This document shows positions 1-64,000 of a DNA stretch of 64,000 nucleotides, one piece after another. Source of the stretch: Bacteroidota bacterium (lineage in GTDB: Bacteria; Bacteroidota; Bacteroidia; 2-12-FULL-35-15); NCBI GenBank assembly GCA_021323165.1, contig JAJTCJ010000003.1, positions 4,321-68,320 on the forward strand, given 5' to 3'. The position numbers were made by a program, and so were the translations under genes. Under the pieces are notes generated by a model that was not told where the DNA came from, ran no database searches, and was given only the letters and a program-made list of their open reading frames with translations. Positions within the stretch are counted from its first letter, which is position 1; every line of letters begins with the position of its first letter.

Positions 1-2195
1 TTTTTAGTTACATGGAAGAGAAAAAAGGTATTGTTGTTATGACGACATACGAACTTGAGACGAAGGATAAGACTCAACGTAATATTTTCGGTTTTGAAAA
101 GATCCTTGATTATTCATATAATGATGATGGTAAGAAATTCGTTATGTCAGCCGTTCAGAAAGGACAGACTGATATTTTTATTTTCACAGCAGCCTCAAAT
201 GGTTATGATCAGATCACAAAGGACATTTATGATGATCTTACTCCGCGTTTCGTTCATAATTCTAAAGAGATTATTTTCTGTTCCAATCGTCCTTTAGATA
301 CTTTATTCTTTGATACTAAGCGCGCATATCCTGATGGTCAGCCTCACCGAGATCTGTTCATTTTTAATAATGTTACAAAATCACCGGTGCTGAAGCGTGT
401 AACAAACACTCCAGGTATTGATGAGATGTCACCTGCAGATTATGACAGCACACATATTTCGTATCTGAGTGATCTTAACGGTATTCGTAATCGCTACATT
501 GCCCGTTTCGATAGTGCAATCGCGTATGTTGATACTGCAGCTCATTATAAAACAGTAACTACATCTTTTCCTGTTACAAATTATTCACGCAGTATTCTAC
601 ATCAGGATGTAAATGTTAAAGGGAACAAGTATACCGAGATCATTTTCGATAACGGAGTTTATAAAATGTATGTTTCTCCTATTGTGAGTGCTTCATCTTT
701 AACTCCTTTGGAATTAAGAAACACTTCTTACCGCGATTATAAGAACAGGATAGAGAAGAAAGAACAAGTGGAAAATGATGCCAAGAATAAAGTTATTTAT
801 GATACTCCAACTGCAGATGACGTAAAGGAAGTTATTAATGAAAGTACCAAAAAAGATAGTGCTGAAGTAGATATTAATAATTACACATTTGAGAATGAAC
901 CCAAAAAAACAAGTCCTCCTTTAAAGAAGGATGCAAAAACAGCTGGCGCTGATACAGTGGTACAGGTAAATAAGCCCTCAGAGTTTGTGCTTGGCAAGCA
1001 AAGGAATTATAATACAAACTACTCCGTAGATTATGTGGTTTCTCAGCTGGATAATTCTTTTCTGAATGGTTCGTATCAAAAGTTCACAGGTGGCGGAAGC
1101 CCGATTTATTTAAATCCGGGATTGAATGCATTTTTCAAAATTGGAATGAGTGATCTTTTTGAGGATTACAGAATTACCGGAGGAATGAGATTTTCAGGAG
1201 ATTTCAACAGTAATGAGTTTTTCCTGAGTTATGAGAACCGCATGAATAATATTGACCGTCAGATTGTAGCTCACCGTCAGGGGTTACTGAATGTTGTAGG
1301 CGGAGGTTCTTTGGTTAAAGTTCATACTCATGATGTAAGATATATTTTAAAATATCCTTTCTCTGAAGTAGCGAGTCTAAGGGGAACAATTACGTATAGA
1401 AACGACAGGACAGTTTTTCTTGCAACTGATGTGAATAATCTTAAGAAACCTAATGAATATGAGAACTGGGGTGTAGCAAAGCTGGAATATGTTTATGATA
1501 ATACTATCAAGCGCGGACTAAATCTTTATAATGGTTTAAGAGGGAAAGTATTCGGAGAATATTACAGGCAGATCGATAAAAAAGAAACAGATTTTTTTGT
1601 ATTAGGTATGGATTGGAGATATTACAAAAAGATCCATCGTGACCTGATATGGGCAAACAGATTTGCTGCAAGTACTTCTTTCGGAAAGCAAAAGCTGATC
1701 TATTATATGGGTGGGGTAGATAATTGGTTCGGAGCTAAATTCGATAATACAACCAATATTTCGACAACCGAAAATTACGCTTATCAGACATTGGCTACAA
1801 ACATGCGTGGTTTCTATCAGAATGCCCGCAATGGAAATAGCTTTGCAGTAATAAACAGTGAATTACGTTTTCCAATATTTAAATATTTATACAAGCGTCC
1901 TATCCGTTCCGACTTTATTCAGAATTTCCAAATCATTGCTTTCGGAGATCTTGGAACTGCATGGACAGGTCCGGATCCTTACTCTGATAAAAATTCCTTG
2001 AACAGCTCTGTTATTTATCAGGATCCGTTGGAAATCACTTTAAAAACGCAGCATAATCCATTGATTGGCGGTTACGGTTGGGGAATAAGAAGCCGTTTGT
2101 TTGGTTATTTTGTTCGTTTAGACAGAGCATGGGGTGTTCAGGATGGCATCGTACTTAAACCGATCTGGCATTTCTCCTTAAGTCTTGATTTTTAA
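1..2195 (+). CDS. PD40/TolB-like repeat protein with C-terminal outer-membrane beta-barrel, 5' partial
   Basis: ORF 12..2195. The frame stays open upstream to base 3, so the gene probably starts left of the window. The N-terminal part has PD40-like repeats. The C-terminal ~400 aa is strand-like and ends WHFSLSLDF (terminal aromatic typical of OM barrels). Confidence 0.5.
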   Translation, partial: FSYMEEKKGIVVMTTYELETKDKTQRNIFGFEKILDYSYNDDGKKFVMSAVQKGQTDIFIFTAASNGYDQITKDIYDDLTPRFVHNSKEIIFCSNRPLDTLFFDTKRAYPDGQPHRDLFIFNNVTKSPVLKRVTNTPGIDEMSPADYDSTHISYLSDLNGIRNRYIARFDSAIAYVDTAAHYKTVTTSFPVTNYSRSILHQDVNVKGNKYTEIIFDNGVYKMYVSPIVSASSLTPLELRNTSYRDYKNRIEKKEQVENDAKNKVIYDTPTADDVKEVINESTKKDSAEVDINNYTFENEPKKTSPPLKKDAKTAGADTVVQVNKPSEFVLGKQRNYNTNYSVDYVVSQLDNSFLNGSYQKFTGGGSPIYLNPGLNAFFKIGMSDLFEDYRITGGMRFSGDFNSNEFFLSYENRMNNIDRQIVAHRQGLLNVVGGGSLVKVHTHDVRYILKYPFSEVASLRGTITYRNDRTVFLATDVNNLKKPNEYENWGVAKLEYVYDNTIKRGLNLYNGLRGKVFGEYYRQIDKKETDFFVLGMDWRYYKKIHRDLIWANRFAASTSFGKQKLIYYMGGVDNWFGAKFDNTTNISTTENYAYQTLATNMRGFYQNARNGNSFAVINSELRFPIFKYLYKRPIRSDFIQNFQIIAFGDLGTAWTGPDPYSDKNSLNSSVIYQDPLEITLKTQHNPLIGGYGWGIRSRLFGYFVRLDRAWGVQDGIVLKPIWHFSLSLDF

Positions 2196-2224
2196 TTTCT
2201 GTTTTGAAAAACTCATCTTCAAAT

Positions 2225-2587
2225 ATGACAACAATAATGATTTTGCTTTGTGTCGGGTTATTAGCCGGTGTATTAAGCGGAATGGTAGGAGTAGGAGGAG
2301 GGATCATTATTGTACCGGCACTGGTATATTTTCTAAGTATGACCCAGCATCAGGCTCAGGGTACTTCCCTGGCTGTACTTTTATTACCTGTCGGAATTTT
2401 CGCGGTCTTTAATTATTATAAAGCCGGCTATGTAGATATTAAATCAACCCTGATCATTGCAAGCACTTTTCTGATCGGTGGATTAATTGGCTCTAAGATC
2501 GCTATCGCTATTGATCAGAACACTGTGAAGAAAATCTTCGGTGTGATTCTGTTACTTGTTGCGTTTAAAATGATACTTGGAAAATAA
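2225..2587 (+). CDS. TauE/SafE (TSUP, DUF81) family small membrane protein
   Basis: About 4 TM segments and a GMVGVGGGIIIVPALVYF motif typical of the TSUP family. ATG 2225 preferred over TTG 2204. Confidence 0.7.
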   Translation: MTTIMILLCVGLLAGVLSGMVGVGGGIIIVPALVYFLSMTQHQAQGTSLAVLLLPVGIFAVFNYYKAGYVDIKSTLIIASTFLIGGLIGSKIAIAIDQNTVKKIFGVILLLVAFKMILGK

Positions 2588-2589
2588 AT

Positions 2590-4092
2590 ATGAAGAAAAT
2601 AATTATGCTTATTTGTTTTGCAGCTTTTTCGCAGGGATTTGCTCAGCAACCGGTTTTTGAGATTGGTGGCCAGAGATCTATCTCCGCTCAGGATAACCCT
2701 GATGCAATGACTTTTAGAATAGGCACAAATAATTATGTGCTTTTTCAAAAGTTCAATATGTCAAAAGGAATGCTTCTTCACCTGGAAGGGTTTTCAGATC
2801 CAAGAGATGGTTTCTTATGCTCGCAGGATATTGAGATTCCACATTTACCTAATGAAATAGCCATTTATGAAGGTTTTATTGTTTTGAATGACAAGATGGT
2901 TCTCTTCAGATCGGTGTTCAATAAAATTGATAAGAAAAGTGTACTATTTGCTCATGAGCTGAATGATAAAGGAATGGTAAAGGATAATGCTGGGGAACCA
3001 ATAACTTCAATTCCTGCAGAAAAAGCAATGAATTCGGGAGATTTTGATATCAAAGCTTCTGATGATGGAAAGAACTTTGTTGTTCTTGCTGAATATCCTA
3101 CCGTAAAAGAAACAAAAGAAAAATTTGCTGTTACGGTATTTAATGTAGCTTTAAAAGAAGTGTGGACAAAGGAGCTTGAATTGGCACACGATTCAAAAAG
3201 AGGTCCTACAAATGATGTATTTCTGGCTAATTCAGGAATCGTTTATGTAACTAAAAAAGTTGAAGGTCCTAAGAATGCTGATTTTTATACTACTTATCAG
3301 ATCTCAGATAAAGGAGCGAAAGTGAAAGAGAATATAATAGAAATGGAAGCTCCGAAAAAGATAGTTAATTACAGCAGTGCAATTGATCAGAGTAATAATG
3401 ATCTTATTGTAGCAGGATATTATACTGAAGACGGAAAAGTAACATTAGGCGGAACAGGATTCAAAGGATATTTTACATTCAGAGTTTCCGGCTCATCTGG
3501 TGATGTTGCGTCCCGCAGCACCAATGCATTCGATAAAACGAAAAGTAATCTTGTAGTGAATAGGCTAATGACAATTAAAGGAAATACATTTCTTTTAGGA
3601 GAAGAGAAGTATGAAACTAATATTGCAACAGAACAAAAAGATACAAGAGGATTTCCAATCTATTCGAGAGAATTCAATGCTGAGAATATCCATGTCTCTG
3701 TTTTTGACGGAAGCGGTAAGAGTATTATAAATACGGTTCTTCCAAAAGGTAATAAATCACGTGATGATGGCGGGTTTTCAAATTCTTATTCTGCCACAGC
3801 TATTGGAGAGCAGGTGATGATCGTGTATAACGATTTTCAATATTTACATGACGGCAAAGAACATAAGATAGTTGGTCCTCCATTGATTGGTATTAAGATC
3901 CCTGTAATCCAGTTTATCGGAGCAGATGGATCAACCGGTAAGAAATTTCCTATGATCGATACGAACATTGGTGGATTTAATGGTTCAGCAAGTTTATTGC
4001 CTGAATTGTCTGCACCAGTATCACCCAAGGAATTATTTATTCTGGGAAGAGATGAATCTCATTACTATCCTGTTAGAATGAAATTACCTTAG
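2590..4092 (+). CDS. secreted hypothetical protein
   Basis: 500-aa ORF starting 3 bp after the previous gene. Signal peptide MKKIIMLICFAAFSQGFAQ. No catalytic motif recognised. Confidence 0.6.
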   Translation: MKKIIMLICFAAFSQGFAQQPVFEIGGQRSISAQDNPDAMTFRIGTNNYVLFQKFNMSKGMLLHLEGFSDPRDGFLCSQDIEIPHLPNEIAIYEGFIVLNDKMVLFRSVFNKIDKKSVLFAHELNDKGMVKDNAGEPITSIPAEKAMNSGDFDIKASDDGKNFVVLAEYPTVKETKEKFAVTVFNVALKEVWTKELELAHDSKRGPTNDVFLANSGIVYVTKKVEGPKNADFYTTYQISDKGAKVKENIIEMEAPKKIVNYSSAIDQSNNDLIVAGYYTEDGKVTLGGTGFKGYFTFRVSGSSGDVASRSTNAFDKTKSNLVVNRLMTIKGNTFLLGEEKYETNIATEQKDTRGFPIYSREFNAENIHVSVFDGSGKSIINTVLPKGNKSRDDGGFSNSYSATAIGEQVMIVYNDFQYLHDGKEHKIVGPPLIGIKIPVIQFIGADGSTGKKFPMIDTNIGGFNGSASLLPELSAPVSPKELFILGRDESHYYPVRMKLP

Positions 4093-4093
4093 T

Positions 4094-5290
4094 ATGAATG
4101 ATCTGAAACAAAGGGTAAAAAAGCTTTCTTCGGAGTTTCTGCCAGAAATCACTGTTATCAGGCGACATCTGCATGCTCACCCGGAAATTTCATTTGAAGA
4201 GTATAATACATCCGACAGTATCGCTTTTAAGCTGCAGGAGTATAATATTCCCTTTAAGCAGGGTATTGTAAAAACAGGAATAGTGGCTTTGATAAAAGGT
4301 AAAAATCCTTCTTCAAAAACCATTGCTTTACGCGCGGATATGGACGCCCTTCCAATCACAGAAACAAATAACTGTGAATATAAATCGGTAAATATTGGCC
4401 TTATGCATGCCTGTGGACATGATGTTCACAGTGCATGCTTATTAGGTGCAGCTAAAATATTAAATGAGCTTAAAAACGAATTTGAAGGGACTGTAAAACT
4501 TATCTTTCAGCCGGGAGAAGAAAGACTTCCGGGAGGAGCCTCTTTAATGATCAAAGAAGGTGTTCTTAAAGATCCGGCACCACAAAAAATGTTTGGACAG
4601 CATGTGTTTCCTAGCATGGAAGTGGGTAAAGTAGGATTCCGTGCGGGTATGTATATGGCAAGCACTGATGAATTATACATGACTGTTCATGGTAAGGGCG
4701 GACATGCTGCCATGGTGAATGAATACGTTAATCCACTTCTGATTGCTTCCCGGATCTTAACAGAGCTTAATAATGAATTTATGTTAAGTGATGTAAAAGA
4801 ACTTCCTCCTACAGTCTTAGCGTTTGGCAAAATAAGCGGCAATGGTGCTACTAACGTTATTCCCGATGTGGTAAATATAGAAGGCACATTCAGAACAATG
4901 GATGAGAACTGGAGAAAGCAAGCTCATATCAAAATGAAACAAACAGCTGATCGTATCGCAAAGGAAATGGGTGGAAGCTGTGAGTTTAATATTGAACTTG
5001 GATATCCCTTTCTTGTAAATGACCAGGAAACAACTAATTCTGCACGCAAAGCTGCGGAAGAATATTTAGGTAAAGAAAATGTTGAGGAACTTCCAATGCG
5101 CATGACAGCGGAAGATTTTGCTTTTTTTTCGCAGGAAGTTCCATCCTGTTTTTATAGATTGGGCACCGGGAACAAGTCGAAAGGAATAACAAGTGGAGTA
5201 CACACATCTACCTTTGATATCGATGAAGCAGCTTTAGAGATCGGTTCCGGATTAATGGCCTGGTTAACACTGTCGGAATTAAAACGCTGA
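4094..5290 (+). CDS. M20D-family amidohydrolase (aminoacylase / hippurate-hydrolase type)
   Basis: Motifs HAHPEISFEE, ALRADMDALP, HACGHD and QPGEE, with the expected ~400 aa length. Confidence 0.85.
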   Translation: MNDLKQRVKKLSSEFLPEITVIRRHLHAHPEISFEEYNTSDSIAFKLQEYNIPFKQGIVKTGIVALIKGKNPSSKTIALRADMDALPITETNNCEYKSVNIGLMHACGHDVHSACLLGAAKILNELKNEFEGTVKLIFQPGEERLPGGASLMIKEGVLKDPAPQKMFGQHVFPSMEVGKVGFRAGMYMASTDELYMTVHGKGGHAAMVNEYVNPLLIASRILTELNNEFMLSDVKELPPTVLAFGKISGNGATNVIPDVVNIEGTFRTMDENWRKQAHIKMKQTADRIAKEMGGSCEFNIELGYPFLVNDQETTNSARKAAEEYLGKENVEELPMRMTAEDFAFFSQEVPSCFYRLGTGNKSKGITSGVHTSTFDIDEAALEIGSGLMAWLTLSELKR

Positions 5291-5292
5291 TT

Positions 5293-5742
5293 ATGTACAG
5301 ATCAAAAGGACAAGCAATTTTCTGGGGTATAATTTGCGGAAGTTTGATAACGGCTTTTGGTATATATAAATATTTCGAAACTCAGTCTTTTTTCGCAGGA
5401 GCCAAAGAAACCACTGCTATTATTATTTCAGTAAGTAATAAAACAGAGTCTTCTACGGAAGACGGACAAAAATCATATCATAAAAAATTTACTGCCAGGT
5501 ATGAGTACACTGTAAACGGTAAAACACATACCGATGATGAAATAACTACTGGTCAAACCTTTGAGGATTCAAAATATTCAAAAGGAGACATTCTTAAAAT
5601 ATATTATGATCCTGCTAATCCTCAGGACAACCGCTTTAAAACAGAAGCCCAGTGGCTTCCGGTTGCAGGCATTCTTTTAGGATTATTTGTTATAGGCGCA
5701 GGCATTTACACCTTGAAAACAAAAAGATATTTAAAATCTTAG
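5293..5742 (+). CDS. DUF3592-like membrane protein
   Basis: N- and C-terminal TM helices flank a beta-rich ~100-aa domain (YEYTVNGKTH...ILKIYYDPANP). Starts 3 bp after the M20 gene. Confidence 0.55.
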   Translation: MYRSKGQAIFWGIICGSLITAFGIYKYFETQSFFAGAKETTAIIISVSNKTESSTEDGQKSYHKKFTARYEYTVNGKTHTDDEITTGQTFEDSKYSKGDILKIYYDPANPQDNRFKTEAQWLPVAGILLGLFVIGAGIYTLKTKRYLKS

Positions 5743-5966
5743 CAGTCTTATTTCGGAAATTAAGTTAGCCAATCTAATTATTACACTGCATAAGGAATTA
5801 AATATTAAAAAGATTTATCGACCCTTATCTCTATTCATCTATACATTTCCTTCTTTTAAGGTTTAAAATCTCATATAGCTAAAAAGCTTGATTTCATTGG
5901 CATGTAGTTTGGTTGGGTGTTGAAAAATAGTGAATAAGTCTGTTTTTTTAAAACATCTTTTCAACT

Positions 5967-5974
5967 TATATTTG
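5967..5974 (+). promoter_or_regulatory. candidate Bacteroidota -7 promoter box TATATTTG
   Basis: Exact match to TAnnTTTG, 65 bp upstream of the ATG at 6039 in a 296-bp AT-rich spacer. Confidence 0.25.
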
Positions 5975-6038
5975 TTAAAACACAGAAACTCAGTCGCGGT
6001 TAATTACTCAGATTAATCCTTCTTTAAATTTATCGGAA

Positions 6039-6284
6039 ATGGATAAAAGAAACAAGTTCGAAGTGCTGACTATGGATCAGCAGGTTGATATCACATGGAA
6101 AGGTGAATTTATCAGCAGCATTAAAGTAAAGAACTATTGTCTTATGCTTTATCTGGTTGAGGATTCTTATTATGTTGAGGTGTTTTATAACTCCAGTAAA
6201 AAAGAGATCATTTCAATAAAACTTCTTGATGAAACCCGTTTGCCTTTATATGCAGATGATATTTGTCTGGAAGAATTGTTTTAA
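6039..6284 (+). CDS. small hypothetical protein (81 aa)
   Basis: Isolated ORF in an otherwise non-coding spacer. No motif recognised. Confidence 0.35.
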   Translation: MDKRNKFEVLTMDQQVDITWKGEFISSIKVKNYCLMLYLVEDSYYVEVFYNSSKKEIISIKLLDETRLPLYADDICLEELF

Positions 6285-6302
6285 AATAGGATAGCTGATT
6301 GG

Positions 6303-7571
6303 TCAGATCTTAGCTAAAGCCTGATCGATATCCGCGATAATATCTTCATAATTTTCTACTCCGACTGATAAACGAACCATTTTTTCGGTCAGATTCATTT
6401 TCACCTTTAATTCATCATTGACAGGAGCATGAGTCATGGAATACGGATGTTCGGCCAATGATTCAGTACTTCCAAGACTCACAGCAAGTTTTATCAGTTT
6501 TAAAGCATTAAGAACTTTGAAGGCTTGTTTCTCTCCTCCCTTTACATCAAAGCTGATCATTGCACCAGGCGATAAACATTGCCTTTTATAGATCTCATGT
6601 TGCCTGCTGCCTTTTTTGATAAGACTGAGGTAATATACTTTTTCTACCTTAGGATGATTATTAAGCCATTCTGCAATTTTCTTGGCATTTTCAGCCTGGA
6701 GTGTCATTCGCATTTTCAGCGTTTCTAAGCTTCTTAGTAATAGCCATCCTGTCCAAGGCCCCGCCATGGTTCCCATAATGCTTCTGAATGACTTAATTCG
6801 CTTTATAAGTGTATTGGGCCCGACTACAGCACCGGCAATAACATCGCTGTGACCTCCGATGTATTTGGTTGCGGAGTAAAGTACAAGATCAAAGCCTAGT
6901 TTCAAAGGATGTGAAAATACAGGGCCCAGAAAAGTATTATCAATTGCAGTAAGTACTTTTTTGTTTTTTGTTGAGAATTCCTTTGCGATCTCAACACACA
7001 TTTTCATATCGATCAGATCATTGGTTGGATTAGCCGGACTTTCAATAAATATCATTGCCAGATTATCAGCCTTGCCGGTCGCTTTGATGTTCTTAATTAT
7101 TGTTTCTTTAGAATCAGTTGGCATAAAAGCAACACTATAGATCCCAAATTTTAGCAGGATATGTTTGAAAAAATGATCAGTTCCTCCGTAAATAGGTTCA
7201 CTGTGAAGCAGAAGGTCGCCTGGCTTTAAAAGCTCCAGGACAGTCGTGCTGATAGCTGCCATCCCGCTTTCAAAAACAGCTCCATCTTCAGCTTCATCCC
7301 AAAGACACAATCTGTTCTCCAGAATTTCCAGGTCGGGATTGTTGATGCGGCTGTAGATAAGTCCGGTAACTTCTTTTGGTCTCAGCTCACGTTTCCCATA
7401 TGCAACTTCAAAAAAGGATTTTCCTTCTTCTGCAGTTTTAAAAACAAAAGTAGAGGTTTGAAAGATCGGGCATTTCACAGCTCCTTCAGAAAGTTCAGGC
7501 TTGTACCCAAAACTCATCATTAAACTTTCGGGCTTCATTTTCCTGTTGTTAGTCTTTTTTGAGATTGCCAT
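6303..7571 (-). CDS. PLP-dependent Cys/Met-metabolism enzyme (methionine gamma-lyase / cystathionine gamma-synthase family)
   Basis: PLP-lysine motif YSATKYIGGHSD, IESPANPT, and a C-terminal LGSTESLAEHPYSMTH motif. Confidence 0.85.
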   Translation of the reverse strand: MAISKKTNNRKMKPESLMMSFGYKPELSEGAVKCPIFQTSTFVFKTAEEGKSFFEVAYGKRELRPKEVTGLIYSRINNPDLEILENRLCLWDEAEDGAVFESGMAAISTTVLELLKPGDLLLHSEPIYGGTDHFFKHILLKFGIYSVAFMPTDSKETIIKNIKATGKADNLAMIFIESPANPTNDLIDMKMCVEIAKEFSTKNKKVLTAIDNTFLGPVFSHPLKLGFDLVLYSATKYIGGHSDVIAGAVVGPNTLIKRIKSFRSIMGTMAGPWTGWLLLRSLETLKMRMTLQAENAKKIAEWLNNHPKVEKVYYLSLIKKGSRQHEIYKRQCLSPGAMISFDVKGGEKQAFKVLNALKLIKLAVSLGSTESLAEHPYSMTHAPVNDELKVKMNLTEKMVRLSVGVENYEDIIADIDQALAKI

Positions 7572-7647
7572 AGCGCTTGTTTTTTGTTTGAATTTGCTCT
7601 ACATAAATATATAATATTTATGCCTGATTAAAAATCAGAATACCGGA

Positions 7648-7684
7648 AATAAAAAAGCCTTCGGTTGGGGACCGAAGGCTTTCC
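7648..7684 (-). terminator. rho-independent terminator downstream of recQ
   Basis: 10-bp perfect stem AGCCTTCGGT / ACCGAAGGCT (7656-7665 / 7671-7680) with a 5-nt loop. The A-run at 7651-7656 gives a T-run on the minus strand. Confidence 0.75.
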
Positions 7685-7699
7685 TACAATTGTTCTGTG

Positions 7700-9787
7700 T
7701 TAATTCCCAAACTCACTCATAAACTTGATGCGCATAAGACGAATTTCTTCTTCAGTATATTCATCTTCGCCTAATTCTTTAAGTGCAATTGCAACTGAAT
7801 CCGTATCAGATTCTTTGAAATATTCCATTGCCTCTTCCTGCTTATCCTCATCTAAAATATCGTTAATGTAATAGGTGATATTGACCTTAGTGCCGGAATG
7901 AACGATGCTTTCGATTTCAGTGATAAGATCGGTTAGTGATAAACCTTTTGAACTTGCAATATCTTCAAGTGGTAATTTCCTGTCTATATTCTGGATCACG
8001 TACACTTTTAATCCTGATTTATTGATGATTGATTTAACAACCATATCCAAAGGACGCTCGATCTCATTCTCTTCAACATATTTAGAGATAAGATCAAGGA
8101 AAGGTTTTCCGAATTTCTGAGCTTTGCCTTGTCCGACACCTGTAATATTTACAAGCTCATCCATTTTAATCGGATACTGGATCGCCATTTCTTCAAGAGA
8201 AACTTCCTGAAAAATTACATACGGAGGAAGCTTCAGCTTATGAGCTGTTTGTTTAAGCAGATCTTTCAGAGCGGCAAACAAAATTTCATCAGCACCTGAT
8301 CCGCCTTTGTTTCCTGAGCCCGAAGGTCCATCTTCATCATCTTCCGTTTCAGTTCCTTCATAGTCATGATCCTTAGTTACCATCATGCTGGAAGGTTCTT
8401 CCAAAAACGCTTTCCCTTCTTTTGTAACTTTAAGCAAACCGTAATTTTCAATATCCTTTGACAATAATCCTGAAACCAATGCCTGGCGAATCACAGCATT
8501 CCAGTATTTTTCAGTTTTAATATCTTCAGCACCCTTACCAAAACACTCCAGTTCATTGTGCTTATATGATTTAGTGATTGAAGTTACATTTCCTAAAAGA
8601 ACGTTGATAACATCTTTTGTCTTGAATTTTTCTTTCACATCCAATACTGCTTCTATTGCAAGAGCAATATCATCCATCCCTTCGAATTTTTGTTTTGGAT
8701 TGCGGCAATTATCGCACATTCCTCCGCATCCTGCTTCATCATATTCTTCCCCGAAATAATGAAGTAAGAATTTTCTGCGGCAACTTGATGTTTCAGCATA
8801 TGAAACAGTTTCAAGCAATAATTGTTTCCCGATCTCCTGTTCTGCAACAGGTTTACCTTTCATGAATTTTTCCAGCTTCATGATATCATCATGAGAGTAG
8901 AAAGTAACACAGTTCCCTTCACCGCCATCACGTCCGCCACGTCCGGTTTCCTGGTAATAACCTTCAAGTGATTTTGGAATATCATGGTGAATCACAAACC
9001 GAACATCCGGTTTGTCAATTCCCATTCCGAATGCGATCGTAGCAACTATCACATCTATGTCTTCCATAAGAAAAGCATCCTGCGTTTTAGCACGTTCTTT
9101 GGCTTCTAAACCTGCGTGATAAGGTAAAGCCTTTACACCGTTCACACGCAGAGTTTCTGCCAGTTCTTCCACTTTCTTGCGGGAAAGACAATAGATGATA
9201 CCTGATTTTCCTTGCTGACCTTTAATGTATTTGATGATCTCTTTAACAACGTTTTGTTTAGGACGAACTTCATAATAAAGATTCGAACGGTTAAAAGAAG
9301 ATTTAAAAAGATTTGCGGAGGTCATTCCTAAGTTCTTCTGGATATCCTGCTGAACTTTAGGTGTTGCAGTAGCGGTTAAAGCAATGATAGGCACTTTTCC
9401 TATTTGTTCAATTATTGGGCGAAGCCTTCTGTATTCCGGTCTGAAATCATGACCCCACTCTGATATACAATGTGCTTCATCAATGGCAAAGAAAGAGATC
9501 TTTATTTCATTGAAAAAAGCGATGTTGTCTTCTTTGGTTAAACTTTCAGGAGCTACATATAATAGTTTTGTTTTCCCTGCTTTTATATCCTGTTTAACAG
9601 TCGCTATTTCAGCTTTGGTTAATGATGAATTTAAAAAGTGTGCGATCCCATCTTCATTCCCGAAATTGCGTAATGCGTCAACCTGGTTTTTCATTAACGC
9701 GATCAATGGTGAAATAATTATCGCGGTACCTTCACTAACAAGTGCAGGTAACTGGTAACATAGAGATTTACCTCCGCCCGTAGGCAT
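7700..9787 (-). CDS. recQ: ATP-dependent DNA helicase RecQ
   Basis: Motif [13 protein letters not shown] box [18 protein letters not shown], zinc-binding [12 protein letters not shown]...CGGMCDNC, and a C-terminal HRDC-like region. The conserved N-terminal sequence continues upstream to 9901 without any ATG/GTG/TTG (see findings). Confidence 0.9.
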
Positions 9788-9961
9788 AATAACAAAAGTA
9801 TCTTTCCCTTCTAATAAACTTGTAATGATTGCTTCCTGTTGTCCCTTAAAGCTATCGAATCCGAAAAATTTCTGGAGATATTCGGAAAGCGATGTTTCTA
9901 CCTAATAAAAATATGTTACAAAGTCAAACATTTCTCCACTTTAAATCAAATAATCTACGAA

Positions 9962-10930
9962 GTGAATAAATCCATCGATAAAATAATTGCGCTTGCAAAA
10001 TCGACCCTTATTATTGAAGCTGATTCCATCAGAAACCTTCAGAATTATGTTAATAATGACTTTGTAGAAACGGTTAAAATTATCGGTGAATCTAAGGGAC
10101 GGGTTGTCATTACAGGAATCGGAAAGAGCGCTATAATTGCACAGAAAATAGTTGCTACAATGAATTCTACAGGAACTCCTGCTATTTTCATGCATGCGGC
10201 TGATGCGATTCATGGTGATCTTGGAACTATTCAGCAGGACGATGTGGTAATATGTATTTCAAAGAGTGGAAATACACCTGAAATAAAAGTTCTTGTTCCC
10301 TTATTAAAACATGGAGGAAATAAACTGATCGCGCTTGTTGGTAATACAGATTCCTACTTAGCTATTCAGGCAGATCATATATTGAATTGCAGTGTGGAAA
10401 AGGAAGCATGTCCAAATAACTTGGCACCTACTTCAAGCACAACTGCGCAGGTGGCCATGGGAGACGCTCTTGCTGTTTGTTTGTTAGATTACAAGGGTTT
10501 TTCGAGTAAGGATTTTGCGAAATATCATCCAGGCGGAGCTTTGGGAAAAAAATTATATTTAAAAGTAGGAGATATATCAGGACAGAATCAGAAGCCAACG
10601 GTTACACCTGACGCAACTATTAAATCTGTTATTCTGGAGATATCTTCCAAAAGACTGGGTGCTACCGCGGTTGTAGAAAATGATAATCTTGTGGGCGTGA
10701 TAACTGATGGTGACCTAAGAAGGATGCTTGAAAAAAGCGATTCGGTGGCTTCATTGAAAGCTTCAGATATAATGAACAGAACTCCGAAACAGATCGATGC
10801 GGATGAACTTGCTGTAAACGCCATGCAATTACTTGAAAAATATAATATCACTCAATTGATCGTTACTGATAAAGGAAAGTATCATGGATTTGTTCATCTG
10901 CATGATCTGCTCAAGGAAGGTATTATATAA
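9962..10930 (+). CDS. kdsD: arabinose-5-phosphate isomerase (KpsF/GutQ family, SIS + 2 CBS domains)
   Basis: SIS motif VVITGIGKSAIIAQKI, followed by tandem CBS domains. GTG 9962 gives the family-typical 322 aa. The longer TTG 9839 start is antisense to the recQ N-terminus. Confidence 0.85.
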   Translation: MNKSIDKIIALAKSTLIIEADSIRNLQNYVNNDFVETVKIIGESKGRVVITGIGKSAIIAQKIVATMNSTGTPAIFMHAADAIHGDLGTIQQDDVVICISKSGNTPEIKVLVPLLKHGGNKLIALVGNTDSYLAIQADHILNCSVEKEACPNNLAPTSSTTAQVAMGDALAVCLLDYKGFSSKDFAKYHPGGALGKKLYLKVGDISGQNQKPTVTPDATIKSVILEISSKRLGATAVVENDNLVGVITDGDLRRMLEKSDSVASLKASDIMNRTPKQIDADELAVNAMQLLEKYNITQLIVTDKGKYHGFVHLHDLLKEGII

Positions 10931-11003
10931 ACAGAGAATCCTGAAACAGAAGTGAAGGGATAATTTAAACTTTAGGTCTTTACCGTTTGGTGGTTAGAAA
11001 AAA

Positions 11004-11729
11004 ATGAGAATAGCAATTATAGTTCCTGCATATAATGAAGAGAAAGCCATCACAGCTGTGGTGAATGATATGAACGCTGTTGCCAGGGATCATGGTCTGG
11101 ACCTGAATGTAGTTGTAATAAATGATTGTTCTAAAGATTCTACCTCAGAAGTTATTTCAACATTGGATTGCATCGCGTTAAATCTTCCTGTTAATCTTGG
11201 AATAGGAGGAGCAGTGCAAACCGGATTCAAATATGCTTTTGAAAATGGTTACGATTTTGCTATTCAGGCAGATGGAGATGGTCAGCACCCTGCAGCAGAA
11301 ATTCCTAAACTTGTTAAAACTGCTAAAGATCTTAATGCTGACGTTGTTATAGGTTCCCGATTTCTTGAAAAGGAAGGATTTCAATCTTCTGCTTTACGCA
11401 GGTTTGGTATCAATTATTTTAAAAAACTTAACAGGATGCTGGTAGGTGTTTCTATAAACGACAGTACTTCCGGATTTCGATTGATCAATAAAAAAGTTTT
11501 AGAAGTAGTAAGGGAGTATTATCCTGATGAATATCCTGAACCGGAAGCAATCATATTATATTCTTTGTTAGGATTTAAAATAATAGAAGTACCTGTAACC
11601 ATGAAAGAGAGGCAGGGCGGTGTTTCTTCCATTGGCGGTTCTTCTTCTGTGTATTATATGTTTAAAGTAACTCTTGCAATTATTTACACTTTTATAAGAA
11701 TACGATTTAGAAAAAAAAATAATCATTAA
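11004..11729 (+). CDS. family 2 glycosyltransferase (GT-A fold)
   Basis: IVPAYNEE, INDCSKDST and QADGDGQHP (DxD-type) motifs. Confidence 0.8.
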   Translation: MRIAIIVPAYNEEKAITAVVNDMNAVARDHGLDLNVVVINDCSKDSTSEVISTLDCIALNLPVNLGIGGAVQTGFKYAFENGYDFAIQADGDGQHPAAEIPKLVKTAKDLNADVVIGSRFLEKEGFQSSALRRFGINYFKKLNRMLVGVSINDSTSGFRLINKKVLEVVREYYPDEYPEPEAIILYSLLGFKIIEVPVTMKERQGGVSSIGGSSSVYYMFKVTLAIIYTFIRIRFRKKNNH

Positions 11730-11734
11730 TCATC

Positions 11735-12073
11735 ATGGCAAAAATTCAAATAATTGCAATCGCAGTAAGCCTTCTTTTTCTCCTTTATATTGTTCGCTTA
11801 ATTGTAAAGGGGAAATTAAGAGAAGAGTATTCAATTATATGGATCGCTTGTACACTTGTCCTAATTGTATTTTCTTTCTGGAGAAATGGTTTGGAGGTAA
11901 TGGCGGGAATTATCGGAGTTTACGAAGCTCCTAACTTGGTATTCACCGGAGCTATCTTTGCTATATTCATTTATCTTCTGCATTTATCTGTGGTTGTTTC
12001 TAAGCTGCATTCTCAAAATAAACAACTTGCCCAGGAAATTGCTTTGCTTAAAGAGAAGATACTTAAAAAGTAA
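11735..12073 (+). CDS. DUF2304-like small membrane protein
   Basis: 112 aa with 3-4 TM helices plus a C-terminal coiled-coil tail. Starts 5 bp after the GT2 gene, an arrangement I recall as typical for DUF2304. Confidence 0.5.
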   Translation: MAKIQIIAIAVSLLFLLYIVRLIVKGKLREEYSIIWIACTLVLIVFSFWRNGLEVMAGIIGVYEAPNLVFTGAIFAIFIYLLHLSVVVSKLHSQNKQLAQEIALLKEKILKK

Positions 12074-12114
12074 TTTCAGGTTTCAAATTTCAAATGAAAA
12101 GAATAGCAATTACT

Positions 12115-13218
12115 TTACTCCGGTAAAATATCCTTCAGCTTTTTATTTCCGAATTCTATATAACGATAAGTTAGAAAAGAAAGAAGGAACAGGAAAAAAA
12201 GATAACAAACTACACGAAGAACAGTGTAATCCATTATAAAGAACCACCGCATGTTTCCATGCCATAAATAAAGGCTATAGCACATCATTCCGCTTAACTG
12301 CAAAAACTTATTCGTAAAAAGATATCTCAGTATATTTTGCCGCATATACAAAAGTGAAAAGATAATCATTCCAAATCCTATCTGAAAAACTGTATTGATA
12401 AAAGGTTCTGTCCAGTCAGGTAAAAGCTTAAGGAAAACATAATCCGAAAAATAGAATCCAAGAGTGATCACTAAAAGTGAAACAAGAAATAAAACTTCTG
12501 CATTTTCCCTGAACCAATTCGTTTTCCATTGTGTGTGCCATAGATGACAAAATACCATACCGGCAGCAAAATCATCAAGTCTTCCCGGAAGGCTGTCTTT
12601 GATCATGCTTAAATGTGGCGCTACCTGATATTCCGGATAGAAATGCGCGACAACTCGCACTATAAAGCTCATTATAAATACAAGAATGGCGAATGTTTTA
12701 ATACCGCGATGTTTAATGAAAAGAACTAATAAAGGGAATACAAGAGAAAAGAGGACTTCTATCCCTAAAGACCAAAGCACATAATTGTGAGGAGGAATAA
12801 ATGTTTCTCTTGTAAAATTAAAGGTGAAAGTAAACATAAGGATTGTTTGCTTCCAGAAACTGCTGTCGTAAATATTGGTCTGGTGAAGAATAAATATTAT
12901 TGCAATTACTAAAGCAATATAATACAATGGAAATAAACGCGCGGCTCTGTTTTTGAAAAACGAAACAATATCCGGTCTGCCGGAAAAATCACGGCTGCCG
13001 TTAGAATAAGGTAAATACAATACAAATCCGGAGAGGATAAAGAATAAATTTACTCCAACCCAGCCATTACTTAAATAAGTCAAAGGCATTATCACCAGAT
13101 CTCCGATCTCAATATTTAACCAGCCCGGTTGATTGAACATAACACCTATCAGGTGAAAGTATATCACTCCGAGAATAGCGTAGCCGCGAAGGCCATTTAT
13201 GACTGATAATCTTTGCAT
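12115..13218 (-). CDS. acyltransferase family 3 (OafA/NolL-type membrane O-acyltransferase)
   Basis: About 10 TM helices and the N-terminal INGLRGYAILGVIYFHL motif (conserved R...H of acyltransferase_3). Confidence 0.8.
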   Translation of the reverse strand: MQRLSVINGLRGYAILGVIYFHLIGVMFNQPGWLNIEIGDLVIMPLTYLSNGWVGVNLFFILSGFVLYLPYSNGSRDFSGRPDIVSFFKNRAARLFPLYYIALVIAIIFILHQTNIYDSSFWKQTILMFTFTFNFTRETFIPPHNYVLWSLGIEVLFSLVFPLLVLFIKHRGIKTFAILVFIMSFIVRVVAHFYPEYQVAPHLSMIKDSLPGRLDDFAAGMVFCHLWHTQWKTNWFRENAEVLFLVSLLVITLGFYFSDYVFLKLLPDWTEPFINTVFQIGFGMIIFSLLYMRQNILRYLFTNKFLQLSGMMCYSLYLWHGNMRWFFIMDYTVLRVVCYLFFLFLLSFLTYRYIEFGNKKLKDILPE

Positions 13219-13293
13219 AGTTTGTTGAGTAAATATATAATTTTAATTTCATGACAAGCCATTTTGAAGTTAAGAAAGCCAGATATTTTATAC

Positions 13294-13301
13294 TATATTT
13301 G
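13294..13301 (+). promoter_or_regulatory. candidate -7 promoter box TATATTTG
   Basis: Exact TAnnTTTG match 12 bp upstream of ATG 13313, which would give a very short leader. Confidence 0.25.
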
Positions 13302-13312
13302 GTTAACAGAAT

Positions 13313-14812
13313 ATGAAACATCAATTCAAACAACTCTTAGATCATCCCTGGTTCTTTCCTGTATTGCTATTTAATTATGGGTTGTTCTGCATCCTGTTTG
13401 CTGAAAAATATCCGGCAAATGATGGTTTTGGTACTGATGGATACGTCTTTCTTACATTCGTAACAGATTTTGTTCATAGTCCTTTTTTTGATAGCTATTA
13501 TATACATAGAGTTTTACCCTCATTTACAATTCGGGCAGTATTAAAGTTGATTTCACTCGAGTTGACACCGTTAAATGTCTTTTACAGTTATGAAGCACTC
13601 AGTCTTATAAGTGTTGTAACCGCAGGATGTTTTATAAAGAAAATTCTTGTGGTTCTGAATGTGAGTCTTAAGAATCAACTTTTAGCCTTTGTATTGCTGT
13701 TTGTGAATTTTGCATTACTCAAATGGCCATTCTATTTTCCGGTCATGACAGACACCCTTACTTTAGCATTAAGTATAATGCTGCTTTATTTCTATTTAAA
13801 AAATTCATTATTGGGTTTGATCCTGGTTACCACCGCACTTGCATTCACAGGTCCGATGGCATATTATCAGGGCTTGATTTTAATTGCATTGCCATATCGT
13901 AAACTTGATTATCGTGATATACCGGCAATAGGGAAATGGACATTGTATGGATTTTCTATTTTACTTTTTGTGCTGGCATTTTTCTATGTTATTATAATTA
14001 AAAATGAGAATACAGATCTTGCTTTCGTTCTTAAGATCGATCAGGATCTGATTTGGGCGAGTGTTTTAATTATTCTTATTATGTATGCCGCTTACGCAAA
14101 GATGTTTATGAATGCTGAATTGTTTTCACTTTCATGTATTCATTCCTCAGTTGTGATTTCACGTTTACTATCTGCAATTGCCGTTTTTGCAGGCGTGATT
14201 CTTATCATATCAATGATAGATGTTCCTCAAACTGCAATTTACCCAATGGTGAAAATTCTTAAGAATCCTATGGTATGTGCTTTGATCAACCCCTTTCTGA
14301 CCATTGTTTCGCATTTTACATTCTTTGGTGTATCCATCTGTCTGCTGATCATTTTCTGGAGTGATTTCGCTAAGATGATAAGTACATCAGGATGGGGATT
14401 AATAGGTGCGTTTTCTCTGAATCTTTATTTATATGGAATAATGCCGGAGAGCAGAACTCTCATGAATTTATTTCCCTGGATAGTCGTGTTTTTAATTTAC
14501 TCAATAAACAACAAGGTGTTCTCTAACTCATTCTATTATATCATAGCCATTTTATGTTTGCTTGTGTCAAGAGCCTGGTTGCCGATAAATTTGCAGGCAA
14601 TAGATAAGGTTGATGAGAATGGTTCTATCGATTTTCCAAATCAGTTGTTTTATATGAACATGGGACCCTGGATGAGTTTGAAAGCACTTTATATCAATGG
14701 GCTTGTAATGTTGATTTGTTTTGTGGTCATCATTAGTGTTCTTTATATCTCAGGCGAACTAAAGGTCAAAAAATATTTTAAAAAGGTCGTTTCGACAAAT
14801 GGCAATGGATAA
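13313..14812 (+). CDS. large polytopic membrane protein (possible GT-C or polymerase-like)
   Basis: 499 aa with 12 or more hydrophobic segments. First of three overlapping genes. Confidence 0.6.
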   Translation: MKHQFKQLLDHPWFFPVLLFNYGLFCILFAEKYPANDGFGTDGYVFLTFVTDFVHSPFFDSYYIHRVLPSFTIRAVLKLISLELTPLNVFYSYEALSLISVVTAGCFIKKILVVLNVSLKNQLLAFVLLFVNFALLKWPFYFPVMTDTLTLALSIMLLYFYLKNSLLGLILVTTALAFTGPMAYYQGLILIALPYRKLDYRDIPAIGKWTLYGFSILLFVLAFFYVIIIKNENTDLAFVLKIDQDLIWASVLIILIMYAAYAKMFMNAELFSLSCIHSSVVISRLLSAIAVFAGVILIISMIDVPQTAIYPMVKILKNPMVCALINPFLTIVSHFTFFGVSICLLIIFWSDFAKMISTSGWGLIGAFSLNLYLYGIMPESRTLMNLFPWIVVFLIYSINNKVFSNSFYYIIAILCLLVSRAWLPINLQAIDKVDENGSIDFPNQLFYMNMGPWMSLKALYINGLVMLICFVVIISVLYISGELKVKKYFKKVVSTNGNG

Positions 14813-15251
14813 GTTTAAAATAAAAAAGATCTGCATTAATGTCTTTCTATGTGGTTTCCTTGTTTTTGTCGGGCTTCAGCAATGGAGGACATTTGAGAAA
14901 TACAGCCTTCAGTTTGAAGCTCCTCTTTCTTATACTGAGCAAACACTTGGTAACGACTTTATTACCAACTATGGAAAGAGATTTACTGAAGTAAAACAGT
15001 TTTTGAATGAAACAAAGAAGATTGGGTACTACAGTGAGAACAATCAGAACATGCCTACTTATTATTTACACTATGTATTAAGCCAGTATTACCTCGCTCC
15101 AACCTTACTTGGGAAAAATGAAAACAGGGATACTGTTTTGTATAATTTATATGATTCATACAGAATTGATCCTGAAAATTATCATTTGAAAAATGGTTGG
15201 CAGGTAATAAAAGATTTTAATAATGGTTTTATCCTCATCTCCAGAAAATGA
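14799..15251 (+). CDS. membrane-anchored hypothetical protein
   Basis: 150 aa with a single N-terminal TM. Overlaps the upstream gene by 14 bp and the downstream gene by 4 bp. Confidence 0.5.
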   Translation: MAMDKFKIKKICINVFLCGFLVFVGLQQWRTFEKYSLQFEAPLSYTEQTLGNDFITNYGKRFTEVKQFLNETKKIGYYSENNQNMPTYYLHYVLSQYYLAPTLLGKNENRDTVLYNLYDSYRIDPENYHLKNGWQVIKDFNNGFILISRK

Positions 15252-16615
15252 TCCTTGGACTGTATTGGTTAATTGTCTTTTTAATTGGAGCATTCACAAC
15301 TTTTAGTGTATTGAAGAACATTAAGGGATTAAATTTACGTTTGCTTTTAAATCTATCTCTTCCCGTTTCGATAGGTATAGCTTCGGTTATGTTTGTTTTT
15401 TTGAATATCATCGGACTTTCGATATACGCCATTCTTCTTCTGGAGTTTATTGTTTTGATCTTTTTGATGAAAAAGCAACATGCATCACTTCCGATTTTAG
15501 TACAGGGGAAGAAATTTAATTTTCAATTTTTTAAATACGAAATTATAGTCCTTGTTCTAATAGCATTCTATATTTATTCATGGTTGATGAATGCCGGCAT
15601 ATTTTATTTCGATAGTATAAAGGAGCCGCATGGCCTTTGGGATGCCTGGTCGTACTGGAATATGAAGGCTAAATTTATTTCCCGTTCACCGGATAGCTGG
15701 ACAGAAATAATCGGCCAATTAAATTCACAGGATTTCCATGGTGATTATCCATTGATGCAGAGTGCATTTATTGCAAGCTCATGGCTCTTTACCGGCAAGG
15801 AATCAGTTTGGATACCAATTGTCTCTTCCTTTGTATTTACTTTTTGTACCATTGGATTATTAACCGGTGCTGTAACTTATTTCTCAACTTTGAAAAGAGG
15901 TTTAATAGCGGGAATTGTTTTGTTAAGCACTCCTTTCTTTTTTACACTTGGTGATTCTCAATATGCCGATATAACAGTTGGTTTCTTTTACCTGGCTTCG
16001 ATTGTTTTTATCACACTGGCTGATAATACTGGGGATAAAAAAAACATGAACGTGTTTTTTATTTCAGCCGGTGTTATGGCTTCGATGGCCGCATGGAGTA
16101 AGAACGAAGGTTTGTTATTTATTTGCTGTTTGATCATTTCCAGGAGTGTATTGAAGATAAAAAAACCTGTAGAATTATGGCTGGAAATGAAATGGTTCGT
16201 ATTAGGGTTATTACCGGTAGTTCTGCTTCTGTTGTATTACAAAACTTTTATTGCCGCACCGAACGATATTCTGGAAGCACAAAATTCTACAGGATTTGAT
16301 AAGCTTACAGATATTGAGCGGTATAAATTAATCGGCTCATGGTTTATACAAAGAGCAATGAATTTTGGTGAGTGGATATTTAACCCGGTTTTTCTTTTTA
16401 TTCCTTTGGTCCTGATCAAAGGATTCGATAATAGTAAAAAAACGTTGAATGGCTTTCTCTTTCTTTTTCTGATGCTGGGTGGTTTCTTTTTCTCTTATGT
16501 AGTTTCCTATATTGAGCTGGTATTTCATTTGTCCACTTCTGTGCACCGTTTGTTTTTTCAACTATTTCCGTGTTTTATATTTCTCTCATTATTGAGTTTA
16601 AAAAAAGGAGAATAA
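15248..16615 (+). CDS. GT-C fold membrane glycosyltransferase, ArnT/PMT_2-like
   Basis: 455 aa with about 11 TM helices. Shows a PMT_2-like pattern (HGDYPLMQSAFIASSWLF, QYADITVGFFYLA, AAWSKNEGLLF). Confidence 0.6.
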   Translation: MILGLYWLIVFLIGAFTTFSVLKNIKGLNLRLLLNLSLPVSIGIASVMFVFLNIIGLSIYAILLLEFIVLIFLMKKQHASLPILVQGKKFNFQFFKYEIIVLVLIAFYIYSWLMNAGIFYFDSIKEPHGLWDAWSYWNMKAKFISRSPDSWTEIIGQLNSQDFHGDYPLMQSAFIASSWLFTGKESVWIPIVSSFVFTFCTIGLLTGAVTYFSTLKRGLIAGIVLLSTPFFFTLGDSQYADITVGFFYLASIVFITLADNTGDKKNMNVFFISAGVMASMAAWSKNEGLLFICCLIISRSVLKIKKPVELWLEMKWFVLGLLPVVLLLLYYKTFIAAPNDILEAQNSTGFDKLTDIERYKLIGSWFIQRAMNFGEWIFNPVFLFIPLVLIKGFDNSKKTLNGFLFLFLMLGGFFFSYVVSYIELVFHLSTSVHRLFFQLFPCFIFLSLLSLKKGE

Positions 16616-16647
16616 GAGTTTTGTGACTAAGGCCCCAAAAATTTATA

Positions 16648-17127
16648 TCACACCTTACGAATAAACTTGGCCGGATTTCCCATCCATAATTCATTAGCCG
16701 GAATATCTTTTGTTACAAGGCTGCCTGCACCGATCATGGAGTTTTCGCCAATAACAACGTTTCCAAGGATTGTAACATTAACACCTATAGATGCACCTTT
16801 TTTAATTGTGATTGTTTGAAATTGGGCAGGATGCTGTTTGGAACGTGGGAATTTATCGTTTGTGAATGTAGTATTGGATCCGATAAAAACATTGTCTTCG
16901 ATCCTCATTCCATCCCATAAATACACTCCGCATTTGATTGTAACATTATCTCCGATGATAACATCATTTTCAATAAAAGTATGACTATTGATATTGCAAT
17001 TTTTTCCGATAACAGCTTTGCTTAATACTATTGCGAATTGCCATATTTTGGTAGCATCACCAATGTTTTTTGTCTGCACATCCGATAAGGGATGAATAAA
17101 TACTGCCGTATCTTCGGTCTGCTGCAT
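16648..17127 (-). CDS. left-handed beta-helix sugar N-acetyltransferase (WbpD/WlbB or QdtC/FdtC-like)
   Basis: Hexapeptide repeats throughout. KIWQFAIV...IGKNCNI...IGDNVTI...[15 protein letters not shown]...GNPAKFI matches the nucleotide-3-amino-sugar N-acetyltransferase pattern. Confidence 0.75.
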
Positions 17128-17141
17128 ATTATTTACAATTA

Positions 17142-18071
17142 TTAAAGTATAGTTTTATCAACGATAAAGTTGGGTCTTTTTTTAGCTGAATCATTGGCAC
17201 GCCAGACATATTCTCCGATAATCCCTAAAGCTGTCATTTGAAAGGCAGAAACAAACAAAAGGACAACCATCATGCTTGTCCAGCCTGAAATAGGAATATT
17301 ACCTGTGAATTTTGCAATGATCACAAAAATTCCATAAGCAAAAGCTGAAAGGCCAAGCAGAATGCCAACAAGGGATATGAGACGGATAGGTGCATAAGAA
17401 AATGACACAAAAGAATCAACAAATAACTTCACTTTCTTTTTTAATGTCCATCTTGATTTGCCGATCTCTCTCTTTTTTCTGACATAGGGAATACTTACAA
17501 AATCGTAATTAAGCCATGAAAGAAGATAGATCGTATTTGTATTGCTTTCATCAATGTCAACAACCTGTTTACATAATTGTTTGTCGAATAATACAAAGTC
17601 AAATCCACCGGGAGGAATATTTTCCAACGCAAATTTCCTCATTAAAAAATGATACGTGTTTGAAAACAGTTTCTGGCCAAAAGATTCTTCCCTGTCTTTT
17701 CTGTTAGCGATCACAAATTTTACGCCCTTGCACCAGTAATCATACATTTTAGGAACAAGATCAAGTGGATCCTGAAGATCTGCAGCGATTATTACATTAC
17801 AATCTCCAGTTGAATAATTCATTCCTGCTAAAATTGCGTTATAAGAACCGACATTGCCTGCGAGCTTTATTATTTTAACTTTCGTAGGATGAACATTGTG
17901 AAATTTTAATAGTTCTGCATACGTGTTGTCTTTAGAACCATCATCAATAAAAATGTATTCGAATGTAACATCGGGAGAAAAATTCTTTTCATTATCAATC
18001 AGTTCAGCGGATGTAACAGGAATATTCTGTTCATTAAAATAACAGGGGATAATATATGTAAGTTTCGCCAT
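17142..18071 (-). CDS. GT2 polyprenyl-phosphate glycosyltransferase (ArnC/GtrB/DPM1-like)
   Basis: [17 protein letters not shown] and AADLQDP motifs, plus two C-terminal TM helices ending IIGEYVWR. Confidence 0.8.
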
Positions 18072-18095
18072 GATAAATTATTTTAAGAATTCAAT

Positions 18096-18779
18096 TTAAA
18101 CCAATCCTCCATTCAGATCAATATATGCTCCTGTCAGATATGATGTTTCCCGAATGTATTGTATAGTTTTTAAAAGATGTTCCGGGTCACCAAATTCATT
18201 ACAAGCGATCTTTGATTTGATCTTTTCCTGCATTTCCTTAGGAACAGTATTTATCATTCCAACCTTGAAATACCCCAGGTTAATATTATTGATAGTAATT
18301 GACCGCTGAGCATTTTCCAAAGCAATGCTTTTTATCATCCCGTTCAATCCCGCTTTAGACGCAGCATACGCGCTGGTTCCTATCACTCCGGTTTTAGCTA
18401 CAATTGACGATAAGTTGATGATTCTTCCGAATTGCTGTTCACGCATGTGAGGAAGGATTGCTCTGATAAGATAAAATGTTCCGGTTAGATTTACATTAAT
18501 GACCTTTGCCCATTCCTCTGCATCCGATTTATGCGCAAATGAATTGTAGGACATTCCGGCACAATTAATAAGTGTGATCTCTTTAAGCTGAGAACCAATA
18601 TTTTTTATGAAAGATTCTACCTGCTTATTGTCTGAAATATCCAAAGCATAACAATCAGAATATTGCTTTCCGGCAGGTTTCGCTAAATGATAAGTTCCGA
18701 TAACCTTTTCACCTTTTTCTAAAAGTGCATTAAAAAGATAATTGCCGATACCTCCCGTTATTCCTGTTATTACGATCAT
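18096..18779 (-). CDS. short-chain dehydrogenase/reductase (FabG-like)
   Basis: TGITGGIG cofactor motif, NCAG, and catalytic YAASKAG (YxxxK). Confidence 0.8.
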   Translation of the reverse strand: MIVITGITGGIGNYLFNALLEKGEKVIGTYHLAKPAGKQYSDCYALDISDNKQVESFIKNIGSQLKEITLINCAGMSYNSFAHKSDAEEWAKVINVNLTGTFYLIRAILPHMREQQFGRIINLSSIVAKTGVIGTSAYAASKAGLNGMIKSIALENAQRSITINNINLGYFKVGMINTVPKEMQEKIKSKIACNEFGDPEHLLKTIQYIRETSYLTGAYIDLNGGLV

Positions 18780-18815
18780 TTTAATCTAAAAAAATTATCT
18801 GTTAAACTTTTCCTC

Positions 18816-20882
18816 TTACAAACTTTTCTTTTTCGCCCAGTTAAGATTGCCGTTTGCAAGCTTATGGTTTGGATCGATTTTTAAAGCTTTGTTGCAGGCT
18901 TCAATTGCTTTGTCCCATTGCTGAAGCTGATTGTATGATGCACACATATTGCTGTAAGCATCTGCAAAATCAGGCTTTAAACGTACTGCATTTTCACAGG
19001 CTTCAATACATTTTTTATAATCCCCTTTTTGATAAAATGATAAACTCAGATCAAGATACTTTTCTGCTGTGGGTGATTTTTTAGCATCTTCTTCAAGGAT
19101 CTGTACGTGATCTTTTCTTGTTACAGATGCTTCAAGGTAATTCAAAGCTTCCTGGTTGCCGGGAATGATCTGAAGTGTTTCCTGAGCGAGTTTGTTTAAT
19201 TTATCCCATTCCCCTGTTTCGCTGTATGCTTTCATAAGAGCGCTGTGAGCTCCAATGTGAGCGGAAGACAGTGCAATGGTCTTTTCAAGCATTGGGATTG
19301 CTTCATTATACCTTAACTGATTGCAGAGGAAATTACCGTAAAAGAACCAGGCTTCAGGATAATTAGGCCCACATTGAACAGCACTCTTAAAATAAGTCTC
19401 AGCAGCGACCTTATCACCGGTTGCATTTTTTAATACACCAAGGTTAATGTGAAGGGAATAATAATACGGCCACATTGCTATTGCCTGGTTAAAATATTTT
19501 TCTGCATTTACGTAATCACCCCGCCCCATTAAAGAAAGTCCATAGTTCATTAAACCACGTGCATTCTTAGGACTTTTAACTGTTACATCCTGCCATAGGG
19601 TTTCTTCTGTATTCCAAACTTTGTTTCGTTCATGAGCGCCATAAGCATACATAGATAAAAGCAGCAATACAGAAACAGCAATTGCAGTGTTATAAGTTCT
19701 TGCTTTTTGCAGATAAGAATTCCGGTATTTTAAAAGCAGCAGGCCAATCACCCAGCAAACGCTAACCACCAGGCCTACATAAGGGAAAAAGATCCGGTGA
19801 TCATTTAATATTTCAGCAAAAGGGATAACACTTGAAGAGGGGATTAATGCAAGAAAGAACCAAAGAATACCGAATGATACAGGGCGTAACCTGGAATCCT
19901 TTGAGAACAGAAAAGCAATAATGATCATTACGAGAATAAAGCCTATCCCGATAAAAAAGCGGATGTTCCATATCGAAGTTATTACCTGCCAGTCAGTATC
20001 GGCACTTAAACCAAGAGGAAGGAAGAAAGTGCTGAAATAATGAAAAATAACAAAGGGTTGAGAGATCAGATAATTAAAAACGGATGTTCCTCCGGATTGC
20101 CAGTTTTCCGGTGTAAAGTGGTCGACCAGAAGATACATGAGAGCACAAAAGATAAAGGATGGAATTGATGCCTTAATGACTGCCAAGGTTTCTTTGAATC
20201 TTGCTCTTTTAAACATATCATACAAGCTCAACTTTTGCTCGAATAACATAATGTAAAAGAATAACATTGGTGCGAACATAACGGCTGTAGGTTTTGCCAA
20301 TGCGCCAATTCCAACCGGGATCAGGTATAAGAAGGTACGTTTTGAAAAAGGAGAGAAGATATACAGAACAAACCCGAGAATAACAAAGAATGTGGATTGA
20401 AGATCGGAGCGTGCAATAATATAATTAATGGTTTCTGCATTAGCTGGGTGAAGCATATACCAGGATGTAGCTCCTGCCGCTATAAAAAAATTCCAGTCAT
20501 TCCTGAAAGAAATATCGAACATCTTAAAGATCACAAAGAACATTAAAATACCCTGCATCAAAAATAAGATAAACGAGGAAAGATGGAAATAAAAAAGATT
20601 ATAACCTTTTCCTGCCCAATAATCCAGTGCCAGAGAAGTACTTACAACTGGGCGGTACGACTGATTGGAAGGCAAGGAGCTAAAGCTGGTTCCATCCTTA
20701 AAGAAAAGCGGGATGTTTTTTATATCCTGAATGAATATATTGTTCTCAATAGTATGGGAGTCATCAAAGTGAAACGAATTATTAAAATGATTGGAATAGG
20801 TTATGGTAACAGCGACAATAAGGAGGAATATAAAAATAAGGGATTTCCTCATCGGTAATCCATCGGATAATTGCTTGATCAT
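18816..20882 (-). CDS. TMTC-like protein: N-terminal GT-C-type multi-TM domain plus C-terminal TPR array
   Basis: NSFHFDDSHTIENN acidic motif in the first loop after TM1 (nt 20760-20780), about 10 further TM helices, then about 7 TPR units (about 18816-19600). Confidence 0.65.
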   Translation of the reverse strand: MIKQLSDGLPMRKSLIFIFLLIVAVTITYSNHFNNSFHFDDSHTIENNIFIQDIKNIPLFFKDGTSFSSLPSNQSYRPVVSTSLALDYWAGKGYNLFYFHLSSFILFLMQGILMFFVIFKMFDISFRNDWNFFIAAGATSWYMLHPANAETINYIIARSDLQSTFFVILGFVLYIFSPFSKRTFLYLIPVGIGALAKPTAVMFAPMLFFYIMLFEQKLSLYDMFKRARFKETLAVIKASIPSFIFCALMYLLVDHFTPENWQSGGTSVFNYLISQPFVIFHYFSTFFLPLGLSADTDWQVITSIWNIRFFIGIGFILVMIIIAFLFSKDSRLRPVSFGILWFFLALIPSSSVIPFAEILNDHRIFFPYVGLVVSVCWVIGLLLLKYRNSYLQKARTYNTAIAVSVLLLLSMYAYGAHERNKVWNTEETLWQDVTVKSPKNARGLMNYGLSLMGRGDYVNAEKYFNQAIAMWPYYYSLHINLGVLKNATGDKVAAETYFKSAVQCGPNYPEAWFFYGNFLCNQLRYNEAIPMLEKTIALSSAHIGAHSALMKAYSETGEWDKLNKLAQETLQIIPGNQEALNYLEASVTRKDHVQILEEDAKKSPTAEKYLDLSLSFYQKGDYKKCIEACENAVRLKPDFADAYSNMCASYNQLQQWDKAIEACNKALKIDPNHKLANGNLNWAKKKSL

Positions 20883-20941
20883 ATCGGATTGTTGTTATGT
20901 AAAAATAGCAAAAAAAATATGACCGGATGGAAATTTCGTTT

Positions 20942-20949
20942 TATATTTG
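20942..20949 (+). promoter_or_regulatory. candidate -7 promoter box TATATTTG
   Basis: Exact TAnnTTTG match 79 bp upstream of ATG 21028, in the divergent spacer. Confidence 0.3.
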
Positions 20950-21027
20950 AAACAGCCTTGATACACGGAGGCGATAATCATTTCAACCATTTTAAGAGTT
21001 TTTATAATTGTATTTTAAAGAAAGAAA

Positions 21028-21807
21028 ATGAACAACGATCAGTCTCAACACGACCACGCAAAAAAAGGAAGAAATATTAAAATTGCTGTAATCACTATTT
21101 TATTATTGCTCCCGATAGTTTTTCTATTAGTGAAATTCTCAAAATCTCCTTCAGGAACGGTAAATGAGAAAGCTGTAAATACTGCTGCTCCGGTAATAGA
21201 TATTGCAGGATTTGAAAATGCAGTTAAAACAAACCCAACCTTTGATAATTATATAGGTCTTTCAAATGCTTATGTTAACAGCAACATGCCGGGTAAAAGT
21301 GTGGAGCCGCTTCAAAAAGCGATTGAACTAAATCCTAAGAGCGCCATTGCTTATAACAACCTGGGTGTAGCGTATACCATGCTTCAGCAGTATAACAAAG
21401 GTATAGAAGCTTGCACTAAAGCGCTTGAGATCGATTCAAGTTTCCAGCTTGCCAAGAATAATTTAAACTGGGCAAACAGTGAAAAGAAAAATGTGGTTGC
21501 CTTTTTAGAAAAACAATCTCAAACGCCTGAGGCTTCCCGTGATGCTCAGTTTTATATTAATTATGGATTAGCGTATCTGAAGATAGGAGAGTATGATAAA
21601 AGCATTGAGGCCTGGAATCAGATCTTTAAATATGATCCAAAAAGCATTATCGCTTTGAATAATATCGGTACCGCTTTTATGATGAAGAACCAGGTTGATG
21701 ATGCAATCGCTGTATTTAAAAAGGCTGTTGAAAACGGGCCTGACGATCAGCTCTCTAAAAATAATCTCGCATGGGCAATGAGTGAAAGTGCGAAGCTGAA
21801 GAAATAA
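21028..21807 (+). CDS. membrane-anchored TPR-repeat protein
   Basis: N-terminal TM, then TPR units. ALEIDSSFQLAKNNLNWA resembles ALKIDPNHKLANGNLNWA at the C-terminus of the neighbouring TMTC-like protein. Confidence 0.75.
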   Translation: MNNDQSQHDHAKKGRNIKIAVITILLLLPIVFLLVKFSKSPSGTVNEKAVNTAAPVIDIAGFENAVKTNPTFDNYIGLSNAYVNSNMPGKSVEPLQKAIELNPKSAIAYNNLGVAYTMLQQYNKGIEACTKALEIDSSFQLAKNNLNWANSEKKNVVAFLEKQSQTPEASRDAQFYINYGLAYLKIGEYDKSIEAWNQIFKYDPKSIIALNNIGTAFMMKNQVDDAIAVFKKAVENGPDDQLSKNNLAWAMSESAKLKK

Positions 21808-22773
21808 TTAATTTTTATTAAGGAAGCTCAGCACCTTTTCGTTTACTTTTTCCGCCTGATCTATAGAAAGGAAGTGACCTGCCTTTTTTATTATTTCTGT
21901 ATTTGCATTTGGAATTAGTTTTTCAGCTCTTTCCAGACTTTTGGAATTATTTATAATATCCTTATCTCCGATAAGAACTAATACTGGTAGCTTTAAAGAT
22001 TCTAATTCCTGATCAGTGTAGATCATCATTTTTAAAAAATCCATGTCAGTTCTCATAGTTTTCATGCAGGTATAATATTGTTCAACAAATTGATCTTCCA
22101 ATTTATTTACATCATAACACATTGTTTTTAAAGTACTGCGTAAGCGATTTTTTTCCGGAACGATCGTGAAATATAAATTTTTCAAAACATTCGTTTTAGG
22201 CTTTACCATAGTAAAGGTTTGCGCGGGACTTAGTAAAATAAGTTTATCTATTTTTTTTGGTAGTTTATTTGCAAGCTCCACTCCGATCCAACCACCACGG
22301 GAAGCTCCGATAATACTGAATTTATCTAGCTTAAGCTTTTCGAAAACTTCAGAATACCATTTAACAATGTCTTCTTTCGTTCTTATGCCTTTTGAAAGAA
22401 TGGATTTTCCCGGTTCGGCAATATAATCAATGGCGTATGTCCGGTGTTTTTCATTTAAAGATTTAATATTAGGATACCACATGGTTGAGCTTGCATACAT
22501 TCCATGTAATAACACCAGCGGGCTACCTCTTTCCGGCCCGCTGATGACAACATGTGCTTTTCCATAACTTGTTTTAAGATAAACTTCTTCATACTTCACC
22601 GGCCATAAAGTCAAGGCTTTCGCATATGCTTCGAGATACAAATTCTCTCCTTCCTTCGTTTTAAACAGGGACGAATCCGTCATGCGTGTATTTTCGATAC
22701 AGGTGAAACTTTCTAAACTATATGCAATACTAGCCGCAATGATCAGGACGAGCAACTTGACTGTTTTCTTCAT
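21808..22773 (-). CDS. secreted alpha/beta-fold hydrolase
   Basis: Signal peptide, LLHGMYAS oxyanion region, nucleophile elbow GASRGG, and C-terminal GHF. Confidence 0.75.
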   Translation of the reverse strand: MKKTVKLLVLIIAASIAYSLESFTCIENTRMTDSSLFKTKEGENLYLEAYAKALTLWPVKYEEVYLKTSYGKAHVVISGPERGSPLVLLHGMYASSTMWYPNIKSLNEKHRTYAIDYIAEPGKSILSKGIRTKEDIVKWYSEVFEKLKLDKFSIIGASRGGWIGVELANKLPKKIDKLILLSPAQTFTMVKPKTNVLKNLYFTIVPEKNRLRSTLKTMCYDVNKLEDQFVEQYYTCMKTMRTDMDFLKMMIYTDQELESLKLPVLVLIGDKDIINNSKSLERAEKLIPNANTEIIKKAGHFLSIDQAEKVNEKVLSFLNKN

Positions 22774-22909
22774 GACATGTCTCTTAAAACAATTTACTTT
22801 AGAGTTTTAAAAATTGATGCCAAGGCCATTGAATGTGCCGATAATATTGACTTTGGGATCTGGTTGGAAGAAATTACACGATGAATGGCTTAATTGGAAG
22901 GTTGACAAA

Positions 22910-23464
22910 TTAGATCCTTTTACCAGCTTCACTGGCGGTAATGAGAGGTTTCATTCTCGAAATCCTTGTTTTTTCCTGCTTTGCGCTCATTACCCAATGA
23001 ATACAAACATTGCGAAAGGAGGGTGGTAGAGCATTGAAAAACTTGTGTGCTTTTTTATTGCTCCGTAGTTGATCTTCGTATTCTTCAGAAAGGACTGATG
23101 GACATTTTTCATATGAATAGATAACCGAACGTTTTTCCTCCCTTTTTTCAAAGGCGGCTATCCCACTGGGTTTTAACATCCCATTTTCTTTAAGCTCAGA
23201 AATTTTTTTAATATTTATCGCACTCCAGATACTTTTTGGCTTTCTTGGAGTAAAGCGGATGCAATAGCTTTCTTCGTCAATAGATCTTCTGATCCCATCG
23301 ATCCAGCCAAAGCATAAAGCCTGATCTACGGATTCTGACCAGGTGAGACTAGGTTTACCGCTTTTTACTTTATAAAATCCAACAATAAGTTCTTTTTCCT
23401 TTAAATGGTTTTTCTCGAGCCACTTTCGGAAGTCGGATTGTTTGGGAAAAAAGACTGGTTCCAT
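22910..23464 (-). CDS. YdeI/OmpD-associated family protein
   Basis: FRKWLEKNH...ALCFGWIDG...RFTPRKPKSIWS pattern. Confidence 0.6.
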   Translation of the reverse strand: MEPVFFPKQSDFRKWLEKNHLKEKELIVGFYKVKSGKPSLTWSESVDQALCFGWIDGIRRSIDEESYCIRFTPRKPKSIWSAINIKKISELKENGMLKPSGIAAFEKREEKRSVIYSYEKCPSVLSEEYEDQLRSNKKAHKFFNALPPSFRNVCIHWVMSAKQEKTRISRMKPLITASEAGKRI

Positions 23465-23492
23465 TTTACAAAGTTAGCACAAAGTCTAAATT

Positions 23493-23520
23493 AAAAACGC
23501 CCCATGAAATCATGAGGCGC
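23493..23520 (-). terminator. rho-independent terminator downstream of the YceI-family gene
   Basis: 9-bp stem with one mismatch, CGCCCCATG / CATGAGGCG. The A-run at 23493-23497 gives a T-run on the minus strand. Confidence 0.55.
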
Positions 23521-23539
23521 TCACAAACAGAAATTAAAA

Positions 23540-24148
23540 TTATTTAACTGCAGCTACAACATTCACGTTTAATTCAAAGTCATCGCTGATTGCTTTATCG
23601 CCAATGCCTTCCATAAATGAAGCAGAACCGTATTTAATATCAAACTTTGTTCTGTTAACTACAATTTTAGCAACTGTCACCAATGTTTTATTATCCATTT
23701 TAATCATCGCAGGAAAAGTGATCTCATTTGTAATTCCTTTGATGGTCAATTTTCCGGTTACATCATAGTTGTTGCCTTCTTTTAATACCGCTTTCGTTAT
23801 TTCAAATTTCGCAGTTGGATTTTTTTCAACCGAAAAGAAGTCATCATTTTTTAAATGACCAACCAGTTTACCGCTCCATTCGGGGTCAGTAATATCTGTA
23901 CAGGTAATAGAATTCATATCGAACTCCAGGTTGCCGCCTGTAAGGGTTTTGCCATCACTTAAAATATTTCCTTTAGAAATACTAATCCCTCCGGAGTGTT
24001 GCCCGGTTACTTTTTTACCTAACCAGGTAGCTGATGTTGACTTTGTGTCTACTGTATAAGTAACACCTTTTTTAACTTCATTTGTTGTGAAAGCCATTGC
24101 TGTTACTGCAGCTATTGCAATAAAGCCCATTTTAATTTTATTGATCAT
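23540..24148 (-). CDS. YceI-family periplasmic protein
   Basis: Signal peptide and a YceI-like beta-barrel pattern (W.G.K....H.G...KFEIT...LTIKGITNEI). Confidence 0.7.
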   Translation of the reverse strand: MINKIKMGFIAIAAVTAMAFTTNEVKKGVTYTVDTKSTSATWLGKKVTGQHSGGISISKGNILSDGKTLTGGNLEFDMNSITCTDITDPEWSGKLVGHLKNDDFFSVEKNPTAKFEITKAVLKEGNNYDVTGKLTIKGITNEITFPAMIKMDNKTLVTVAKIVVNRTKFDIKYGSASFMEGIGDKAISDDFELNVNVVAAVK

Positions 24149-24233
24149 AGGATATGTTTTTATAATTACACTGCAAATATATGTATATACATATAATGTT
24201 CCAACAGTTTTTGAAAAAATATTTTGTTTTAAA

Positions 24234-24266
24234 TAAAAAAGACCTATATCGGGGCGATACAGGTCT
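24234..24266 (-). terminator. rho-independent terminator downstream of msrB
   Basis: 11-bp stem with one mismatch, GACCTATATCG / CGATACAGGTC, with a GGG loop. The A-run at 24235-24240 gives a T-run on the minus strand. Confidence 0.65.
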
Positions 24267-24285
24267 CCTTAAAAATGGGAGAATT

Positions 24286-24774
24286 TTACTTTTTAAACTC
24301 AATAGAAACTGAGTTTATGCAGTAACGTTGACCTGTAGGAGCTGGACCATCATCAAATACGTGGCCAAGATGCCCCCCGCATTTAGCGCAGGTGATCTCT
24401 GTTCTTATCATACCATGCGATTTATCTTTTGTATAGACAACCTTTGTAGAATCGATTACATCTGAAAAACTTGGCCAGCCACAGCCTGCATCAAATTTTG
24501 TATCTGATTTAAATAATTCCGCACCGCATGCAGCACATACATACGTACCTTTTTCTTTATGAAGATAATATTTGCCGGAGTATGGTGCTTCTGTTCCTTT
24601 TTCTCTTAAAACTTCATATTGCTCAGGATTCAGAATTTTTTTCCATTCTTCATCTGTTTTTTCTACTTTATCGATCATAGTGCTTTTAGGTTTTGGAGTG
24701 GTTGAGTTATTCTGGCTATTGCCTTCACAGGCAGACAAACTTATCACAAGGACCAAAAAAAATAATTTTTTCAT
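24286..24774 (-). CDS. msrB: peptide-methionine (R)-S-oxide reductase, lipoprotein form
   Basis: Zinc CxxC pairs ([21 protein letters not shown]), GCGWPSF, and catalytic RYCINS. Lipobox LVISLSAC. Confidence 0.9.
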
Positions 24775-24887
24775 ATTGGGTATGTTGGTTTACTCAGAGA
24801 TATTCGTGTTAAATAGCCTTTTGGTTTTATGCCTGTCGTTAATTTATGTTAAGGAATCTGTAAAAAAAATATTCCAGTTCCGGTTTA

Positions 24888-26504
24888 TTATTTAACAGGT
24901 GGTTTCGGAGGACTTTTACTTTTTGTTTTTTTTACATCCGCCTGCTCAGCGCCCGGTCGAATTAGTTTAACGTCTTTTATCTTTTCGGAAGTGTAATCCG
25001 ATTTATCAAATATGTGAACAGTTTCCGTATAATCCGCAAAATTCTCGGCAGTGACCTTAAGAATATATTTACCTGGATTTAATAAAAAAATATATTTCAT
25101 GTTTTGACCATCAATGTCTTTGGAACCAATTTCAGCATTTGTTGCTGCATCAATCAATGTTACCGTGGCCGTTAAAGTAACAAGGGAATCCTGCGTTAAG
25201 ATATTGCCTTTAAGAATGGTTTGTCTGACTTCTACCTCATTGAATGTCACTTTATAAAGATCAAGATCACCATAACCTTCCGGTCTCACAGCTGCTATGT
25301 AACCATCACGTTGATTACCGGCAAGAGTGAATTCCATGTTGTCTTCAGGAGTATTGATAGGATAACCTATATTTACAGAAGGCCCGAAAGTCTTACTGAC
25401 AGAATCATAAACGGACTTAAATATGTCAAATCCGCCCATGCTTTTTGGTCCTTCGGAAGCAAAATATAATGTTCTGCTGTTCTCATCATAGATCGGGAAA
25501 GCTTCCCTGTATTTTGTATTAATGTTAGGACCAAGATTTACTGGTTTGGCCCATTCTCCATTTGGTAATTTTTTCAGCATGTAAAGATCAGTTTCGCCCA
25601 AACCTCCTTTTCTGTCTGATGAAATAATTACTGTTTTAAGATCACTTGTGATACAGCCTTCAAGTTCCAGATCTGCAGTGTTTACCGGCTCAGTGAAAGA
25701 GGTCGGTTTTGGAAAAGTTTTTCCTTTACCTGATGAAGTAATAAAAAGATCTCCGGAAATATTCATTCGGACATTATCCTGATATACTATCATGTTTTTT
25801 CCATCCGGTGTAACGTATACACACTGCTCATCTTCTGCGGTATTAACAAGAGTTCCCAAGTTTTTTGCTTTAGTGAACGCGCCATTCACAACTTTTGATG
25901 AATAAATATCCGATGTATAAAAACCTTCCCAGCTTGTTACGCTTCCTGTATTGGTTTCTCTCCTTGAAGTAAAATACAATGTGCCTTCGCTTTGGATCAC
26001 ATAGGGATAATAATCAGGATATTTTGAATTCACAGCTTTTCCTAAATTTTCAAAACTTACATTTAAGGGCTGAGACACGATTTGTTTGGCATTATTACAA
26101 TAAGCAATGTATAAGTCTGCCATCTCATAATTCTTTTCAGCAGTTTTAGATCTGAAGAGATTGAAATATTTTAAAGCATCATCGAACTTATAAGAGTAGA
26201 GATAACCTTGCCCAAGCATGAAAACAACTTCTTCATCATTGGGATTTTTTTTAAATAGGAAATGCAGATAGGGAAGAGCTTTTGTTTTATCTCCATTTAC
26301 ACTCAGGTAACATATTGCCAGGTTTCGGTTGATCTCAGGATTACTCTGATCACTCGGCCATTGTTCAAGATAACCTGCTAAGGCGCGGTTATAATCATTG
26401 TTATCAAAATAAACTTTTGGACTTAATTTTTCTTTTGAGTTCTGAGAAATTGAAATAGTAAAAAATGTACAGAATACAAGTGTGAGAATATTGAACTGTT
26501 TCAT
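24888..26504 (-). CDS. TPR + PD40 (TolB-like) repeat periplasmic protein
   Basis: Signal peptide, N-terminal TPR, repeated PD40-like units (LYFTSRR, VYVTPDGKNMIV, LYFASEG), and a Pro/Lys-rich tail. No OmpA domain. Confidence 0.65.
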   Translation of the reverse strand: MKQFNILTLVFCTFFTISISQNSKEKLSPKVYFDNNDYNRALAGYLEQWPSDQSNPEINRNLAICYLSVNGDKTKALPYLHFLFKKNPNDEEVVFMLGQGYLYSYKFDDALKYFNLFRSKTAEKNYEMADLYIAYCNNAKQIVSQPLNVSFENLGKAVNSKYPDYYPYVIQSEGTLYFTSRRETNTGSVTSWEGFYTSDIYSSKVVNGAFTKAKNLGTLVNTAEDEQCVYVTPDGKNMIVYQDNVRMNISGDLFITSSGKGKTFPKPTSFTEPVNTADLELEGCITSDLKTVIISSDRKGGLGETDLYMLKKLPNGEWAKPVNLGPNINTKYREAFPIYDENSRTLYFASEGPKSMGGFDIFKSVYDSVSKTFGPSVNIGYPINTPEDNMEFTLAGNQRDGYIAAVRPEGYGDLDLYKVTFNEVEVRQTILKGNILTQDSLVTLTATVTLIDAATNAEIGSKDIDGQNMKYIFLLNPGKYILKVTAENFADYTETVHIFDKSDYTSEKIKDVKLIRPGAEQADVKKTKSKSPPKPPVK

Positions 26505-26579
26505 GTGTCACTATTTAGGTGTATTTCAAATATACAAAAAAAGAAACGGATTATTTCTCTGATAAAATTCAAAAATCAC

Positions 26580-28118
26580 CTATCCTGCCCAGCCTTCTCT
26601 GTCCAGACTCCTATACTGAATTGCTTCTGCAAGATGATTTGTTTCAATTTTCTCACTCGCGTCAAGATCCGCAACAGTTCGTGCAACTTTTAGAATTCGG
26701 TCGTAAGCCCTTGCTGATAAGCCCAGGCGTTCCATTGCTGTTTTTAATAATTGGTTTCCTGCTTCGTCAATGCTGCAGACTTCTCTTAATTGTTTAGAGC
26801 TTATCTGAGCATTACAATGAACTCCATCCGCATTTGTATATCTTTTGCTTTGTATTTCCCTTGCGCGGATCACTCTTTCCCTCACCGCATAGCTTTTTTC
26901 AGAGATTCTTTCTGCTGCAAGTTCAGTGTATGATACAGGAGTTACTTCAACATGTATATCGATCCTGTCAAGTAAAGGACCTGAGATCTTATTTAAATAT
27001 TTTTGTACTACACCGGGAGGACAGACGCAGTCTTTTTCAGGGTGGTTATAAAAGCCGCAAGGACATGGATTCATTGATGCTATCAGCATAAAGCTTGCAG
27101 GATATTCAACTGAAAACTTTGCTCTGGAAACTGTAACGATCCTGTCTTCAAGAGGCTGACGCATAACTTCCAATACAGTTCTTTTGAACTCCGGCAGTTC
27201 ATCGAGGAATAAAACACCATTATGAGACAGGGAAATTTCTCCGGGTTGAGGAACGCTGCCGCCCCCGACCAGCGCGACATCCGAAATGGTATGATGAGGG
27301 CTTCTGAATGGCCTGATTGAAACCAATCCTGTGTTTTTTCCCATCTTGCCGGCAACACTATGGATCTTGGTTGTCTCAAGTGCTTCATGTAAATTCATTG
27401 GAGGCAGAATTGTTGGAAGTCGTTTTGCAAGCATTGTTTTTCCCGCTCCGGGAGGTCCGATAAGTATTACATTATGTCCTCCGGCTGCCGCAATTTCCAA
27501 TGCCCGCTTAATATTCTCCTGGCCCTTAACATCCGAGAAATCAAACTCCGCTTCATTTAATTTTGTAAAAAAATCATCGTGAGTATCTATTACAGTAGGT
27601 TGAAGTTCGGACCGTTCATTAAAAAAATCGATGACTTCTTTTATATTCTCAACGCCATAAACATCAATTCCACTTACTATTGCAGCTTCTTTAACATTTT
27701 GAATCGGGAGGATAATGCCTTTGAATTTTTCTTCTCTTGCTTTTATAGCGATCGGTAAAACTCCTTTGATTGGCTGCAAACCTCCATCGAGGGAAAGCTC
27801 GCCCATGATAATATAATCCCCGACTTTATCTGATTTTATCTGTTCTGAAGCTGCTAAAATGCCCACAGCAATAGTAAGATCATAAGCAGAACCTTCCTTT
27901 CGAATGTCGGCAGGAGCCATGTTTATAACGATACTTTTTCCGGGAATCTTATATCCGTTATTCTTTAATGCGGCATCAATTCGCTGTTGGCTTTCCTTTA
28001 CAGCACTGTCGGGCAGGCCAACAAGTAAGAAATTAACTCCGGGATTAATATTGGTTTCAACAGTTACTGTTGTTGCACTGATACCATAAACGGCACTTCC
28101 AAATGTTTTTATAAGCAT
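26580..28118 (-). CDS. comM: YifB/ComM-family Mg-chelatase-like ATPase
   Basis: Walker A GPPGAGKT, LFLDELPEF (Walker B), and a Cys cluster CPCGFYNHPEKDCVC. Confidence 0.9.
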   Translation of the reverse strand: MLIKTFGSAVYGISATTVTVETNINPGVNFLLVGLPDSAVKESQQRIDAALKNNGYKIPGKSIVINMAPADIRKEGSAYDLTIAVGILAASEQIKSDKVGDYIIMGELSLDGGLQPIKGVLPIAIKAREEKFKGIILPIQNVKEAAIVSGIDVYGVENIKEVIDFFNERSELQPTVIDTHDDFFTKLNEAEFDFSDVKGQENIKRALEIAAAGGHNVILIGPPGAGKTMLAKRLPTILPPMNLHEALETTKIHSVAGKMGKNTGLVSIRPFRSPHHTISDVALVGGGSVPQPGEISLSHNGVLFLDELPEFKRTVLEVMRQPLEDRIVTVSRAKFSVEYPASFMLIASMNPCPCGFYNHPEKDCVCPPGVVQKYLNKISGPLLDRIDIHVEVTPVSYTELAAERISEKSYAVRERVIRAREIQSKRYTNADGVHCNAQISSKQLREVCSIDEAGNQLLKTAMERLGLSARAYDRILKVARTVADLDASEKIETNHLAEAIQYRSLDREGWAG

Positions 28119-28294
28119 AGATCATTTTATATAACAGTTTTGGAGTAGGCTGCGAAAATACAAATTTCAGGTAAATCACATAATTTAAATGATCTGAAAC
28201 TAAGCTTTCGATTACTAAGAATAAATCCAATAAGCTTCACATTTTTACTTTTAATTGGTATATTAGCTCTTGTAAAAATTTTATACACAAGAAA

Positions 28295-30331
28295 ATGAAA
28301 AAAGCTACACTTTTAATTGCCTGTGTTTGTTCTGTTTTAGGAGCAAGTGCACAAACCTTTTCGGATAACTTCGAAAGTTATACTGTAAACACTCCATTAT
28401 TGGGAATGCAATCCCCGAATTGGAGAACATGGTCTTCTGCAACCGGTGGTGGTACTGAAGATGTTCCAGTTGTTACAACGGATAACCACACGACTGCCGG
28501 ATCGAAATCAATTTATTTTTCGTCTACTTCGGCCACTGGCGGACCGGATGATGTGATCCTTCCTTTTGGAACATCACCTTTGACTACCGGACAGTTTACA
28601 TTCACTTCATGGTTTAAAATTCCTTCCGGAAAAACAGCATATTTCAATTTTCAGGGAAATGCAACAATGGGGAATTTATATGTTTTGGATTGCTGGATGG
28701 ATAATTCAGGTGGCATAACAATTCAAAATAGCGGCACCACAGTTATGACAAGCACATATCCTGTTGGATCCTGGTTCGAATTAAAGATAGATGTTAATCT
28801 TAACACTAATACCTGGACATTGCTTGTTGACGGAGTTTCTGCAGGTTCATGGTCAAATGCGAGTAATCAGGTATATGCTATAGATTATTATCCTGCTGAT
28901 GCAAGCGCAAAATTCTGGGTTGATGATGTTTCTTACAATGTAGTACCATACACACTTCCTGCTGTTAACGGTGCTAACAACCTGATTTCTGTAACAAACG
29001 GATTAGTTGGTCAGCAAAGAAATGTATCTGTTAAAATGCGTAATCTAGGTACAACAGCAATTACTTCTTTTGATATGACACTTGTACATAATGGCGGCAC
29101 TCCTGTGGTTCAAAATGTAACGGGAGTAAACATTGCTTCATTGGCTACTTATGTGGTTAACTTTTCTGCACCTGTTACACTTGCTGCCGGGACAAACACA
29201 TTTACAGCAACTATCAGTAATGTTAATGGTACTTCTCCTGATGGTGATTCAAGTGATGATATGATCACTCAATCACTAACACCTGTTCAGCCCGCTGCTG
29301 GTAAAGTTGTTGTAGCTGAAGAAGGAACCGGCACATGGTGCCAATGGTGTCCTCGTGGTGCTGTTTATATGGATATGATGCAGGAGAAATATGATGATTA
29401 TTATGCAGGAATTGCGGTTCATAATGGAGATCCAATGGTTGTTTCAGCTTATGATGCAGCTATCGGAGGTTTGATCGCAGGTTACCCAAGTGCTCTTGTA
29501 GACAGAGGAGCGGAGATCGATCCAAGCGGAATTGAAGGTGATTTCTTAAACAGAATCGTTGTTGCTCCAGAAGGAACAATTGTTAATGGTGCAACATATA
29601 ACACATCAACGCGTGTTTTAAATGTATCTGTTACTACGACTTTAATGACTAATATTTCAGGTAATTATAAATTAGCTGCAGTTATAACAGAAGATAGTGT
29701 TACAGGTACTACCAGTGCGTATAATCAGTCGAATGCTTATGCTGGCGGTGCATCCGGGCCAATGGGCGGATTTGAGTCTATGCCTAATCCTGTTCCTGCT
29801 GCTCAGATGAACTATAACCACGTTGCACGTGTTTTAAGTCCAAGCTTTGCAGGTATGCCTTATGCATTTGGAAGCAGCGCAACAAGCGGGCAAGTATTTA
29901 CTTATAACTTTAGTTATACACTACCTGCATCCTGGGATCCAAATCAGATCCATATTATTGGAATGATGATCGATCCGTCAGGTACAATTAATAACGCTGG
30001 TAAAGCGACAATCGCGGAAGCTGTAGCTAATGGATATGTTTCTGGTGGTACAGTTGGTATCACAACTCTTGCTTCTGCTCCAGATGATATTATGTTAATG
30101 CCTAATCCGGCTAACACATTGACTAATATCTCTATGACATTAGAAAATGATTCGGAACTTAATATCGAAGTATTCTCTTCAAATGGAAAACTGGTTGCTT
30201 CTAAATATTATGGTAAAATGAGCGGTGCTTATAATTTCCCGATCGACACACAGGAATTTGCAAAAGGAGTTTATTTTGTAAAAGTAAGTGTGAATGGTCA
30301 GCCGAAAGTTCTGAAACTAATAAAAGAATAA
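28295..30331 (+). CDS. T9SS type-A CTD cargo with thioredoxin-like CxxC region (Omp28-related)
   Basis: Signal peptide, EEGTGTWCQWCPRG motif, and a C-terminal MPNPANTLTNISM...GVYFVKVSVNGQPKVLKLIKE sorting domain. Confidence 0.6.
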   Translation: MKKATLLIACVCSVLGASAQTFSDNFESYTVNTPLLGMQSPNWRTWSSATGGGTEDVPVVTTDNHTTAGSKSIYFSSTSATGGPDDVILPFGTSPLTTGQFTFTSWFKIPSGKTAYFNFQGNATMGNLYVLDCWMDNSGGITIQNSGTTVMTSTYPVGSWFELKIDVNLNTNTWTLLVDGVSAGSWSNASNQVYAIDYYPADASAKFWVDDVSYNVVPYTLPAVNGANNLISVTNGLVGQQRNVSVKMRNLGTTAITSFDMTLVHNGGTPVVQNVTGVNIASLATYVVNFSAPVTLAAGTNTFTATISNVNGTSPDGDSSDDMITQSLTPVQPAAGKVVVAEEGTGTWCQWCPRGAVYMDMMQEKYDDYYAGIAVHNGDPMVVSAYDAAIGGLIAGYPSALVDRGAEIDPSGIEGDFLNRIVVAPEGTIVNGATYNTSTRVLNVSVTTTLMTNISGNYKLAAVITEDSVTGTTSAYNQSNAYAGGASGPMGGFESMPNPVPAAQMNYNHVARVLSPSFAGMPYAFGSSATSGQVFTYNFSYTLPASWDPNQIHIIGMMIDPSGTINNAGKATIAEAVANGYVSGGTVGITTLASAPDDIMLMPNPANTLTNISMTLENDSELNIEVFSSNGKLVASKYYGKMSGAYNFPIDTQEFAKGVYFVKVSVNGQPKVLKLIKE

Positions 30332-30346
30332 TAAAATATGTATTAA

Positions 30347-30381
30347 TAAAAAAGGCTCCCAGAAAATGAGAGCCTTTTTTA
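30347..30381. terminator. bidirectional hairpin terminator between convergent genes
   Basis: GGCTC / GAGCC stem flanked by an A-run (30347-30353) and a T-run (30375-30380). Confidence 0.65.
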
Positions 30382-30951
30382 TTTTAAAGAGTTTTCAATT
30401 ACATCTATAAGAGTATGAATAACTTTAATATGGATCTCCTGGACACGATCGGCATAATCACTCCGGGGCGCACGTATTTCCACATCACACAGGGAGGCAA
30501 TCTTTCCTCCGTCTTTGCCTGTTAAAGCAATAACAGTCATTCCTTTTTCTTTTGCCGCGTTAACCGCGTTGATAACATTGGCGGAATTTCCGCTGGTGCT
30601 GATTGCAAGTAGAACATCTTCTTTTTTTCCAAGAGCTTCTATATATCTTGAAAATATTTTATCAAATCCGTAATCATTGGCAACGCAAGTGATATGTGAA
30701 GGATCAGAAATAGAAATTGCTGGCAGAGCTGCTCTTTCATTCCGGAATCTGCCGCTAAGCTCTTCAGCGAAATGCATAGCATCACACATTGATCCTCCGT
30801 TGCCGCACGAAATGATCTTCCCACCATTTTTAACAGCATTCACCATTAGCGTAGCGGCACTTTCAATAGCTTTAATATTAGATGGATCTGCGATGAAGTT
30901 GGAAAGAACTTGATGCGCTTCTTTTAAATTTTGCTCAATCAGATTTTTCAT
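30379..30951 (-). CDS. gmhA: D-sedoheptulose-7-phosphate isomerase (SIS)
   Basis: [17 protein letters not shown] and ISTSGNS motifs, 190 aa. Confidence 0.85.
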
Positions 30952-31117
30952 TAAAGCGAATGTACGAATTAATAATAATCAATTCAGAACCACCTTTAAT
31001 TCAATCAAATTAGATAAATATTAAAAGGATTTTCGGGATCTCAATTGGTAAAAATCAGGAAAATATTAAAATATTAAATGGAAATTTCTTAAATTGCAAT
31101 CGAAAACACATTCCAAC

Positions 31118-31561
31118 ATGAAAAGAATCTTTACCTTATTTAGCCTGATTATCGGGGTAGCTGCCCTAAATGCTCAAACCGTTAAAAAAACGGATGATGA
31201 AAGTAATTGTTATTTAAAATGGGCACAAAAATTTGAATCCCGCGGTGCTGAAGAAGTGAGCGATGGCGTCTATCCTGATGTGATCATTACTTTCAGAAAT
31301 GGCGGAGATGCAGAATGTTACAATGGTAAGGTTGAAGTGAAAGAGGGAAAGGTTATCTCAATGTTCCTTAAAATGGAAGATGGGTCTTACGAGGTTGTAA
31401 AGAAGAAATCAAAGTATGATAACATTCCTGTGAAAGTTACAAATGGGATGTCAAGTACTGTTGTAACTAAGGAAGATGAACTTATTAATGTACTTTTCAT
31501 TAAAAAGATCAAACCTAAAAAAGCCGGATTTGAGAAAGCTCCGGATCCTAATGATGATTAA
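31118..31561 (+). CDS. secreted hypothetical protein
   Basis: ATG 31118 gives the signal peptide MKRIFTLFSLIIGVAALNAQ. The TTG 31094 extension is not needed. Confidence 0.55.
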   Translation: MKRIFTLFSLIIGVAALNAQTVKKTDDESNCYLKWAQKFESRGAEEVSDGVYPDVIITFRNGGDAECYNGKVEVKEGKVISMFLKMEDGSYEVVKKKSKYDNIPVKVTNGMSSTVVTKEDELINVLFIKKIKPKKAGFEKAPDPNDD

Positions 31562-31582
31562 TTAAACAAAACAATATTCAAC

Positions 31583-31616
31583 AAAAAAGCCTCCCGATCT
31601 TCGGGAGGCTTTTTTA
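31583..31616. terminator. bidirectional rho-independent terminator
   Basis: 9-bp perfect stem GCCTCCCGA / TCGGGAGGC (31589-31597 / 31601-31609) flanked by A6 and T6, between convergent genes. Confidence 0.8.
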
Positions 31617-31637
31617 TTGCTCAGAGATATTAAGGAT

Positions 31638-31889
31638 TTAGTTTTCGAATAGCTCAAATTCATAAGATTCCATGATCTGATTAGCCAGCAGCTTTTTGCA
31701 CGCCTCATCAACTTTACTTTTTGCAGCTTCTTTGGATGCAGCTTCTATTTCGAGAGTGATATGCTTACCAATTCTTACATTTTCAATTTCCGGTAAACCA
31801 AGATTCTTCATACTGCCTGTAACCGCTTTTCCTTGTGGATCAAGTAATGCTTTTAATGGCATCACATCTATTTCTGCTCTGAATTTCAT
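31638..31889 (-). CDS. purS: phosphoribosylformylglycinamidine synthase subunit PurS
   Basis: 83 aa with the PurS-like pattern V.PK..VLDPQG.AV...L..LG...V..VR.GK. Confidence 0.8.
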   Translation of the reverse strand: MKFRAEIDVMPLKALLDPQGKAVTGSMKNLGLPEIENVRIGKHITLEIEAASKEAAKSKVDEACKKLLANQIMESYEFELFEN

Positions 31890-32662
31890 TTATTTAAGTT
31901 TTTAAGTTTTTTTCTTCTTTTCCGTCTTTGTCTAAAGTTACTTCCGATAGATAAAACAATGTACAAAAATATGATAAAAGGGATTGCAATGAATTGAAAT
32001 AGTATTAACAAAAAGACTGAAATTATTAAAAATGAAAACCTGATACGATTAGGCTGCCATCTGAATGATTTGAATTTTAAAGCGAAAAGCGGAAGTTCAG
32101 CGACCAGTAAGAATGACATAATAATCGTTAATCCTACCAATAAATAAGGATTCAGAAGAAAAGGCTCATAGTTATCATATCCCTTATTCTGAAATTTTAA
32201 TATAAGCGGTAATGAACAGATCAGAATACTGTTTGCCGGTGTAGGAACACCAATGAAAGAATCACTCTGGCGCGTATCGATATTGAATTTTGCCAAACGA
32301 AGGCCAGAAAAGACAGTTATAAAAAATCCAAAATATGGAAGAACAGGATTGCCCATCGGGGTTTCAGTGATGGGAACCGCTAAAGCATAATTGAGGCCTT
32401 GTTGTATTAAATGGTACATTACAACCCCGGGAACCACTCCAAATGTGACCATGTCTGCCAACGAATCAAGCTGTTTGCCAAGTTCGCCTCCTACTTTCAA
32501 TATTCGGGCAACAAATCCGTCAAAGAAGTCGAGAACAGCTGCGATTCCTACCAGATATGCACTGATCACCAGATTACCGTTAAACGCAGAAACAATTGCT
32601 GCACAACCACAGAACAAATTGCCGCAGGTGATCGCATTCGGAAAGTGCTTTAAGAGTTTCAT
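31886..32662 (-). CDS. pssA: CDP-diacylglycerol--serine O-phosphatidyltransferase
   Basis: CDP-alcohol phosphatidyltransferase motif DFFDGFVARILKVGGELGKQLDSLADMV. 4-bp overlap with purS. Confidence 0.85.
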   Translation of the reverse strand: MKLLKHFPNAITCGNLFCGCAAIVSAFNGNLVISAYLVGIAAVLDFFDGFVARILKVGGELGKQLDSLADMVTFGVVPGVVMYHLIQQGLNYALAVPITETPMGNPVLPYFGFFITVFSGLRLAKFNIDTRQSDSFIGVPTPANSILICSLPLILKFQNKGYDNYEPFLLNPYLLVGLTIIMSFLLVAELPLFALKFKSFRWQPNRIRFSFLIISVFLLILFQFIAIPFIIFLYIVLSIGSNFRQRRKRRKKLKNLNK

Positions 32663-32768
32663 CTTTGGCGAAAATACTATTTTTTGCTGAATTAATCTTC
32701 TTTACAGAAACGGATGATGGAGCTGATCTTTGAAGAATCAGAGAATAGTTTTTACATATCTTTATAAC

Positions 32769-34196
32769 ATGCAATTTATTTTGCCTGCCGTTTACTGTCT
32801 AGTGTTCATTTTCCTTATTGGTAAGATGAATTTTTTTGAAAATGCTTTTCTTTCAAGAACCAGGCTCGTTGTGTTGTTTTTTTTGAAAATAGCAGCAGCT
32901 GTTTCTGTCTGGCTTCTTTACACTTTTTATTATTCAGGTTCCGATTTCCTGACTTATTTTTCAGACAGTTCCGTTTTAATTCACAACTTGTTTAACCCGG
33001 ATCATCAGGAATATTCTTCAGTTTGGGAAGGAAGCTTTAATAATTCAGTATTTAATAGTGCCAGAATGATGATTTGTCTTAATGCCTTTTTGCATATTTT
33101 TTCCTTTGGTAACTTTTATGTTCATGGCTTGTTCTTTTGCTTTTTTTCTTTTCTGGGACTTGTTGCTTTATTAAAAAATATTGCAAATCATTTTCCTGAG
33201 AAGAGGAACGTAATAATCGCTCTGTTCTTTATACCTAGTATTATCTTCTGGGGATCAGCACCGCTTAAAGAATCTGTAATTATAGGAGTGGCCGGGTTGC
33301 TTGTGTTTTTAACTGATTTTGGGCTTAGAATAAATTATTCTAAAAAAACAATTTTGATGGTCTTTTTAATGGTTGGTTTACTCTCTGTTTTAAAAATATA
33401 TGTGCTGCTTGCTTTATTTCCTTTGTTAATTACCAATCAGCTTATTGCCAGAACTTCTGTACGGTTTGTTTTACTTAAATATATTGCTGTATTTGCATTG
33501 ATGGCAGCATGCCTGTTTCTAAGCTCTCTTATAAGTGATGAATTAAATATTTTAAAGATCATTTCGGATAAACAGGCTAAAGCAATAAGTGAGGCTAAAG
33601 GAGGAATATTTTTAGCTGATGATAAAAATTTTGTGTGTGTTGACTATGGTAAGAAAAATGATGTTCTGGAAATGATCACTGACAGCACATATCGTATAAA
33701 GAAAGGAAGCACTTTCATGAGCTGGAAGTTGGAAAATATGTCGGACACAACTTTTGTTGTCAACTCACAGGATACATCAATCTATAAGATCCTTTACCAG
33801 CAGATTCCTGCACGTTCTGTGATTCCTGTCAGGAAACTAAAACCGGTTATAACTGAATACTTAGCGTACACTCCAATAGCTTTTATTAATACATTGATAA
33901 GGCCCGGTTTCTGGGAAATAAGATCCTGGCTTCAGCTGATCATGGTTATAGAAAATTTATGGATTGTATTTCTTATCGTTTTATCGATTGTGTTTTTTGA
34001 TAAAGGAATTCTGAATAAAAAACACATCGTGATATTCTGTATTTTGTTTTCCTTAATAATATTTGTTCTGATAGGATTAACTACTCCTGTAATAGGTGCG
34101 ATGGTCAGATATAAAACCATTGGCTTGCTTTTTCTCAGCGTTGCTTGTATCATTATGCTGGACACAAATAGGCTCAGAAAAATATTTTCCAGATAG
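32769..34196 (+). CDS. large polytopic membrane protein, function unknown
   Basis: About 10 or more TM segments with a ~110-aa soluble loop. ATG 32769 preferred over TTG 32730. Its stop abuts the stop of the convergent GT-C gene. Confidence 0.55.
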   Translation: MQFILPAVYCLVFIFLIGKMNFFENAFLSRTRLVVLFFLKIAAAVSVWLLYTFYYSGSDFLTYFSDSSVLIHNLFNPDHQEYSSVWEGSFNNSVFNSARMMICLNAFLHIFSFGNFYVHGLFFCFFSFLGLVALLKNIANHFPEKRNVIIALFFIPSIIFWGSAPLKESVIIGVAGLLVFLTDFGLRINYSKKTILMVFLMVGLLSVLKIYVLLALFPLLITNQLIARTSVRFVLLKYIAVFALMAACLFLSSLISDELNILKIISDKQAKAISEAKGGIFLADDKNFVCVDYGKKNDVLEMITDSTYRIKKGSTFMSWKLENMSDTTFVVNSQDTSIYKILYQQIPARSVIPVRKLKPVITEYLAYTPIAFINTLIRPGFWEIRSWLQLIMVIENLWIVFLIVLSIVFFDKGILNKKHIVIFCILFSLIIFVLIGLTTPVIGAMVRYKTIGLLFLSVACIIMLDTNRLRKIFSR

Positions 34197-35576
34197 TTAT
34201 TCTCCGGGATTTTTATACAAAGAAATATACACCTGACCGGATGCGAATTTTTTCACAAGAAGCCAGCTTGCCTTAACCTCTTCCACCTGAAACGGAATAT
34301 CTGTATTAATGATGTTGGTTTGAAGGAAATAAGAATAATCACTGATAGGTCCGCTCCAGACATTAGTATAACTAAATGATGAATCACTCAGATTAGAAAA
34401 ACGTGTATCAGCAATCAATGGATATTGTGTTCCTATTTCTTTGTTGGAAATATTCTTCTGCAGGATAAATTCATCCATCTGGTCTTTCAATTTAAAATAA
34501 GGAATAACTTTTAACGAAGAATCCCATGCGTTTCCATAACGTTCCGGATAGATCCAAAAGTTACCTGAAACCAGACTTATAGTAAATAAACCAGCACATA
34601 TGTTTCTGATAATTTTGTCAGGAATGGATTGCAACAGGTAACAAACAAAAATATTTAGCAATAAAAAAATCCCCAAAAAATATTTTGGTCCTATAGGATT
34701 TGATAATGGCGACATCCAAATGGTGAGGATTAATAAGGGAATGAAAATTATTGTGGATAAAAGCTTGAATTCGGGAGTTCCGTTTCTTCTGAAGAACACT
34801 AAACCGTAGAAAACTACAAAGCTCCACAAAATTATCCGGCCCTGATCTACAAGTTTCCAGCCAATGTAAAATATTTTCTTAAGGGTCATAAAAGGCGAAG
34901 TCCAGGCTTCGTCCGTATATTCACGAAGAGGAGAGAAAAATAACCAGCCTGTTTTTTCTTTATGAAAAAGCGTCCAGATAATTAATGCGATAAGAGCAGG
35001 AATATATTTTAAGAAGATTATCCCGGCCTTTTTAAATATGAACATATCAATTACAAAAAGAGAGCATCCTAACATAATTCCTCTCATACTGCTCATGCAG
35101 AGAAATACCAGTGCAATTGAAAAAGTCCATTTTCTTTCATTAAGTAAGGCATTTAATGCTATCATAAAAAAGCAAACCATGAGTATGTCATATCCCATGA
35201 GTATAGCCTGAGTGGAGAGAACAGGTTCCGCAATTAGTAATATGAATGCATGTTTAATGGTAGAAGGCTGCAGGAATCGTTTAGCGAGTTTGAAGTATTC
35301 AATTATTATAACAATTAAAAAAGGTAAAACCGCTAAATGAGATACTACTAAGGATTTCCCGAAGATCTTCCATACAGCTGCTAAATAAAGTGAATACATA
35401 GGGAAGCCTCCTGTATCCGGAATTTCATTGTTTAGAATTTCACTGAAATTGTTATTGAAATAGTGTACAGCTATCTCTGAGAAAAAAGTGCCGTCCCAGA
35501 AAAAGGGGATATTTAAACTGACTAGAATAAGTATCAGAAAAAAGAATAAAGAAAAGTAGAGGTACTTATTCTGCAT
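34197..35576 (-). CDS. GT-C fold membrane glycosyltransferase, ArnT/PMT_2-like
   Basis: 459 aa with about 11 TM helices. First-loop FFWDGTFFSEIA, PMYSLYLAAVWKIFGKS and YDILMVCFFMIALNAL patterns. Confidence 0.65.
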   Translation of the reverse strand: MQNKYLYFSLFFFLILILVSLNIPFFWDGTFFSEIAVHYFNNNFSEILNNEIPDTGGFPMYSLYLAAVWKIFGKSLVVSHLAVLPFLIVIIIEYFKLAKRFLQPSTIKHAFILLIAEPVLSTQAILMGYDILMVCFFMIALNALLNERKWTFSIALVFLCMSSMRGIMLGCSLFVIDMFIFKKAGIIFLKYIPALIALIIWTLFHKEKTGWLFFSPLREYTDEAWTSPFMTLKKIFYIGWKLVDQGRIILWSFVVFYGLVFFRRNGTPEFKLLSTIIFIPLLILTIWMSPLSNPIGPKYFLGIFLLLNIFVCYLLQSIPDKIIRNICAGLFTISLVSGNFWIYPERYGNAWDSSLKVIPYFKLKDQMDEFILQKNISNKEIGTQYPLIADTRFSNLSDSSFSYTNVWSGPISDYSYFLQTNIINTDIPFQVEEVKASWLLVKKFASGQVYISLYKNPGE

Positions 35577-36504
35577 TATCAGCGCTCTTTACTATTTCCG
35601 CAATGCTGTACTGAGGTTTATTATTTACAGCAAGATACATTCTGCCGATATACTCACCAACAATACCAAGTGTAATTAAAATTAAACCGCTGAAGAGAAT
35701 GATCAGAACAACGACAGTGGTCCAGCCTTCTATGTAGTTTTTTGTAACAAAGTAATCATACAGATATTTAATAAGCAGGCAAATCCCAACAAGTGTTGCT
35801 ATACACCCTGTAAATGTTGCAATGCGGAGTGGTATCACCGAAAAGCCGGTAAACAGTTTCATAAATACAGAAAAGGATCTTGTGAACGAATAATTACTTT
35901 TTCCGGAATTTCGTTTGTGATGTTCTATATTAACTTGTGTAATACTTGAGGTTATGCTGAGAAGGATGCCGTCAATATAAGGATACGGACCTCCGAATTT
36001 AATGATCTCATTTACTGTAGAACGGTTAATTACTTTGAACGGAGAAAGATAGATTTCCTTTGGTTTTTGAACTAATAATTGAGCCATTCGGCCATTAAGA
36101 TCACTTCCGGTATTCTTGACAAAATTTTGCTTTTTTGAAATAAAATTTCCATAACAAACATCAAAGCCTTTTAAACAGGCTTGGTATAGAGTGATGATAT
36201 CAGAAGGATTATGCTGCAAGTCATCATCCATAATAACAACATAATTGCCTCTTGATGATCTTAAACCGGCAAGAAGAGCATTATCCTGTCCACTGTTCTT
36301 TCTTAATTGCAAACCGGTAATGTTTGAATTAGTAAGAGCGAGCGATCGTATCTTTTCCCAGCTGTTATCAATACTGCCGTCATTAACAAAAATAATCTCG
36401 TGATCAATTCCTTCCAAAGCTTTACACAATTGCCCATGCAGCTCAGTTATAATTGCTGAACTGTTATAAACAGGAATAACTATGCTTATTTCGGGAAAAT
36501 TCAT
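35566..36504 (-). CDS. GT2 polyprenyl-phosphate glycosyltransferase (ArnC/GtrB-like)
   Basis: VIPVYNS, VNDGSIDNS and IMDDDLQH motifs, plus two C-terminal TM helices ending IVGEYIGRMY. Confidence 0.8.
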   Translation of the reverse strand: MNFPEISIVIPVYNSSAIITELHGQLCKALEGIDHEIIFVNDGSIDNSWEKIRSLALTNSNITGLQLRKNSGQDNALLAGLRSSRGNYVVIMDDDLQHNPSDIITLYQACLKGFDVCYGNFISKKQNFVKNTGSDLNGRMAQLLVQKPKEIYLSPFKVINRSTVNEIIKFGGPYPYIDGILLSITSSITQVNIEHHKRNSGKSNYSFTRSFSVFMKLFTGFSVIPLRIATFTGCIATLVGICLLIKYLYDYFVTKNYIEGWTTVVVLIILFSGLILITLGIVGEYIGRMYLAVNNKPQYSIAEIVKSADNAE

Positions 36505-37118
36505 TTATTTAATTCGATGATGATATCCTTGCTGATCCGATCCCGGATAGTAAAAGTAAAATTTAATTTATTGCTTAAAGATTCAAGTTCCTTTATTAAT
36601 GTGGTTTCTGTATACCTGAATTCCTGTTCTTTGCCTTTAACTGAAGCGGAGCGTTTGGCTAATTTACCAATAATTCCTGTTTGATCGGAAAGATTAATGA
36701 CAGGTTCAGAGATAAGTATACGTGGAGCAGATTCAAACATTTTTTTTATCAGGGCTTCCAGCCCCGAATGAAAATGATAAAGAGAGCCAGTTATGATACA
36801 AACTTCTGCTTTTTCTAAACCGGGAATAGTATTCAGATCGGATAATTCCGCATTATATCCTTTTGATTTGGCATGTTCAACGAATCCTGCATTGATATCA
36901 TAACCTTTCCATGAAATTTTATTCTTAAAACAATGATCAGCAATATAAGTGTCACCAAAACATAACTCAATTGCATTTTTTTCTTTTAGAAGCTTAATAA
37001 CCGCTTTAAACCGCTTCAGGTATTCACCTTTGTAAAGCAGGTTCATACAAAATCTGTAGATCCGTATGTTTGAGTATATAAACGCGGTTTTTGTCACTGT
37101 TCTCAAGGCTTTCTGCAA
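36501..37118 (-). CDS. class I SAM-dependent methyltransferase
   Basis: Motif I-like IELCFGDT, GYDIN, and VCIITGSLYHF. TTG start at 37118, with ATG 37046 as the alternative. Confidence 0.6.
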   Translation of the reverse strand: MQKALRTVTKTAFIYSNIRIYRFCMNLLYKGEYLKRFKAVIKLLKEKNAIELCFGDTYIADHCFKNKISWKGYDINAGFVEHAKSKGYNAELSDLNTIPGLEKAEVCIITGSLYHFHSGLEALIKKMFESAPRILISEPVINLSDQTGIIGKLAKRSASVKGKEQEFRYTETTLIKELESLSNKLNFTFTIRDRISKDIIIELNK

Positions 37119-37207
37119 ATATAAGAATTGAAGGCAATAATAACCTGAAAGTGCCGTTATTGTTCGTTTGCAAATGAAATTAAAATGTCTTATTTTTATA
37201 TCCGTTT

Positions 37208-38290
37208 ATGAAGAAAACCGTAATCACATTTTTGTCTGCAGTTCTGTTTGCAACAGGTGTAAAGGCTCAGGCTCCAAAGTACAGTAACGAATTTCTGAAC
37301 ATTGGAGTAGGGGCGAGAGCATTAGGAATGTCCAATTCCTATGTTACTTCCGTAAATGATGTAACAGCAGGTTATTGGAATCCGGCCGGCCTGAACGGTA
37401 TTGGAAACCAGCATCAGGTAGCTCTTATGCACAGTGAATATTTTGCAGGTATTGCAAAGTACGATTATGGAGCATTCGCGACCCGTTTGGATAGTGCAAG
37501 TGTTTTGGGTATAAGCCTCATACGTTTTGGTGTTGATGATATTCCGAATACTACTGAACTTATTGATGCCAACGGAAATGTTGATTATGACAGAATAACT
37601 ACCTTCTCTGCGGTTGATTGGGGCTTTTTAGTTTCTTATGCAAAAAAATCTAAGATCAAAGGGCTTAATCTGGGCGGAAGTGTTAAAATAATCAGAAGAA
37701 AAGTTGGTGATTTTGCTGGTGCCTGGGGTTTCGGACTGGATGCAGGAGCTCAATATGATCATAATAAATGGAAGTTTGCCGCAATGGCGAGAGATGTAAC
37801 TTCTACTTTTAATGCCTGGAGTTATAATCTTTCTGATGAAACAAAAGCAGTATTTCTCCAGACAGGAAATGAGATCCCGGAAAATGGAGTAGAGATCACC
37901 CTTCCTAAATTGATCCTTGGTGCTTCCAGAAAATTCGATCTTTCAAAAAAAATATCACTTCTTGCTGAAGTTAATCTCGACAATACTTTTGACGGGAAAA
38001 GGAACGTTCTTGTGAAGACCAATGTGATCAGTATGGATCCGCATATTGGAATTGAGGCTGGTTACATGGATATGATCTTTTTAAGGGGTGGTATTGGTAA
38101 CTTTCAATCTTACACAGATGCTGATGGCAAAAAGGTTCGTACTCTCCAGCCTAATATAGGTGTTGGGGTAAGGATAAAATCTATTTATATAGACTATGCA
38201 TTGACTGATATTGGCGATCAATCTGTTGCATTATATTCCAATGTATTCTCGATTAAGATCGACATTAATAAGAAAAAGCCCAAATCGTAA
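37208..38290 (+). CDS. PorV/PorQ-family outer-membrane beta-barrel (T9SS)
   Basis: Signal peptide and the FLNIGVGARALGMSNSYV...AGYWNPAGL N-terminal pattern. Strand-like throughout. Confidence 0.6.
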   Translation: MKKTVITFLSAVLFATGVKAQAPKYSNEFLNIGVGARALGMSNSYVTSVNDVTAGYWNPAGLNGIGNQHQVALMHSEYFAGIAKYDYGAFATRLDSASVLGISLIRFGVDDIPNTTELIDANGNVDYDRITTFSAVDWGFLVSYAKKSKIKGLNLGGSVKIIRRKVGDFAGAWGFGLDAGAQYDHNKWKFAAMARDVTSTFNAWSYNLSDETKAVFLQTGNEIPENGVEITLPKLILGASRKFDLSKKISLLAEVNLDNTFDGKRNVLVKTNVISMDPHIGIEAGYMDMIFLRGGIGNFQSYTDADGKKVRTLQPNIGVGVRIKSIYIDYALTDIGDQSVALYSNVFSIKIDINKKKPKS

Positions 38291-38305
38291 AGATGGGATC
38301 CATAA

Positions 38306-41300
38306 ATGATAAAACGCTTATTTTCTTTATGCTTATTATTATTTGTGTTCATTGGTTTAAGGGCTCAGCCTTACGGCAATGAATGGATCAACTATTCTCA
38401 GAAGTATTACAAAATAAAAATTGCAAAGAATGGGATCTTTCGTATCGATTCTTTAACCCTTTCTTCTGCGGGTATCGATCTTAATACCATCGACCCTCAT
38501 CATTTCCAGATCTTTAACAAAGGAATAGAGCAGGCAATCTTCATTCAGGGTGAATCCGATAACGTTTTTAACAACGGTGATTTTATTGAATTCTATGCTG
38601 AAAAAAATGATGGGTCCTTGGATACGTTGTTGTATAAGAATACTTCATTTCTTCCTAATCCATATTATAGTCTTGTAAATGATACAGCTGTTTATTTTTT
38701 AACCTGGAATAATTCTGTTGCCGGAAGCCGGATGCAGCAGTTGGCTGATACTTCATTTTCCGCTTATACTCCTGTTGATTATTTTTTTAAAGAATCCATC
38801 AAAGATTTCCACTCATCTTATTTTGCCGGAGCTACGGATAATGTTGGCGGCACTGATGCACGATATACAGCAGCTGAAGGCTGGTTTGATGATGAAAATA
38901 ATGTGATCACTCCTGGACAAACTATTGCGTACAATAATATAATCAATACATCCGGCAGATTTTTATCCGGTCCTGATGCAATTGTTAAAACAGTGGTAGT
39001 CGGAGCTTCTAAGAATGTTTTGTTGCCCGGAGCTGATCATCGTTTAGCAATTGAATATGGACCATCTAATTCTTTGCTTGTTGACACTCTTTTTAAAGGA
39101 TACAGTTCCAATAGATTTATAAAAAGTGTACCTCTTACAAATTTGGGCAACACCTTTACAGATTTTAAATTTACAAGTGTCGCAAATGCAGGCTTTACTT
39201 CTAACCGTGCAGCTGTATCGTATATCTATGTGAAATACCCTCATATATTGGATCTTGAAAATAAAAGTAATTTTCTTTTTTATCTTCCTGATAATACTTC
39301 GGCTTCGCAATCATACCTGGATCTTAGTGGTTTCATTTCTTCAGGGACCTCCCGATTGTACGATCTTACGAATGGAAACAGAATAGATCTTGTTCAATCC
39401 GGATCTACTTTCAAAGTACTTGTTCCAAATGCTTCGAATGAAAAGAAATGTTATATAACGGCAGAATCAGATGTGTTCAATATTGCTTCGATCGAACCAG
39501 TATCAGCAAATGCGGAGTTCACTAACTTTCAGACATTGAATCCGGATTCTGCTTATGTGATCATTACGAATAAAAAGCTGATGAGTTCTGCGGACCAGTA
39601 TAAAGTTTACAGAAGCAATTTGGCCGGTGGTTCTCATTATGTGATCCTTGCTGATATCGATGAGCTTTATGATCAGTTCGCATATGGCCTCGTTAAAAGT
39701 CCTCTTGCGATCCGGGGTTTTGCAGATCAGCTTCTTGATGTTTCTTCTACACCTCCTGCAGGTTTGTTTTTACTCGGAAAATCAATTCACTTAAGTGATT
39801 GTCGTCAGGACGTGAATAATTATATAAATTGTCTTGTTCCATCATTCGGATATCCTTCAAGTGACAATCTGCTTACAGCAGGTTTAGACGGGTCGGTTCT
39901 TTCTCCTGCTATACCTACCGGGAGGCTTTCAGCGAAAACAGATGGGGATGTCATTATGTACCTTGATAAGATGAAGGACTATGAGCTATTAACTTCTCCT
40001 GAGGAATGGATGAAATATATTTTACATTTCGGTGGCGGAACAACAATTTATGAGCAAAGCTCTTTTAGAACTTATTTGAATAGATATAAAAGCATTATCG
40101 AGGATGTAAAATTTGGAGGTAGTGTTGTAAAAAGTTTTTTCAAAAACAGTCCTGCTCCTATAACCATCAACTCTTCAGATACACTGCGTGACCTCATAAA
40201 TAACGGAGTTGCTATGCTTACTTTTTTTGGGCATGCTTCCGGAAGCGGCTTCGACCAAAGTATCGATGATTGGAGCTCTTATCATCCTTTACCGGGAAGA
40301 TATCCTTTTCTGCTGGCCAATTCATGTTATGCAGGAGATTTTCATTCAACAGGTGAGAGTTCAAGCGAAGTATATACTTTTCAGGAAAACAATGGTGTGA
40401 TTGGTTATCTGGGCTCTGTTGGACTGGGAGTACCATACACTTTGGATTATTTTTCCACCGAATTTTATAAACAAATTTCAGATCTCAATTATAATAAAAG
40501 TGTTGGGAGTTCGATTCAAAAAGTGATTCAGGCTCTTGAACCGTTTGCATTAACACAGGGTGATTCATTATTGCGTCAAACATGTTATGAAATGAATCTT
40601 CACGGAGATCCGTTATTAAAAATTCATGGCTTTGATAAACCTGATTATAAGATCAGTAATAATGATGTTTATTTTGATCAGACAAGCAATGATAACACAG
40701 TTACTATATATGCTATTCGTAAGAATTTAGGCATGGCAGTGAATGATTCTATTTTCACGGAAGTTTTGCGGATACTTCCCAATGGTGATACATTAACCTA
40801 TCTGGTTAGGAACAGCGCTCCAAAATTTAAGGATACGATCTCTATTACTATCCCTATAGATTTTGTGAATGGTATTGGTTTAAATAAAATACAGATCACT
40901 CTTGACAGAAATCTTGAAGTCGATGAATCAGATGAAACAAATAACACTACCACTTTGATTGACCTCTTGATTGTAGGAGGAACTATAATTCCGGTATATC
41001 CTTATGAATTCGCGATTATCCCTAAAGACACTGTTACTCTTAAAGCAACCACAGCCAATATTTTTGCTCCGCTTACAGCTTACAGGTTTCAATTTGATAC
41101 AACAGACGCGTTTAACAGCCCTCTTAAAGATACAATCATCAATTCAACAGGTGGAGTTATTGAATGGCATCCTGATGTAACATTAACTAATAACACTGTT
41201 TATTACTGGCGTGTAAGTCCTGATTCTACTAGTCCTTTAAATCCTTTCGCCTGGAGGGAAAGCTCGTTTCAGTATATTTCTCAAAAAAAGGGTTGGGAGC

Positions 41301-43306
41301 AAGCCCATTTTTATCAGTTTAAAAATAATTCCTACCAGTATGTTAAGTATGAACGGCCTCTGAGAAGTTTCAGTTTTGTGAATGATATTAAAACTATTTT
41401 TTGCAGAAATGGAATACCACCCTATATTCCTACGTTTGATAACGTTTATAAAATAAACGGTGTTGTTAAATATGAATCCAGCTGGATGTATATGACACCA
41501 GGTATTGTACTGGCTGTAATTGATACAATTAATGGAAATCCAATGCTTAATTATGCAACTGGCTATCCTGGCAATGGGGGAAGTTATAGCAGTTATACAG
41601 GATATAATCCTCCGCGAAGTGAATTCGCTTTTGAGTATTTTGAAAGTCAGCCAGATACTTTGATCAATTTTATTCAGAATGTTATTCCTTCTGGTTCTTA
41701 TGTTTTAGGATACAGTCAGGGATATCAAAACATTTCATCCTTGCCTGCAGCTGTCCATAGTCAGTTTCAAACTCTTGGAGTTAACAGCAGTGCTATACCC
41801 GATTCTGTCCCATATATTTTCTGGGGGAGAAAAGGAATTACTCCAGGTTCAACTGTAACTGTTATCGGGGCTGCACCCGATTCTATTATTGAATTATATG
41901 GTTCAATCGAAACGAACTGGACCGAAGGTTTTATAGCTTCTCCTGAAATAGGTCCTGCTCAGAGCTGGGATTCTTTATCCTGGAGCTGGCATTCACTGGA
42001 AGGAATTGTAAATACAGACAGCATTGTAGTTCAATTGACAGGTATAAGATCAGATGGAACAGATTCTGTTCTGGCTGTTTTTAATGAAACACAGTTAGAT
42101 ATTTCTAATTTAGGATCTTATGTAAATGCTGTTCAATTTCCGAAGATCCGATTAACGGCTTACATGAGTGATGATGTTGTTCATACCGCGCCTCAACTGG
42201 ATCGCTGGCAGGTTATATATTCTCCTGTACCTGAAGCAACAATAAATCCGCTTGCCGGTTTTAATTTTACTGACTCACTTCAGCAGGGTGAAACAGCACA
42301 AGTTCTATTGCCAATACAAAATATTAGTGAATATACCTTTAATGATAGTTTATTGGTTACGTATTGGATCGAAGATGCTAACAGGATAAATCATCCTCTG
42401 CAGGATAAGATGAAAAAGAATTTGTTTGCTCCTTCAGAGGTTATTATTGATACGATAAGAGTTAATACTTCCGATTATCCGGGAAGTAATTATTTATGGA
42501 TCGAAGTCAACCCAACCGGTCAAACCCGATCGCAGCTGGAGCAGTATCATTTTAACAATATAACCAAGATTCCTTTCTACATTGATATTGACAAAATAAA
42601 TCCGCTTCTCGATGTCACATTTGACGGTATTCATATTTTAAATAATGATATTGTATCTGCAAAGCCTAATATTATAATTTCTTTGAAAGACGAAAATAAA
42701 TTCCTCGCTTTGAATGATACAAATGATTTTAAAGTTTTTCTAAAAGGCCCTTCATCTCCTGTCGCTCAGCGGATTTATTTTGGGAACACAATGTCATTTG
42801 AACCAGCTGTTTTACCAAATAATAGTTGCAGGATTAATTATACACCTGCCTTGTATCAGGATGGGAATTATCAGTTACTTGTTCAGGCTAAGGATAAATC
42901 GGATAATCAATCCGGAGCAATAGATTATAAAATTAGCTTTGAGGTGATTAACAGGTCTACGATAACGGAAGTAATGAATTATCCCAATCCATTCAGCACT
43001 TCCACGCGTTTTGTTTTTACACTAACAGGTTCAGAAGAACCGACAAACTTCAAAATTCAGATAATGACCATCACAGGTAAAGTTGTTCGTGAGATTTTTC
43101 AGGATGAACTTGGTCCTATTCATATCGGAAGAAATATTTCTGAATTTGCATGGGATGGGAAAGATGAATTCGGTGATCAGTTGGCCAATGGAGTTTATCT
43201 CTATCATGTGATCACACGTATTAATGGAAATGAAATTGAAAAGCGCGAAACCAGCGCTGATCAGTATTTCAAAAAAGGCTGGGGGAAAATGTATCTGATG
43301 AGATGA
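38306..43306 (+). CDS. peptidase C25 (gingipain-fold) PorU-like T9SS sortase-type protein, 1666 aa
   Basis: PorU-like N-terminus, His643 in FFGHASG (40232-40234), Cys674 in LANSCYAG (40325-40327), and a C-terminal Ig/CTD-like domain NYPNPFSTSTRFVFTL...GVYLYHV. Confidence 0.7.
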   Translation: MIKRLFSLCLLLFVFIGLRAQPYGNEWINYSQKYYKIKIAKNGIFRIDSLTLSSAGIDLNTIDPHHFQIFNKGIEQAIFIQGESDNVFNNGDFIEFYAEKNDGSLDTLLYKNTSFLPNPYYSLVNDTAVYFLTWNNSVAGSRMQQLADTSFSAYTPVDYFFKESIKDFHSSYFAGATDNVGGTDARYTAAEGWFDDENNVITPGQTIAYNNIINTSGRFLSGPDAIVKTVVVGASKNVLLPGADHRLAIEYGPSNSLLVDTLFKGYSSNRFIKSVPLTNLGNTFTDFKFTSVANAGFTSNRAAVSYIYVKYPHILDLENKSNFLFYLPDNTSASQSYLDLSGFISSGTSRLYDLTNGNRIDLVQSGSTFKVLVPNASNEKKCYITAESDVFNIASIEPVSANAEFTNFQTLNPDSAYVIITNKKLMSSADQYKVYRSNLAGGSHYVILADIDELYDQFAYGLVKSPLAIRGFADQLLDVSSTPPAGLFLLGKSIHLSDCRQDVNNYINCLVPSFGYPSSDNLLTAGLDGSVLSPAIPTGRLSAKTDGDVIMYLDKMKDYELLTSPEEWMKYILHFGGGTTIYEQSSFRTYLNRYKSIIEDVKFGGSVVKSFFKNSPAPITINSSDTLRDLINNGVAMLTFFGHASGSGFDQSIDDWSSYHPLPGRYPFLLANSCYAGDFHSTGESSSEVYTFQENNGVIGYLGSVGLGVPYTLDYFSTEFYKQISDLNYNKSVGSSIQKVIQALEPFALTQGDSLLRQTCYEMNLHGDPLLKIHGFDKPDYKISNNDVYFDQTSNDNTVTIYAIRKNLGMAVNDSIFTEVLRILPNGDTLTYLVRNSAPKFKDTISITIPIDFVNGIGLNKIQITLDRNLEVDESDETNNTTTLIDLLIVGGTIIPVYPYEFAIIPKDTVTLKATTANIFAPLTAYRFQFDTTDAFNSPLKDTIINSTGGVIEWHPDVTLTNNTVYYWRVSPDSTSPLNPFAWRESSFQYISQKKGWEQAHFYQFKNNSYQYVKYERPLRSFSFVNDIKTIFCRNGIPPYIPTFDNVYKINGVVKYESSWMYMTPGIVLAVIDTINGNPMLNYATGYPGNGGSYSSYTGYNPPRSEFAFEYFESQPDTLINFIQNVIPSGSYVLGYSQGYQNISSLPAAVHSQFQTLGVNSSAIPDSVPYIFWGRKGITPGSTVTVIGAAPDSIIELYGSIETNWTEGFIASPEIGPAQSWDSLSWSWHSLEGIVNTDSIVVQLTGIRSDGTDSVLAVFNETQLDISNLGSYVNAVQFPKIRLTAYMSDDVVHTAPQLDRWQVIYSPVPEATINPLAGFNFTDSLQQGETAQVLLPIQNISEYTFNDSLLVTYWIEDANRINHPLQDKMKKNLFAPSEVIIDTIRVNTSDYPGSNYLWIEVNPTGQTRSQLEQYHFNNITKIPFYIDIDKINPLLDVTFDGIHILNNDIVSAKPNIIISLKDENKFLALNDTNDFKVFLKGPSSPVAQRIYFGNTMSFEPAVLPNNSCRINYTPALYQDGNYQLLVQAKDKSDNQSGAIDYKISFEVINRSTITEVMNYPNPFSTSTRFVFTLTGSEEPTNFKIQIMTITGKVVREIFQDELGPIHIGRNISEFAWDGKDEFGDQLANGVYLYHVITRINGNEIEKRETSADQYFKKGWGKMYLMR

Positions 43307-43930
43307 TGAGAACTTTCGCTTTTACATCGCTGTTTTGTTTTCTCTTCTCTATAGGTTTTTCTCAATCGGTTTTTAAAAAAATCAAAAAGCTCTCACGACC
43401 AGAAAAATTTTGGGTCATAGCACATCCCTTCAAAGCAAAAAAAGCATTTCAAATTACCTCCCAGGTTATTGCTGATGTCGACTCGCTTAAAAAAACCAGC
43501 ACAAATTGGTTCCGATCTTAATGGAGGCAGATTAGATGCATTTAAACATTCATATTGGATAGCAATGCTATCAACTAAGATTGGAGTCAAACAATCGCTG
43601 AAGCTTGGTAAAGCTCATGAAAAAGGGAATTATCTTGAATTTAAAAAACACAGGTTAGAAGATTCTATCTTGCCTGATTCAGCTAGTTCTGCAATGGATC
43701 TTCATAATAACCAACAGGGTGTTGCTGCTTTAGGAAGGTGTGCTGTTCCGATAACTGATAAGAGTGTACAACAGGAAATTATGAAAGCGATCGAACAGGG
43801 GCACATGATGATAATTAAGAAAGACAAACTCGGAAATTATTTATATTGTGATGGTACTTTTATCGATACAAATGTGTGGGCAGGGAAATGGAATATTCCC
43901 AAATGCCTGATTCCCTCCGATAAGGACTAA
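43303..43930 (+). pseudogene. small secreted protein gene interrupted by a frameshift in an A7 tract
   Basis: ORF 43303..43521 (signal peptide) and ORF 43469..43930 join into one 208-aa protein if the A7 run at 43489-43495 is read as A6. The start overlaps the PorU-like stop (ATGA). Confidence 0.6.
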
Positions 43931-43947
43931 ACTTCTATCTTTACAAA

Positions 43948-45555
43948 ATGACATTTAAAAAATATCAGCTTTTATTACTTGCATGTTTGAGCGGAATATT
44001 ATTCGCTTTAGGTTGGTTCCCGAACGGAATGTTTCCTTTTCTTTTTGTTGCTTTTGTTCCTTTGCTTTTTGTTGAAGAATATTTTTTCAGGACCTCTTCA
44101 TTAAAGCCCCGCCTTCTTTTTTTATATACTTATATCGCTTTTTTTCTCTGGAATATTTTAACAACATGGTGGGTGAAGAATGCCTCTTTTGGAGGTGCGG
44201 CCATGGCAATTTTCTGCAATGCTCTTTTAATGTCAATCCCATTCCTGCTTTTTCATAGAACAAGAAAGCGAGTAGGGCTGAAATGGTCGTATGTTCTGTT
44301 TATCTGTTATTGGCTTTCTTTTGAATTTATTCACTCAAACTGGCAATTAAGCTGGTCCTGGCTTACACTCGGGAATGCATTCGCAGACGCAGCTTCAATT
44401 ATTCAATGGTATGAGTATACAGGTGTATTCGGAGGAAGTTTATGGATCCTGGTGATAAATGTTTTTATCTATGAATTTCTGAAGAATGTTAAATTACGTG
44501 CAAGGAAAGAAAATGTAAAAGATGTGCTGATCATTGCAATAGGATTAATACTGCCTGTTCTTTTTTCATTTATCATTTCGGTTACATGGAAAATGGACGA
44601 CACTGAATCGATACAGGTTGTTGCTGTCCAGCCGAACATTGATCCTTACAATGAAAAATTTGATGCTCCTTTTGAAATTCAGTTATCAAAGATGCTTGAA
44701 CTTGCTTCTCAAAAAATAGATCAGAATACTGATTATGTCCTGTTTCCTGAAACAGCTCTTACTGAAGAGATCTGGGAAAATAGGATCGAACAGAGTACAA
44801 GCATTCAGATCTTAAATTCTTTTCTGAAGAATTATCCTAAATTAAAAATTGTGATCGGTGCTTCCACTGCAAAATTCTATGAACCGGGTGAAGAACTTTC
44901 TGTTACTGCCAGGAAATTCACAATGCAGGATTCATATTATGATGCTTACAATACAGCACTTCAGCTCGATAATAAATCTGCTATGCAGATCTATCACAAA
45001 TCGAAGTTAGTACCCGGTGTAGAGCAGATGCCTTTTCCTTTTATTTTCAAACATCTGGAAAGTATTGCAATAGATCTTGGCGGAACAACAGGCAGCCTCG
45101 GAACTCAGGACGACAGGGAAGTTTTTGTTTCTCCTGATGGAAAGATAAAAACAGCACCGGTTGTCTGCTACGAAAGTGTATATGGTGAATATGTAACGGA
45201 ATACATTAAAAATGGTGCGGACTTCATTTCGATCATTACCAATGATGGCTGGTGGGGTGATACCCCCGGTTATAAGCAGCATTTGAAATACGGAAGACTT
45301 CGTGCAATAGAAACACGCAGGTGGATAGCACGATCCGCTAATACAGGAATTTCCTGTTTTATAAGCCCTCGTGGAGAAATTCAGCAGGCAACCAATTATT
45401 GGGTTCCGGCAGTGATTTCTCAGAAGATCTATCTCAATAAAGAAATGACTTTTTACACTCGTTTTGGAGATTATATTGCAAGAGCAGCTCTCTGCATAAG
45501 CATTGCTATGCTTTTATATGCCTTGATCTTAAAATTCAGAAAGATCAGAAAATAA
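43948..45555 (+). CDS. lnt: apolipoprotein N-acyltransferase
   Basis: N-terminal multi-TM domain plus a CN-hydrolase domain with LFPETAL (Glu), HKSKLVPGVE (Lys) and VCYESVYG (Cys). Confidence 0.9.
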   Translation: MTFKKYQLLLLACLSGILFALGWFPNGMFPFLFVAFVPLLFVEEYFFRTSSLKPRLLFLYTYIAFFLWNILTTWWVKNASFGGAAMAIFCNALLMSIPFLLFHRTRKRVGLKWSYVLFICYWLSFEFIHSNWQLSWSWLTLGNAFADAASIIQWYEYTGVFGGSLWILVINVFIYEFLKNVKLRARKENVKDVLIIAIGLILPVLFSFIISVTWKMDDTESIQVVAVQPNIDPYNEKFDAPFEIQLSKMLELASQKIDQNTDYVLFPETALTEEIWENRIEQSTSIQILNSFLKNYPKLKIVIGASTAKFYEPGEELSVTARKFTMQDSYYDAYNTALQLDNKSAMQIYHKSKLVPGVEQMPFPFIFKHLESIAIDLGGTTGSLGTQDDREVFVSPDGKIKTAPVVCYESVYGEYVTEYIKNGADFISIITNDGWWGDTPGYKQHLKYGRLRAIETRRWIARSANTGISCFISPRGEIQQATNYWVPAVISQKIYLNKEMTFYTRFGDYIARAALCISIAMLLYALILKFRKIRK

Positions 45556-45635
45556 GGTTTTCTTTTCCGAAACTTTTCCGGATCTTATTGGTTATTATTA
45601 TAGCAGGTCTGAAAGCCATAATTGCTAAAAAATAG

Positions 45636-45643
45636 TAATTTTG
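45636..45643 (+). promoter_or_regulatory. candidate -7 promoter box TAATTTTG
   Basis: Exact TAnnTTTG match 52 bp upstream of the lpdA ATG. Confidence 0.35.
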
Positions 45644-45694
45644 TGCCGCTTTGAGTCTAAAATCTCATAACTCAATCATTTATACCTTGTAATT

Positions 45695-47098
45695 ATGGAA
45701 AAATTTGATGTTACAGTAATTGGTTCCGGTCCGGGAGGATACGTTGCAGCTATCCGTTGTGCACAGCTTGGAATGAAAACTGCAATAATAGAGCGTTACA
45801 ATACACTTGGTGGAACCTGCCTGAATGTTGGGTGTATCCCATCTAAAGCTCTTCTTGATTCTTCAGAACACTATCATAATGCTACACATACTTTTACTGA
45901 GCATGGTATTGATGTTAAGGATGTAAAGGTAAATCTTAAGCAGATGATCAAGCGTAAAGCTGATGTTGTTAAGCAGACCTGTGATGGAATTAACTTTCTT
46001 ATGAAAAAGAATAAGATCACTGTTTTCAATGGACACGGTTCTTTTCAAAGTAAAAATATTATTGAGATCGCTTCAGCTGATGGTAAAAAAACTCAGATAG
46101 AATCAGCAAAAACAATTATAGCTACAGGCTCAAAACCTACGTCATTACCGGGAATTGAGATAGATAAAAAAAGAGTGATAACATCAACTGAGGCTCTTGA
46201 ACTCACAGAAGTTCCAAAGCACATGGTTATAATTGGTGGTGGAGTTATCGGACTTGAATTGGGTTCTGTTTATGCAAGATTAGGAGCGAAGGTATCTGTA
46301 GTAGAATTTACCGGTGGCATCATCAGTACAATGGATGCTGCTTTAGGAAAGGAATTACAAAAGAGCTTAAAGAAATTAGGATTCGAATTTTTCTTTAATC
46401 ATAAAGTAACGGGTGTAAGTTCAAAAGGCAAGGAAGTTACAGTTACAGCTGATAATTCTAAAGGGGAGAAAGTGGAAATCAAAGGTGATTATTGTCTTGT
46501 ATCAGTAGGAAGAAAACCTTACACAGATAATTTAGGATTGGATAAAGCAGGGGTGAAGATGGATAATCGCGGTAGAATTGAAACGGATGATCATCTGCAG
46601 ACCAATGTTTCTGGAATTTACGCGATCGGGGATGTTGTGAAGGGAGCAATGCTGGCTCATAAGGCTGAAGAAGAAGGCGTTTTTGTTGCAGAAACAATGG
46701 CCGGACAAAAGCCGCATATCAATTATAATTTAATTCCAGGTGTTGTTTATACTTGGCCTGAAGTTGCTGCTGTTGGTTTTACAGAAGAACAATTGAAGGA
46801 CCAGGGTAAAAAATATAAATCGGGAATGTTTCCTTTTAAGGCAAGTGGAAGAGCAAGAGCTTCAATGGATACAGATGGTTTCGTAAAAGTGCTGGCTGAT
46901 GAAACAACAGATGAGATTCTTGGTGTGCATATGATCGGGCCACGTGCAGCGGATATGATCGCAGAAGCAGTTGTTGCAATGGAATACCGTGCAAGTGCAG
47001 AAGATATTTCAAGAATGAGTCACGCTCATCCAACATTTACAGAAGCAATTAAAGAAGCTTGCCTAGATGCTACCGGAAAAAGAGCATTGCATATCTAA
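45695..47098 (+). CDS. lpdA: dihydrolipoyl dehydrogenase
   Basis: GSGPGGY FAD motif, redox disulfide GGTCLNVGCIPSK, and C-terminal HAHPTFTE. Confidence 0.95.
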   Translation: MEKFDVTVIGSGPGGYVAAIRCAQLGMKTAIIERYNTLGGTCLNVGCIPSKALLDSSEHYHNATHTFTEHGIDVKDVKVNLKQMIKRKADVVKQTCDGINFLMKKNKITVFNGHGSFQSKNIIEIASADGKKTQIESAKTIIATGSKPTSLPGIEIDKKRVITSTEALELTEVPKHMVIIGGGVIGLELGSVYARLGAKVSVVEFTGGIISTMDAALGKELQKSLKKLGFEFFFNHKVTGVSSKGKEVTVTADNSKGEKVEIKGDYCLVSVGRKPYTDNLGLDKAGVKMDNRGRIETDDHLQTNVSGIYAIGDVVKGAMLAHKAEEEGVFVAETMAGQKPHINYNLIPGVVYTWPEVAAVGFTEEQLKDQGKKYKSGMFPFKASGRARASMDTDGFVKVLADETTDEILGVHMIGPRAADMIAEAVVAMEYRASAEDISRMSHAHPTFTEAIKEACLDATGKRALHI

Positions 47099-47102
47099 AT
47101 TC

Positions 47103-47305
47103 AACACAGGGTTCACAGAGTTTTATGAGTTTCACAGAGAAAGAGTATAATAAGTTATCTGGAGGTATAATTGATGCGTGTATTGAACTGGTCAACTTTA
47201 ATGTTCCTCTTTTAACTCAGGGAATTCGAAGAAAAATTAATGGATATTTAAATAATTAAAATTTTAAATACTGTGTAACTCTGTTTACTCTGAGTTCTCT
47301 GTGTT
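47103..47305. repeat. imperfect inverted-repeat element built from CACAGAG-type heptamers
   Basis: The left arm 47103-47140 (AACACAGGGTTCACAGAG...CACAGAGA) aligns with the reverse complement of 47270-47305 at about 24 of 35 positions. The outermost AACACAG / CTGTGTT are exact. Confidence 0.55.
47125..47259 (+). pseudogene. internally deleted GxxExxY-family (PD-(D/E)XK-like) mini-ORF, 44 codons
   Basis: MSFTEKEYNKLSGGIIDACIE resembles the family N-terminus and LVNFNVPLLTQGIRRKING resembles its C-terminus. The ~80-aa middle, including GxxExxY, is missing. Confidence 0.4.
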
Positions 47306-47312
47306 AAAGCGA

Positions 47313-48329
47313 ATGAAAACAGGCGTACTCCTAATAAATCTCGGCACACCCGACAGTCCTAAAACTTCGGATGTCCGAAAATACCTTACTCAGTTCCTGA
47401 ATGATCCACGTGTGATCGATATCAGCCCTGTAGGGAGATTCATTCTCGTAAATGGTATCATTGTTCCTTTTCGTTCATCAAAGTCTGCAAAGCTGTATGA
47501 GAAGATCTGGACGAATGAAGGATCTCCTTTGTTAACTAACAGTATTAAATTAAAGGATAAACTACAGAATGAATTAGGAGATAAGTTTCTTGTGGAATTA
47601 GGTATGCGTTATCAAAGTCCGAGTATAGAATCCGCGTTGGACAAACTCCGCGCTGCCCAGGTTTCAAAGATCATTATGATACCGCTTTATCCTCAGTACG
47701 CTTCTTCAAGTACGGGTTCTTCAATAGAAGAAGTCATGCGGGTAATAAGTAAGTGGGAAGTAATTCCATCCGTTAAGATCATTTCGAAATTTTATGATAA
47801 TCCTGATTTTATTGATGCATGTGTTGACAGAGCTCAAAAGTATGATCTCAACTCTTATGATCATTTTATTTTTTCTTATCACGGATTACCGGAGAGGCAT
47901 ATAATGAAAGGTTCAGCTCATTATGGTGGCGATACCTGTAAAGTGGGCAGCTGCTGCGAGGTGATCACAAAGCGAAATCAGTATTGTTATCGTGCGAATT
48001 GTTTCGAAACAACACGACAGTTAGTAAAGCGATTGAACATTCCGGAAGGAAAATATACCACTACATTTCAATCCCGCTTAAATGATAAATGGATAAAACC
48101 ATACAGCGATAAAGTTGTTGAAGAAAAGGCGAAAGAAGGAATGAAGAACATTCTTGTATTTTCTCCGGCATTTGTTGCGGATTGTCTGGAAACCATCTAT
48201 GAAATAGGAACTGAATATCAGGAAATATTCAAAGAGCATGGAGGTGATAAGATCCAGCTTGTTGAGAGTTTGAATGATTCTCATGTTTGGATTAACGCAT
48301 TAAAGAACATGGTTATAAGTCACGATTAA
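47313..48329 (+). CDS. hemH: ferrochelatase
   Basis: GVLLINLGTPDSP, LYPQYASSSTGS and FSYHGLPERH motifs. ATG 47313 preferred, because GTG 47301 lies inside the inverted repeat. Confidence 0.9.
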   Translation: MKTGVLLINLGTPDSPKTSDVRKYLTQFLNDPRVIDISPVGRFILVNGIIVPFRSSKSAKLYEKIWTNEGSPLLTNSIKLKDKLQNELGDKFLVELGMRYQSPSIESALDKLRAAQVSKIIMIPLYPQYASSSTGSSIEEVMRVISKWEVIPSVKIISKFYDNPDFIDACVDRAQKYDLNSYDHFIFSYHGLPERHIMKGSAHYGGDTCKVGSCCEVITKRNQYCYRANCFETTRQLVKRLNIPEGKYTTTFQSRLNDKWIKPYSDKVVEEKAKEGMKNILVFSPAFVADCLETIYEIGTEYQEIFKEHGGDKIQLVESLNDSHVWINALKNMVISHD

Positions 48330-48371
48330 TATTATACTCAAATACGCACAGACCACACAAATAGCCAAAAG

Positions 48372-48408
48372 AAAAGCTCTGCATGTTTTGCAGAGCTTTC
48401 TTTTTTTC
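48372..48408 (+). terminator. rho-independent terminator downstream of hemH
   Basis: 8-bp stem GCTCTGCA / TGCAGAGC (48376-48383 / 48389-48396) followed by a CT7 run. Confidence 0.75.
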
Positions 48409-48419
48409 AATAAGCGATA

Positions 48420-49310
48420 TTACCCTTCTTTTGTTGGCAAAATAATGCTATTTCTGATAGTCGTAATTTTACCGGTTAGATCCTTAAGTACGTCATCTGA
48501 TACAGTTAAAGGTTCAATGTTTTTTGTGTTTTTTACTGAAGAGTCTGAAAATTTCATGTCTATTTTATCATAGGTGGTTTTCAGGTCAGTAAGCTGAGCA
48601 AGGAGGGTTTCTATCCCTTTTTTGTCCTTATAATCAGGTAACAGTTCTAATAAGGTTTTTAAAAAAAGCTTTTGAATGCCTAAGAGCTGAACCAGCTCGG
48701 GGTTGTTGGCTTTCTCATTGCTTTTTAAGGTAAGGTAAAGCCCTTCTATATAACTTCCTGCAAAAATTAAATAAGCATCATCGCTTCTGTTACTTTCAAC
48801 TAGATTTTTACGAATATTATTAAACGAACTTAAGGTATAGAAAGTAACAGAATCTTTATTGTTAATCAAGTTTTTGAACTCCTTAACGAGTGCAGGGTGA
48901 ACATGACCTAAAAATTTCAGTTCATCAGCAAGCTTTAAGGAATTTGTAAAATAATTTAATGAGGTTTGTCCCTGGTCATATACATTCGCATAACCAAGGT
49001 CAACCGCAAATATTCCAAGAACAACCGTTTGATGAAAGGAAGAAATGTTTTCCGTTTTCAAGGGACATAATAATTCTTCCCTGAAGGGTGCTTTCGATTT
49101 TTTTATTGCAGTTGCAATCTGCATGGGTGCAGGCAAGCTATACACTGTGGTAGTAAGTACACTGTCTTTATTTCCGGTTAAAGAATCCGAATTTTGTGTT
49201 TGGCTTTCCTGGGTTTTATCTTTTGAATTCTCGTTGCCGCAAGATTCTAAAATAAGTGTTAGGATAAGCAGGGTTAAAATATTTTTTAGAGGCTGAAAAT
49301 TTGTTGACAT
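48420..49310 (-). CDS. hypothetical lipoprotein
   Basis: Lipobox LILESCGN, then a Ser/Thr/Gln-rich linker and a helical domain. Confidence 0.6.
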   Translation of the reverse strand: MSTNFQPLKNILTLLILTLILESCGNENSKDKTQESQTQNSDSLTGNKDSVLTTTVYSLPAPMQIATAIKKSKAPFREELLCPLKTENISSFHQTVVLGIFAVDLGYANVYDQGQTSLNYFTNSLKLADELKFLGHVHPALVKEFKNLINNKDSVTFYTLSSFNNIRKNLVESNRSDDAYLIFAGSYIEGLYLTLKSNEKANNPELVQLLGIQKLFLKTLLELLPDYKDKKGIETLLAQLTDLKTTYDKIDMKFSDSSVKNTKNIEPLTVSDDVLKDLTGKITTIRNSIILPTKEG

Positions 49311-49379
49311 AAAAAGTTTTTAGTGTTGTATGAGAAAGCAAAAAACATTATTCAGAGTGTTTTTACTTTAATAAATTTG

Positions 49380-49706
49380 TTAGCCTCCTACTGCCCAGTT
49401 AGCGGAAGATCCATGGCCGAGTTGTGTATTTGGCTTTGTTGTACTCATGACAATTTGAGGTGCGCTCGGGCAGTTGCTCGCATCCGCATTATATTGTGAA
49501 ATGCAACTTTGAATAAGACCTGGATTAGCATTAGTTTTAGCGTATAGATACATTGTGTTGTTTGGCCCATCGATAAACTGATGATCTATCTCATGAGAGA
49601 GCAAGCAATCGGATAAGGATATCATACTTGTTCCATAACAATCCTGGGCAAAATAGTTAACCTGAATTGAGGTTAAGATAACAGTTAAAATCACTATTTT
49701 TTTCAT
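49380..49706 (-). CDS. small secreted four-Cys protein
   Basis: 108 aa with a signal peptide ending FAQ, 4 Cys in the mature part, an HEIDH motif, and a C-terminus AVGG. Confidence 0.5.
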   Translation of the reverse strand: MKKIVILTVILTSIQVNYFAQDCYGTSMISLSDCLLSHEIDHQFIDGPNNTMYLYAKTNANPGLIQSCISQYNADASNCPSAPQIVMSTTKPNTQLGHGSSANWAVGG

Positions 49707-49891
49707 GTTTGTTCCTCCTGATTTAGAATTGATTAATAAAAACTTTTATGATTTGAATTAAACGGACTTTATTGCTTGAAGCAGAATTTATCCATTTTGT
49801 ATACCAAATATATAATTAATATTGAAGCACCCAAAATTTTCAGTGTTTAAATCGATCGATAATTTTATTCTTTGAAGCGAATCGCTTAAAT

Positions 49892-49928
49892 AAAAAAACC
49901 TGCTGTAATTTACAGCAGGTTTTTTTTA
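49892..49928 (-). terminator. rho-independent terminator downstream of the 1594-aa gene
   Basis: 10-bp perfect stem ACCTGCTGTA / TACAGCAGGT (49898-49907 / 49911-49920) flanked by A7 and T8. Confidence 0.8.
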
Positions 49929-49944
49929 TAAAGATATTTTATGT

Positions 49945-52900
49945 TTACTTGATTTTAACAAGTTTCGAAGTATAAACCTTAGAATTAGTTGTTAAAGTAA
50001 CTGAATAAATTCCTTCAGCTTGCTCATTCAGATCTATTAATGAAGAGTTGGTTCCTTTTTCACAATAAACTGTCTTAGATAAAACTTCGCGACCACTGTA
50101 ATCATAAACTTTTAAGATGGCAGTTTCGGAAGTCAAGCAACTATAAACGATCTCGGTTGTGTTAGCAGTTGGATTTGGTTTAATGTTAAACACTGAAATG
50201 TCATCACCAATTGTAACTGTTGCGATAGATGAATATTTGTAGTTATTGTCAAAATCAGTTTGTTTCAAACGGTAGTAGTAAATTCCATTTTGAACATCCC
50301 TATCATTTAAATAATAATTTAATCTACCGGTACTGTTTCCACTTGGTGCCTTTGAATTAACAGTTCCAATGCTGCTGAATTCGACTCCGTCTGTAGACCG
50401 TTCAACACTAAAGAAATCGTTATTAGTTTCTGAGGCTGTTTCCCAGGTAACATCAACTGAACCGTTAGTATTGTATTTTGCATCAAAGTTCAATAGTTCC
50501 ACAGGTAATGGATTTAATAGAACAGTTCCTAAAGAGGAGAATGTAAATGGACTAAAATTGGTTACTGTACTGGAAAAACCAACGTTTCCGGTTGCGCCAT
50601 AAGAACATGCAGGACCTGAGTATGCAGGACCAGTGTTTTCCCAAGCACTACCATTCCAGCGTGCAATAGCTAAAGAATCACATTTATAAATATAGCTTCT
50701 TCCAGAATTTTCCCAGTATAACCTAAGAGAAGTATTTCCTGTTGTTCCGTTAAGTCTGTCGAACATCCAGTGCTCAACCGCGCTAACGTGAGTAAGCTGA
50801 AGATTTGCAGCCTGAACAGCCATAGTAGTTACATTCGAATAAGGCGTAGCAAAATATTCTGCGCTAAAATCTGTTGCAGCAGTAGGAGCTGTCATTTGAA
50901 TTCTAGCCCAGTATGGACTTTTCCCAGTAGGGAAAATAAATGCATCTGTTCCCTTTTTAACAATTGGTCCGTTTACATAACTTGTTGCACTTCCCTGATT
51001 CGCTGTTGCAAGCGCATCAACCTGGATAACATTAGCAGTTGTAGTAGTTAGTAATCCGTTGATAAGCGACAGATTGTACGCAGCTGCAGATCCGGAAGGA
51101 GCTGTGAAAGAGACAGCAGTACCCGTAACTCTTAAAGGCTGCTGAAGAGTTACCGAAGAAGCAGATGTTTTGTCAATTGTTAAACTTCTTAAGCGGTAAG
51201 GATCAACAGTTGTACCTGCTCCGGCTGTTGTGGTAAATGTACCGGAGTTTTGAGTGTTAGCTAAATAGTAGATAAAATCAGCTCCGGCATCGTTTGTTTT
51301 AGTTCCTGAAGCCGTGATATTTCCCGTGTAACCTGAGGAATGACCCATTCCAAGTTTTGCATTTGCCTGAATTGCGAAGTTACCGGTTCCTGAAACAGGA
51401 TATGTAGCAGTATACAATGCTGCTGTTGATTCAACAGTCACTGTTCTTGAAGCTCCCACATCACCCATTTTTGATCCAGTTAGTGTAACTGTCTTTCCTG
51501 CTTTGATATTTGTGTTTGGCAGAGAAACAGTTCCGCCAGTTTGAGACCAGGTTACTGAAGCTACACCTCCCGATAAATTAATAGAGGTTAAACCGCCAGG
51601 TGAATCGTTGTATTGCCATGTTCCACCTGATACAGTGACATTTCCACCGATTGTCAGATTTGTTAAAGAACTGCTGTTTCCGCCTTCATAATCTTCAAAG
51701 ATACCGGATGTCATTAAAAAGTTTCCGGTTACATTTAAGGTAAGGACTACACCACCATTTCCTAAAACGCCTTTCCACCAACCTCCGCTGAATATTAGAT
51801 CACCTCCAACATTTATAGTTTCAGAAGTACCGTCTAGAAGATAGTTATTACTTCCAATTCTTCTCCACTCAAAGTCTCCCTGAATCGTATTCAAACAATT
51901 CTGCATACCAAAGTTTCCAGTTGTAGTACCGTTCAAAAGAACATTACCCCAGGAAGTTCCTGAAGGGAAAGTTCCACCACCCCATTGTAAGAACCACTGA
52001 TTAGAACGTGGCTCAAAGAAACGACCACCACTAGGTAGATACCCATTATTATCATGGATCCAGTAACTGCCATTTTCCATATAGAAGTTAGTAACATAAG
52101 CTCCAGAAGTTGCTTTTGCTCTTTGGATGAACGTTCCGCCTGTGTTAATACGTAAATCTGTCAAAGTTATTAAACAACCTAATGCAGATATCATAGTCCC
52201 TCCATTTTCAACATATAATACAGGTAATGTAAGAGCAGCTGTACTTGTCATTGTATGTCCATATTGTACATAAAATTCAGACCCTGCTGCGAACGAACCA
52301 GGAGAAGCTCCACTACCATCTCGGGTTGCACTCCAACTGGATAATAAATTAGGATTTAAGCTTCCTTTTGAATAATATGGGATTCCACAATTAATGATCC
52401 TGCTGCCAAAAGGATTGGTTACGGTCGGAGTTCTAGCCACTCCACCAACAGTTATGGAAGTGCATTGTGCATCTACTTTATTCGGGTCACATGCTGCAGT
52501 AGATTTTATATCATAAGAAAGCCAGAAATAATTTGTTCCTGAAAGTAAGACCTGTGCAGGAGTAATTGTAAAAGTTCCGCTAGGAGCTGCTATTGTCCCC
52601 CCAACCTGAACTGCGCCAGCATATAGATTTATGTCCTGAGAATACCAAAGTTTGGCATTTTGAATGTCTCCGACTACAGTTGTTCCTGTAGTGTTAAAAG
52701 TAAATGAAGTGACTGATAATGGGTTTAATGCCCCTGTGGTAACTATCTCAACTCCGATTATATGCTGGTTCACTTCACCTTTAGCTACTCTTGAGGTATT
52801 TTGAGTAGTGGTAGATGAAAAGTAAGCCATATTGTTTGCCGCCTTAGTTGGCCTGCATCCTGCCGGTGCAGAAGGAGAAGGAACAACCGTAGAAGCTGTA

Positions 52901-54729
52901 CCATTATTCATTGTAATAGAGGTACAAGTTGCATCTACACAATTCCCTGTTGGTGTTGTTACAGTAATGTCATAAGCAAGCCAGAAATAATTCGTACCTG
53001 CAACTAATCCGTTGGTTCCATTAAATGTCATGACCCCGCTTGGAGCTGCTATAGTAGTTCCAAACTGAGCGGTAGTAGCAAAATTCGCATCTGTACCTGT
53101 AGAATATAGTCTTGCATTTGCAATGTTCGCAACATTCGTTGTACCAGCAGTATTACAAACAAACTGAGTAGCGTTAAAAGGATTAACAACACCGTCCATT
53201 TCTACTTGAATACCAATAATATGCTGTCTGTAGGTACCTGCAACAACTGTATCCGTTCTCTGGGTAACAGTTGAAGAAACATAAATAGCTTTGGGTAATT
53301 CTGCAATAATAATAGTGTAATCCTCTATTTCTCCTGCAACACCCTGAGCACCGCAAGATGAAGCTGCAGTGGTATTACCTTTACATATTACACGCATTCT
53401 CGTGGCTCCTAAAGTTACATTATTAGGAACAGTAATATCTACAGAGGAACGATATGCGGTGGTAGCACTATTAGCAGAATAACCATTAGAAAGCACTTGT
53501 TCTCCCGCATCAGCAAAATCGCCATCGTCATTCCAATCGATCCACGCGTAAGCCCAGGTACTTTGAGTACCTCCATTAGCAACTTTATTATGATCAACAA
53601 TCAATTCATATGATTCACCATAATAAACAGTAGTGCTCTGACCCGTATAATCATTATACATGCTTGTTCCGGTTGCACCAGTTGTATTATTGATCGAATT
53701 GAATGTCACATTACTAATATAAAAATCAGTAGTTGCTGTTGCTGTTGCAGCGCAATAAGCACCTGCAGCAGGTGCAATGATCTGACGAGTTCCGGCTGGA
53801 GCAGTTACTGTTGGTGTTCTTGCTCCTCCAACATTAATAGAGGTGCATTGTGCGTCAACTAAATTATTTGCAGTGGCGGTAGTCTTAATATTATAAGTTA
53901 ACCAAAAATAATTAGTTCCGGGTTCTAATACTTGTGAAGTGGCAATTGTAAATGAACCATTCGGATCAAAGGTCACAATACCCAATTGAGTAGCTAAAGA
54001 AAAAGTCGAGCTGGTTGAAGTATAATATAATCTTGCCTGGCTTATATCTGTTAAAGGAGCTGTTGAACCTGTTGTATTGAAAGTAAAAGAAGTGGCAGAT
54101 AAAGGGCTGGTTCCTCCTGCCGTAACTACCTGAATACCTAAAATTGCGTTACCGGTACTTCCCTGGGTAACACTTGCGGTGCTGGCTTGCGTTGTTGTAG
54201 AAGAAGTGTATGTCATTGCCGCACTTGAAACCACAGTGATATCATAATCCTCCCAATCAATATAAGTTGCATAAACATCACAAGGACCAGTTAGAGTTGC
54301 ATTATATTTACACACTACTCTCATCTTGGTTGTACCAATTGCAGCTCCGGCAGGAACAGTAACTGCAACAGTTCTTAAGAGATCTCCTGCATTTGTCGCA
54401 CCAACACTTGTCATTACATTTTCTCCTGCATCCACAAAGTCTCCATCATCATTCCAATCGATCCACGCTGCAGTAAATAAATTATATGTACTCGCGTCAT
54501 ATCTTGTAACATTCAGATTATAGGAAAGTGTTTGAACAATGGTCGTTCCCATACCCGTGTTAATATAACCGTCAAAGGCGCTTGTTCTGTTGATAGAGTT
54601 AAAGCTAACGGTTTTCAGATACCCCGGGGTAGCAGTAGAACCACTTACGGTGCAATAAGTTTGGGCGCTCAGGAAGCTAGAAAATCCTGTTAGAATAATT
54701 ACTGCTAAAAAGTGAGAGATCTTTTTCAT
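49945..54729 (-). CDS. 1594-aa T9SS type-A cargo (adhesin-like) with GEVED-like domains, repeated modules and a beta-helix-like region
   Basis: Signal peptide. Two WIDWNDDGDF...EDY(D/T)I units and three modules ending GTNYFWL.Y.I...DA.CTSI. A Gly/Thr/Asn-rich central region. C-terminal KPNPTANTTEIVY...VYTSKLVKIK sorting domain. Confidence 0.75.
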   Translation of the reverse strand: MKKISHFLAVIILTGFSSFLSAQTYCTVSGSTATPGYLKTVSFNSINRTSAFDGYINTGMGTTIVQTLSYNLNVTRYDASTYNLFTAAWIDWNDDGDFVDAGENVMTSVGATNAGDLLRTVAVTVPAGAAIGTTKMRVVCKYNATLTGPCDVYATYIDWEDYDITVVSSAAMTYTSSTTTQASTASVTQGSTGNAILGIQVVTAGGTSPLSATSFTFNTTGSTAPLTDISQARLYYTSTSSTFSLATQLGIVTFDPNGSFTIATSQVLEPGTNYFWLTYNIKTTATANNLVDAQCTSINVGGARTPTVTAPAGTRQIIAPAAGAYCAATATATTDFYISNVTFNSINNTTGATGTSMYNDYTGQSTTVYYGESYELIVDHNKVANGGTQSTWAYAWIDWNDDGDFADAGEQVLSNGYSANSATTAYRSSVDITVPNNVTLGATRMRVICKGNTTAASSCGAQGVAGEIEDYTIIIAELPKAIYVSSTVTQRTDTVVAGTYRQHIIGIQVEMDGVVNPFNATQFVCNTAGTTNVANIANARLYSTGTDANFATTAQFGTTIAAPSGVMTFNGTNGLVAGTNYFWLAYDITVTTPTGNCVDATCTSITMNNGTASTVVPSPSAPAGCRPTKAANNMAYFSSTTTQNTSRVAKGEVNQHIIGVEIVTTGALNPLSVTSFTFNTTGTTVVGDIQNAKLWYSQDINLYAGAVQVGGTIAAPSGTFTITPAQVLLSGTNYFWLSYDIKSTAACDPNKVDAQCTSITVGGVARTPTVTNPFGSRIINCGIPYYSKGSLNPNLLSSWSATRDGSGASPGSFAAGSEFYVQYGHTMTSTAALTLPVLYVENGGTMISALGCLITLTDLRINTGGTFIQRAKATSGAYVTNFYMENGSYWIHDNNGYLPSGGRFFEPRSNQWFLQWGGGTFPSGTSWGNVLLNGTTTGNFGMQNCLNTIQGDFEWRRIGSNNYLLDGTSETINVGGDLIFSGGWWKGVLGNGGVVLTLNVTGNFLMTSGIFEDYEGGNSSSLTNLTIGGNVTVSGGTWQYNDSPGGLTSINLSGGVASVTWSQTGGTVSLPNTNIKAGKTVTLTGSKMGDVGASRTVTVESTAALYTATYPVSGTGNFAIQANAKLGMGHSSGYTGNITASGTKTNDAGADFIYYLANTQNSGTFTTTAGAGTTVDPYRLRSLTIDKTSASSVTLQQPLRVTGTAVSFTAPSGSAAAYNLSLINGLLTTTTANVIQVDALATANQGSATSYVNGPIVKKGTDAFIFPTGKSPYWARIQMTAPTAATDFSAEYFATPYSNVTTMAVQAANLQLTHVSAVEHWMFDRLNGTTGNTSLRLYWENSGRSYIYKCDSLAIARWNGSAWENTGPAYSGPACSYGATGNVGFSSTVTNFSPFTFSSLGTVLLNPLPVELLNFDAKYNTNGSVDVTWETASETNNDFFSVERSTDGVEFSSIGTVNSKAPSGNSTGRLNYYLNDRDVQNGIYYYRLKQTDFDNNYKYSSIATVTIGDDISVFNIKPNPTANTTEIVYSCLTSETAILKVYDYSGREVLSKTVYCEKGTNSSLIDLNEQAEGIYSVTLTTNSKVYTSKLVKIK

Positions 54730-54780
54730 AACTAGAGTATTATTAAATTATTGAAGTATGATTATTGTTGAAACAAAAAT

Positions 54781-55125
54781 TTATTTTTTATCATTAGGCT
54801 TGCTGTTTTTCTCAGCTGCTTTTTTCTTTTCTTGTTCCCAATATATTTTTTCAAAATCATCTGCATTTAACATCTGAGGGATTCCATTAGCATCGTATAC
54901 TACTTTAATTCCATCTTCAAGCATTACTTTATATTCTCCAAACTGTTTTACCAAAACCGGAGCTGCAGGTTGAACTTCAATAAGTTCTTCGGCTGGCGCT
55001 ATATTTTGTTGTTTTGAAATATCTGTATTAACTCCATTTTGAGCAAAGGAGCTGCCTGCAATAAAAAATAAGAATAAAAAGCAAAAATGCTTAACTGTTT
55101 TAGAGATTGACTTTCCGGTTTTCAT
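54781..55125 (-). CDS. secreted hypothetical protein (114 aa)
   Basis: Signal peptide ending SFAQ and a Lys-rich tail. Lies between two T9SS cargo genes on the same strand. Confidence 0.5.
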   Translation of the reverse strand: MKTGKSISKTVKHFCFLFLFFIAGSSFAQNGVNTDISKQQNIAPAEELIEVQPAAPVLVKQFGEYKVMLEDGIKVVYDANGIPQMLNADDFEKIYWEQEKKKAAEKNSKPNDKK

Positions 55126-55143
55126 AACTTATGATTTTATTGA

Positions 55144-56214
55144 TTAATTAACTTTTATAAATTTTGTAGCTTTTCCTTTTTCTGTTTGTATAAAATATAC
55201 ACCGGGAATAAATTCACTTACGTTTATTTCCAGAGGATTTTCTGATTTGATTTTTTCCTTCAAGATTAAGCTTCCCATAACATTATATATTCCAATTTCG
55301 GAATCCTCGCTTGAAGTTACGGTTAAAACATTCTGTACCGGATTTTTTAATAAGCTTAAACTGTTTTTATTTTTGTTCTTTTCGTTAATGCCGGTTGTTA
55401 AAACAGTTACACTTTTTACAATTGAATCAGCACAGGTAATATCAGAATGGTACGCCACCAATTTAACAGAATAGGTATTTGCAGAAGAATATGTATGCGG
55501 TGGAGGTGTTGTGGCTGTTGAAGTAGTGCCATCACCAAAATCCCATAAATAAGAAGTAGCAGAAGTACTTGTATTGGTAAAGCTTGCAGTAAAAGCAGAA
55601 CTTGTATTAGTTGTAAAATTAGAAGTAACAGTAGCTGTCCCAACCGGAAAAATGTAGAAATCCATATCATATCCTTCGGCTGCGCCAAGGTACCATAATC
55701 CGGCTTGTTTTATCTTACTCATATTTAAATTAAGACCATCACCATATCCATTTCTAACAATGAAATAATTGTCGGTTGTAGGAAAAAGAGGTTCAATAGA
55801 AAGAATGATACTGGTGGTTGTGATTGTATATGGTGTAGGAAATACTGCATTTACTTCATAACTCGTACTTGAAGAATCAAGTGTTACAGTAGTTTGTGTC
55901 AGAATCTGGTTCGGTTTACCCTGATTAACATTATATAAAACAACTTTAACAATATTTGTTGGAACACCTGCAGCAGGGTTCGTACGTCCCCAAAAGCGAA
56001 CACCTTTAATCTGACCGGTTAAACCATTATACTGCTGAGCAAGAGCCTGAAAATTTCCTGCAACTACATTTTCCTCACCCAAAGTAACTGTTCTGGTTAT
56101 AGGATCTTTAGCCATTAAAACATCGCAAGTCGTTGCACGACCTTCTTCCTGAGCATTCAGATTAATAATAGAAAATGAAAATAAAAATAGAATTGAAATG
56201 TAAAATTTAGTCAT
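55144..56214 (-). CDS. PKD-domain T9SS type-A cargo protein
   Basis: ATG 56214 gives a signal peptide. PKD motif WDFGDGTTS...HTYSSANTYSVKLV. C-terminal LLKNPVQNVLTV...GVYFIQTEKGKATKFIKVN. Confidence 0.7.
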   Translation of the reverse strand: MTKFYISILFLFSFSIINLNAQEEGRATTCDVLMAKDPITRTVTLGEENVVAGNFQALAQQYNGLTGQIKGVRFWGRTNPAAGVPTNIVKVVLYNVNQGKPNQILTQTTVTLDSSSTSYEVNAVFPTPYTITTTSIILSIEPLFPTTDNYFIVRNGYGDGLNLNMSKIKQAGLWYLGAAEGYDMDFYIFPVGTATVTSNFTTNTSSAFTASFTNTSTSATSYLWDFGDGTTSTATTPPPHTYSSANTYSVKLVAYHSDITCADSIVKSVTVLTTGINEKNKNKNSLSLLKNPVQNVLTVTSSEDSEIGIYNVMGSLILKEKIKSENPLEINVSEFIPGVYFIQTEKGKATKFIKVN

Positions 56215-56457
56215 ATGAACTCGTTTAGTAATATAGTAATACACGAAGTTAAAATAATAAATAAGCTTTTGCAACAATTTGACCATTAAACAATTAACTA
56301 TTTTTTTTAAATAGGTATAAATACGCTATTTTTTAAGATAGCCAAGGCCGGAAAAGTAGTAGATAAACAGGGTAATTTAATGGGCAAAAACCTATGTGGG
56401 GAATGATTTGCCCAGCAAATCTTGGATTATTGTTAAATTTAAGGAATATTTGGAAAT

Positions 56458-57126
56458 ATGCATTATAAAAAACTTACCTTCTGGCAACGTAATTTTTTCT
56501 TTTTTTTCTTTCTGCTGTGTAAATATTCTTCGTCACAGTCGCAAAACGATTGGATATTAAAAAAGGAAGAAGAAGGTATTTCGGTTTATACCAGAAATGT
56601 GGAGACATCTTCTTTAAAAGAATTGAAGTCTGTTGTGACCATTAGAACCTCATTATCAAGTATTGTTGCTTTATTGAACGACTGGGATTCCTATCCTCAA
56701 TGGGTATACAGATGCGAGAAATCCAGTACTTTAAAAACAATCAGTGAAAGCGAAGTTATTCATTATCAAACTGTAATTGCTCCCTGGCCTGTGGATAGTC
56801 GTGATTTCGTAGTGAATGTAAAATTAACGCAGGATCCGATAACGAAAATTATCACAATCATCTCTCAGCCTCACCCCGATTTTATTCCAAAAACAGAAGA
56901 TATGGTCCGCATCAGGAATTTCAAGGCCTCATGGACCTTAATACCATTAAAGGACGGATGGGTGGAAGTAAACTATCAGTTATTAGTAGATCCAGGTGGA
57001 TATGTACCCGCCTGGCTTGTAAACCTCGCGGTTGTTGAGGGTCCCTATCAAACAAAACTTAATATGAAAAAGTGGGTAATGAAAGATAAATACCAGAAAG
57101 CTGTTATTTCTTATTTAAAAGAATGA
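56458..57126 (+). CDS. secreted START / Bet v1-like lipid-binding domain protein
   Basis: Hydrophobic N-terminus, then a START-like pattern (GISVYTR...LKELKSV...WDSYPQW...APWPVDSRDFV...SWTLIPL). Confidence 0.55.
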   Translation: MHYKKLTFWQRNFFFFFFLLCKYSSSQSQNDWILKKEEEGISVYTRNVETSSLKELKSVVTIRTSLSSIVALLNDWDSYPQWVYRCEKSSTLKTISESEVIHYQTVIAPWPVDSRDFVVNVKLTQDPITKIITIISQPHPDFIPKTEDMVRIRNFKASWTLIPLKDGWVEVNYQLLVDPGGYVPAWLVNLAVVEGPYQTKLNMKKWVMKDKYQKAVISYLKE

Positions 57127-57147
57127 ATTCCTTTCACAATAAAAATA

Positions 57148-57173
57148 TAACTTTGTGAAGTGGTCAACCACTT
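57148..57173 (+). promoter_or_regulatory. TAACTTTG -7 box followed by inverted repeat AAGTGGT-CA-ACCACTT
   Basis: TAnnTTTG match at 57148-57155. 7-bp inverted repeat at 57158-57173, 12 bp before ATG 57185. Confidence 0.3.
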
Positions 57174-57184
57174 AGAGAATTAAT

Positions 57185-58081
57185 ATGGCTATTGAAGATC
57201 AGACAAATAACCTCGTTCCCGAATCAGATAAATTTATTAATATTGAGAAAGCCATTGCCTCTAAGAATCCGCGGCTCCTCAAACTTCTTCCAGGTTTTTT
57301 ATTGAAATACATTAAGCGCACAGTTCATGAAAATGATCTGAATGAAGCAATATATCGGTACCGGGATTTACAAGGATATGACATTGTTGAAGCCGCAATG
57401 AAAGAATTCGGTGCCCACACCGAAGTTAAAGGTGCTGAAAATATTCCTTTAAAGGGTGGTGTAATAATGGCTGCTAATCATCCCATGGGTGGTTTGGAAG
57501 GAATTGCATTTATGAAAGTTGTGGGACATTACCGAAGAGATATTCGTTTCTTTGTGAATGATCTTTTGATGGCGCTGAAAAACTTTGCTCCTATTTTTGT
57601 CCCAGTCAATAAACATGGGCGAAATTCCTCAGAATACACTCAAAAATTTGAAGAAGTATATGCTTCAGATAGTTGTATTCTTATTTTTCCGGCAGGATTA
57701 GTATCCCGTAGGCAAAAAAGCGGAAAAGTTGAAGATCTGGAATGGAAGAAAAGCTTTATCACAAAAGCGATTCAGTATCAAAAGAATATAATTCCTGTTT
57801 TTATCGATGGACATAATTCTTCTTTTTTCTATAATCTGGCTTATTGGAGAAAAAAAATTGGAATCAAGGCAAACATAGAAATGTTCTATCTTGTGGACGA
57901 AATGTATAAGCAGAAAGGAAAAACCATTACCTTTATTTTTGGTGAGCCGATCTCCTGGGAAACATTTTCAAAAGATCAGCCGGCTGAATATTGGTCAGAA
58001 AAGGTAAAGCAGCATGTGTATGGTTTGAAGTCAGGTGATAAAACTAAGATGCTGCCAACAATTAAAATGTCTGCACCTTAA
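57185..58081 (+). CDS. PlsC-family lysolipid O-acyltransferase (OlsA/GlsA-like)
   Basis: Acyltransferase motif I-like MAANHPMGGLEG and motif III-like IFPAGLVSR. Confidence 0.6.
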   Translation: MAIEDQTNNLVPESDKFINIEKAIASKNPRLLKLLPGFLLKYIKRTVHENDLNEAIYRYRDLQGYDIVEAAMKEFGAHTEVKGAENIPLKGGVIMAANHPMGGLEGIAFMKVVGHYRRDIRFFVNDLLMALKNFAPIFVPVNKHGRNSSEYTQKFEEVYASDSCILIFPAGLVSRRQKSGKVEDLEWKKSFITKAIQYQKNIIPVFIDGHNSSFFYNLAYWRKKIGIKANIEMFYLVDEMYKQKGKTITFIFGEPISWETFSKDQPAEYWSEKVKQHVYGLKSGDKTKMLPTIKMSAP

Positions 58082-58092
58082 CTAAATAAACA

Positions 58093-59016
58093 ATGCAGGA
58101 AATTATAGCACCGGTTGATAGAAAATTATTAGAAGCTGAATTAACTTCTGAAAGATTTGTGCGTGACACTAATAATGGTCACAATAAAATATATATTATA
58201 ACTCATCATGATTCTCCAAATCTTATGCGGGAGATCGGAAGATTGCGGGAATATACTTTCCGTGAAGCGGGTGGAGGAACAGGTCATGAGATCGATATCG
58301 ATGAGTTTGATACAGCAGACGCACCATATAAACAATTGATCGTCTGGAATACGGAAGAAAAAGAAATTGTTGGTGGATACCGGTTTATTAAACTGAAAGA
58401 TGCTCCCGTAATAAACGGAGTGGTTCATGTAGCTACAACCGAACTTTTTCGGTTTTCTGAAAAATTCATGAAAGAATATGTTCCTTATACAATTGAATTA
58501 GGGCGCTCTTTTGTTCAGCCAAAATTTCAGCCTTCAGTCGATAACCGAAAAGGTTTATTTTCATTGGATAATTTATGGGATGGCCTGGGGGCTATTATTG
58601 TAGATAATCCTGATATAAAGCATTATTTCGGGAAGGTGACTATGTATACCGATTTTAAAGTTGAAGCAAGGGATATGATCCTTGCATTCATGAATTATTT
58701 TTTCCCTGACAAAGAAAATCTTGTTCAGCCAATAGAGCCTTTAAAACTTAAAACGGATGTTAGTCCATTCTTAAATTCGATAAAAGGTCTCTCTTACAAG
58801 GAAGCCCACCGAATCCTCGGACAAAATGTTCGTGAGCATAATGAACATATACCTCCGCTTGTAAATGCATATATGAATCTTTCCGCAACTATGAAAATGT
58901 TTGGTACATCCATGAATTCCCATTTTGGAGAAGTAGAAGAAACCGGAATTTTAGTAACAATTGCAGATATTTATGATACTAAAAAGGAGAGGCATTTAGC
59001 AACATATAAAAAGTAA
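58093..59016 (+). CDS. OlsB/GlsB-like GNAT-fold N-acyltransferase (hemolysin-like)
   Basis: 307 aa with an LREYTFREAGGGTG region resembling the OlsB-family N-terminal motif. Starts 11 bp after the O-acyltransferase gene. Confidence 0.55.
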   Translation: MQEIIAPVDRKLLEAELTSERFVRDTNNGHNKIYIITHHDSPNLMREIGRLREYTFREAGGGTGHEIDIDEFDTADAPYKQLIVWNTEEKEIVGGYRFIKLKDAPVINGVVHVATTELFRFSEKFMKEYVPYTIELGRSFVQPKFQPSVDNRKGLFSLDNLWDGLGAIIVDNPDIKHYFGKVTMYTDFKVEARDMILAFMNYFFPDKENLVQPIEPLKLKTDVSPFLNSIKGLSYKEAHRILGQNVREHNEHIPPLVNAYMNLSATMKMFGTSMNSHFGEVEETGILVTIADIYDTKKERHLATYKK

Positions 59017-59233
59017 ATCATTCTCTTAAATATTTCCCCCCTCAATTATTTCTTTATAAGTAACGTTTTTAGCCTATTCACTGGGTCCATTCAGTCTTGA
59101 TTTTTTTTCACTTCTCAATTTAAGTTATTTACAAATAAATCAAAAATCTTACATCTGCATCCTTTCGGAAGAGTTTGGTTCGTGAGCCCCCCGGGTTTGA
59201 AGTTTCTTTGCATCGTACAAAAAAACATAAACC

Positions 59234-60922
59234 ATGAAAAAGATTCTACTCATTACACTTATCAGTTTTAACTTTATTTTCAGCCAAGCACAGACCACTT
59301 TTGAAAAGTCGTTTGGAGGAGCAGGAAACGACTCACTTACTTGTTTGCAGCAAACTTCAGATGGAGGCTATATTATTTGTGGAAGTACCAAAAGTTTTGG
59401 TGCTGGCGATTTTGATGTTTTTGTCATTAAATTGAATTCATCCGGTGGTAGAGTATGGAACAAGACATTTGGTGGCACTGAGGCTGATTACGGAAATGAT
59501 ATAAAAACAACCAGTGATGGAGGATATATTATAACAGGTTCTTCCAAAAGCTTTAATTCAGGAGATGAACGTGTTTATCTTTTAAAACTGGATGTAAACG
59601 GAAATTTAATATGGTCAGAAACTTTAGGCGAATCGACATCAGGGCAAGGTAAGTCTGTTATACAGACCTCAGATGGCGGTTATGCAATTACAGGTTCATC
59701 AAAAAATACCGATGGCCTTAAAGTAATTTATTTGTTGAAAACAATGACGGATGGTTCAGGTGTTTTCGAGGTTCATTTCCCATTTGAAGGAGAAGGCCAT
59801 TCTATTATAGAATCTTTCGAAGGCGGGTTTGTACTTAATGGAATAAATACATCTGCTAACTTATCTTCTAAAAATATTTTAATAAAGACTGATGAGTTTG
59901 GAAACAACCTTTGGTCAAGAACATATAGCAATGATAATTGTTTTTTTACCACCACTCATGTATCTCAATCCCGTGATGGAGGATATGTTGTTGGAGGTGG
60001 AGCAAGAAGACCTTTGCTAAATGGTTCTGTCGCATTTATTTCTAAAATTAATATGTTGGGCGAACAATTATGGGCAAAAGCATATACAGGTGGTGAAGGT
60101 GTTTCGGTTAATTCTACATTAGATAATGGATATATAATTTCGGGGAGTATAAATTCAGAAAGCACATCTTCTGGAATGTATCTGGCAAAAACAGATAGTT
60201 TGGGCAGCATTTTTTGGTCAAAGGGTTTTGGTGGCCTAAACAATGAAGTTTCCGTGTCAGGATCCCAGACTTCAGATGAAGGATATATTGTTGCAGGAAT
60301 TACAAATAGTTATGGGCAGGGTATTTCTGATGCATATATTATAAAAACAGATATAAATGGTATTACCTCATGTTCAAATAATCCTGTTCAAATAATTGAG
60401 GATACCTTAACTCTTGATGAAAGTGTATATACTTTTCAACCTGCTTTCAACTATGTAATTCCATCTGTAACCATTGCTTTAACTTTAGCGGCAGATGTAA
60501 ATTTAACTGGCGCATCGGTGTGTTATTCGCCTGAACCTGTTGCGGATATTTCCTCTTCAATAAATACGGCTGATCAAATTCATGAGGATAAAATTATTGT
60601 AGCTGAAGATATAATCATTGAAGAAGAACACACACAAAAACTCTTTAATTCAGCACCAGCAAATATTGGCTTTACTATTTTTCCAAATCCAAATGATGGG
60701 ATGAACGTTAATATGTCTTTTGAATCCGCTGCATCTGAAGAAATTTTAGTAGTAGTATATGATCAGTTAGGAAGAGAACATTATTCAAAGATCATTGTTA
60801 CCGAAGAAAATTCAAATAATGTTTTTGCAATCGACCCGAAAGGTAATTTATTGCCTGGAATCTATATGGTTACTGCAACTTCAGGTAAAGAAACATTCAG
60901 CAAACGATTAATAGTGAAGTAA
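59234..60922 (+). CDS. T9SS type-A cargo with tandem ~45-50-aa propeller-like repeats
   Basis: Signal peptide. Repeats of the form SDGGYIITGSxxSFGxGxxDvyxxKxxxxGxxxWxKtFGG. C-terminal IFPNPNDGMNVNM...GIYMVTATSGKETFSKRLIVK. Confidence 0.7.
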   Translation: MKKILLITLISFNFIFSQAQTTFEKSFGGAGNDSLTCLQQTSDGGYIICGSTKSFGAGDFDVFVIKLNSSGGRVWNKTFGGTEADYGNDIKTTSDGGYIITGSSKSFNSGDERVYLLKLDVNGNLIWSETLGESTSGQGKSVIQTSDGGYAITGSSKNTDGLKVIYLLKTMTDGSGVFEVHFPFEGEGHSIIESFEGGFVLNGINTSANLSSKNILIKTDEFGNNLWSRTYSNDNCFFTTTHVSQSRDGGYVVGGGARRPLLNGSVAFISKINMLGEQLWAKAYTGGEGVSVNSTLDNGYIISGSINSESTSSGMYLAKTDSLGSIFWSKGFGGLNNEVSVSGSQTSDEGYIVAGITNSYGQGISDAYIIKTDINGITSCSNNPVQIIEDTLTLDESVYTFQPAFNYVIPSVTIALTLAADVNLTGASVCYSPEPVADISSSINTADQIHEDKIIVAEDIIIEEEHTQKLFNSAPANIGFTIFPNPNDGMNVNMSFESAASEEILVVVYDQLGREHYSKIIVTEENSNNVFAIDPKGNLLPGIYMVTATSGKETFSKRLIVK

Positions 60923-60928
60923 ATTCAT

Positions 60929-60966
60929 AGTGGCACTATCCAAAACGGAGGTGCCACTTTTATTTC
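60929..60966 (+). terminator. rho-independent terminator
   Basis: 8-bp stem AGTGGCAC / GTGCCACT (60929-60936 / 60951-60958) followed by TTTTATTT. Confidence 0.6.
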
Positions 60967-61033
60967 ATCCTGTTGGAATTTATGCCAATGCCTGGCACGA
61001 TCATTTTTTAATCTATTCTCAGATATATTTAAT

Positions 61034-62704
61034 ATGAAAAATATTTTATTCCTAATGTTGTTTTTTACTTGCGTTTTAAAGGCTCAGATCACTTTCGAAA
61101 AATCATATGGCGGCCCGGGTTCTGAATTCGCATGGGGGACAACTCAATGCGCTGATGGAGGATCTATCTCAGTGGGCTCTACAGACAGCTATGGTGCGGG
61201 AATCCTTGATGTATATGTGGTCCGGACATCTGTCAATGGTTCAGTTCTTTGGACAAAAACTTTCGGTGGTTCAAATATGGAATTCGGTACATCTATTATT
61301 AAAACGGCAGATAACAATTTTCTTCTCACAGGTTACACAAACAGCTTTGGTAATGGGTTCGATATATATGTAATAAAGATTGATGAGGGCGGAAATCTTC
61401 TTTGGTCTGCAACATACGGTGGTGTAGGTGACCAGATGGCATACGGCATTGAAAATAATGGTTCAGGCTGTGTTATTACCGGTAAAACGGATAGTTACGG
61501 TGTGGGTGATTTTGACGGTTTTATTCTTGCTTTGCAAAATGACGGATCGGTGAATTGGTTTAAAAATTACGGAGGGATTAATGAGGAATGTTTTACTTCA
61601 ATTAAACGCACGTCTGATAATGGCTTTTGTTTAGCTGGCACAACAACCAGCTTTGGTTCCGGCTTTCAGGATGGATATGTTTTAAAAGTAGATAATGAAG
61701 GGAATAAAGAATGGTCAAAGGCTTTTGGCGGTTCAGATACCGATTATACATCTTCTGTTAAACAAACGGCTGATGGAAATTATATTATTACAGGAGGATC
61801 ATACAGTTATGGTCCCGGGTCGGGAGATGCATTAATTGTAAAGTTGAATAGTTATGGTGAGGTTATTTGGCAGAATACTTTCGGAGGACCAGGAGTAGAT
61901 AGTGGGAATGATATAATTGAAGCAGGAAATGGCGGGTATGTTATGTTAGGACATACCGGAAGTTCTTCAGATAACTTTAATGTATATATTATTAAAACAA
62001 CTGTAAATGGAGATATTGAATTTTCCCGATCTTTTGGCGACAATGGTTCAGATATAGGATATCATATCGAAAGAGCTGGAAGTACAGGATATGTTATATG
62101 TGGCGAATTAAACGGGCAGGTTTATTTGCTAAAACTTAATAGTAATTGCAGAACAAGCTGCTCGAATGATGAGTTTTCTCAATCTTCTCCTTCTGCTTTA
62201 CAGTTTACTTCTCCCACAGATCATGTTCAAATTCAATCCTCATTGAGTATTTCAGTTGTTCAAACAATTTTAAGTGATGGTGGTGCCGAGAACAGCAAAT
62301 GTTATAATGAGATTACGAATACTTTAGATGGAAACATCTTTACACCAATTGATTCAGATCTGACGCATACAATTCAGGAGTCTTTTATTGAAAGAGAAAA
62401 CTCACAGCTAAGCCCATCTTCGGCTAAGCCCATTTCAGAGAATAATACTTCTTTGTTTGAGGTATATCCAAATCCGAACAGCGGGGAAAATATTTATGTT
62501 AAATTAGAATCGGAATCTGCTGGTAAATTAATTCTGAAGATCTACGACCAGTTAGGAAGAACATTCTACTCAGATGTATTGATTCCCGGAACATATGAAA
62601 ACACTTTCATTATTGAACCACAACAAGAACTTCTACCTGGCATATATATGCTAACAGCTACAACCGACAATAGAACTTTCAGTACAAGATTAATAATTAA
62701 ATAA
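61034..62704 (+). CDS. paralogous T9SS type-A cargo with propeller-like repeats
   Basis: Same repeat architecture and CTD (VYPNPNSGENIYV...GIYMLTATTDNRTFSTRLIIK) as the upstream gene. Roughly 40-45 percent identity by eye. Confidence 0.7.
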   Translation: MKNILFLMLFFTCVLKAQITFEKSYGGPGSEFAWGTTQCADGGSISVGSTDSYGAGILDVYVVRTSVNGSVLWTKTFGGSNMEFGTSIIKTADNNFLLTGYTNSFGNGFDIYVIKIDEGGNLLWSATYGGVGDQMAYGIENNGSGCVITGKTDSYGVGDFDGFILALQNDGSVNWFKNYGGINEECFTSIKRTSDNGFCLAGTTTSFGSGFQDGYVLKVDNEGNKEWSKAFGGSDTDYTSSVKQTADGNYIITGGSYSYGPGSGDALIVKLNSYGEVIWQNTFGGPGVDSGNDIIEAGNGGYVMLGHTGSSSDNFNVYIIKTTVNGDIEFSRSFGDNGSDIGYHIERAGSTGYVICGELNGQVYLLKLNSNCRTSCSNDEFSQSSPSALQFTSPTDHVQIQSSLSISVVQTILSDGGAENSKCYNEITNTLDGNIFTPIDSDLTHTIQESFIERENSQLSPSSAKPISENNTSLFEVYPNPNSGENIYVKLESESAGKLILKIYDQLGRTFYSDVLIPGTYENTFIIEPQQELLPGIYMLTATTDNRTFSTRLIIK

Positions 62705-62720
62705 AATTACTTTCGGAAAA

Positions 62721-62760
62721 GAAGGCATGATCCATCAGCGATTGTGCCTTCTTCATTTAT
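62721..62760 (+). terminator. possible weak terminator
   Basis: 7-bp stem GAAGGCA / TGCCTTC with a 16-nt loop and an interrupted T-run. Confidence 0.35.
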
Positions 62761-62803
62761 ATCAAGTGTTACGGCCAGCCGGAAATTTTCCTATCTTTAA
62801 AAA

Positions 62804-63412
62804 ATGGAAATACTTTCAGCTCAATTTGTAATTAGTAATACTGACATCTCAAAGTGTCCGGCTCCTTCCATGCCTGAATACGCATTTATCGGGCGATCTA
62901 ATGTTGGTAAATCTTCCTTAATCAATATGCTTGTGAACCGCAAGGATATGGCTAAAACTTCTGGAAAACCGGGGAAAACCCAGCTTATAAATCATTTTGT
63001 CATTAATGAGAACTGGTATCTTGTGGATCTTCCAGGTTATGGCTACGCACAGGTTTCAAGGGATAAGAGGGATACCTGGGCAAAATTCATCAATGAATAT
63101 ATTTTAGGAAGAGAAAATCTTATGTGCACCTTTGTGCTAGTTGATTCAAGACTAAGCCCTCAGAAGATAGATCTTGAATTTATGGACTGGTTGGGTGAGA
63201 ACGGGATTCCTTTCGTAATTGTATTTACCAAAATGGATAAATTATCCAAATCCAAAATTGCCAACAACATAAAAAATTATAAAGAGGAAATGGGGAGATC
63301 ATGGGATGAACTTCCACAGTGTTTTTATACTTCTGCCGAAATGAAAGAGGGAAGAAAAGAATTACTGGATTTTATTTCCCAGGCTAACCAGGTATTTAAA
63401 AAAGAAGCCTGA
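62804..63412 (+). CDS. engB: ribosome-biogenesis GTPase YihA/YsxC
   Basis: G1 [10 protein letters not shown]3 DLPGYGY, G4 TKMDK. Confidence 0.9.
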
Positions 63413-64000
63413 TTACTGACCGCTTCTCAAGAGTGTAACAAAACCTCTGGTACTGTAATCTTTGGAAGTTACTGAAACAGCCTTAAGGATAAAGAAATAA
63501 GTACCATCACTTAATTCAACTCCTGTAGATGATCTTCCGTCCCATTTGATCTTGCTGTCAGTTGAAGTAAAAAGTAAAGTTCCCCATCGGTTATAAACGT
63601 CAAGCTGAAACTCTTTTAATCCCGCACTGTTAATATAGAAAACATCATTTATTCCATCATTATCCGGAGTAAATACATTTGGTATGTTGATGTAATCCAA
63701 TGCATCTACTGCAATTGTCATACAGGATGTATCGGCACAACCTGTAGTGTTTATAGCGGTCAGACAAACAGTCTGGAGTCCGTTTGCGCTGTAACCATGT
63801 GTAGGATTTTGTTGTGTAGATGAACTTCCGTCTCCAAAATCCCATGTCCATGCTGATGCACCACCTGTACTAAGATCAATAAAGTTATAGCTGAACCCCG
63901 AAGATGTAGTATCAAATGCGGCTGATGGTGGTGACGAAACATTTACTGTACAAAATACAGGATCTGAAAAACATCCGGCTGAGTTAGTGTCCAAAACAAT
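63413..64000 (-). CDS. PKD-domain protein with T9SS type-B (gliding motility-associated) C-terminal domain, 5' partial
   Basis: The frame is open to the window end. PKD motif WDFGDGSSS...HGY. C-terminal IPNVFTPDNDGINDVF...YNRWGTLLF...WDG...GTYFF pattern of the type-B CTD. Confidence 0.75.
   Translation of the reverse strand: MVLDTNSAGCFSDPVFCTVNVSSPPSAAFDTTSSGFSYNFIDLSTGGASAWTWDFGDGSSSTQQNPTHGYSANGLQTVCLTAINTTGCADTSCMTIAVDALDYINIPNVFTPDNDGINDVFYINSAGLKEFQLDVYNRWGTLLFTSTDSKIKWDGRSSTGVELSDGTYFFILKAVSVTSKDYSTRGFVTLLRSGQ

Follow-up and report, generated by a model that had tools for sequence, protein, structure and literature searches.

The locus lies in a window of 64,000 nucleotides, which is the whole stretch of DNA that was analysed. 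ORF calling on the window confirmed the five ORFs of the preliminary description and the minus-strand operon that it had placed at 20882-16648. The four minus-strand genes, which code for a 688-aa membrane protein, an SDR, a GT2 (GT2_309) and a left-handed beta-helix (LbH) protein, are co-directional with intergenic gaps of 36, 24 and 14 bp, and no terminator-like site was found between them on that strand. The features are as follows.

11004-11729, plus strand: GT2b_241, GacI/PpgS-like polyprenyl-phosphate GT2, 241 aa, without TM tail (NCBIfam, PDB matches)
11735-12073, plus strand: DUF2304 small membrane protein, 112 aa, GacJ/Rv3632-like putative activator subunit (Pfam PF10066, 3.7e-28)
12115-13218, minus strand: Acyl_transf_3 membrane O-acyltransferase, 367 aa (Pfam PF01757, 6.4e-22)
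13313-16615, plus strand: rest of the variable cassette, polytopic membrane proteins (499 and 455 aa) and a 150-aa protein (position)
16648-17127, minus strand: FdtC/FdtD-type sugar N-acetyltransferase, 159 aa, left-handed beta-helix, variable cassette (PDB matches)
17142-18071, minus strand: GT2_309, ArnC/GtrB/PgfS-type polyprenyl-phosphate GT2, 309 aa, C-terminal TM hairpin, variable cassette (NCBIfam)
18096-18779, minus strand: classical SDR, FabG-like, 227 aa (Pfam, NCBIfam)
18816-20882, minus strand: TMTC-like GT-C glycosyltransferase, 688 aa, putative 11-TM catalytic domain and TPR array (ORF, hhalign, Foldseek, AlphaFold2)
19620-20882, minus strand: its membrane (catalytic) domain, residues 1-421, 11 TM, predicted N-in/C-out (AlphaFold2, hydropathy, K+R bias, TMTC alignment)
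20760-20765, minus strand: D40-D41, DD motif of the first periplasmic loop (M1), presumed catalytic (invariance, TMTC alignment)
20649-20669, minus strand: SNQSYRP, residues 72-78, counterpart of M2 (invariance, TMTC alignment)
19989-19994, minus strand: D297-W298, counterpart of the DW motif (M5), loop EL4 (conservation, TMTC alignment)
18816-19607, minus strand: C-terminal TPR array, residues 426-688, ~7 repeats, predicted periplasmic (Pfam TPR_1/2/19 and related families, model helices)
21028-21807, plus strand: divergent membrane-anchored TPR protein, 259 aa (BLASTP against the transferase TPRs)

The 688-aa protein had been described as a TMTC-like combination of a GT-C domain with TPRs, and this identity is borne out by profile comparison, structural matches and the repeat array. 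The profile of its N-terminal domain matches an alignment of TMTC1-4 (12 sequences from Additional file 1 of PMC7801869) in hhalign with a probability of 99.55% and an E-value of 2.4e-23 over 391 columns, and the similarity covers the full length of the membrane domain from end to end. Single TMTC sequences are detected in the same way (TMTC1, 98.2%; TMTC3, 97.1%; fly TMTC4, 94%), and hmmsearch with the bacterial profile recovers all 12 of the 12 TMTCs at E-values of 7e-21 to 6e-12 (Z = 1e6). Other GT-C sequences are not detected by hhalign (ArnT, 0.5%; Pmt1, 0.3%; PglB, 0.1%). The HMM search for DUF1736 and PMT_2 that had been proposed as a check is negative in Pfam, though the profile-profile comparison with the TMTC alignment is strongly positive. 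Even at E <= 10, DUF1736 (PF08409), the model of the TM7-TM8 loop, matches neither the window protein nor any of three diverse homologues, and none of the best 120 homologues carries it; the PMT and PMT_2 models do not match the 688-aa protein. In the TMTC alignment the 688-aa protein lacks the DNPA signature of the DUF1736 loop, and the Pfam model fails because this part of the loop is missing. No Pfam or NCBIfam model matches the membrane domain, a PDB sequence search with the 688-aa protein gives no match, and the Pfam families found in the protein are solely TPR families, at residues 416-686.

AlphaFold2 models of the protein have a pLDDT of 86-87, with a pTM of 0.90 for the N-terminal domain. 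In them, 11 membrane helices precede a block of 16 helices (residues 426-687) that make up about seven TPRs and a cap. The structural comparison that had been suggested agrees with the assignment, in that the best Foldseek matches in the PDB are all GT-C entries. ArnT is at the top, the best 12 are made up by ArnT, Pmt4, STT3, AglB, PglB and one chain from a GPI transamidase entry, and Pmt1/2 is also among the top matches; the probabilities are 0.98-1.00 and the query-normalised TM-scores 0.31-0.47, with marginal E-values (~1e-3). ArnT is the nearest solved fold for TMTC1-4 as well. ArnT, whose acceptor is lipid A, lacks a TPR domain and shows no sequence-level match. The PMT/POMT enzymes (GT39, including actinobacterial Pmt) resemble the 688-aa protein in the GT-C fold, in the two acidic residues of loop 1 and in its presumed donor, a polyprenyl-P-sugar; they differ in the Pfam and hhalign results given above and in the MIR domain, which is absent here. 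Judged by its sequence, the 688-aa protein is a genuine bacterial TMTC-type GT-C enzyme with a C-terminal TPR array. No characterised bacterial member of the TMTC-like family was found, in agreement with the preliminary description.

TMTC1-4 (CAZy GT105) are Dol-P-Man-dependent O-mannosyltransferases of cadherins, and their motifs M1-M7 are defined in PMC7801869. Five of the seven are kept wholly or in key residues, and the DD, SYRP, RxD, Lys of M4, DW and Arg of M7, located in the same loops as in TMTC1-4, are invariant in homologues (W298 of DW is near-invariant in some comparisons). HFDD (residues 38-41) begins ~10 residues past TM1 (residues 11-28) and aligns to FVFDD of TMTC M1, with D40 and D41 invariant among 42-46 homologues. 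The M2 region reads SNQSYRP in place of SHKSYRP; S..SYRP is kept, His/Lys is replaced by invariant Asn/Gln, and N73, Q74, Y76, R77 and P78 are invariant. M3, the RxD of EL2 that follows HPxHTE in TMTCs, corresponds to HPANAET...ARSD with invariant R158 and D160. M4, KE(T/Q)xxT of EL3, corresponds to AKPTAVM, in which K197 is invariant, the Glu has become an invariant or nearly invariant Pro, and the last Thr a Met. In TMTCs the Lys of M4 serves the phosphate and the Glu the metal, and the motif is not kept in full here, the metal-binding Glu having been replaced by Pro. M5, the DW of EL4, is found as SADTDW with D297 invariant. ALIPSSSVIP aligns to PFIPASN at M6 (PxxP, TM9) with P348 and P354 invariant and a different spacing, and M7 (ERxxY, EL5) reads DHRIFF, with R363 invariant, an equally invariant His where TMTCs have Glu, and Phe in place of Tyr. 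In total, homologues of 50-90% identity share ~60 invariant residues in the membrane domain.

The topology was predicted from the number of TM segments and the distribution of charge. An odd number of TM helices (11) and a positive-inside bias (K+R, 14 inside versus 8 outside) together place the TPR array outside. In the models, the DD motif, K197, DW, R363 and the TPR array would thus face the periplasm, which resembles TMTC1-4, with their 11 TM helices and non-cytoplasmic C-terminal TPR array; the 688-aa protein differs in being bacterial and periplasmic. The array, including its terminal module, is kept across the family. The stand-alone, divergently encoded TPR protein had been said to resemble these repeats, and this holds: BLASTP aligns the 259-aa protein to the C-terminal TPRs of the 688-aa protein with 43% identity over 87 aa (E 7e-19). 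The alignment marks it as a paralogue of the transferase's terminal TPR module. Its family occurs near the transferase gene in 18 of 95 loci, mostly divergent and at position -1, and it probably acts as an accessory or substrate-recruiting partner.

The partner that stays with the transferase gene through sequence divergence and changes of gene order is a GacI/GacJ-like gene pair, located outside the coordinates of the preliminary description. In the window, GT2b_241 is followed after 5 bp by the DUF2304 gene, and this TM-less GT2 directly before a DUF2304 gene is also the feature of GacI/J. GT2b_241 has PpgS as its best NCBIfam match (1.4e-25; 90 bits against a cutoff of 370) and matches DPMS 5mlz (6e-14), ArnC (2e-10) and GtrB (1e-7) in the PDB, which identifies it, at the level of sequence, as a member of the polyprenyl-phosphate glycosyltransferase family. 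In 22 of 97 loci, DUF2304 with a GT2 of this type lies <=3.5 kb from the transferase gene. Where the flanking sequence is long enough, the linkage is seen in 11 of 16 loci at >=59% identity, 5 of 13 at 48-58% and 6 of 20 below 48%. Three different gene arrangements contain the pair, among them compact operons of GT2, DUF2304 and TMTC-like genes at 40-45% identity; the co-directional order GT2-DUF2304-transferase, with gaps of 47-81 bp, is present in four loci (L056, L073, L084, L098), and the pairing extends to a Bryobacteraceae homologue of 24% identity (L016). No GacI/J pair is present nearby in roughly two thirds of the more distant loci that have sufficient flank, and in Mucilaginibacter the transferase gene stands without any glycosylation neighbour. 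Any GT2 within four genes of the transferase gene was counted in 36 of 95 loci. Among close relatives, a large part of the linkage could reflect inherited synteny.

In the window itself the pair is 6.7 kb from the transferase gene, with the cassette between them, and the transferase is apparently co-transcribed with GT2_309 and not with the GacI/J-like pair. Other neighbours recur as well. The SDR (adh_short 9e-42 in Pfam; TIGR01830 1e-50, below cutoff) is encoded by the gene right after that of the transferase in 11 loci, each of >=59% identity, an Acyl_transf_3 gene lies between transferase/SDR and DUF2304 in 9 related loci, and a KpsF-like gene belongs to the conserved neighbourhood. The SDR and the Acyl_transf_3 protein would be lineage-specific modifiers.

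The linkage of GT2, DUF2304 and GT-C is known from GacI/GacJ/GacL of Streptococcus pyogenes, EpaI/J, WpsA/B and PpgS/Rv3632 of M. tuberculosis. In these systems, a GT2 and its DUF2304 activator produce a polyprenyl-P-HexNAc that is used by a polytopic GT-C outside the membrane. GacJ is the activator subunit of GacI (bioRxiv 10.1101/180810), and the characterised DUF2304-assisted synthases form GlcNAc-P-Und (GacI/J, EpaI/J) or GalNAc-P-polyprenol (PpgS/Rv3632). We infer that GT2b_241 is the synthase of the donor of the transferase, and by analogy its sugar is most likely a HexNAc, in contrast to TMTC1-4, which depend on a Dol-P-Man synthase. The present GT-C is of the TMTC type with TPRs rather than of the GacL type. 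On the cytoplasmic face, GT2b_241 and the DUF2304 protein would load a sugar, most likely HexNAc, from a nucleotide sugar onto undecaprenyl phosphate; a flippase would carry the lipid-linked sugar over the membrane, and the TMTC-like enzyme would move the single sugar to a periplasmic acceptor gripped by the TPR array. A scan of the genes at 9839-26504 brought up no flippase of the GtrA, Wzx or ArnE/F type. The analogy with TMTCs suggests Ser/Thr of a protein as the most likely acceptor. We incline, by a little, to this reading of a periplasm-facing TMTC-type GT-C that uses Und-P-HexNAc from a GacI/GacJ-like pair on protein Ser/Thr. The GacI/J linkage gives this large uncharacterised bacterial family a function open to testing. 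Among bacteria, the streptococcal Pgf and GtrB/PgtC2 systems are precedents for a GT2 synthase and a GT-C that together O-glycosylate proteins outside the cytoplasm, and PgfS is the best NCBIfam match of GT2_309; their GT-C, however, is of the YfhO family and has no TPR, and they modify Ser/Thr-rich disordered tails in Gram-positive hosts.

The same chemistry could instead serve a glycan or lipid acceptor (lipid A, LPS core, O-antigen, capsule or peptidoglycan) in a decoration of the ArnT, GtrC or GacL type, with the TPR array docked onto export or assembly machinery. This is a real possibility, although we would not bet on it. The rank of ArnT among the structural matches is consistent with it, as are the characterised GacI/J and PpgS systems, which decorate polysaccharides (rhamnan or arabinogalactan) and not proteins, and the O-acyltransferase and KpsF-like genes of the conserved neighbourhood. 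Arn-like genes stand beside the transferase gene in a related locus (L002) where no ArnT is visible. TPR arrays occur in polysaccharide-export proteins, and the weak NCBIfam TPR matches include PgaA and BcsC. Two observations, neither of them decisive, point back to protein: the sequence is specifically TMTC-like whereas ArnT goes undetected by hhalign, and TMTCs act on folded protein domains, while the long TPR array is kept family-wide.

A bolder form of the protein reading, which we put forward only tentatively and regard as rather unlikely, is that the family is a previously unrecognised periplasmic protein O-HexNAc (monosaccharide) glycosylation enzyme of Gram-negatives, supplied with Und-P-HexNAc by a GacI/GacJ-type synthase, in which the TPRs choose folded domains of periplasmic proteins, perhaps with help from the paired membrane-anchored TPR protein, as TMTCs do with cadherin domains. 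If true, the family would be the counterpart in bacteria of the eukaryotic TMTC O-mannosylation pathway, and it might be related to the ancestor of that pathway.

The preliminary description had sensibly proposed a polyprenyl-P-sugar donor; the neighbouring GT2_309 to which it pointed is not conserved beside the transferase gene, and the GacI/J-like pair recurs instead. According to that model, GT2_309 makes an Und-P-linked N-acetylated amino sugar (Fuc3NAc/Qui3NAc type) from a precursor acetylated by the LbH protein, which now appears improbable. The tight co-directional spacing of the four genes fits it, and GT2_309 has full-length matches to PgfS (8.6e-51, best) and ArnC (2.1e-35) in NCBIfam, both below cutoff, and two hydrophobic segments at the C-terminus, consistent with a TM hairpin. 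The 159-aa LbH protein matches the solved N-acetyltransferases 7S43 (8e-61), WxcM-like 4MZU (1.7e-57), the LPS-biosynthesis acetyltransferase 3MQG (4e-24) and QdtC (2e-18) in the PDB, and we place it with them in the class acting on dTDP-3-amino-3,6-dideoxyhexoses (FdtC/FdtD-type); the earlier QdtC/WbpD-like assignment was a good call. In two related loci (L001 and L002), amino-sugar cassettes with such a GT2 trail the transferase and SDR co-directionally, and GT2s with a C-terminal TM tail adjoin the transferase gene in some distant loci (L024, L032, L033, L042, L087). Nevertheless, the expected four-gene order is not conserved, an outcome that the preliminary description had itself named as refuting: of 97 related loci, only L001 has the GT2_309 and LbH pair after the transferase, L002 carries a distant, Arn-like version of it, and the SDR follows only at >=59% identity. 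The cassette content also differs, as expected of a swap-in hot spot: L001 contains the Fdt pathway, with FdtA (PF05523, 1.3e-36) and DegT (3.5e-120) beside LbH, and L002 has WbpB/D/E-like genes in addition to the Arn-like genes. By tblastn, neither an FdtA isomerase nor a DegT (FdtB-type) aminotransferase was found anywhere in the 64-kb window, which leaves the acetyltransferase without a local pathway. The GT2-LbH pair of L001 is joined in one operon to a membrane protein of the 499-aa (TM499) family, an alternative user of the donor. The 499-, 455- and 150-aa cassette proteins have no Pfam or NCBIfam match, the 499-aa family counts 29 homologues only, and the 13313-16615 part is missing at that position in most relatives. 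GT2_309 and LbH belong to a variable or mobile amino-sugar cassette and are not the conserved partner of the family; the cassette may supply a second donor in this genome.

A role of the 688-aa protein as a TPR scaffold or chaperone without catalysis, its membrane domain having lost transferase activity, is highly improbable: the M4 Glu and DNPA signature are gone and no curated HMM recognises the domain, but the ~60 invariant residues include DD, SYRP, RxD, K197, DW and R363, motif positions which in TMTC models line the donor site, a scaffold would have little reason to be linked to a lipid-sugar synthase, and ArnT in the alignment likewise has no Glu at the M4 position.

ORF calling placed five genes where the preliminary description had put a four-gene minus-strand operon and a divergent TPR gene, and its labels for the encoded proteins agree with family scans (TPR, FabG-like SDR, GT2, hexapeptide transferase):

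18816-20882, minus strand: TMTC-like GT-C transferase, 688 aa; Pfam and NCBIfam matches are to TPR families only, within residues 416-686
18096-18779, minus strand: classical FabG-like SDR, 227 aa, from family scans
17142-18071, minus strand: GT2_309, an ArnC/GtrB/PgfS-type GT2 of 309 aa; full-length matches to PgfS (8.6e-51) and ArnC (2.1e-35), both below cutoff
16648-17127, minus strand: LbH, a left-handed beta-helix hexapeptide-repeat transferase, 159 aa, from family scans
21028-21807, plus strand (divergent): stand-alone TPR protein, 259 aa

The resemblance noted earlier between the 259-aa protein and the last TPRs of the transferase is borne out by 43% identity over 87 residues (E 7e-19). 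GT2_309 ends in two hydrophobic segments at its C-terminus. In a PDB sequence search the nearest solved relatives of LbH are the N-acetyltransferase 7S43 (8e-61) and WxcM-like 4MZU (1.7e-57), with further matches to the LPS-biosynthesis acetyltransferase 3MQG (4e-24) and QdtC (2e-18); we take LbH to belong to the FdtC/FdtD-like N-acetyltransferase class. The public call of the transferase gene, P0010, is 580 aa long and spans ~75% of the N-terminal 430 residues. This call seems to begin at a codon inside the gene and so to leave out TM1 together with the DD and SYRP motifs; the 688-aa start is supported by the conservation of the N-terminus among homologues. The minus-strand genes are separated by gaps of 36, 24 and 14 bp, and a scan of the locus detected no terminator-like site between them, which makes co-transcription of the four genes plausible in this genome. 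Bacteroidota promoters differ from the sigma-70 model; the sigma-70 promoter/terminator scan found no more sites than in shuffled sequence, and was used solely to note the absence of terminators between the genes.

Curated models do not register the membrane domain. Residues 1-430 give no Pfam or NCBIfam match even at E <= 10, and the HMM search for DUF1736 and PMT_2 that had been proposed as a check was negative for the window protein, the top 120 homologues and three diverse relatives alike, so that this route cannot decide homology. The PDB, searched by sequence with either the single protein or a profile of 12 sequences, likewise returned no relevant match for the membrane domain. The TMTC-like assignment is nevertheless strongly supported by direct profile comparison, in which a 12-sequence alignment of bacterial N-terminal domains (A3) was set against the N-terminal regions of 12 TMTC1-4 proteins provided by Eisenhaber et al. 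2021 (PMC7801869, Additional file 1). hhalign aligned the two over 391 columns (query 14-418, TMTC 7-432) with 99.55% probability and E 2.4e-23. Single sequences gave 98.2% for human TMTC1, 97.1% for TMTC3 and 94% for fly TMTC4; ArnT, Pmt1 and PglB, each used as a single sequence, gave <= 0.5%. A HMMER profile of the bacterial family matches 12/12 TMTCs (E 7e-21 to 6e-12, Z = 1e6).

Comparison of the alignments further reveals that the TMTC motifs pair with invariant residues of the bacterial homologues:

The seven published TMTC motifs (Eisenhaber et al. 2021, PMC7801869) and their bacterial counterparts
M1, DD: FHFDD (D40, D41); kept
M2, SHKSYRP: SNQSYRP; S..SYRP kept, H and K replaced
M3, HPxHTE...RAD: HPANAET...ARSD; kept
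M4, KE(T/Q)xxT: AKPTAVM; Lys kept, metal-binding Glu replaced by Pro
M5, DW: DTDW; kept
M6, PxxP (PFIPASN): IPSSSVIP; prolines kept at different spacing
M7, ERxxY: DHRIFF; Arg kept

In the alignment with TMTCs the bacterial family lacks the DNPA segment of the DUF1736 loop, a loss that accounts for the failure of the Pfam DUF1736 model. The AlphaFold2 model has a pLDDT of 86.8 at full length, and 86 with a pTM of 0.90 for the N-terminal domain. With the full-length model Foldseek returned TPR proteins only; since these matches swamped the search, the N-terminal domain was modelled and searched separately. The matches then obtained were ArnT, Pmt4, STT3, a GPI transamidase entry chain, AglB, PglB and Pmt1/2, followed by ALG3, a GPI mannosyltransferase, EmbB, AftA and DPY19, with query-normalised TM-scores up to 0.47 and probabilities up to 1.00, but E only ~1e-3. 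Eleven membrane helices in this model and a positive-inside bias of 14 vs 8 lead to the prediction that the DD loop and the TPR array lie in the periplasm, the same topology as that published for TMTC.

The gene order was then compared across loci carrying a transferase homologue (16 from reference genomes, 2 from named isolates and 80 from metagenomes), with 24%-82% identity to the window transferase. The four-gene operon of the preliminary description is rejected as a conserved unit: orthologues of GT2_309 and LbH come after the transferase only in the related locus L001. The SDR directly follows the transferase in 11 loci, all at >= 59% identity. When all neighbours up to four genes from the transferase were clustered over 95 loci, GT2s came up in 36 loci, DUF2304 proteins in 20, the 259-aa TPR protein family in 18, the SDR family in 14, Acyl_transf_3 in 9 and a methyltransferase in 5. 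The recurrent partner is a two-gene pair, which in the window reads:

11004-11729, plus strand: GT2b_241, a GT2 of 241 aa without a TM tail
11735-12073, plus strand: DUF2304 protein (PF10066, 3.7e-28), 5 bp from GT2b_241

A DUF2304 gene and a GT2 of the 241-aa type lie within 3.5 kb of the transferase in 22/97 loci. Among loci with enough flank the pair is found in 11/16 at >= 59% identity, 5/13 at 48-58% and 6/20 below 48%. The pair may be convergent with the transferase, with Acyl_transf_3 and/or the SDR between them or with a methyltransferase between them, or co-directional in the order GT2-DUF2304-transferase with gaps of 47-81 bp (L056, L073, L084, L098); in L046 it lies ~3 kb upstream. 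The pairing is present even beside a Bryobacteraceae homologue of 24% identity (L016), and distant operon-type transferases retain FHFDD, DHR and the terminal TPR module. The locus of a Mucilaginibacter homologue has no glycosylation neighbour. DUF2304 genes are, as far as is known, rare in genomes, at about one copy, and this rarity, together with a linkage kept through rearrangement, makes the pair the strongest functional clue available.

GT2b_241 matches solved polyprenyl-phosphate glycosyltransferases (DPMS 5mlz, 6e-14; ArnC, 2e-10; GtrB, 1e-7), and its best curated model is PpgS (1.4e-25, well below cutoff). The pair is likened to GacI/GacJ of S. pyogenes, in which the DUF2304 protein GacJ binds and stimulates GacI, the maker of GlcNAc-P-Und (bioRxiv 10.1101/180810), and the GT-C enzyme GacL then transfers GlcNAc outside the membrane. 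PpgS/Rv3632 of M. tuberculosis is the GalNAc analogue, and EpaI/J and WpsA/B are further cases. By this analogy the donor of the transferase is most likely Und-P-HexNAc.

The comparisons above show the homology, fold, motifs and gene linkage of the transferase, and its topology is predicted; we infer its donor sugar and its acceptor, and also what the SDR, Acyl_transf_3 and the 259-aa TPR protein do. The GacI/J-like pair would load a sugar, probably HexNAc, onto undecaprenyl phosphate at the cytoplasmic face, and a putative flippase would carry the lipid-linked sugar across the membrane. The transferase would then transfer the sugar, with D40/D41 as the candidate catalytic acidic pair and K197/R363 holding the phosphate, while the periplasmic TPR array would bind the acceptor. 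A protein acceptor is favoured because of the specific kinship with TMTCs and because of bacterial precedent, the streptococcal GT2 and GT-C systems (Pgf, GtrB/PgtC2) that O-glycosylate extracytoplasmic proteins. A glycan or lipid acceptor is a serious rival, as the characterised GacI/J-type systems all decorate polysaccharides. The transferase may receive a second donor from the GT2_309 cassette, or the cassette may serve the neighbouring polytopic proteins instead. The transferase is unlikely to be the Bacteroidota general O-oligosaccharyltransferase, since TMTC-type enzymes take single sugars linked to a monophosphate carrier and the general O-glycosylation system works with oligosaccharides on Und-PP. 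A DprE2-like role of the SDR in reducing a lipid-linked keto-sugar is speculation, with no partner oxidase nearby; in Emticicia the DAO gene next to the homologue resembles GlpD.

In a clade of 50-55% identity (L017, L023, L027, L031, L035) a 289-aa class I methyltransferase lies between the transferase and DUF2304/GT2, in the position of the SDR and/or Acyl_transf_3 of the window clade, which suggests a lineage-specific modification of the transferred sugar. The GacI/J-like pair is flanked by a KpsF-like SIS+CBS gene (9839-10930, plus strand), whose product is likely a sugar-phosphate isomerase, and by a gene for a RecQ-like helicase (7700-9787, minus strand). This synteny recurs in about ten related MAGs, and the two genes are probably housekeeping context rather than members of the system.

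Most other close relatives are cassette-free, with the transferase (with or without the SDR) immediately followed by Acyl_transf_3, DUF2304, the 241-aa GT2, KpsF and RecQ. In L001 two extra genes separate the SDR from the GT2, one for an FdtA-type ketoisomerase (PF05523, 1.3e-36) and one for an aminotransferase of the DegT family (3.5e-120); with the FdtC-like LbH they form the classical dTDP-3-acetamido-3,6-dideoxyhexose pathway. L002 carries a different cassette at the same spot, consisting, in gene order, of a GFO/IDH/MocA oxidoreductase, LbH, DegT, a formyltransferase, an ArnC-like GT2, an epimerase/dehydratase and a second DegT, that is, WbpB/D/E-like plus Arn-like genes. The differing or missing cassettes mark window 13313-18071 as a variable insert, and the interval between Acyl_transf_3 and the SDR or transferase is a hot spot at which sugar cassettes are swapped in (window vs L001, L002, L004-L010). 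The Acyl_transf_3 gene (12115-13218, minus strand) is inverted in the window and L001 relative to cassette-free loci. tblastn found neither FdtA nor DegT in the 64-kb window, where the N-acetyltransferase at 16648-17127 (minus strand) is thus an orphan; with ketoisomerase and aminotransferase absent from the 64 kb, the cassette may be decayed, or it may need genes from another part of the genome.

The insert also encodes a 499-aa polytopic membrane protein, TM499 (13313-14812, plus strand). Among 5.8 billion proteins it has only 29 homologues; all of them are hypothetical, and none carries a Pfam domain by which TM499 could be recognised as a GT-C partner of GT2_309. One homologue is fused to AlgX/SGNH domains. 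L001 has two paralogues (13750-15273 and 15293-16780), one of which overlaps the end of the GT2_309-LbH pair at the LbH gene, so that the lipid-sugar of the cassette may in fact be used by this family, or the family may be a component of glycan O-acetylation. A 150-aa protein and a polytopic protein of 455 aa, both without Pfam or NCBIfam match, are paired in the window (14799-16615, plus strand), L006 (3257-5049) and L008 (2212-3995), the latter two at 42-45% identity to the window; in L006 a 395-aa GT2 lies just downstream of the pair.

The bacterial family is very large: the transferase profile matches 56,287 cluster representatives (50% identity) at E <= 1e-3, and with the threshold at E <= 1e-30 the number is 2,218. 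We found no experimental function for any bacterial member, no characterised bacterial TMTC-like enzyme in the open-access literature searched, and only one paper there that mentions DUF1736. Eisenhaber et al. (PMC7801869) remarked on TMTC homologues "even among prokaryotes", and some bacterial genes carry the JGI label "protein O-mannosyl-transferase", so the existence of bacterial relatives is not new. New are the demonstration of full-length homology for a clade that Pfam does not see, the motif differences specific to this clade, and a linkage that recurs with a GacI/GacJ-type synthase rather than with a mannose donor. In the automatic labels the sugar is probably wrong. Human TMTCs are enzymes linked to disease, and the PDB copy searched holds no solved TMTC structure; the bacterial family is a possible tractable model in which to study how TMTCs are built, how they work and how TPRs guide their choice of substrate. 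We also note that the transferases of L004-L012, L023 and L030 (51-73% identity) are ~780-800 aa long and bear an additional C-terminal TPR module, which resembles the 259-aa TPR protein at 33-40% identity, and that most of the closer relatives retain the divergent stand-alone TPR gene as well.

Follow-up and report, generated by a model that had tools for sequence, protein, structure and literature searches.

Bacteroidota process the cargo of their type IX secretion system (T9SS) with the cysteine peptidase and sortase PorU and the outer-membrane barrel PorV. The gingipains RgpB and Kgp share peptidase family C25 (PF01364) and a T9SS C-terminal domain (CTD) with the PorU2 protein described here; they are not known to have the PorU-type N-terminal domains of PorU2. 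In Porphyromonas gingivalis, PorU and PorV belong to the PorQUVZ attachment complex (PDB 6za2; PMC5562754; PMC10202324; PMC11285876). PorU of this species has 1158 residues, and its uncleaved CTD is 108 residues long versus 67–88 in cleaved cargo CTDs (PMC11285876).

Two adjacent genes of a 64-kb window, the whole stretch of Bacteroidota DNA that we analyzed, encode a related pair. Their products show no structural difference from the members of NCBIfam NF052324 (putative type IX secretion system sortase PorU2) and NF052325 (putative type IX sorting system protein PorV2). These names are a curator's prediction, and our search retrieved no experimental paper on either family, the literature matches being false positives. 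Like P. gingivalis PorU, PorU2 combines a C25 domain carrying the C690-equivalent dyad with PorU-type N-terminal domains, Ig-like domains, and a long CTD, and a PorV/PorQ-family barrel is encoded next door. It differs from that protein by an identity of about 20% outside the CTD, by some 500 surplus residues including an ILEI-like domain, and by a conserved 17-residue C-terminal tail. The gene order is also reversed, with the barrel first. No PorZ or PorQ counterpart was seen in the PorV2–PorU2 locus. Sequence comparisons support the assignment of this pair to a second, diverged copy of PorV and PorU, forming a separate paralogous family that already bears the PorV2/PorU2 names at NCBI.

The PorV2–PorU2 gene pair

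The 360-residue barrel scores 528 bits against NF052325 over the full model length (cutoff 325) and 103 bits against the PorV/PorQ family model NF033709 (cutoff 90). Canonical PorV and PorQ are both ruled out (32.8 bits for a cutoff of 250 and 66.4 bits for 220, respectively), the protein scoring closer to PorQ than to PorV. A profile built from 18 sequences matches Flavobacterium johnsoniae PorV (6h3i_F) with an E value of 5e-6. PorV2 carries the motifs FLNIGVGARALGMSNSYV and GYWNPAGL and a Sec-type signal peptide, read from the sequence, with cleavage at about VKA/QAP. Among the 70 loci with enough flanking DNA, PorV2 lies immediately upstream of PorU2 in 61, and PorU2 has no adjoining PorV2 in nine.

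The 1666-residue product of the second gene scores 747.5 bits against NF052324 (cutoff 450), again over the full model length. It is not a canonical PorU: NF033707 aligns to residues 31 to 773 with 180.3 bits for a cutoff of 420. With canonical PorU as the query, the scores fall into two separate groups: 3059 bits for the query against itself and 77–109 bits for every PorU2. PorU2 relatives are encoded in at least 572 GTDB species; 80 species loci were retained, in which most relatives match PorU2 over its full length. The two proteins are deposited in GenBank as hypothetical proteins (MCE3277970.1 for PorV2 and MCE3277971.1 for PorU2), and RefSeq applies the PorV2/PorU2 names to homologs in Crocinitomix algicola and C. 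catalasitica.

Features of the PorV2–PorU2 locus (positions in the window)
Feature	Position	Strand	Basis
PurS, conserved upstream backbone	31638-31889	-	
PssA-type CDP-alcohol phosphatidyltransferase, conserved upstream backbone	31886-32662	-	TIGR00473, PF01066
488-aa polytopic membrane protein, no family match	32730..34196	+	hydrophobicity
459-aa GT-C-fold membrane glycosyltransferase, small family tied to PorU2 loci	34197..35576	-	AF2, Foldseek
GT2 polyprenyl-phosphate sugar synthase-like enzyme (ArnC/PgfS/GtrB type)	35566..36504	-	Pfam Glycos_transf_2
205-aa soluble protein, candidate class I methyltransferase	36501..37118	-	weak profile match
Divergent intergenic spacer, GT operon to PorV2	37119..37207	.	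sequence read
PorV2, 360 aa, PorV/PorQ-family outer-membrane beta-barrel	37208..38290	+	NF052325, NF033709
PorU2, 1666-aa C25 cysteine peptidase, paralog of T9SS sortase PorU	38306..43306	+	NF052324
PorU2 signal peptide, residues 1-20, MIKRLFSLCLLLFVFIGLRA/QPYG	38306..38365	+	read from translation
PorU-like N-terminal domains, residues 21-416	38366..39553	+	NF033707 from residue 31
C25 catalytic domain, residues 417-772	39554..40621	+	Pfam PF01364 E 1.2e-47
CARDB-like beta-sandwich, residues 778-883	40637..40954	+	weak Pfam CARDB; AF2 beta-sandwich
PorU2-specific middle region, residues 884-1555, beta-sandwich chain	40955..42970	+	AF2 model
Alpha/beta ILEI-like domain in middle region, ~residues 1069-1190	41510-41875	+	AF2; Pfam in homologs
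C-terminal T9SS sorting domain, residues 1556-1666, conserved tail ADQYFKKGWGKMYLMR	42971..43303	+	TIGR04183
DUF6973 secreted-protein gene, ATGA-coupled to PorU2, apparent frameshift	43303..43930	+	
Lnt, apolipoprotein N-acyltransferase, conserved downstream backbone	43948..45555	+	TIGR00546

The reading frames, the 15-bp gap between the two genes, and the ATGA overlap at the end of PorU2 (stop TGA at 43304-43306, next ATG at 43303) were all located as originally described, as were the motifs WINYSQKYYKIKIAKNGIFRIDS, GDFIEFYAEKNDG, FFGHASG, and LANSCYAG in PorU2. The overlapping DUF6973 gene is split between two frames (43303-43521 and 43469-43930) by an apparent frameshift, and the region of the frame change contains a run of seven A residues (43489-43495); it is a single ORF in loci L003 and L004. 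The signal peptide of PorU2 is of the Sec type and, like that of PorV2, ends in A before Q, as read from the sequence. The start of the mature protein, AQPYGNEWINYSQ, is conserved among homologs.

The original prediction had described the peptidase as oversized. It is indeed about 500 residues longer than canonical PorU (1095 positions in the NCBIfam PorU model, at most 1326 residues in the canonical PorU of locus L064), but this size is normal for PorU2 proteins, which measure 1630–1740 residues with a uniform architecture over at least 1084 clusters. The surplus follows the C25 domain and precedes the CTD. In this extra region, the AlphaFold2 (AF2) model, with a mean pLDDT of 80, is a chain of beta-sandwiches with one ILEI-like alpha/beta domain, and Foldseek retrieves only generic multi-Ig/MG-domain chains. 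ILEI (PF15711) is above cutoff at the equivalent position in four homologs (P0003, P0014, P0040, and L083) and below cutoff in the window protein; the single canonical PorU examined yielded no ILEI match in Pfam. Just after the catalytic domain, the Pfam CARDB match reaches 20.3 bits, under the cutoff of 22.7, and the PorU2 profile weakly matches two small unnamed domains (2kl6 and 3idu, E about 0.02). At least 1084 representative clusters match the middle region at the same position with E values of 1e-30 or lower.

Glycosyltransferase and envelope-lipid genes beside the pair

A methyltransferase/GT2/GT-C operon had been described head-to-head with PorV2 across an 89-bp spacer. The spacer has this size if the 205-aa ORF begins with the TTG codon at 37118; no promoter was recognized in its sequence. 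The JGI gene call is shorter (181 aa); the longer form is supported by residues I14, Y15, N17, Y21, and R22, which lie upstream of the JGI start and are invariant in homologs. Both glycosyltransferases are real. The 205-aa protein is only a possible methyltransferase: it has no Pfam or NCBIfam match, and its best PDB profile match is the methyltransferase 3dli at E 0.16. Its gene accompanies GT2 and GT-C in five loci (L004, L007, L022, L024, and L083). The GT2 enzyme matches Pfam Glycos_transf_2 (E 1.6e-26) and carries two C-terminal transmembrane helices; its top NCBIfam matches, PgfS (172 bits) and ArnC (139 bits), are both under cutoff. The 459-aa protein has no Pfam match. Its AF2 model (pLDDT 92.1, pTM 0.91) is closest in Foldseek to ArnT (5f15, E 3.8e-6, TMq 0.59), followed by ALG12, ALG9, AftD, and PglB.

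These enzymes recall the two-step periplasmic glycosylation systems of the ArnC/ArnT (lipid A aminoarabinose transfer), GtrB/GtrC, and Ppm1/Pmt types. The GT2 protein has the layout of a polyprenyl-phosphate sugar synthase, and the 459-aa protein has a GT-C fold with ArnT as the best structural match. In contrast to those systems, neither reaches any equivalog cutoff. No sugar-nucleotide biosynthesis or flippase gene was seen in the GT operon.

The original prediction coupled this operon to the peptidase through a dedicated glycolipid. Seen from the GT-C side, the linkage is stronger than from PorU2: six of seven divergent GT-C family members lie one to three genes from PorV2–PorU2, in four arrangements, and in three metagenome-assembled genomes (MAGs) the GT-C and PorU2 genes are four locus tags apart (K0S44_158/162, JWP12_1651/1655, and K0Q95_1615/1611). 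Seen from PorU2, synteny fails in about 90% of the 80 species loci; the module adjoins the pair in only seven of them, and in four of the 42 that extend 4 kb or more to either side. At most loci, the place is occupied by PssA, Lnt, MBOAT plus DUF1574, Acyl_transf_3, or unrelated genes. Polytopic membrane enzymes are enriched about 2-fold near the pair when PssA and Lnt are excluded (p 0.02, uncorrected for shared ancestry).

Alternatively, the GT genes might have no functional connection with PorV2–PorU2 and belong with the envelope-lipid genes PssA and Lnt, their adjacency reflecting an old conserved neighborhood. We rate this alternative somewhat short of an even chance. In actinobacteria, a polyprenyl-phosphate-mannose synthase is linked to Lnt. 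Here, the genes most often found in the flanks, PorV2 apart, are PssA (up to 5.5 kb upstream at 29 of 56 loci, abutting PorV2 directly at 16) and Lnt (up to 4 kb downstream at 12 of 56). In L016, L022, and L083, PorU2 and Lnt are separated by the GT genes, the GT-C gene is co-directional with PssA–PurS in another arrangement, and one GT-C member (L086) has PssA as its neighbor and lacks PorU2 within 10 kb. The scarcity of the module among PorU2 loci points the same way. Against it, GT-C, GT2, and a methyltransferase gene directly adjoin PorU2 in L089, where PssA and Lnt are both absent over a distance of 8 kb. The GT-C family is also tiny, with 151 homologs among 5.8 billion proteins, and at least ten listed GT-C homologs match a listed PorU2 homolog in the size of their longest contig, including contigs of 10–17 kb. 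The linkage of GT-C to PorV2–PorU2 is not cleanly separable from linkage to PssA and Lnt, and a dedicated glycolipid acceptor made by the GT operon is weakly supported, by a linkage limited to certain lineages.

The window PssA matches PF01066 and scores 99 bits against TIGR00473 (cutoff 107), and Lnt scores 241.9 bits against TIGR00546 (cutoff 132.9). The 488-aa membrane protein has at least five hydrophobic stretches and no match in Pfam or NCBIfam; in close relatives (L003-L007 and L012), its gene separates PssA from the pair. In Haloferax, the archaeosortase ArtA acts with PssA/PssD-dependent lipid anchoring. The resemblance to a C-terminal sorting peptidase gene near a phosphatidylserine-synthase-type gene is an analogy only: the peptidases are unrelated, and the window PssA, which scores 58 bits against NF038086 ("protein sorting system archaetidylserine synthase", cutoff 200), is paired with PurS and looks housekeeping.

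Catalytic dyad, sorting domain, and relation to PorU

Counted from the ORF start, and in agreement with the lists of invariant columns, His643 and Cys674 of PorU2 are encoded at 40232-40234 and 40325-40327. They had been proposed as a clan-CD pair, and the profile alignment to P. gingivalis PorU bears this out, placing them on His655 and Cys688 of the 6za2 chain. Chain Cys688 is UniProt C690, given an offset of +2 checked on the IYDFTGRLV motif, numbered I1090-V1098 (PMC11285876); C690 is the site of the catalytic mutant (PMC5562754). All 74 PorU2 sequences compared, each from a different species, have these two residues, and PorU2 and PorU of L064 align at identical dyad columns. Searched against the PDB at E≤1, the PorU2 profile matched PorU (6za2) and otherwise two small unnamed domains; gingipain entries were absent.

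The anticipated C-terminal Ig/CTD-like domain was recovered by the T9SS type A sorting domain model TIGR04183 (residues 1559-1643), at 23.2 bits barely over the cutoff of 23, and by a weak Pfam FlgD_ig match (residues 1567-1635). It aligns with the PorU CTD (6za2 residues 1040-1137), and the CTDs of PorU2 and canonical PorU of L064 are 38% identical. This is the best conserved region of PorU2 (73% versus 28–61% elsewhere), which suggests that it has a fixed binding partner rather than being a disposable signal. Unusually conserved and about 110 residues long, it resembles the uncleaved CTD that PorU retains. Three genes for cargo with type A CTDs provide a T9SS context in the window.

PorU2 could instead be an ordinary T9SS cargo, either a gingipain-like degradative C25 protease or an adhesin, secreted or surface bound and with no sortase or signal-peptidase role, PorV2 being its dedicated carrier or an unrelated porin. 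Gingipains belong to the same C25 family, surface enzymes and adhesins typically show such long strings of Ig-like, CARDB-like, and ILEI-like domains, and the CTD is type A-like. We nevertheless consider this unlikely: the homology is not confined to the C25 core but includes the PorU N-terminal domains, the PDB search at E≤1 retrieved PorU but no gingipain, and length and architecture are uniform. Moreover, PorU2 travels together with a housekeeping backbone (TatC, LptB, PurS, PssA ... Lnt, Lpd, HemH) and is not scattered as nutrient-acquisition proteases are, and the conservation of its CTD points to a partner.

One MAG contig (L064) has PorV2 (530 bits), PorU2 (763 bits), GldJ, PorU (1313 bits), and PorV (473 bits) all inside a 16-kb stretch. 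The presence of both pairs beside each other, observed in this single MAG, indicates that PorV2–PorU2 is a paralogous second pair there. PorU2 and PorU of L064 share 24% identity in an N-terminal stretch of about 220 residues (E 5e-12) and 19–24% outside the CTD. That the window pair is simply the core PorU/PorV of an ordinary T9SS, divergent and longer, is very improbable: domain order, dyad, and CTD are PorU-like, a PorV-family barrel is adjacent, and the window holds no other PorU-, PorV-, or GldJ-like ORF, but all three canonical equivalog cutoffs (PorU, PorV, and PorQ) are missed while the PorU2 and PorV2 models are passed by wide margins, the PorU query scores are bimodal, both kinds share the L064 contig at low identity, and PorV2 precedes PorU2, whereas porU precedes porV in L064. 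The profile comparison and L064 agree with the original prediction that this is not the core pair.

Proposed function of the second pair

By analogy with PorU–PorV, we think it fairly probable that the PorV2–PorU2 operon encodes a second T9SS sortase-type pair. As in P. gingivalis, PorU2 would cross the inner membrane via Sec, use its own CTD for export by the T9SS, and be held at the cell surface with this CTD docked to the PorV2 barrel. Cys674 and His643 would cut the CTD off a subset of cargo via a thioester intermediate, and the cleaved cargo would be either released or handed to an amine-bearing surface acceptor. In the lineage of the window, the ArnC-like GT2, the ArnT-like GT-C, and the 205-aa protein probably modify a periplasm-facing glycolipid, which could serve as the cargo acceptor; this is the weakest step of the model. 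The 670-residue PorU2-specific beta-sandwich stalk, with its ILEI-like domain, may position or select the cargo or the glycan acceptor.

Identity of the pair and its catalytic dyad

The two open reading frames of the pair proved to be as predicted, encoding 360 and 1666 aa with a gap of 15 bp between them, and every motif that the original prediction had quoted was found in the two proteins. The codons of His643 and Cys674 and the overlap of the PorU2 stop codon with the next ATG likewise fall where they had been placed (see table). Both proteins begin with a Sec-type signal peptide ending between A and Q. They are deposited in GenBank as hypothetical proteins (K0S44_161 and K0S44_162), on a 173-kb contig from a soil or freshwater MAG.

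Features of the window carrying the PorV2–PorU2 pair (window positions)
Feature	Position	Strand	Remark
KdsD/KpsF-type arabinose-5-phosphate isomerase	9839-10930	+	
Type-A CTD cargo gene	28295-30331	+	
GmhA (sedoheptulose-7-phosphate isomerase)	30379-30951	-	
PurS/PssA	31638-32662	-	backbone neighbors
GT-C	34197-35576	-	459 aa
GT2	35566-36504	-	
Putative methyltransferase	36501-37118	-	205 aa
PorV2	37208-38290	+	360 aa
PorU2	38306-43306	+	1666 aa
His643 codon	40232-40234	+	in PorU2
Cys674 codon	40325-40327	+	in PorU2
C-terminal tail of PorU2	43253-43303	+	residues 1650-1666
DUF6973, signal-peptide half	43303-43521	+	ATG at 43303
DUF6973, second ORF	43469-43930	+	
DUF6973 frame change	43427-43500	+	within this interval
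A7 run	43489-43495		
Lnt	43948-45555	+	
Type-A CTD cargo gene	49945-54729	-	
Type-A CTD cargo gene	55144-56286	-	
GlsA (lyso-glycine lipid O-acyltransferase)	57185-58081	+	

Compared with the profile models of the canonical families, the pair fell below all three equivalog cutoffs: PorU2 scored 180.3 bits against PorU (NF033707, cutoff 420), and PorV2 32.8 bits against PorV (NF033710, cutoff 250) and 66.4 bits against PorQ (NF033711, cutoff 220). It passed the models of another family. PorU2 scored 747.5 bits (cutoff 450) against NF052324 (putative type IX secretion system sortase PorU2), an N-terminal model of 879 positions, of which positions 3–879 are covered by residues 6–880. PorV2 scored 528 bits (cutoff 325) against NF052325 (putative type IX sorting system protein PorV2), its residues 6–353 covering positions 6–353. 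RefSeq gives the names PorU2 and PorV2 to WP_066755385.1 and WP_066756125.1 of Crocinitomix algicola, and PorU2 also to the C. catalasitica homologue. A full-text literature search returned no paper with either name, all five matches being false positives (a citation superscript had run onto the protein name in two T9SS papers, and the others were off-topic by title), and a search for PorU-like proteins yielded remarks on canonical PorU and BamG/PorP only. As the names stand in NCBIfam and RefSeq and this search yielded no paper using them, the family is catalogued as a prediction rather than characterized. According to these profile scores, the window pair belongs to the already named PorV2/PorU2 family, and the two "hypothetical proteins" can be named accordingly. 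BamG, which PMC12578637 presents as a BamA-bound homologue of FadL, was compared by description and set aside as an identity for the barrel, as PorV2 passes the PorV/PorQ superfamily model (NF033709, 103.2 bits, cutoff 90).

Single-sequence phmmer searches of the PDB with PorV2 and PorU2 gave no match, and profiles alone succeeded. An 18-sequence PorV2 profile matches F. johnsoniae PorV (6h3i_F, E = 5e-6). Against all PDB sequences, a 13-sequence PorU2 profile matches P. gingivalis PorU (6za2, E = 1e-12); the remaining matches are two small unnamed domains only, and no gingipain entry was returned. The proposal that His643 and Cys674 form a peptidase dyad was borne out by the alignment to 6za2, in which FFGH643 falls on AGH655 and NSC674 on ATC688 (chain numbering). 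This numbering is offset by 2 from UniProt, as checked on the IYDFTGRLV motif, I1090–V1098 of P. gingivalis PorU (PMC11285876). Cys674 therefore corresponds to C690, replaced in the published catalytic mutant porU C690A (PMC5562754), and the PorU2 dyad aligns with H657/C690. Neither residue varies among 74 full-length PorU2 proteins, each from a different GTDB species, whose identity to the window protein is 37–65%. Pfam places Peptidase_C25 at residues 417–772 (E = 1e-47), with weak matches to CARDB (residues 778–883) and to FlgD_ig at the C-terminus.

Middle region and CTD of PorU2

PorU2 had been described as oversized. It is indeed about 500 residues longer than P. gingivalis PorU, but this length is usual for the PorU2 family. 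In this comparison, the extra residues sit between the catalytic domain and the C-terminal T9SS sorting domain (CTD), an interval that spans residues 786 to 1040 in PorU and 768 to 1542 in PorU2. When residues 884–1555 were searched against 1.84 billion representative proteins, at least 1084 representative clusters matched at E ≤ 1e-30. Nearly all full-length matches are 1630–1740 aa long and aligned at about residues 880–1580, and the middle region of the family, between the C25/CARDB domains and the CTD, measures about 670 residues. The structure of this region was predicted with AlphaFold2 (residues 770–1666, mean pLDDT 80) as a chain of beta-sandwiches with one alpha/beta domain at about residues 1069–1190. 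Foldseek returned only generic multi-Ig/MG-domain chains at TM below 0.2, with PorU at rank 34, leaving the individual domains without assignment. The alpha/beta domain matches Pfam ILEI above cutoff in several PorU2 homologues; no ILEI match was found in the window PorU2 or in the canonical PorU of L064, a relative locus described below. This ILEI-like domain is the least conserved part of PorU2 (28%).

The C-terminal CTD was confirmed by a borderline match to TIGR04183 at the extreme C-terminus (23.2 bits, cutoff 23) and by the alignment of the final ~100 residues with the PorU CTD in the profile alignment to 6za2; Pfam Por_Secre_tail (PF18962) stays below cutoff in the PorU2 homologues. Its CTD comprises about 110 residues; the uncleaved CTD of PorU has 108 (PMC11285876). 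It exceeds every other part of the protein in conservation (73% versus 28–61%), which is unusual among T9SS sorting domains. The predicted CTD strands are followed by 17 final residues, ADQYFKKGWGKMYLMR, that hardly vary among PorU2 proteins. No equivalent tail can be accommodated in the canonical PorU of L064, where only about 8 residues remain past the end of the CTD alignment. Judging from this conservation, the CTD and the tail ADQYFKKGWGKMYLMR may together serve as a constant docking site, with PorV2 as the simplest partner.

A probable second pair and its gene neighborhood

Whether the pair is a second module, as originally predicted, or the core PorU/PorV is directly answered in one locus, L064 (contig CAYWRZ010000007.1 of a Flavobacteriales MAG). 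Here both pairs and GldJ lie inside 16 kb (8796–24159): PorV2 (530 bits) and PorU2 (763 bits) are accompanied by a canonical PorU (1313.5 bits, cutoff 420) and a canonical PorV (473 bits, cutoff 250). In L064, PorV2–PorU2 is a second pair, coexisting with the canonical one on this single MAG contig. It is located about 0.5 kb from gldJ and 3.6 kb from the canonical porU-porV, and both sortase modules are therefore clustered there. PorU2 and PorU of L064 share 24% identity over their N-terminal domains, 19% over the C25 domain, and 38% over the CTD. As a query, this canonical PorU scores 77–109 bits against every PorU2 of the 80 loci analyzed and 3059 bits against itself. These comparisons identify PorU2 and canonical PorU as deep paralogs. 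No other PorU-, PorV-, or GldJ-like ORF was found within the 64-kb window.

Scanning one genome per GTDB species, we found a PorU2 relative in at least 572 species and analyzed the best 80 loci, where the matches are mostly full length. The cultured carriers are Crocinitomicaceae: Crocinitomix, Paracrocinitomix, Putridiphycobacter, and Wandonia. PorV2 lies directly upstream of PorU2 in 61 of the 70 loci with enough flanking sequence; seven loci lack an adjoining PorV2 despite ample upstream sequence (L019, L033, L042, L049, L054, L056, and L059). In L082, from a Salibacteraceae MAG, PorU2 (10001–15130) is divided into two ORFs (10001–11689 and 11690–15130), either by a frameshift or by an assembly error.

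The pair is embedded in a housekeeping backbone made of TatC, DUF5686, and LptB, then PurS and PssA on the opposite strand, PorV2–PorU2, and Lnt, Lpd, and HemH. Among 56 loci, PssA is found within 5.5 kb upstream in 29 and abutting PorV2 in 16, and Lnt within 4 kb downstream in 12. PssA–PurS is the neighbor most often kept by PorV2, across 37–65% PorU2 identity, often divergently and with a spacer of about 100–200 bp; gene-order conservation being poor in Bacteroidota, this persistence deserves mention. The PssA beside PorV2 is probably the housekeeping copy. The slot between PssA and PorV2 holds a DltB-like MBOAT gene (122 bits) and a DUF1574 gene, on the PorV2 strand, in 9–10 species (immediately upstream of PorV2 in L011–L015, L018, L021, L032, and L077), and Acyl_transf_3 in five loci (L006, L057, L061, L072, and L080). 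PMT_2-type GT-C genes flank the pair in three others (L004, L060, and L067). The PssA–PorV2 slot seems to admit varying membrane enzymes that modify the envelope. Polytopic membrane proteins occupy 29% of the positions immediately flanking the pair versus 9% further out, and 14% versus 7.6% once PssA and Lnt are removed (P = 0.02, shared ancestry ignored). The raw enrichment is real but largely driven by PssA and Lnt, and we do not lean on it.

Downstream, the DUF6973 gene, ATGA-coupled to PorU2, is split in the window into two overlapping ORFs, whereas relatives have it in one piece (L003, 15016–15639; L004, 16600–17211). The JGI contig sequence is identical over the split. Either the assembly is wrong at the homopolymer, or the gene is a genuine pseudogene or phase-variable there. 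In L003, L006, and L012, DUF6973 comes directly after PorU2 (gap of 0, −3, or −27 bp), and it is also the next gene in L029, which starts inside PorU2. Among the three type-A CTD proteins of the window, one has an Omp28-like region and one, of 1594 aa, carries BNR_assoc_N and GEVED. In several related loci, HemH is followed by CTD cargo carrying a GBD_T9SS_assoc domain. The envelope-lipid and LPS genes GmhA, KdsD/KpsF-type, and GlsA are dispersed across the window.

Upstream of the pair, both predicted glycosyltransferases were correctly called. GT2 matches PF00535 (E = 1.6e-26) and has TM-like stretches at residues 221–254 and 257–288; with its catalytic domain ahead of two C-terminal TM helices, it belongs to the ArnC/PgfS/GtrB type, and it scores below the equivalog cutoffs of PgfS and ArnC. 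The 459-aa protein has no sequence-level family match and its profile no significant match in the PDB, so that its assignment needed a structure model. In the AlphaFold2 model (pLDDT 92.1, pTM 0.91), it is predicted to combine a multi-helix membrane domain and a periplasmic domain in a GT-C fold. The best Foldseek match is ArnT (5f15, E = 3.8e-6, TMq 0.59), followed by ALG12, ALG9, AftD, AftB, PglB, and Pmt4. Its invariant Asp28, in the FWDG motif that follows TM1, may correspond to the acidic residue customary in the first loop. The 205-aa ORF, a putative methyltransferase, has no Pfam or NCBIfam match, and its best PDB profile match, to the methyltransferase 3dli over the motif I region, falls short of significance (E = 0.16).

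Synteny of the pair with the glycosyltransferase operon holds in part of the relatives: the module adjoins the pair in only 7 of the 80 loci; in other loci there are MBOAT with DUF1574, Acyl_transf_3, or PMT_2 genes, or nothing of the kind. The module lies divergently upstream in L003, L004, L007, and the window, and codirectionally downstream in L016, L022, L024, and L068. The GT-C family of the 459-aa protein has only 151 members. Six of seven divergent members (35–41% identity) lie one to three genes from PorV2–PorU2, in four gene orders; the seventh adjoins PssA, without PorU2. At least ten listed GT-C homologues are on contigs equal in size to those of listed PorU2 homologues, some of only 10–17 kb, and locus tags place the GT-C and PorU2 genes four apart in three MAGs. 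Cluster c24, considered as a distant relative of this GT-C, was rejected, as it gave no match to the 118-member HMM and corresponds to Acyl_transf_3. The linkage between the glycosyltransferase module and PorU2 is real but lineage-limited, and it is not cleanly assignable to PorU2 since PssA, the pair, and Lnt also form a linked group.

Proposed function and significance

In P. gingivalis, one PorU sortase joins T9SS cargo to anionic LPS. To our knowledge, nearly all that is understood about the attachment step comes from this species. PorV2–PorU2 is most likely a surface-docked, PorU-like CTD peptidase/sortase acting beside the core attachment complex. Beyond the active site, architecture, and paralogy observed here, we infer that PorU2 is exported, docked, and active. 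The pair might be linked to a dedicated glycolipid, as the original prediction had proposed, with some comparative support in this lineage only. A broader reading, which we regard as rather unlikely, is that T9SS attachment follows a second pathway through PorV2–PorU2. Part of the CTD cargo would thereby be anchored to an acceptor specific to this pathway, a glycolipid or lipid differing between lineages, built or decorated by the recurrent neighboring membrane transferases: the ArnC-like GT2 and ArnT-like GT-C here, and MBOAT with DUF1574, Acyl_transf_3, or PMT_2 enzymes elsewhere. The conserved PssA neighbor raises the alternative of an aminophospholipid acceptor. If a second pathway with its own acceptor did exist, it would for the first time show a single T9SS with several sortase/acceptor pairs.

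This second, uncharacterized sortase-like pair occurs widely, in at least 572 species genomes and at least 1084 protein clusters, and keeps a uniform architecture. The GT-C family tied to PorU2 loci is a concrete candidate for acceptor biosynthesis, and the culturable Crocinitomicaceae offer a direct route to experiments. The pair suggests that environmental Bacteroidota have a level of cargo sorting or surface anchoring which current T9SS models lack.
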